21,312 nt of DNA from a virus. Shown one piece after another: positions 1-21,312 of this stretch. A program made the position numbers and the translations under genes. The notes beneath the pieces are model-generated. The model did no database searches. It saw nothing but the letters and a program-made list of their open reading frames with translations, and had not been told where the DNA came from. Location of the stretch: the UHGV virus genome UHGV-1468037. One strand, written 5' to 3'. The first letter of the stretch is position 1. Every line of letters starts with the position of its first letter.

Positions 1-82
1 CTTTATACGCAATACATTTACTTTCCTCTTTTGATGATCTTAAATGTCTTATTTTTCGTAATGTGTATAACAAGGAATAGTG

Positions 83-598
83 ATGAAATTAAAAAAATGT
101 CTTCTGCCTGTGGCAATGTTAGCGTCATTTACTCTGGCAGGATGCCAGTCAAATGCTGATGATCATGCCGCCGATGTTTATCAAACCGATCAACTGAATA
201 CCAAACAAGAAACTAAAACCGTTAATATTATTTCCATTCTTCCCGCAAAAGTTGCCGTAGACAACGCCCAAAATAAACGGAACGCACAAGCCTTCGGCGC
301 GCTTATTGGCGCTGTCGCTGGCGGTGTTATCGGCCACAACGTCGGGTCTGGCAGCAATTCCGGAACGACAGCAGGTGCAGTTGGCGGCGGAGCTGTTGGC
401 GCAGCAGCGGGTTCTATGGTGAATGATAAAACCTTAGTGGAAGGTGTTTCTTTAACATATAAGGAAGGCACCAAAGTGTATACCTCCACCCAGGTGGGTA
501 AAGAGTGCCAGTTTACGACAGGTTTAGCCGTTGTTATTACCACGACGTATAACGAAACGCGTATTCAGCCAAATACCAAATGTCCTGAAAAGAGCTAA
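83..598 (+). CDS. yfgH: Outer-membrane lipoprotein with glycine-zipper domain (YfgH-like)
   Basis: ORF 80..598; I place the start at ATG 83 (AAGGA 5 nt upstream) rather than the GTG at 80. Signal peptide ends in lipobox LAGC. Gly/Ala-rich glycine-zipper segment GALIGAVAGGVIGHNVGSG. Length (172 aa) and tandem position with a 179 aa neighbour match E. coli yfgH-yfgI from memory; symbol is tentative. Confidence 0.7.
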   Translation: MKLKKCLLPVAMLASFTLAGCQSNADDHAADVYQTDQLNTKQETKTVNIISILPAKVAVDNAQNKRNAQAFGALIGAVAGGVIGHNVGSGSNSGTTAGAVGGGAVGAAAGSMVNDKTLVEGVSLTYKEGTKVYTSTQVGKECQFTTGLAVVITTTYNETRIQPNTKCPEKS

Positions 599-613
599 TA
601 ATCAGGAGGAGTC

Positions 614-1153
614 ATGAAGAAAGTTTTTCTTTGCGCCATCTTAGCCTCCTTAAGCTATCCGGCTATCGCCTCATCATTGCAGGATCAACTCTCGGCTGTC
701 GCAGAAGCGGAACAGCAAGGTAAAAATGAAGAGCAAAGGCAGCATGACGAATGGGTCGCGGAGCGCAACAGGGAAATCCAGCAAGAGAAGCAACGTCGCG
801 CAAACGCCCAGGCCGCGGCTAATAAAAGAGCGGCAACGGCAGCAGCGAATAAGAAAGCTCGTCAGGATAAACTGGACGCCGAAGCCACTGCGGACAAAAA
901 ACGCGATCAAAGTTATGAAGATGAGCTACGTAGCTTAGAGATTCAGAAGCAAAAACTGGCGCTGGCGAAAGAAGAAGCCCGCGTTAAGCGCGAAAACGAA
1001 TTTATCGATCAGGAACTGAAGCACAAAGCTGCGCAAACCGATGTGGTGCAATCTGAAGCTGACGCAAACAGAAATATGACTGAAGGCGGTCGCGATCTGA
1101 TGAAAAGCGTGGGTAAAGCAGAAGAGAACAAATCGGACAGCTGGTTTAACTAA
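614..1153 (+). CDS. yfgI: Secreted/periplasmic charged coiled-coil protein (YfgI-like)
   Basis: Strong RBS AGGAGG 5 nt upstream of the ATG. N-terminal signal peptide MKKVFLCAILASLSYPAIASS. Highly charged K/E/R/Q/A-rich body. 179 aa, immediately downstream of the yfgH-like gene; symbol is tentative. Confidence 0.65.
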   Translation: MKKVFLCAILASLSYPAIASSLQDQLSAVAEAEQQGKNEEQRQHDEWVAERNREIQQEKQRRANAQAAANKRAATAAANKKARQDKLDAEATADKKRDQSYEDELRSLEIQKQKLALAKEEARVKRENEFIDQELKHKAAQTDVVQSEADANRNMTEGGRDLMKSVGKAEENKSDSWFN

Positions 1154-1197
1154 GCGATGTCAGTAACTTCAAGCCTATGATTCGTGAGTATAAAAAA

Positions 1198-1224
1198 CCC
1201 TCTGTAGTAACAGAGGGTTTTGTT
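1198..1224 (+). terminator. Rho-independent terminator downstream of the yfgI-like gene
   Basis: Stem CCCTCTG / CAGAGGG with a 6-nt loop, followed by TTTTGTT. An A-run precedes it, so it could act in both directions. Confidence 0.7.
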
Positions 1225-1253
1225 CATTCATAGTACAGGGTTCAAATCATTCC

Positions 1254-1290
1254 CACTCAATTATTTACGACAATCATAACCAATTGAGTG
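1254..1290. repeat. Inverted repeat in the host/prophage junction region
   Basis: 9-bp arms CACTCAATT (1254-1262) and AATTGAGTG (1282-1290) separated by 19 bp, in the non-coding gap between the yfgI terminator and the Rz stop. Possible att-associated or recombinase-binding element; function unknown. Confidence 0.3.
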
Positions 1291-1371
1291 ATAACATTTT
1301 TCCAAAACTTCATTTTTCTAGTACCGTTTTATATACCGTCACCGGAAATCAGTACCATGAAAAATGCCATG

Positions 1372-1854
1372 CTATCTGGTCAGGGTGTCGTATTGTTTTT
1401 CGCAGACTCTTCCGGCTTCGGCTGCCCGGTCAGCATACTCTGCCAGTTGTCTGTTTCTCTCGAGAGATTTGCTGAGCACGTCGGCAAGCAAAACTCCGGT
1501 GTCTGCGGCTGACGTCCCAGCGCCGACAATGGCGTTATACTGCCTGAGCTGCTCACGGATGGCAAAGAGTTGTTGCTGCAACCGGCCAGCGCGAGCGGCA
1601 GCATCAAGAGAATCATTGCGCGCCTGGTCGATCCTCTGCTGCGCTTCACGTTCATTGATCGATTTCTCCTGTTCGTAGTGCTGACGAACTATCTCATCTT
1701 CAGCTTTGCGGTCTTCCTTCGCCTGCGCATACCCGGCATCGTACTGACGACTGCCGTGTGCATTCCAGGCTACAACTCCTGATATGACCAGAACAGCAAG
1801 CATCGCCATGATAACCAACTGTTTCCAGTATGCTTTTGCGAATGCCCAGATCAT
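1372..1854 (-). CDS. Rz-like inner-membrane spanin (i-spanin)
   Basis: 160 aa. N-terminal TM helix followed by a long charged coiled-coil region. Start overlaps the endolysin stop (ATGA). Contains a second embedded lipoprotein ORF in another frame. Confidence 0.8.
1380..1655 (-). CDS. Rz1-like outer-membrane lipoprotein spanin (o-spanin), embedded in Rz
   Basis: ORF fully inside Rz in a different frame. Lipobox LAGC after a basic/hydrophobic signal. Pro/Ser-rich mature part. True start may be the internal Met at 1616. Confidence 0.65.
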   Translation of the reverse strand: MNVKRSRGSTRRAMILLMLPLALAGCSNNSLPSVSSSGSITPLSALGRQPQTPEFCLPTCSANLSRETDNWQSMLTGQPKPEESAKNNTTP

Positions 1855-2480
1855 ACCGCCAGCACCTTACTGGCAGTGATGTATCGCGCGCGCCGGTCAT
1901 CAATGCCGTTCCGGCCACCATTGATAAGCAGAGTTACACGTGCAATATCTCCGGTATACTTCATGCAACCTTTGCTGGAGAAGAACCACGCCGCGCTACG
2001 AGCCGCGTATTCGTCCTGCGCCAACAGTTCAGGATTCTCCAGCAGGTCAACTTTCAGACCGTTTCCACAGTCACGATAGTTATTCAAACCGGTAATCTGG
2101 ATAAGCCCGCGCCCACGGTAATTCCAGCCATCACCAGGGGCATTGTTCCCCATGCGTTTGCTGTACACCAGATTTGCGATCGCGCGCTGGCGCTCGAGTG
2201 GCAATGGTGGTTCACCAGCACGGCGACCAAGTGCATTAGCCTGCCCCTGAGTGAGACGCCCAGCCCGAACGAAGTTAGCCAATCCGGTTACGCTGTAGTT
2301 GAAATTTTCCTGCAACCGGGTGAAGCCTCCAGACTCATGCCCGACCTGAGCAATAAACATTGCCTGATCTTCTGGTTTGCTGATACCAAACTCTTTCATC
2401 GCAGAAGTTATATGCGAGAACCAGCGAGCGGCCAGTTCCTCGCTGATACCAGCAGCTCGCTGGAATTGTTTAATCTCCAT
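1851..2480 (-). CDS. Endolysin, glycoside hydrolase family 19 (chitinase class I-like)
   Basis: 209 aa. Motifs typical of GH19 phage endolysins ([36 protein letters not shown]). Flanked by membrane-protein genes and Rz/Rz1. Confidence 0.8.
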
Positions 2481-2778
2481 GTTTAGACCTCGTTATTTTG
2501 AAAATCTGAACTACGTTACCGCGCGTTTTAATGACTGCAGCAAGCATGACAGCGTTGATAATGACCTCAGATAAATCCACAACCATTGGCGTGCGTAACC
2601 AGATTGCATAAGCGACACGAACTGGAATGCTGGCCGCAGCAACAATCAGGAAATAAGCAAGCCACCCACCCCATCGCCTGTGTTGAGAACCGTTTCTCCG
2701 AAATGTGGCAACTCGAACTGCTATACCGGCGCAAATAACCGCATTGGTGATAAGCAAAAAAAGCTCATGAGTTACCAT
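2470..2778 (-). CDS. Small membrane protein of lysis cassette (holin or antiholin candidate)
   Basis: 102 aa with 2-3 hydrophobic helices. Overlaps the endolysin start and the upstream membrane-protein gene. Confidence 0.55.
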
Positions 2779-3178
2779 CGTCTTTTCTCCCCGGAATTAA
2801 CTCGCGTGGATTATCGGAACGGTGATAGAGCCAGATCCCAATTCGCACAGCGACGATTGCTGACACAAATGCACCGGCAGAGAAAACAATCCCTTTCTCG
2901 AAAGAATCCTGTGTGATTGTAGGGATCAGGCTGGCTATGCCGATAAGAATTGATGCTGCTGGTTTGTAGAATAGAAGTCCGCAGAGAAAGCTAAGCATCG
3001 ACAAGAGCACGCGACGACGAATGGGATACTCTACCGCAGAGGTAACAAAAATCACCGCCCCAGCCAAAGACCCCAAAGCAACCTCAGGAGGAACTCCTGC
3101 TATCACTGCCGCCAAAGAACTCATGCTAAGCCACTGATTTAAAGTTTCACTGGTTAGTTGAGCTGACATGTTTTCCAC
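2765..3178 (-). CDS. Multi-TM membrane protein of lysis cassette (holin candidate)
   Basis: 137 aa with about 4 predicted TM segments. First gene of the lysis cluster, downstream of an AT-rich intergenic region. Confidence 0.55.
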   Translation of the reverse strand: MENMSAQLTSETLNQWLSMSSLAAVIAGVPPEVALGSLAGAVIFVTSAVEYPIRRRVLLSMLSFLCGLLFYKPAASILIGIASLIPTITQDSFEKGIVFSAGAFVSAIVAVRIGIWLYHRSDNPRELIPGRKDDGNS

Positions 3179-3535
3179 CGTTTATATGCATAACTACCTC
3201 CTGAACAGTAAAGCATTACGCATGATAAACCATTTATGGTTTTTTGTTACCCAATATTACCAATCCAATTCGCGATGGTCAAAACATATCCACAGCGGTA
3301 AGTTTGAGTGTTTTCATTTCCAAAACTTTATACAATAATATATGCAGTCTGTTATTTTTACGCACAATAAAAACACGATACCAGCTATTTCGCCATAAAT
3401 ACAATTTCCTTTAATGCTGCCAACAGTGCCTGCAAAACATATAACAGAACACATAAATAACAGGCATAATATAGATTTAATAATCTAAGTGCATATAAAT
3501 ATCATTTAAGAAGTTAAGAGCATTATTATAATAAC

Positions 3536-3565
3536 AATAACCCCGCTGTTTTATTCGGGGTTATT
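3536..3565. terminator. Bidirectional terminator hairpin downstream of the tail fiber gene
   Basis: 10-bp stem AATAACCCCG / CGGGGTTATT with a 10-nt loop, flanked by T-rich sequence on both strands; 10 bp past the tail fiber stop. Confidence 0.6.
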
Positions 3566-3575
3566 GCATTTATTA

Positions 3576-6551
3576 TTACATTGACATTAATATAAACATG
3601 GCTAATTCGTCATAACGAATTCCGTAGCGTCCTCCTGCTTTTTTTACAAGAATCATATCTCCTGTTTTATATTGAGAATAAATTTTCTCACCTGTATCAG
3701 GATCTGTGCTCTCTTCAGTTATCACCTCTTCATCCCATACGTCAGGCCATTCATCGTAACACCAAAAAGCATATTGCTCAGGGTTTAAACCATGCTTTCT
3801 AAGAATATCCCCTACGGTTTGAGCGCCAACGCCAAAATGATACCTGGACGACTCAATTCCTTTGTGATTAATTGAGTCATTAAATTTAAATTTATAGATG
3901 ACTGACTTTATTTCAATAGCGGCATTACGCTCTGCATTAAGAATATCATATCTTGTTTTAAGAGTTTCATCTGACGTATTGATTGACCCGGTTCCTGCAT
4001 AGATAACAGAGCATCTGTTTGATGGCTGTCCAATAGCTTTAACATTATCATCAACAGGAGCTATTTTATTAGCATCTGCCAACCACCAGTCTGTTCCATC
4101 AGCGTGACCGATTCTTACTCTTATCCCACTTCTAATATTTAAACTTCCAGTATTGCTCTGTAAATTACAATCTCCTGACGTTGGTCCAAGCAGTACAGTT
4201 TTACCAACACCACATACTACTCTGGCATTTCCTTTTTGTGATACGAGTCTTGACTCACCTCCTGACTGCTCAGGAAGAGATTTATGGTCTATAAATGCAT
4301 CGCGGGGGTTAAATACACCGTCTCCAGAATTATATCTTCCTCCTGTATAGTTGTTAAATACAGGACCCCAGTCAACGCCATTGCCTTCAGAGCACCCGAC
4401 CATTCTAAGCACTCGAGTATTCCCTGCTGCATATGGTAATGAGCTTGTTGATTGCCGGGAAGCTATCATACGTGCTCCATAACCAATAGCATTACCACCA
4501 TTTATAGTTACATATGCTTGCTGGCTTTCGAAATATGTACTGTAAAAGTTCATATTTCCACAGTCATGCAGATGAATAAGAACATCATCCCATCCCTGAA
4601 TGGTTCCCGCATGTACCTGTACACCGCGAACTGGTTCCCCTGAAACCTCCATACACTCTGATGGCCGGCTGAATGGCTGAGACAGGTATTGCGATGTGGC
4701 AAGCAGATGTGTGTGGTGATACAGGCTGGTAATGTAGCAATCGAAAAATTGCGTTCCCGCCATACCAAAGTTATCTATGTCATTTCGCCGTATAGTAGAA
4801 CCTACTGTTGCCTCAGAAGCGTTAGACACTCCAGTAAATACTAACTTATCACCGGATACGGATAATCCTGAATAAGTGAAATTCCTGCCTCCAGATCTTA
4901 AAACCCCGGACGTTTCGAAGGTGTGGCTTGCTGACCATGGGATTTCGATAGTGCTGGACGTTACCGCTGTAATTCGGAATACATCATGGGCGCGGATCGA
5001 AATACCCTTGAATCCCTGGAATCTACAGTGATAATAGTTTTCATCCTCGCCCTGAGCGGCCAGCGTGCCAGATACAGGAATGTTCGTTTTTAAAAGTGCC
5101 GTCTTGCGCCAGTATCCAACCACCTGCAAATTGCGGTATTCATTGCCAAAAGACGCACGTGACCAAATACCTACATCCCACTCATCGCCAAGACCGGTAT
5201 TTGCAATGTCTTTATAACCATCCAGCCCATTGAAATATGGAACAACACGAAAGTTCTCAAGGCGAACACATCCTGTCTCAGGCATCAATATTGCGGCAGA
5301 GAATGGTTTAAGCGTGGCTCTTGTAGTCCCATTAGCATCACCGTTAGTAAAATCCAATAAATCATATGATGACGCAGGTGCCGTTGTTGTATACGGGTCT
5401 TCGGAAGATGGATTAGAAACCACACCACCACTAACATCCATATTAGAAACACAATCTACAGTATATTTTTTATTTCCTACCCCGTACATCAGGAATGTGG
5501 TCCCTGTGGTAATATCAGGAGCAAATGTTGCAGTATATCCAGAGACCCATTTGCCCACACCAAGACCAATTATCCCACCACCAGAAACAGGTGTTAACGT
5601 ATCCGTTATTACATACGCATTATCAGTACCATAAATAACCTTTCCTGTGTTAATGGCAGCTTGCCACGCGGCCCAGTCTATTGACTGAGATAATGAGTCA
5701 ACAAAAGGATATAAGGATTTTGCTTCAGAAATTGAAGAAAACCTCTCAGATAATGGATGATATTTCCCATCCCCAATTGCTCCGAATTGTTTTACATTTA
5801 AGAAAAGAGCATTGTTTTCATGCTGAGTTATAGTTACAGCCCAGGCAAATGGCTGCCTTACACCAATTAATGCATCACCTTTTCCTTCTCCTGCGCTAGA
5901 TAATTGCAGAAGAACATCTGCGGCACTGCCAGAAGGCACAGGTACACCTATAGGTTTACCATTGACGATACCAATGACAGTTTCTTCCAGTAAATGAACT
6001 GGAGGAAGTGGTTCAATAAAATTATCTGGAACCCGTAATGTCCTGTTAATATTCACATTAACAATATTATCAACATAATTCTTTGTAGCTGCATCTTGAG
6101 GCTTGGAAGGATCGCGCAAATTGCGGATGTAATTATTCAAAGCATCGTAATAGTTTGCCACAAATGATGGTTTGCGCAGCGCCAGGCTAAACCAACTGCG
6201 GACTTGCTGTATCAGCATCGTCAGCTTATCTAACGCGTCTTCATGCACCTCAGCGAAAAACTTTCCCTGATTTCGCAGATCAGTTTCCTGCGTAACCGGT
6301 AGCTCTCGTGATATAGAAATCTGATAACCGTTAGCTAACGCCTTCGACAGAATTACATTACCGCCATTATATCCACCAGCCCCAGTGACAGTGTAATCAG
6401 TATCAAGAGCCAGCACAGCGATATTTTCGTCAAGGTCAACCACCTGTACTGCCAGATCAGATTCCTTGAAAACCCTAAAGGTATACGGAAATGATGTCGT
6501 AACGCCGTTACCTGTGTATTCGTTGTGGTCAACTTCGGTTGAGACCGTCAT
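3576..6551 (-). CDS. Tail fiber/tailspike with conserved N-terminal virion-attachment domain, central probable glycanase region, and C-terminal intramolecular chaperone (peptidase S74-like) domain
   Basis: 991 aa. N-terminus (TGNGVTTSFPYTFRVFKESDLAVQV...EVHEDALDKLT) resembles the conserved N-terminal domain of podovirus tail fibers/tailspikes. C-terminus (IYKFKFND...HFGVGAQTVGDIL...GGRYGIRYDEL) resembles the self-cleaving chaperone domain. GGAG RBS 8 nt upstream of the start. Confidence 0.75.
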   Translation of the reverse strand: MTVSTEVDHNEYTGNGVTTSFPYTFRVFKESDLAVQVVDLDENIAVLALDTDYTVTGAGGYNGGNVILSKALANGYQISISRELPVTQETDLRNQGKFFAEVHEDALDKLTMLIQQVRSWFSLALRKPSFVANYYDALNNYIRNLRDPSKPQDAATKNYVDNIVNVNINRTLRVPDNFIEPLPPVHLLEETVIGIVNGKPIGVPVPSGSAADVLLQLSSAGEGKGDALIGVRQPFAWAVTITQHENNALFLNVKQFGAIGDGKYHPLSERFSSISEAKSLYPFVDSLSQSIDWAAWQAAINTGKVIYGTDNAYVITDTLTPVSGGGIIGLGVGKWVSGYTATFAPDITTGTTFLMYGVGNKKYTVDCVSNMDVSGGVVSNPSSEDPYTTTAPASSYDLLDFTNGDANGTTRATLKPFSAAILMPETGCVRLENFRVVPYFNGLDGYKDIANTGLGDEWDVGIWSRASFGNEYRNLQVVGYWRKTALLKTNIPVSGTLAAQGEDENYYHCRFQGFKGISIRAHDVFRITAVTSSTIEIPWSASHTFETSGVLRSGGRNFTYSGLSVSGDKLVFTGVSNASEATVGSTIRRNDIDNFGMAGTQFFDCYITSLYHHTHLLATSQYLSQPFSRPSECMEVSGEPVRGVQVHAGTIQGWDDVLIHLHDCGNMNFYSTYFESQQAYVTINGGNAIGYGARMIASRQSTSSLPYAAGNTRVLRMVGCSEGNGVDWGPVFNNYTGGRYNSGDGVFNPRDAFIDHKSLPEQSGGESRLVSQKGNARVVCGVGKTVLLGPTSGDCNLQSNTGSLNIRSGIRVRIGHADGTDWWLADANKIAPVDDNVKAIGQPSNRCSVIYAGTGSINTSDETLKTRYDILNAERNAAIEIKSVIYKFKFNDSINHKGIESSRYHFGVGAQTVGDILRKHGLNPEQYAFWCYDEWPDVWDEEVITEESTDPDTGEKIYSQYKTGDMILVKKAGGRYGIRYDELAMFILMSM

Positions 6552-6654
6552 GTTAAATCTCCAGATAGTCGCAGCACCCGTTGCGCCGCATATCCGGTTA
6601 TTCTATTACCTGAAAAACCACATATGGATAGAAATACTGTGAATATGAATAGAT

Positions 6655-6671
6655 ATTACCTTTCGGGTAAT
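6655..6671. promoter_or_regulatory. Dyad motif copy 1 (ATTACC TTTCG GGTAAT)
   Basis: Perfect inverted half-sites TTACC/GGTAA with 5-bp spacer; one of four copies in the island; 76 bp upstream of the 85 aa gene. Confidence 0.5.
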
Positions 6672-6707
6672 TTGCAAAACGTGCTGGATAGCAAACAAAT
6701 TATTTGC

Positions 6708-6727
6708 TACTGTATAAATATACAGTT
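6708..6727. promoter_or_regulatory. LexA box (SOS operator)
   Basis: TACTGTATAAATATACAGTT: perfect CTGT-N8-ACAG with an AT-only spacer; about 20 bp upstream of the 85 aa gene start codon (6747). Confidence 0.75.
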
Positions 6728-6746
6728 ATTGCATGGAGAAGATAAG

Positions 6747-7004
6747 ATGCAGCAGTATCACTATCCACTGGAAGACGGATTTACCGAAAGGATTCACACG
6801 CCGGGAGGCGTCAGGTCACTGGTGGAGGGATCGCACTTGATGAAATTACTCCGGGATCTCGATAAGGATGGATTTAATGTCGATGGCCCACTTGCCGAAC
6901 TGACTGCACTGATTAACTACGTCACCAGCTCACAGATGTCTATGCGGGATCTGCAAACACATCTCGACTATTGTGCCGAACAATTACGAAAACAAACCCG
7001 GTAA
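6747..7004 (+). CDS. Small antirepressor-like protein; standalone paralog of the C-terminal domain of the downstream Ant-like protein
   Basis: 85 aa from ATG 6747 (GGAGA RBS). The upstream part of ORF 6624..7004 is rejected because it contains the LexA box and dyad site. Aligns by eye with the Ant-like C-terminus (LM.LL..L..DG..V.G..AELT ... RD.QTH..Y). Confidence 0.65.
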   Translation: MQQYHYPLEDGFTERIHTPGGVRSLVEGSHLMKLLRDLDKDGFNVDGPLAELTALINYVTSSQMSMRDLQTHLDYCAEQLRKQTR

Positions 7005-7010
7005 ATTTAA

Positions 7011-7028
7011 AGGCCGCAAGAGCGGCCT
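7011..7028. terminator. Bidirectional terminator between convergent genes
   Basis: Stem AGGCCGC / GCGGCCT with loop AAGA, T-rich on the plus side and A-rich before. Overlaps the stop codon of the minus-strand 242 aa gene. Confidence 0.55.
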
Positions 7029-7755
7029 ATCGTTTCGCTTTGTGCTCATCCCAGCACGTTTTGCACCATGCCATTAAGCCGTCCGCATTTTGATTATTAG
7101 GGTAAAAGCTGGTTCGTTTTCTGCGGACATTACAAATTGGGCACCACTTCATATGGCGTGTATTCTTTGGGCCATCGAGACACCTTGCACACCATTTAGT
7201 CAATCCATCTGGATTTTTTGACGATTTCCTGAATTTTTCATATGGAAGGTTTATTCTGCATCGCAAGCACTGCTTGCTACCACTTGAAACTCTGTTAGCT
7301 GATTCTTCTTTTGGCAGCGATACAGAAGGTATTCTTGCTGGCTCTGATATTGCCTGAGGTGCTTTTTTAGATGACTGAGACGATATGTCATCACCAGGGA
7401 ATCTTCCATGATATGCCGGACGCGTTGACACTCCAGGTGGAATCTCAGCTGTAAACGGCTTTGGCTGAATCAGTTGCCTCTCTTTTGCTAACTCCTGCTG
7501 TTTATAATATGTCTGGATTACCGCACTATCATAAGCAGGAGGTGCGGAAATATTAGGCGCATTACCTCCAGTTTTTTGAAACTGAGTAGAGGTGTGTTCT
7601 ATCACCTGTGTACGATTAATCGTTATCTCCCCATCTTCGGTCTTTATCGTTTTGTTATGATTAACGACCGTACGATCAGAGATCTTAGTCTTGTTCTGGT
7701 TGATAACGTAAATAATCACCGCAACCACACCAACAACTATCCAGAAAACTTCCAT
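7027..7755 (-). CDS. Membrane-anchored protein with two C-terminal zinc-ribbon (CxxC-N19/20-WCxxC) motifs; function unknown
   Basis: 242 aa. N-terminal TM helix (VFWIVVGVVAVIIYVI) followed by basic residues. Low-complexity linker. Two repeats: CLRC...WCARC and CPIC...WCKTC, in a basic context. GAGGA RBS. Divergent from the ant-like gene. Confidence 0.7.
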   Translation of the reverse strand: MEVFWIVVGVVAVIIYVINQNKTKISDRTVVNHNKTIKTEDGEITINRTQVIEHTSTQFQKTGGNAPNISAPPAYDSAVIQTYYKQQELAKERQLIQPKPFTAEIPPGVSTRPAYHGRFPGDDISSQSSKKAPQAISEPARIPSVSLPKEESANRVSSGSKQCLRCRINLPYEKFRKSSKNPDGLTKWCARCLDGPKNTRHMKWCPICNVRRKRTSFYPNNQNADGLMAWCKTCWDEHKAKR

Positions 7756-7774
7756 TGCTTTTCCTCACAATAAC

Positions 7775-7791
7775 ATTACCTTAAAGGTAAT
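7775..7791. promoter_or_regulatory. Dyad motif copy 2 (ATTACC TTAAA GGTAAT)
   Basis: Perfect 17-bp palindrome in the 5' UTR of the 242 aa gene, about 20 nt from its start codon, and at the far end of the ant-like leader. Confidence 0.5.
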
Positions 7792-7867
7792 ATCTTGCTT
7801 TCAGGTGATCAAGCGTTAAACGCAATCAACCAAATACGGTTGATTTTAATGTTTCTTCGCGCTTATC

Positions 7868-7884
7868 ATTACCTTTACGGTAAA
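7868..7884. promoter_or_regulatory. Dyad motif copy 3 (ATTACC TTTAC GGTAAA)
   Basis: Same TTACC-N5-GGTAA architecture, in the divergent intergenic region between the 242 aa gene and the ant-like gene. Confidence 0.45.
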
Positions 7885-7918
7885 TTTACATTGCACTCCT
7901 CTTGTGCCATAGTAATCG

Positions 7919-8049
7919 GGCACTGGCAAAATCCAGTGCCGGGATTGGCGTCCCGGATTACTACAGAGGCACATATGCCGCATAAGCGGTTTTTTTATGT
8001 GTAAAGCGCACCTATTCTATGGTGGGCTGTGTGGGGGCACCGAAAGGTG
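7919..8049 (+). promoter_or_regulatory. Structured leader upstream of ant-like gene (multiple hairpins including a terminator-like hairpin plus T7 run)
   Basis: Hairpins GGCACTGG/CCAGTGCC (7919-7940) and CCGGGA/TCCCGG (7939-7956) overlap and are mutually exclusive. CCGC-ATAA-GCGG followed by TTTTTTT (7978-7996). GCACC-GAAA-GGTGC (8037-8049). Confidence 0.4.
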
Positions 8050-8149
8050 CGCCGGGTCCTTTGTAGCCGGTTACGCCAACCCTGCACAGTTCACCACCAA
8101 CCGATTGGCGTCGGTAGTGGTGATTAACCTAACTACAAAGGTGATCACT

Positions 8150-8836
8150 ATGACTGCTAACGTAACCCCATCTGTTTTTCATTTTGAATCAGAAGCAACC
8201 ATTCGAGCCATTGTTATTGATGGAAATCCTTGGTTTGTTGCCAAAGACGTTATTAAAGCTCTTCAACTGACAAACCCCACTATGTCAATAAAATCTCTTG
8301 ATGATGATGAAAGGGCTAAATTTAACTTAGGCCGTCAAGGCGAAACCAATATTATCAACGAGTCAGGCCTCTACACACTGATCCTCCGCTGCCGCGACGC
8401 AGTGACACCAGGCACTATCCCCTACCGCTTTCGCAAATGGGTTACAGGTGAGGTTCTTCCTCAGATCCGCCGCACCGGAAGCTACATTAAAAACTCGCTC
8501 CCGCAGGAAGAGCGCATAAAGATGGTTGCCGACCAGGTAGCCAACGCCACGGCGTCAGCAGTAATGCAGGCGATGAAGATAGAGAACAAAACCTACAGTG
8601 CCCCACTGAAGCCAGGCTACCGCAGTCTGATTCATTCGCCGTCGGGTGTTCTCGGCCTGACGGAGAACTCATTGCTGATGAATCTGCTGAATCAGTTGCA
8701 GGACGACGGGCATGATGTATCGGGCGCGGCGGCGGAACTGACCACCATGTTCTGCTACATCGTCGGTGTGAGCAAATGCCTGCGTGATATCCAGACGCAC
8801 GCGGAGTACATCAACGACAAGGCAGGGTTCTTCTGA
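8150..8836 (+). CDS. Antirepressor-like protein with N-terminal BRO-N domain and C-terminal antirepressor-type domain
   Basis: 228 aa from ATG 8150 (AAGG 8 nt upstream). N-terminus matches the BRO-N pattern (IDGNPWFVAKDV...INESGLYTLIL...FRKWVTGEVLPQIRRTGSY). The longer ORF from 7997 would include the hairpin leader and lacks an RBS. Confidence 0.75.
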   Translation: MTANVTPSVFHFESEATIRAIVIDGNPWFVAKDVIKALQLTNPTMSIKSLDDDERAKFNLGRQGETNIINESGLYTLILRCRDAVTPGTIPYRFRKWVTGEVLPQIRRTGSYIKNSLPQEERIKMVADQVANATASAVMQAMKIENKTYSAPLKPGYRSLIHSPSGVLGLTENSLLMNLLNQLQDDGHDVSGAAAELTTMFCYIVGVSKCLRDIQTHAEYINDKAGFF

Positions 8837-8845
8837 CAGAACGGC

Positions 8846-8868
8846 GGCACAGGGATGTGCCTTTAAAT
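8846..8868 (+). terminator. Weak terminator-like hairpin after ant-like gene
   Basis: GGCACA-GGGA-TGTGCC followed by TTTAAATAATT. The T-run is short, so termination is probably partial. Confidence 0.3.
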
Positions 8869-8908
8869 AATTCTGTACAGATTGCAGACTGTGGGTGAAT
8901 AGCGTACT

Positions 8909-8925
8909 ATTACCTTAAAGGTAAA
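8909..8925. promoter_or_regulatory. Dyad motif copy 4 (ATTACC TTAAA GGTAAA)
   Basis: Core identical to copy 2. Abuts the Shine-Dalgarno AAGGAGG of the 55 aa gene. Confidence 0.5.
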
Positions 8926-8936
8926 GGAGGCGCGAT

Positions 8937-9104
8937 ATGACAGCGTTGAAAAATCGTACTCAGCACAATGAACAAGCCAAGCAATGCTGGGATGTCATTG
9001 GAAAAGTTATGCTTGGCCGCGCAAGCAAAGAGCGCGACAAGGATATGGTTTACCAGACAGGAACATCTTTCAGCGACTTCAAGGCGGCATTTCGCTCCAA
9101 ATAG
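8937..9104 (+). CDS. Small basic protein (55 aa), unknown function
   Basis: Not in the ORF track (<60 aa). ATG 8937 is preceded by a consensus SD AAGGAGG with 6-nt spacing. Translated by hand: MTALKNRTQHNEQAKQCWDVIGKVMLGRASKERDKDMVYQTGTSFSDFKAAFRSK. TAG stop at 9102-9104. Confidence 0.55.
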   Translation: MTALKNRTQHNEQAKQCWDVIGKVMLGRASKERDKDMVYQTGTSFSDFKAAFRSK

Positions 9105-9124
9105 AAGCACATTAGGAGTTTGTC

Positions 9125-9565
9125 TTGAAGTTTAACATTAGAATATCTAATAGTTTTCTAAATGGGGAAAGCAACACCCCTTTCGCTGTAGACGGACCTT
9201 TCCTTACTGACGATGAAATAAAAATCATACAAAGGTTTTTAGAAGATGTTGCCAATGGAAGGGCGCTTGTTGGAAAAAACAAGCCATCGTGGGTTGATGA
9301 TAACCATGATAAAATTCCCGGCTCAGACAATTATGAGCAAGAGAATTATTGGCATTATCATTGTGGGCCAACATGGTATCCAAACACATTTAAGAATTAT
9401 ACCATTAACTTAAATTTCAACCCTGGCGGAATGCATTCTAATGAATGCATTCATTATGCAAAAAATGATAATGAAATTGTCGTTGTTGGATTTTCAAGAG
9501 AACACATACCTTTCCTTTCATCAGATGGAAACGACAATCCGCTTTTTTATGATGAAGAAGAATAG
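9125..9565 (+). CDS. Hypothetical protein (146 aa) with acidic C-terminus, unknown function
   Basis: TTG start with AGGAG 6 nt upstream; 20 nt after the stop of the 55 aa gene, so probably an operon. Strongly AT-rich codon usage. No signal peptide. Followed by a strong terminator. Confidence 0.6.
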   Translation: MKFNIRISNSFLNGESNTPFAVDGPFLTDDEIKIIQRFLEDVANGRALVGKNKPSWVDDNHDKIPGSDNYEQENYWHYHCGPTWYPNTFKNYTINLNFNPGGMHSNECIHYAKNDNEIVVVGFSREHIPFLSSDGNDNPLFYDEEE

Positions 9566-9588
9566 CCCGCGGCGCGGGCTTTTTTGTG
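9564..9588 (+). terminator. Rho-independent terminator after the 146 aa gene
   Basis: Stem AGCCCGC / GCGGGCT with a 3-nt loop, followed by TTTTT. Confidence 0.75.
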
Positions 9589-9625
9589 TCTGCGGATTCC
9601 CACCCAGGCGGCGGTGGCATTCGTT

Positions 9626-9650
9626 AAAAACAAGGCCGCGAAAGCGGCCT
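9626..9650 (-). terminator. Rho-independent terminator after the 283 aa minus-strand gene
   Basis: Stem AGGCCGC / GCGGCCT with loop GAAA; the plus-strand A-run (9626-9630) gives a T-run on the minus strand. Same stem sequence as the hairpin at 7011-7028. Confidence 0.6.
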
Positions 9651-9656
9651 GTTTGA

Positions 9657-10508
9657 TCACTGTGCAGTTTTCGCTGATCGATTTTCAGCTCTAAATTCAA
9701 GAACCGTTTCAATATTTCTTTCCTTCAGCATATCAATAACATTTTTATTCATTTGACTATCACTGGTTAATAACTGGTAAACGTTGCTTCTCTCTTTATC
9801 AGAGTTTTCTTTAACAGCTGCTTTGCATGCCAAATGCTTATTGAAATTTTCTACATCGCTAGTACAGGAATTTACGGCTGCTGATGAAATATCAGACGCT
9901 GAAGAAACACCGTCATCCAAACGTTTTATAGCATTTTCTATACATGAGTTAAGGGAATAAACGACAACTGAGCGATACCCTTCAGACGCACACCATTCTA
10001 AATTTCTTGAAGGATCGAGTGGTTTTACTTCGCTGGATTGAATTAACTTGTCAAAAACTGACTTATATTCAATCTGTTTTTTATCTATAGCCCATACTTC
10101 AGTAGCTGATTTATAATTCCCCGTATGCCTATTAACATCAAATCCATGTTTTATAAGCAAATCTGCCCATGAAAGATTTATTGATTCATTGTTATGAGGC
10201 CATTTTCCTGTCAGAACCGCCCCCATAGACCCCATATATCCGCCATATGATGGTATAGCACCATGGCTCAGTAACTTCTCTGCAACCACAGGGCAATTAA
10301 TTACATAAGAGGCGTAAAGCCCATTCCATAAAGCCCCTCTATAGTAATCGCCACGATTAGGTTCTTTTAAGTCGATAGCCTTTGATAATTGTTCGCACGT
10401 TTTGCATGCATCAAAGTTATCCTTATTGCATTGCAATGAACTGGCAGCTGTAGGATTTACAGAGACTATTGAAAGCACTATGCCAAAAAACAAATTTATT
10501 TTTTTCAT
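9657..10508 (-). CDS. Secreted cysteine-rich protein (283 aa), unknown function; accessory (moron) gene
   Basis: Sec-type signal peptide MKKINLFFGIVLSIVSVNPTAAS. Many Cys in the mature part. AT-rich codon usage unlike the neighbouring virion genes. Start codon 1 nt after the stop of the 1129 aa gene, so likely translationally coupled. Confidence 0.7.
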   Translation of the reverse strand: MKKINLFFGIVLSIVSVNPTAASSLQCNKDNFDACKTCEQLSKAIDLKEPNRGDYYRGALWNGLYASYVINCPVVAEKLLSHGAIPSYGGYMGSMGAVLTGKWPHNNESINLSWADLLIKHGFDVNRHTGNYKSATEVWAIDKKQIEYKSVFDKLIQSSEVKPLDPSRNLEWCASEGYRSVVVYSLNSCIENAIKRLDDGVSSASDISSAAVNSCTSDVENFNKHLACKAAVKENSDKERSNVYQLLTSDSQMNKNVIDMLKERNIETVLEFRAENRSAKTAQ

Positions 10509-10509
10509 C

Positions 10510-13500
10510 CTATTTCATCTGCTCTTCAACTTTATTTAGTAATGGTGATATCGCCCACAGATTCTGAAAAGGTAGCATTTTACGGACAGCGTGGGTTTGC
10601 TGGCTGTCAAATTCTCCGTTAAGTACACCATTTGCAACCGTCGCGGCATCACCGCCAAGATCAAAGGTAGGACCAAGTAAAGCACCAATAGCATTACGAC
10701 TCTGAAACCTTGATACCGGAGGCGCACCAAACATCGCGCCAAGACCAAACCTACCGCCGCTTATGTTCTCAACGGTATTCAGCGGCTCAGAGAGCCAGCC
10801 AAGCATTCCGCCCCGGTCGATCCCCTCTTTCACAAGGTTATTCCAGCTGTAGTCGATATCGCGACCGCTTAACTTCTGTTTCATCATATAGACCATTGAG
10901 CCAAGCGCAATCGTGCCAAGCGCACCAAGATAGAATGCAGCATCGCCCTGCTGGATACCAGATACCAGCACCCTGTTATGCTGTGCGAAGATAAACGTTT
11001 TGAACTGCGTGATCATCTTCCAGCCTTCTTTACTAAAAAACAGCGGTGTATCACCTACGCCAGGCGTTACAATCACTGAGTCTACATCTTTCAGCACTGC
11101 AGACTGGAAAATCTCTCTAGCGAAACGGTCATCCCACAGATGACTATGCCCGGTTAACAGCCCGTCCATATCCTCTCCGTGCTTCCCGAATTGCTCCCCG
11201 ATTCGGCGCAGAACATCTTCATTGATGCCGACCTGTGCCATCTTCCGCATTTCACTTTTGGAGAGCGTGCCACCAGCAGAAACTTGGCGAGCCGCGTCAA
11301 GTATCCTCGACTGCACTATCATCCCAGACCATGATTTAAGTGCGCTGTTCCACTGATTCATCAGCGTCCAGTTACCGAATTTCTGCGTCATCCAGTTCAG
11401 ACCTCGCTCAGCGGCGCTTCTCCGGCTATAGGGGTCAGTAAGATCCGCTATAGCCTTTGTACGCGTAGACAGGACATAATCAAGCCCAACTGCCATTTCT
11501 CGCAAATCCCTGGTTGCAATTTTCACTGAGTCCATATTTTTAAGCATGCTTACCATTGGTCCGAGAGATTTTCTCAGGCCATGCTGCATCATCGGTCGCA
11601 TCAGATCAGTTGCAGCGGAGACAGTCATTCCACCAAGCAAACGGAGGAAGTTAATATTCCTAGCAACTCGCCCGGCACGAACAAAGAAACTGCGTGGATC
11701 TTGAGGTGCACCGTAAGTACCAAGCAGTCGATCACGCATAGCCGTAATATCCCTAATATCAGCCTCCCGTTGCTTCTCAAGAACTGCACGTCGTTTAGGT
11801 GTTTTAGCCTCTTTTATTAGCCGGGTATATTCCTCACTAACCTGACGGATTTGCTCCCCCATATCTTTACGGCCAAACTGCGCAGTCAGCTCAATTTCTG
11901 GTGCCACCTGCCGGAGATAACTTTCCATGATGTAGTTAACATCTGATTCAAGAAAATCTTCTATACGCTCATCAGGAATAAGCAGCGTTCTGCTTTTAGT
12001 GAAACCAGCCCGACCAACGAGTCTCTCTGGGATAATATCGGCTGGTACAAGCCCGGAAGGTGCGCCTATTATTTTATTCACGATCTCGTCAGCAGCGTCC
12101 TCTGCTTCCTCTCGGGATAGAGGCTCCATCTGCTTCAGTGCTCGCTCGCGGCTTGCATTCAGCCTTGTGGTTGAATTTGCCCGTTTTTGCAGTCGGCGAA
12201 GCTCAGAACGATATTTCCGTGGATTATCCAGCAACTCCATATGGCGCTGATAGACAGGAAGCTCACTCTTTGCCTGCGCTATATCATCAAGGCGTGTTTT
12301 AAGGTCAGAGCTTTCTTTCATCATTCTTGCCTGAAGTTTTTCTGATGAAGTCTCGGCCAACTCTTTTTCTATTCTTGTAAGACGCGCCTGTGTGTCAGTC
12401 TCCTGAGATATAAGCTTATTTCGTTTATCCAGTTCTTCCATGAGTAGAATTTTTTTACCAGACCATTTCTCCGCTTCAGCGATTTCACTAGCGAGAGCAT
12501 CAGCGCGCGGTGCTGATTCCTCTGCAGTTTTTAGCAATGAATTTATCTTTTCAATTCGCTGACCTGCTTTGTCAGCACCTTTGGCACTAATCCCTTGTAT
12601 CCAGTTGGCAATTCGCCCTCTGAATTCAGTGCGGTCGGAAAGTATCTTATCGAACTTATAAATGCGGGGAAGATAACTCTTCGCCGTCACGACATCGATA
12701 TCCTCAGGAAGGATCCCCAATTCCTGCATACGGGCTTTTGTGGTCTCAAAAATGGGGCGGATTCTGGCGGCTGCTTGTGAAACCTCAGGAATATCACTCT
12801 GATCACCACGGCGCATAGCCATGCCAACAGCTTCATTGAAATCAATAAAGTTCATCCTCTTCACGCCGCGGGCGCTGACAGATTTGCTGTACTGCTGGTA
12901 AGCATCACGAGTAGCTTCCATCTGCTTATAAAGCATGGCGTCGTATTGCTTAATCTTAGTCTCGACTGCCGTAAACGTAGCCAACCCCTCATCATTTTTG
13001 GCGAAGAAATAGTTATTTTCGGCAAGCTGCTGGTTAATCTGACGGGAGACAAGAGATGGTGATTGCGCCAAGCGGCCAGCAGGAGTGACACTCAACGTTT
13101 TGTTAGCAAGTCCAAGTCCAGCGAGCTGTTCCTGATCGAGTGTGGTATTGAAAACCTGAGCTGCACCAATGCTTTGAGGAGAATCCATACCTCGCAAATG
13201 ATTACCTACTGAGTTAACCACTGCCTCGCGCGCGCTAGGTCCAGCAAGTAGCTGTGCACCAGCACCAAGGATCCCACCAACGAGAGCATCAACAACAACG
13301 TTCGATACGCTCTCCATCGGTGAGCGAGCTTCCTGAGTGGCCTGTAATGCGGCTTCTGATACTCCCCCACCAGCAGCATTCGCCAGGGCAAAACGCCCTG
13401 CCGTCTCAGCAATACTTCCTCCACGCGCTACCGCCCCTACAGGGATGAACATTGCAGCCACATTAACCGGGTCTATCATTCCCATTGCTAAGCTTGAAAT

Positions 13501-13899
13501 AGTACCAGCACCACCCATTTCAGATAGATATTCTCTATCTGTTCTTTGCTTATCGATTCGATGTTTAATTGCCATTGTTTCTTCATGCGAACCGGAGTTG
13601 ATAAACGAATCTGCAAAATCTTCATAGCCTTTAATATCTGCTGCATCGTTATCAAATGGGTTATATCCTTCAACCCTGTCAAACTGACTGAAAGGAGCAC
13701 TGGCAATAAAGCTACCCAGCGTGTTATCTATACGAAATGCTGCTTGTCTAGACCTTTGAACGCGTTGATCACTGGTAAATGGGTTCACAGCAGAAAGCAA
13801 AGAAGGTGTTTCCATATAGAAATTACTGTCATCAGGTGCTGCTATTTGCTGAATATCCTCGCCAAGCAACTCTTTAGGATCCTGTTCATATATCGGCAT
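10510..13899 (-). CDS. Large internal virion/ejection protein (T7 gp16-position analog)
   Basis: 1129 aa. Last and largest of four consecutive overlapping genes following the tail-tube genes. Gly/Ala-rich and coiled-coil segments. No recognisable enzymatic motif seen by eye. Confidence 0.6.
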   Translation of the reverse strand: MPIYEQDPKELLGEDIQQIAAPDDSNFYMETPSLLSAVNPFTSDQRVQRSRQAAFRIDNTLGSFIASAPFSQFDRVEGYNPFDNDAADIKGYEDFADSFINSGSHEETMAIKHRIDKQRTDREYLSEMGGAGTISSLAMGMIDPVNVAAMFIPVGAVARGGSIAETAGRFALANAAGGGVSEAALQATQEARSPMESVSNVVVDALVGGILGAGAQLLAGPSAREAVVNSVGNHLRGMDSPQSIGAAQVFNTTLDQEQLAGLGLANKTLSVTPAGRLAQSPSLVSRQINQQLAENNYFFAKNDEGLATFTAVETKIKQYDAMLYKQMEATRDAYQQYSKSVSARGVKRMNFIDFNEAVGMAMRRGDQSDIPEVSQAAARIRPIFETTKARMQELGILPEDIDVVTAKSYLPRIYKFDKILSDRTEFRGRIANWIQGISAKGADKAGQRIEKINSLLKTAEESAPRADALASEIAEAEKWSGKKILLMEELDKRNKLISQETDTQARLTRIEKELAETSSEKLQARMMKESSDLKTRLDDIAQAKSELPVYQRHMELLDNPRKYRSELRRLQKRANSTTRLNASRERALKQMEPLSREEAEDAADEIVNKIIGAPSGLVPADIIPERLVGRAGFTKSRTLLIPDERIEDFLESDVNYIMESYLRQVAPEIELTAQFGRKDMGEQIRQVSEEYTRLIKEAKTPKRRAVLEKQREADIRDITAMRDRLLGTYGAPQDPRSFFVRAGRVARNINFLRLLGGMTVSAATDLMRPMMQHGLRKSLGPMVSMLKNMDSVKIATRDLREMAVGLDYVLSTRTKAIADLTDPYSRRSAAERGLNWMTQKFGNWTLMNQWNSALKSWSGMIVQSRILDAARQVSAGGTLSKSEMRKMAQVGINEDVLRRIGEQFGKHGEDMDGLLTGHSHLWDDRFAREIFQSAVLKDVDSVIVTPGVGDTPLFFSKEGWKMITQFKTFIFAQHNRVLVSGIQQGDAAFYLGALGTIALGSMVYMMKQKLSGRDIDYSWNNLVKEGIDRGGMLGWLSEPLNTVENISGGRFGLGAMFGAPPVSRFQSRNAIGALLGPTFDLGGDAATVANGVLNGEFDSQQTHAVRKMLPFQNLWAISPLLNKVEEQMK

Positions 13900-16646
13900 T
13901 ATTTGCCCCCTGCGTATATATTGCTCGGAAGGTAATTGGCTGAACCATAACCGAATGGTTTGGTCAGATCTGGAGGAGTATATCCATCTTTATTGCTGAA
14001 CTGCGGCAGCGGATTGCCTTCTCTCCGCACTCTAGCCTCATCAACACGCTGTTGCTGGAACTGAATGGTTTGCCTGTACATTGGAGATGTCAGCTGATCC
14101 GGCTTGAAACGAACAGGGAGACCATTTTCTCCAATATAATTTCTCGGTTCTATCGCTCCGTTTGCGTCAGGCTGTAAAACCATAACAGCATAACTCCTAT
14201 CCCTTGCCGTAAGGCCATCAGAAACAAGTATTAAGTCCGTATCACTGCGAGGACCGCCAAAGGATTTTGATTTAAGCTCGCGTTTTTCCTGCTCCCACTG
14301 CCCCTGTATCCAGTTACCAGCACCATTATTTACTCCGTACAATGCCTCAGGTGCATACTTCATAACCTCTGCTTTGCCATTAACTGTAGAAACTCCCCAG
14401 GTGGTTCTGATCATGGCATTGGTCATTTTCTCAGCCTGTTCTGCATCGCCACCTGTCTGTACAAAGTTAGCATCGTAAATTGTCTGGTAATCTCGCTGAT
14501 AGGCCGCATTTGATTTTCCTGGATCGGTAATATCCGGAGACCACGAACCAAAGGAAGTCAGACTGCTGGCGTTATTTTGTGCAGCAGTTGCCCTCGCCGC
14601 GACATATTTTTTGTCTCGCATGGCAGTGGAAAGCATCTGTTTCATTCGGTCATCCTGTTGGAACACCTGGCTGTAAGCCATATCAACAGCCTTATCCTCC
14701 GGCACGCCAGCGCGGGAATAATCGTAAACCTTGCCGTAAAATGCCATCGTACTTTTATCAAGTGTTGCCGCTGCCGCCGGATTATTATCGAATAACTGAC
14801 CGTAGAATTTTGCCATCGGGACAACCAGCGCAGGATCTCTTGATGTTGCTCCACTGTTAAGCATTGTTTTAACCTGAGTTGGTATCATGCCGCTTTTAGT
14901 TGTGACGGTGACCAGTGTATTGATGCTCTGCGGATCAGATATGGAAAACGAAGGCGCGATATCCTGCGCGAAATAACGGTCTACCGCTGCCTGATTGTTT
15001 TTGTCGTTAGGGTCCAGCGGGAAGTTATTTTGCATTGAAGACACGAACCTGTTTCTTCCCTGCTGAATCTCCCACTCCCTATCCATCTCTTTAAATTTGG
15101 CCTGCATTTTCTCCCAGCGTTGCTGGTTAGCTGCAAATCCAAGAGCGTTTGGATCCTGTGGACGTAAACGTTCAAGAATGTCTTGTCGTCCTTCTGGAGT
15201 GAGGTCTTTAGCGGCACCAATGACACCTCCATATTGTATCTGCGCCTGCATATCCTTCCACTTCATAGCGCCAATGCGCGGACCATTGGCCCGGATAAAA
15301 TCGTCCTCAGAAGGTAACTTCTCAGGTTTCAATCCTTCATCAAGGGCTGAATATGCATCTTTAACTACGGTGCTAAGCTGGTCCGCATACTGCTGGCGGT
15401 ACTGATTTCTCAGCTCATTAGCCTGCCTCAATGCCTGTATTTGCATTTGAGGGCTCATAGCGTCAAATGCCGCATTGCCCGTATAACGCTTAGGTGAATC
15501 AAGGTTAGTTAGACCAAGGGCTGCCGAGATACCAGTTTCAAGCTGTTCGGTGCTATAAGGCATACTGCCATTTTCGTGTTTAATAATCCCAGCACATAAA
15601 GCAGCTAGTGTCTTTGGGTTAGAGATATCAAGCTGATCATTCTCCCCAACACCAAGCTCACTACACAATGCCCTAATATAAGCATCAGTATTATTACCAT
15701 CACTAGCCGGAGCATAGCGATTAACAATCTCGCTAACGGTGTCATAGCCTTGACGCTGGTAAGACAACATATTTTTACCCAACGCGCGGATTCCATGCTC
15801 AGGGGTAGCAAACGTTGCAAAACGTCCATCGCTACCGATCTGACCTTCCCACGGGTTAGATTTGCTCGCTTCAATATTGCCAGGGTTATTATTACGTAAA
15901 CCACGAGCATCCAATGAATTACCATGTGATATTGCACGACTCACACCATCAAGATCCCCTGGCTCTCCATTAACCTGAAGAAACTCGTTGTATTTTTGAG
16001 CGATATTTCCTATCCATGCTTGCTGCCCCATTTGTTCCTTGAGCTGAGTTTTCTGCTGAACACGCCACTCATCAGGAAGCCCATGCGCATCAGCGTATTG
16101 ATCAATAGATTCAAATCGCTGCTTGGCTAAATCGACAAATGCTTGGTTATCGCTATATAGCCCCGCAGACTGAGTGACAGCCAATGCATTTCCTGACAAA
16201 TACGTTTGATCTTGGAATTGCTGAAACTGCCCAACTTCATATCGACGTGCCTGATTGTAATAAGACTGCATAGACTGCTGGAGTTGAAAGGATAATTTAT
16301 TCCTTTCCTCACTTTCAGGAATTGAGCCTAATAATGCCTGAGCCCTTTCCTGCATATTTTTCATAACAGCGTCACTCTGACCAAGAGCGTTTTTACCCTG
16401 TTTAGAAATCAGCCCATTTTCAGGGTTGTTAATCTGGTCATCTGCAAATTGGTTAAATTGCAGTAACGCCTCCTGGGCCATAGCAACATTCGCTTTCTGC
16501 CTAGCTTCACCATATGCCACCGCATACTGATCTGCGACATTCGCCAGCACCTGACCTGCTTGAGGAACATCGAAGGTCTGAAAACCACCGGTTTGCACAC
16601 CACGACTTTGCACCTGGCGTCCGGATGTAGTAGGAACAACAGGCAT
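13899..16646 (-). CDS. Large internal virion/ejection protein (T7 gp15-position analog) with an embedded conserved motif block
   Basis: 915 aa. Start/stop overlaps with neighbours. Contains the block ...GLRNNNPGNIEASKSNPWEGQ...GRFATFATPEHGIRALGKNMLSYQRQGYDTVSEIVNRYAP..., which I recall as recurring in phage virion proteins, possibly a wall-acting domain. Confidence 0.6.
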   Translation of the reverse strand: MPVVPTTSGRQVQSRGVQTGGFQTFDVPQAGQVLANVADQYAVAYGEARQKANVAMAQEALLQFNQFADDQINNPENGLISKQGKNALGQSDAVMKNMQERAQALLGSIPESEERNKLSFQLQQSMQSYYNQARRYEVGQFQQFQDQTYLSGNALAVTQSAGLYSDNQAFVDLAKQRFESIDQYADAHGLPDEWRVQQKTQLKEQMGQQAWIGNIAQKYNEFLQVNGEPGDLDGVSRAISHGNSLDARGLRNNNPGNIEASKSNPWEGQIGSDGRFATFATPEHGIRALGKNMLSYQRQGYDTVSEIVNRYAPASDGNNTDAYIRALCSELGVGENDQLDISNPKTLAALCAGIIKHENGSMPYSTEQLETGISAALGLTNLDSPKRYTGNAAFDAMSPQMQIQALRQANELRNQYRQQYADQLSTVVKDAYSALDEGLKPEKLPSEDDFIRANGPRIGAMKWKDMQAQIQYGGVIGAAKDLTPEGRQDILERLRPQDPNALGFAANQQRWEKMQAKFKEMDREWEIQQGRNRFVSSMQNNFPLDPNDKNNQAAVDRYFAQDIAPSFSISDPQSINTLVTVTTKSGMIPTQVKTMLNSGATSRDPALVVPMAKFYGQLFDNNPAAAATLDKSTMAFYGKVYDYSRAGVPEDKAVDMAYSQVFQQDDRMKQMLSTAMRDKKYVAARATAAQNNASSLTSFGSWSPDITDPGKSNAAYQRDYQTIYDANFVQTGGDAEQAEKMTNAMIRTTWGVSTVNGKAEVMKYAPEALYGVNNGAGNWIQGQWEQEKRELKSKSFGGPRSDTDLILVSDGLTARDRSYAVMVLQPDANGAIEPRNYIGENGLPVRFKPDQLTSPMYRQTIQFQQQRVDEARVRREGNPLPQFSNKDGYTPPDLTKPFGYGSANYLPSNIYAGGK

Positions 16647-17224
16647 CAGTAACCTCCTATTTTGAATCTGGAGTCAGAATTCATAAAACCTGAGTTAGAT
16701 AACATTGGCGTCCCACCACTAGATGTACTTCCTTTAGAGAACGGACTCCACGTCCCACCAAACATCTGGTACGCACCGTATGCTTTTAGTGGTGCCGTTA
16801 ACAAAGTGCTGGTCATCGATGATTTAGCAGCCGACTGAGCAGCAGCCCCCTGTGCCTGAGCATTCATTCCCTGAACCTGATACCCATATGCCTCACGCTG
16901 AGCATTATTCACTGTCGTTAACGCATCAAGAGTGCCGAACTGAGCATTATCCGCAAAAACGTCAAGAGCTGTTCCGCTACTTAATTCCGCACCGGTAGCC
17001 CCCATAGTGGCCGCCGCAGTGCCTGAGCGTTGACGCATTTCACGACGACGCTGATCCGCTTCAATATTCCCACGATTGATTGAATCCTGTGCCTGAGCTT
17101 CAGCAATTTCAGCATTCCGATCAGCTACGGCTGACTGGTATTTTGCCTGCTTGCTCTGGCTGTACATTGACGCTGCTGTGGATGCCACTGTGACGGCAAC
17201 CAAAGCGATGGCTGGGTTACACAT
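16646..17224 (-). CDS. Internal virion protein B-like (T7 gp14-like)
   Basis: 192 aa. N-terminus MCNPAIALVAVTVASTAAS... then Ala/Gln-rich helical region, similar in pattern to T7 gp14 as I remember it (MCWAAAIPIAISGAQ...). Size and position match. Confidence 0.6.
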   Translation of the reverse strand: MCNPAIALVAVTVASTAASMYSQSKQAKYQSAVADRNAEIAEAQAQDSINRGNIEADQRRREMRQRSGTAAATMGATGAELSSGTALDVFADNAQFGTLDALTTVNNAQREAYGYQVQGMNAQAQGAAAQSAAKSSMTSTLLTAPLKAYGAYQMFGGTWSPFSKGSTSSGGTPMLSNSGFMNSDSRFKIGGY

Positions 17225-17688
17225 TATTTTCTCTCCATGTGAAATCTGTGGAAATTAAGACCAAGAGCACCATAAGGCGCGGCTTCTTCAAGCCTGAATC
17301 CAAGCCAGTGCAGCCATGCTTTGGCAACATGGTTTCGCTCGTCGACGTAGTTTTCCAGGCGCGGATAAACTGCCAGCATCTGCTGCAATACAGGTCGGCA
17401 GTGGCGAAGAAATGTCTTCTGATATTTTTCAATACGGCTGGTTCCGACCAGCCAGGGTGTACCATTGCCACCGATCATTGACGCCGGAGATACACCAAAC
17501 ATGGTTACCAGTTCTCCGTTCGCGAACCCTGACCAGGCCATAGTCGCAGTGCGAAGACCAACACGCAGCGCATCTTCGGTAGTCATCAGCGATACCGCAT
17601 ACAGTTCGTCAATATCAGCCTGACGAACATCCGGCAAAATCATCTGAAGATGCTCTTCGGTGGCGGGAATAATTCGAACATCGATCAT
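17224..17688 (-). CDS. Small virion protein (T7 gp13-position analog)
   Basis: 154 aa. Overlapping stop/start with flanking genes. Assigned by position and size only. Confidence 0.5.
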   Translation of the reverse strand: MIDVRIIPATEEHLQMILPDVRQADIDELYAVSLMTTEDALRVGLRTATMAWSGFANGELVTMFGVSPASMIGGNGTPWLVGTSRIEKYQKTFLRHCRPVLQQMLAVYPRLENYVDERNHVAKAWLHWLGFRLEEAAPYGALGLNFHRFHMERK

Positions 17689-20153
17689 CAGAATCCCCCA
17701 ACAGTAAGACGAGGAATAACGGCAAGAACAGACAGCGGCAACGGGTCAAGCTGACGGATTCTTACACGTCCGTTTTTGCCCCAGTTACTGTCCAGTTTCA
17801 CTTCTACTTTTCCGGTAGCGTCATCAACAGGATCATCGTAGAACTCGAATTCACGCTGTGGATATTCGTACCATTTACCGCCGGGCGTAGTCGCCCAGAT
17901 GCCACGACTGGCATTCACAACCAGAGTAACGGACGGGATCACCTGTTTTTTGTCCAGCAGCGTTTCCTGTCCGTTAATGTTGATATCCAGTGTTTCGAAT
18001 TCAGCAGTTATTGGCAGGCCGATGTGCACTACAGCCCCAGGTGATTCCAGCGTGACGGCACCTCCGGAAACCACTTTCTGTGGTTCCACGTTCGCATCAG
18101 AGAGAATGTTTACGGTCTGGCCTTCAAGATGAGACAGGCCTCCAAATGTCCGGCGCGCCATCTGCCAGTTCGTGGTGGCCACATTCCTGAGGGATGGCGG
18201 GACGTTCCTGTTAGCACGAACCACTACAGCGGTATTGCTGGTTACAGAAATAATGTCGCAACGTAATTCTTTTGACACTTCAGTATCAGGATCAGTTCCG
18301 GTATAAGGGAACTGTAGTTGCGCGCCGACATCACTACTGGTGAAGTACGCACCACCAGAAACACTGATTGTATATTCCGCACGGTAATCCCATTCACCAG
18401 AACCACCAGTGATGGTCATCGTTCTGTCAGACGTATTTCTTCCATCATAGCTAAGGCCAGAATCAACAAAGAAAGCATCTTCATCGCTGGTAAATAAACG
18501 GCTGGACAGTCGCTCTATGTATCTCACTGTTTGCCCGTTAACGGTTCGGTTAACGACGAAATACACCGCATCTTCATTGCCTTCGCTGATACTGCATGTG
18601 CTTTCATATTTTCCGGTACTGGATTGTGGTGCCCATGCAAAAACCTGCTGATCACGCAAATAGGTCATCACCAGTAATTTACCGTCATCACGAATGCAGA
18701 AGGCGCTGGAGTAAGGGACAATCGAGAAGCACCAGTCAACAATGCTGTGCTTCTGAAAAAGATGATTGGCAAGGATGGTCAGGTCGTTCCCCTGATAGCC
18801 GTCAACATCGAATGAGTAGGCCAGATCACGGACAACACTGCCTTTCTCCTGGACGAACAGAGCAATATTCGCCACGGCAATTGGTGGGACATTGCTCGAG
18901 CCATTTGATCCCTGAGAGCTGAATGCAAATGATGATGGGGTAAGCACTTTGTTCTGGTCGCCAGTGATGACGTACTCACCTCCGGAAGTCAGCGCCACCA
19001 GCGAACCAACATCAATCAGGTGACGGATCTCATTAACCTGACGCCCGGCATAGGTGTAGATAATTCTGTCGTCATCCTGCGTAGGATTGCTTTTGCCAAA
19101 ATCCTTATAATCCCCGGTACGGCTGGCCCAGATAGTCTGAGGGAACGCAGTCGATGCGGCGAAGTAAAGGCGTTGTTGATAATAAACAACAGTGCCAGGA
19201 TAACCGTTAATACTGTTCCAGGCATATTTAGCCCATTTATAGCTGGCATTATCCTCGCCAACTACCTGCGAAGGGATATAGGAAATCACCTCGGCAGTTG
19301 CAGTAGTTCCATTTGCAGCAGAGATACGGGCAATGCCAAAACCACTGTGCAGATACTCCCACTCAATGCCGGTATCATCATCACCGGATCCGCCCCAGCC
19401 ATCCCATGATGTGCCTTCTGTATGCGAAGGGCGCAAAGTGCCTGTTTTGCCTGCTGTAACGGCGCGATAGTAGTTACTGTCTGCACGGCGAATATCGCCA
19501 ATCGACGTACTCTTACTGGTTTCCCATACCGGCACAGAATCCACTGCAGGCTGTTCCAGATAGAACAATTTGCCTACCTGCTCCGCGCCAAAAATTGAGG
19601 CGCTTGCCGTTAACGTAATTGTCCCGGTGCTGGCGCTGGCATAAACCGTCACTGACTCGTCAATATTGATATCTTCAAATGGCCCGTTCTTCGTTACCAC
19701 ATCAACCAGTTGCCAGTTGTCATGCGCATAGCGGCGCAACTCTTTCGGCGGGTATGCCGGATGAACCAGCGTAAGCACGTCTGCGCTTTGCGTGAATTTA
19801 ATTCGGAACAGATCGGCTTCAGTATATGGCGTGGCAATTTCATAAATAACATTGCTGCTGTTCAGCACCAACGCACCATCTTTGATAACGCGCATGTACT
19901 GGTGTCCGAACTCCAGAGCATAAGTCTGAACCGTCGAGAACTGGAACGGGATCAGGCGGCATTTCCGATTTGGGTATTTGGCGGCACCGACAAAACGCGT
20001 ACCAGGTCGATTCTCAACGCCGCCATACTGCCGCACGATAAAGTTATCGCACTTGCGCAATGCCACCTGGTACTTCGCCATGTCGATACGACCGTACAAC
20101 GACGGTCCAATCTCACCACCGGCAAAGCTGGGCTGGATCCAACTGATAGCCAT
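17688..20153 (-). CDS. Tail tubular protein B-like (nozzle; T7 gp12-position analog)
   Basis: 821 aa. Directly follows the tail-tube A-like gene with an ATGA overlap. Size close to T7 gp12. Confidence 0.6.
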   Translation of the reverse strand: MAISWIQPSFAGGEIGPSLYGRIDMAKYQVALRKCDNFIVRQYGGVENRPGTRFVGAAKYPNRKCRLIPFQFSTVQTYALEFGHQYMRVIKDGALVLNSSNVIYEIATPYTEADLFRIKFTQSADVLTLVHPAYPPKELRRYAHDNWQLVDVVTKNGPFEDINIDESVTVYASASTGTITLTASASIFGAEQVGKLFYLEQPAVDSVPVWETSKSTSIGDIRRADSNYYRAVTAGKTGTLRPSHTEGTSWDGWGGSGDDDTGIEWEYLHSGFGIARISAANGTTATAEVISYIPSQVVGEDNASYKWAKYAWNSINGYPGTVVYYQQRLYFAASTAFPQTIWASRTGDYKDFGKSNPTQDDDRIIYTYAGRQVNEIRHLIDVGSLVALTSGGEYVITGDQNKVLTPSSFAFSSQGSNGSSNVPPIAVANIALFVQEKGSVVRDLAYSFDVDGYQGNDLTILANHLFQKHSIVDWCFSIVPYSSAFCIRDDGKLLVMTYLRDQQVFAWAPQSSTGKYESTCSISEGNEDAVYFVVNRTVNGQTVRYIERLSSRLFTSDEDAFFVDSGLSYDGRNTSDRTMTITGGSGEWDYRAEYTISVSGGAYFTSSDVGAQLQFPYTGTDPDTEVSKELRCDIISVTSNTAVVVRANRNVPPSLRNVATTNWQMARRTFGGLSHLEGQTVNILSDANVEPQKVVSGGAVTLESPGAVVHIGLPITAEFETLDININGQETLLDKKQVIPSVTLVVNASRGIWATTPGGKWYEYPQREFEFYDDPVDDATGKVEVKLDSNWGKNGRVRIRQLDPLPLSVLAVIPRLTVGGF

Positions 20154-20761
20154 CAGGACAACCTCGCAATGGTAAACTCGTCAACCGGTGGCTGTGGTTC
20201 CTGTGATTCATTCTGGCTATGCGAGCCAGCACTAAGAATCACGCGATTGTACATATTGAGGGCAAACGTACCGAGGTCTGCATTCCCAGTGAGCGCCATG
20301 TTAATAGCTGCCGCAAGACGCCAGGCCAACGCCTCCATAAAAATGGCATCAAACATGTTCACATCTGAAACGCGAGAGACATACTTGAGCCATGCCTGCG
20401 GCTGGTCTGTGTAGATCAACTTTCCTGTTCCGTTGGTGTCTGCACCAACTTCGTACTGAACGCGCATTGCTGCTGTTGGATTGCGTACACCAGGAAGCAT
20501 AATTTCAGTAATGCGCAGACAATCGGACGGGTACTGGTACGCATATTCCCAGTCAGGCGGTGGATTGCTCGTATCTGCAAGCGCCACGCGTTTGGTAGCA
20601 AAGTTCCAGTCAAAATCAGAAAGAACAGCATCACGGCAGGCCTCAAAGTGCAGCGAACATTCCCCCGCTTCCTTGCTGGCTTCCGTCAGGCTGTTAATAC
20701 TGCGGCTGTTGCCAATATTGGACAGCGCACGATTACAGATCTCTACTACAGAGGCCATCAC
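20153..20761 (-). CDS. Tail tubular protein A-like (gatekeeper/adaptor; T7 gp11-like)
   Basis: 202 aa. N-terminal region (ICNRALSNIGNSRSINSLTEAS...) has a pattern reminiscent of T7 gp11. Size and position match. Confidence 0.55.
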   Translation of the reverse strand: MMASVVEICNRALSNIGNSRSINSLTEASKEAGECSLHFEACRDAVLSDFDWNFATKRVALADTSNPPPDWEYAYQYPSDCLRITEIMLPGVRNPTAAMRVQYEVGADTNGTGKLIYTDQPQAWLKYVSRVSDVNMFDAIFMEALAWRLAAAINMALTGNADLGTFALNMYNRVILSAGSHSQNESQEPQPPVDEFTIARLS

Positions 20762-21081
20762 TCACCTCCGTTACCGTACAGAGTTTCAGCCGCTGATTTT
20801 TCTACATCCCTGGAAACAGGAGCGATCGCCATATCAGTGATCTGCAGATCGGCGCTGCGATTAACACCATCGTCAGTTTCTCTGGCAGACAGGCCTCGAA
20901 TAACAGCCTTTGCAGTTATCATCACTTCTGTTCCGACGCCCTGAGGTTGCGCCTTCAGCTTATTCAATGTGTCGTTATTAAGAGTGATGCACAGCTCCCA
21001 CGGGTATTCATCGCGAGTTCTGGTTTCTCCGCTCTCATCCTGGTAGCTGTCAGTGCCGGTTTTGAGGTTTACGAGTTCCAT
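20758..21081 (-). CDS. Small virion-module protein, unknown function
   Basis: ORF 20758..21087. I prefer ATG 21081-21079 (protein MELVNLKTG...) with AGGAG RBS 5 nt upstream over the GTG at 21087. Stop overlaps the start of the tail-tube A-like gene. Confidence 0.6.
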   Translation of the reverse strand: MELVNLKTGTDSYQDESGETRTRDEYPWELCITLNNDTLNKLKAQPQGVGTEVMITAKAVIRGLSARETDDGVNRSADLQITDMAIAPVSRDVEKSAAETLYGNGGE

Positions 21082-21092
21082 ATACACTCCTG

Positions 21093-21116
21093 CAATAAAG
21101 GGGCCGAAGCCCCTTG
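21093..21116 (-). terminator. Terminator-like hairpin downstream of truncated gene
   Basis: Stem AAGGGGC / GCCCCTT with loop CGAA; on the minus strand it is followed by CTTTATTG. Confidence 0.45.
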
Positions 21117-21131
21117 TCGGATTCGCGAGGC

Positions 21132-21264
21132 TTACACGCCCAGTTCTTTACGCTTATCTGCGATCTTCTCTCGGAGCGTTTCGGCTTTAGCGTTATGGTG
21201 TGGCTTCTCGTTAAAGAGCAATTCGTACTCTTCACGGAGCTTATCCAGTTCACCATCATCTGAC
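21132..21264 (-). CDS. 5'-truncated CDS (C-terminal 43 codons) cut by the contig/adapter boundary
   Basis: Open frame with no start, translating by hand to ...SDDGELDKLREEYELLFNEKPHHNAKAETLREKIADKRKELGV with TAA stop at 21134-21132. The ORF-track 69 aa ORF 21050..21259 is in a different frame and is rejected. Confidence 0.5.
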
Positions 21265-21312
21265 CTGTCTCTTATACACATCTCCGAGCCCACGAGACAG
21301 GCAGAAATCTCG
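21265..21312. other. Illumina Nextera transposase adapter plus 8-nt index (sequencing artifact, not genomic)
   Basis: Exact CTGTCTCTTATACACATCT + CCGAGCCCACGAGAC, then AGGCAGAA (index-like) and ATCTCG (start of the P7 flank). Confidence 0.9.

Follow-up and report, generated by a model that had tools for sequence, protein, structure and literature searches.

Under the Nextera library design, a Read 1 that is longer than its insert reports the insert, the Tn5 mosaic end (ME), the i7-side tag, the i7 index and the P7 flow-cell sequence, in that order. For Nextera and Nextera XT libraries the i7 read-through adapter can be written CTGTCTCTTATACACATCT-CCGAGCCCACGAGAC-i7-ATCTCGTATGCCGTCTTCTGCTTG, and the 34-mer formed by its first two segments is named in PMC6460022, together with two other Nextera strings, among those to be stripped from reads. 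Both 3' variants, that of the i7 side and that of the i5 side, are given there as strings for removal. Natural Tn5 (IS50) likewise has 19-bp transposase-binding ends beginning CTG.CTCTT, the outside end (OE) and the inside end (IE). A different kind of reference is provided by the phiV10/epsilon15-like phages, in which phrog_590 (WP_000012377.1) is a small protein gene located between the genes for the Bbp16-family cement and the gp10 staple.

The window considered here is the whole stretch of 21,312 nucleotides that was analysed, and its last 48 nucleotides follow an interrupted phrog_590 gene. In bases, order and orientation they are the same as the i7 read-through adapter and, like it, they point outward at a contig end. 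The one difference from a full Nextera i7 adapter is that P7 stops after 6 of its 24 nucleotides, where read and contig end, with the remaining 18 lying beyond the contig. The tail is a technical artefact of a familiar kind rather than anything biological. Almost certainly, it is an Illumina Nextera (Tn5 tagmentation) adapter that entered the contig by untrimmed read-through of a short insert. Table 1 presents an overview of the features in the window.

Table 1. Coordinates of host, prophage and adapter features in the 21,312-nt window
Feature	Position	Strand	Remarks
E. coli chromosome	1-1261		prophage-free genomes align through 1261 only, then guaA
yfgH	80-598		host DNA
yfgI	614-1153		host DNA
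Right arm of phiV10/epsilon15-like (Uetakevirus) prophage	1262-21264		natural DNA
DUF2514 protein	1372-1854	-
GH19 endolysin	1851-2480	-
Holins	about 2470-3180	-
Tailspike, 991 aa	3576-6551	-
Variable region	about 6600-9650	mixed
BRO-N protein, within the variable region	7997-8836	+
Large internal virion and tail proteins	9657-20153	-
Tail protein, phrog_394	20153-20761	-
gp10 capsid staple protein	20758-21081	-	PF21628, E = 1e-50
3' fragment of prophage gene, phrog_590, function unknown	21132-21264	-	genuine; 111 aa when complete
Chimeric partial gene call, 59 aa	21132-21311	-	public record, ENA ERZ654312 NODE_80
Mechanical ORF, 53 aa	21132-21293	-	GTG start at 21293 inside the adapter; same artefact as the 59-aa call
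Tn5 mosaic end (ME), 19 nt, CTGTCTCTTATACACATCT	21265-21283	+	synthetic; exact match at the junction with genomic DNA
Nextera i7-side tag (Read 2 primer-site complement), 15 nt, CCGAGCCCACGAGAC	21284-21298	+	exact match
i7 index AGGCAGAA, 8 nt, Nextera N703	21299-21306	+	bioRxiv 10.1101/332346; PMC7589761 Table A2
ATCTCG, first 6 nt of the P7 flow-cell sequence complement ATCTCGTATGCCGTCTTCTGCTTG	21307-21312	+	exact prefix

Composition of the terminal 48 nucleotides

The contig end reads ...ccagttcaccatcatctgac / CTGTCTCTTATACACATCT CCGAGCCCACGAGAC AGGCAGAA ATCTCG, where the slash marks the step from 21264 to 21265. The initial annotation had described these last 48 nucleotides as the Tn5 mosaic end and i7 adapter followed by an 8-nt index and ATCTCG; when compared segment by segment with the Nextera i7-side adapter, they are identical to it at 48 of 48 bases, and the index proves to be N703. 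The tag directly after the ME is that of the i7 side, CCGAGCCCACGAGAC, and not that of the i5 side, GACGCTGCCGACGA. The assignment of AGGCAGAA to N703 follows bioRxiv 10.1101/332346 and Table A2 of PMC7589761, the latter printing the P7 primer strand as CAAGCAGAAGACGGCATACGAGAT followed by TTCTGCCT for N703. Since the reverse complement of that string is AGGCAGAA-ATCTCGTATGCCGTCTTCTGCTTG, the final ATCTCG of the window represents the first six nucleotides of P7.

Within the window the 19-mer of the ME is present as a single copy when both strands are searched with up to three mismatches, and the complete 48-mer is likewise found once only. The same tolerance of up to three mismatches revealed no further copy of the adapter and none at the left end of the contig, which aligns with natural E. 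coli sequence from base 1.

A perfect 8-nt inverted repeat, CCTGTCTC and GAGACAGG, is present at 21264-21271 and 21294-21301. It is composed of the start of the ME pairing with the end of the tag (GAGAC) and the first bases of N703, plus one genomic base. The repeat is a by-product of adapter design and is biologically meaningless.

Break of homology at the junction

The last 1,000 nucleotides of the window find prophage matches in 519 complete E. coli genomes, and every match listed covers query positions 1-952, equivalent to 20313-21264 of the window, and ends there. Over that interval the two best matches are 100% identical. The same stop at 21264 is seen against phages phiV10, TL-2011b and their relatives, as well as in a search with the whole window. 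Aligned pairwise, the window and NZ_CP122448.1 agree in each of the 165 columns up to 21264 and are unrelated from 21265 onward. Past the junction the natural sequence of NZ_CP122448.1 reads on as ACATCGTTGATGATTTTGG..., with ...ACATCGTTGATGATTTTGGTGC... in its continuation.

A search of 5,426 complete E. coli genomes (20,395 records) at an E-value limit of 10 returned no match to the 48-mer. The 39-nt junction of genome and adapter has no exact match among the IMG/VR viral contigs and GTDB representative genomes searched, so that the contig belongs to neither collection. The 48-nt tail is not part of the organism; it is synthetic, as had been proposed from the letters of the window alone.

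Origin of the tail and alternative explanations

The window is an entire SPAdes contig, ENA ERZ654312 NODE_80_length_21312_cov_4.723526. It was found by an exact-sequence look-up of the 59-aa edge protein, which returned a single record with the gene at its extreme end. Because the window is the whole contig, the adapter sits at the true contig end; it lies on the plus strand, at the 3' terminus, facing outward. The k-mer coverage of the contig is low (4.7).

The tail was very probably acquired in a few steps. In one library molecule, Tn5 would have cut E. coli prophage DNA right after base 21264. The insert being shorter than the read, Read 1 would have run on into the ME, the i7-side tag, the N703 index and six nucleotides of P7. 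A SPAdes assembly built from reads that had escaped adapter trimming, at low coverage, would then have allowed one or more adapter-bearing reads to survive as a terminal extension of NODE_80. We infer the read-through, the absent trimming and low coverage as the reason that the tip was kept. No finding is in conflict with this account. The contig may stop where it does either because of the adapter itself or because coverage was too low to go further, with the adapter tip left unclipped.

A related explanation accepts the tail as an adapter and proposes that the contig would have ended at this point anyway, either at a break in the assembly graph, if the sample held several related Uetakevirus prophages or strains, or at a real deletion or rearrangement breakpoint in the prophage of this strain, with the tip merely appended. 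The capsid module is common to about 520 of the searched E. coli genomes at 95-99% identity, and some of them carry two copies; being so widely shared and sometimes doubled, it makes repeats or strain mixtures plausible, and the low k-mer coverage also fits. However, in those complete genomes that were inspected the gene carries on without a break to the Bbp16-family and major capsid genes, and it would take a coincidence for Tn5 to cut precisely at a biological breakpoint. In addition, a tip of this kind is normally retained by SPAdes only where no better-covered continuation is available. On balance this explanation is unlikely. Smaller still is the chance that the junction coincides with a real discontinuity, be it a deletion or rearrangement breakpoint of the prophage or a strain-variable boundary of the capsid module, which would make the truncation partly real.

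Another candidate is a genuine transposon, namely a Tn5/IS50 insertion or a laboratory mini-Tn5 or EZ-Tn5 insertion in the prophage gene, with the contig ending at the repeated transposon. The first 19 nucleotides of the tail are indeed a Tn5-type end, to which the OE is identical at 16 of 19 positions. Nevertheless, the end matches the engineered ME at 19 of 19 positions, as opposed to 16 for the OE and 15 for the IE. The ME and OE sequences are printed in PMC2566895. Compared with natural Tn5, then, the window has the engineered hyperactive ME and lacks the IS50 interior: the next 29 nucleotides are an Illumina tag, a catalogue index and P7, and neither IS50 nor cargo. Moreover, none of the 5,426 complete E. 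coli genomes carries the 48-mer. A real insertion is thus extremely improbable.

Lastly, a chance resemblance of genomic sequence to the adapter can be dismissed, since a fixed 48-mer is expected about 5e-25 times in 21,312 nt on both strands, none of 100 dinucleotide-preserving shuffles contained a match to the 19-mer or the 48-mer, and homologous genomes carry unrelated sequence at the positions of 21265-21312.

The interrupted phrog_590 gene

The initial annotation placed the contig end inside a phage gene at 21132-21264. The gene is real, although it belongs to a chromosomal prophage next to yfgH-yfgI and not to a free phage. What survives of it is the stop codon (21132-21134), residues 69-111 (SDDGELDKLREEYELLFNEKPHHNAKAETLREKIADKRKELGV) and, of codon 68, only the third base. 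Its translation, SDDGELDKL...KELGV*, agrees residue for residue with the C-terminus of WP_000012377.1 from NZ_CP122448.1. Against the phrog_590 profile, the 43 residues encoded in the window align to positions 69-111 of 111 (E = 7e-22), and the full-length homologue aligns to positions 1-111 (E = 3.5e-61). The N-terminal 68 residues are missing: of the 336 nt of the complete gene, stop codon included, the 203 nt at the start-codon end lie beyond the contig. In complete genomes the gene is uninterrupted and is preceded by genes for the Bbp16-family capsid cement, the major capsid protein, the protease and the portal.

With the adapter tail on the contig, gene calling yielded a partial protein whose N-terminus consists of 16 false residues. 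In this 59-aa call the residues EISACLVGSEMCIRDR are adapter-encoded, the last of them, R, coming from a chimeric codon that spans the junction. Any ORF reaching across 21265 had been called spurious in the initial annotation, which is right for the GTG start at 21293 and the adapter codons but too broad for the remainder. Such ORFs are chimeric and not wholly spurious, as their 3' 133 nt, or C-terminal 43 residues, are authentic coding sequence.

In the 50-nt gap between the phrog_590 stop and the gp10 start there is a G+C-rich hairpin, GGGGC-CGAA-GCCCC, at 21100-21113 of the window. On the coding (minus) strand it reads GGGGCTTCGGCCCC with a UUCG loop and is followed by TTTATT. Within the late operon it might act as a weak terminator or else serve to stabilise the RNA. 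A scan of 20700-21312 for promoter-like and terminator-like sites called none, and the hairpin itself was not called by the consensus terminator scan.

Prophage and host context

The sequence tcattcccactcaat at approximately 1248-1262 is the reverse complement of the guaA 3' end. Since the alignment with prophage-free genomes also ends at 1261, a Uetakevirus-like prophage is placed at the guaA 3' end, adjoining yfgI. The prophage DNA shares 96-100% identity with prophages of complete E. coli genomes; for the phages phiV10 and TL-2011b the value is 98%. The right arm comprises lysis genes, a tailspike, a BRO-N gene, internal virion proteins, tail genes and the gp10 capsid staple. The window as a whole is covered to at least 80% in only 7 of the 5,426 genomes, from which the receptor-binding and moron region emerges as the variable part of the prophage.

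The tailspike has marginal C-terminal matches to an endosialidase catalytic domain and to a Peptidase_S74 intramolecular chaperone domain, the latter with a score of 22.0 bits that equals the cut-off. When the variable ORFs of 6624-10508 were compared with Pfam and PADLOC, the BRO-N domain was the only match, and there were no matches to defence systems. Between the tailspike and the BRO-N gene lies a 242-aa ORF (7027-7755, minus strand), for which there was no Pfam match above the cut-off (a weak Stc1 match fell below it) and no PADLOC match. The surrounding region, 6950-7900, is absent from SBF22, the best match to the whole window; it is covered to at least 80% in 129 complete E. coli genomes, where the genes are annotated as hypothetical proteins.

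The same signature in other records

The constant 34-mer of ME and i7-side tag is present in at least 120 unrelated IMG/VR contigs, accompanied by other Nextera indices. When copies of the 34-mer were parsed, 128 of 129 lay within 60 nt of the end to which they point and one was internal (in contig L019); the 129 include the contig under study and four GenBank loci that had been cut to 40-nt flanks, for which the distance to the end is uninformative. The eight nucleotides after the 34-mer vary, with the catalogue indices CGTACTAG, GTAGAGGA, GGACTCCT, TAAGGCGA, TAGGCATG, AGGCAGAA and TCCTGAGC among them. Of the 95 copies with at least four nucleotides beyond the index, 91 go on with the exact start of the P7 complement.

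Among GenBank phage records, 43 contain the 48-mer or the 34-mer, and most copies are less than 100 nt from the end of the record. The hosts of these phages include Escherichia, Bacillus, Streptococcus, Listeria, Staphylococcus, Pseudomonas, Acinetobacter and Paenibacillus. Two of the records, LT985573.1 and LT985588.1, have the identical 48-mer with the identical N703 index in unrelated flanking genomes. With MH538296.1, LR597643.1 and the IMG/VR contigs, the window shares the 34-mer, an 8-nt index and P7 near the sequence end; most other contaminated records differ in carrying indices other than N703, again in unrelated flanking genomes. A constant block, a variable index and a second constant block at the ends of unrelated genomes are the mark of a library adapter and not of a biological element.

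The relevance of the tail is one of database hygiene only. Positions 21265-21312 are best masked and the gene at 21132-21264 annotated as a 5'-truncated fragment, and the 16 adapter residues of the public 59-aa protein are to be disregarded. As the counts above indicate, tails of this kind are common. Through them, unrelated partial proteins can come to share false peptides, and scans of contig ends can report false "conserved" motifs.

In several records the 34-mer is found deep inside the sequence: MK373781.1 at 146326-146360, MK327946.1 / NC_054919.1 at 76726-76759, MH973725.1 at 6673-6706, MT584805.1 at 107552-107585 and the IMG/VR contig L019 at 3701-3734. One internal copy falls in a coding sequence whose annotation is baseplate hub subunit and tail lysozyme. 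These internal copies suggest chimeric joins or misassemblies at those positions, rather than end tips.

Two further contigs, IMGVR_UViG_3300045988_001800 (L013; 5,104 nt) and IMGVR_UViG_3300045988_092106 (L070; 14,075 nt), have an outward Nextera adapter at both ends, with the same index on both parsed ends of the former. An adapter at each end of a contig gives rise to an artificial inverted terminal repeat, which completeness tools could mistake for genuine ITRs.
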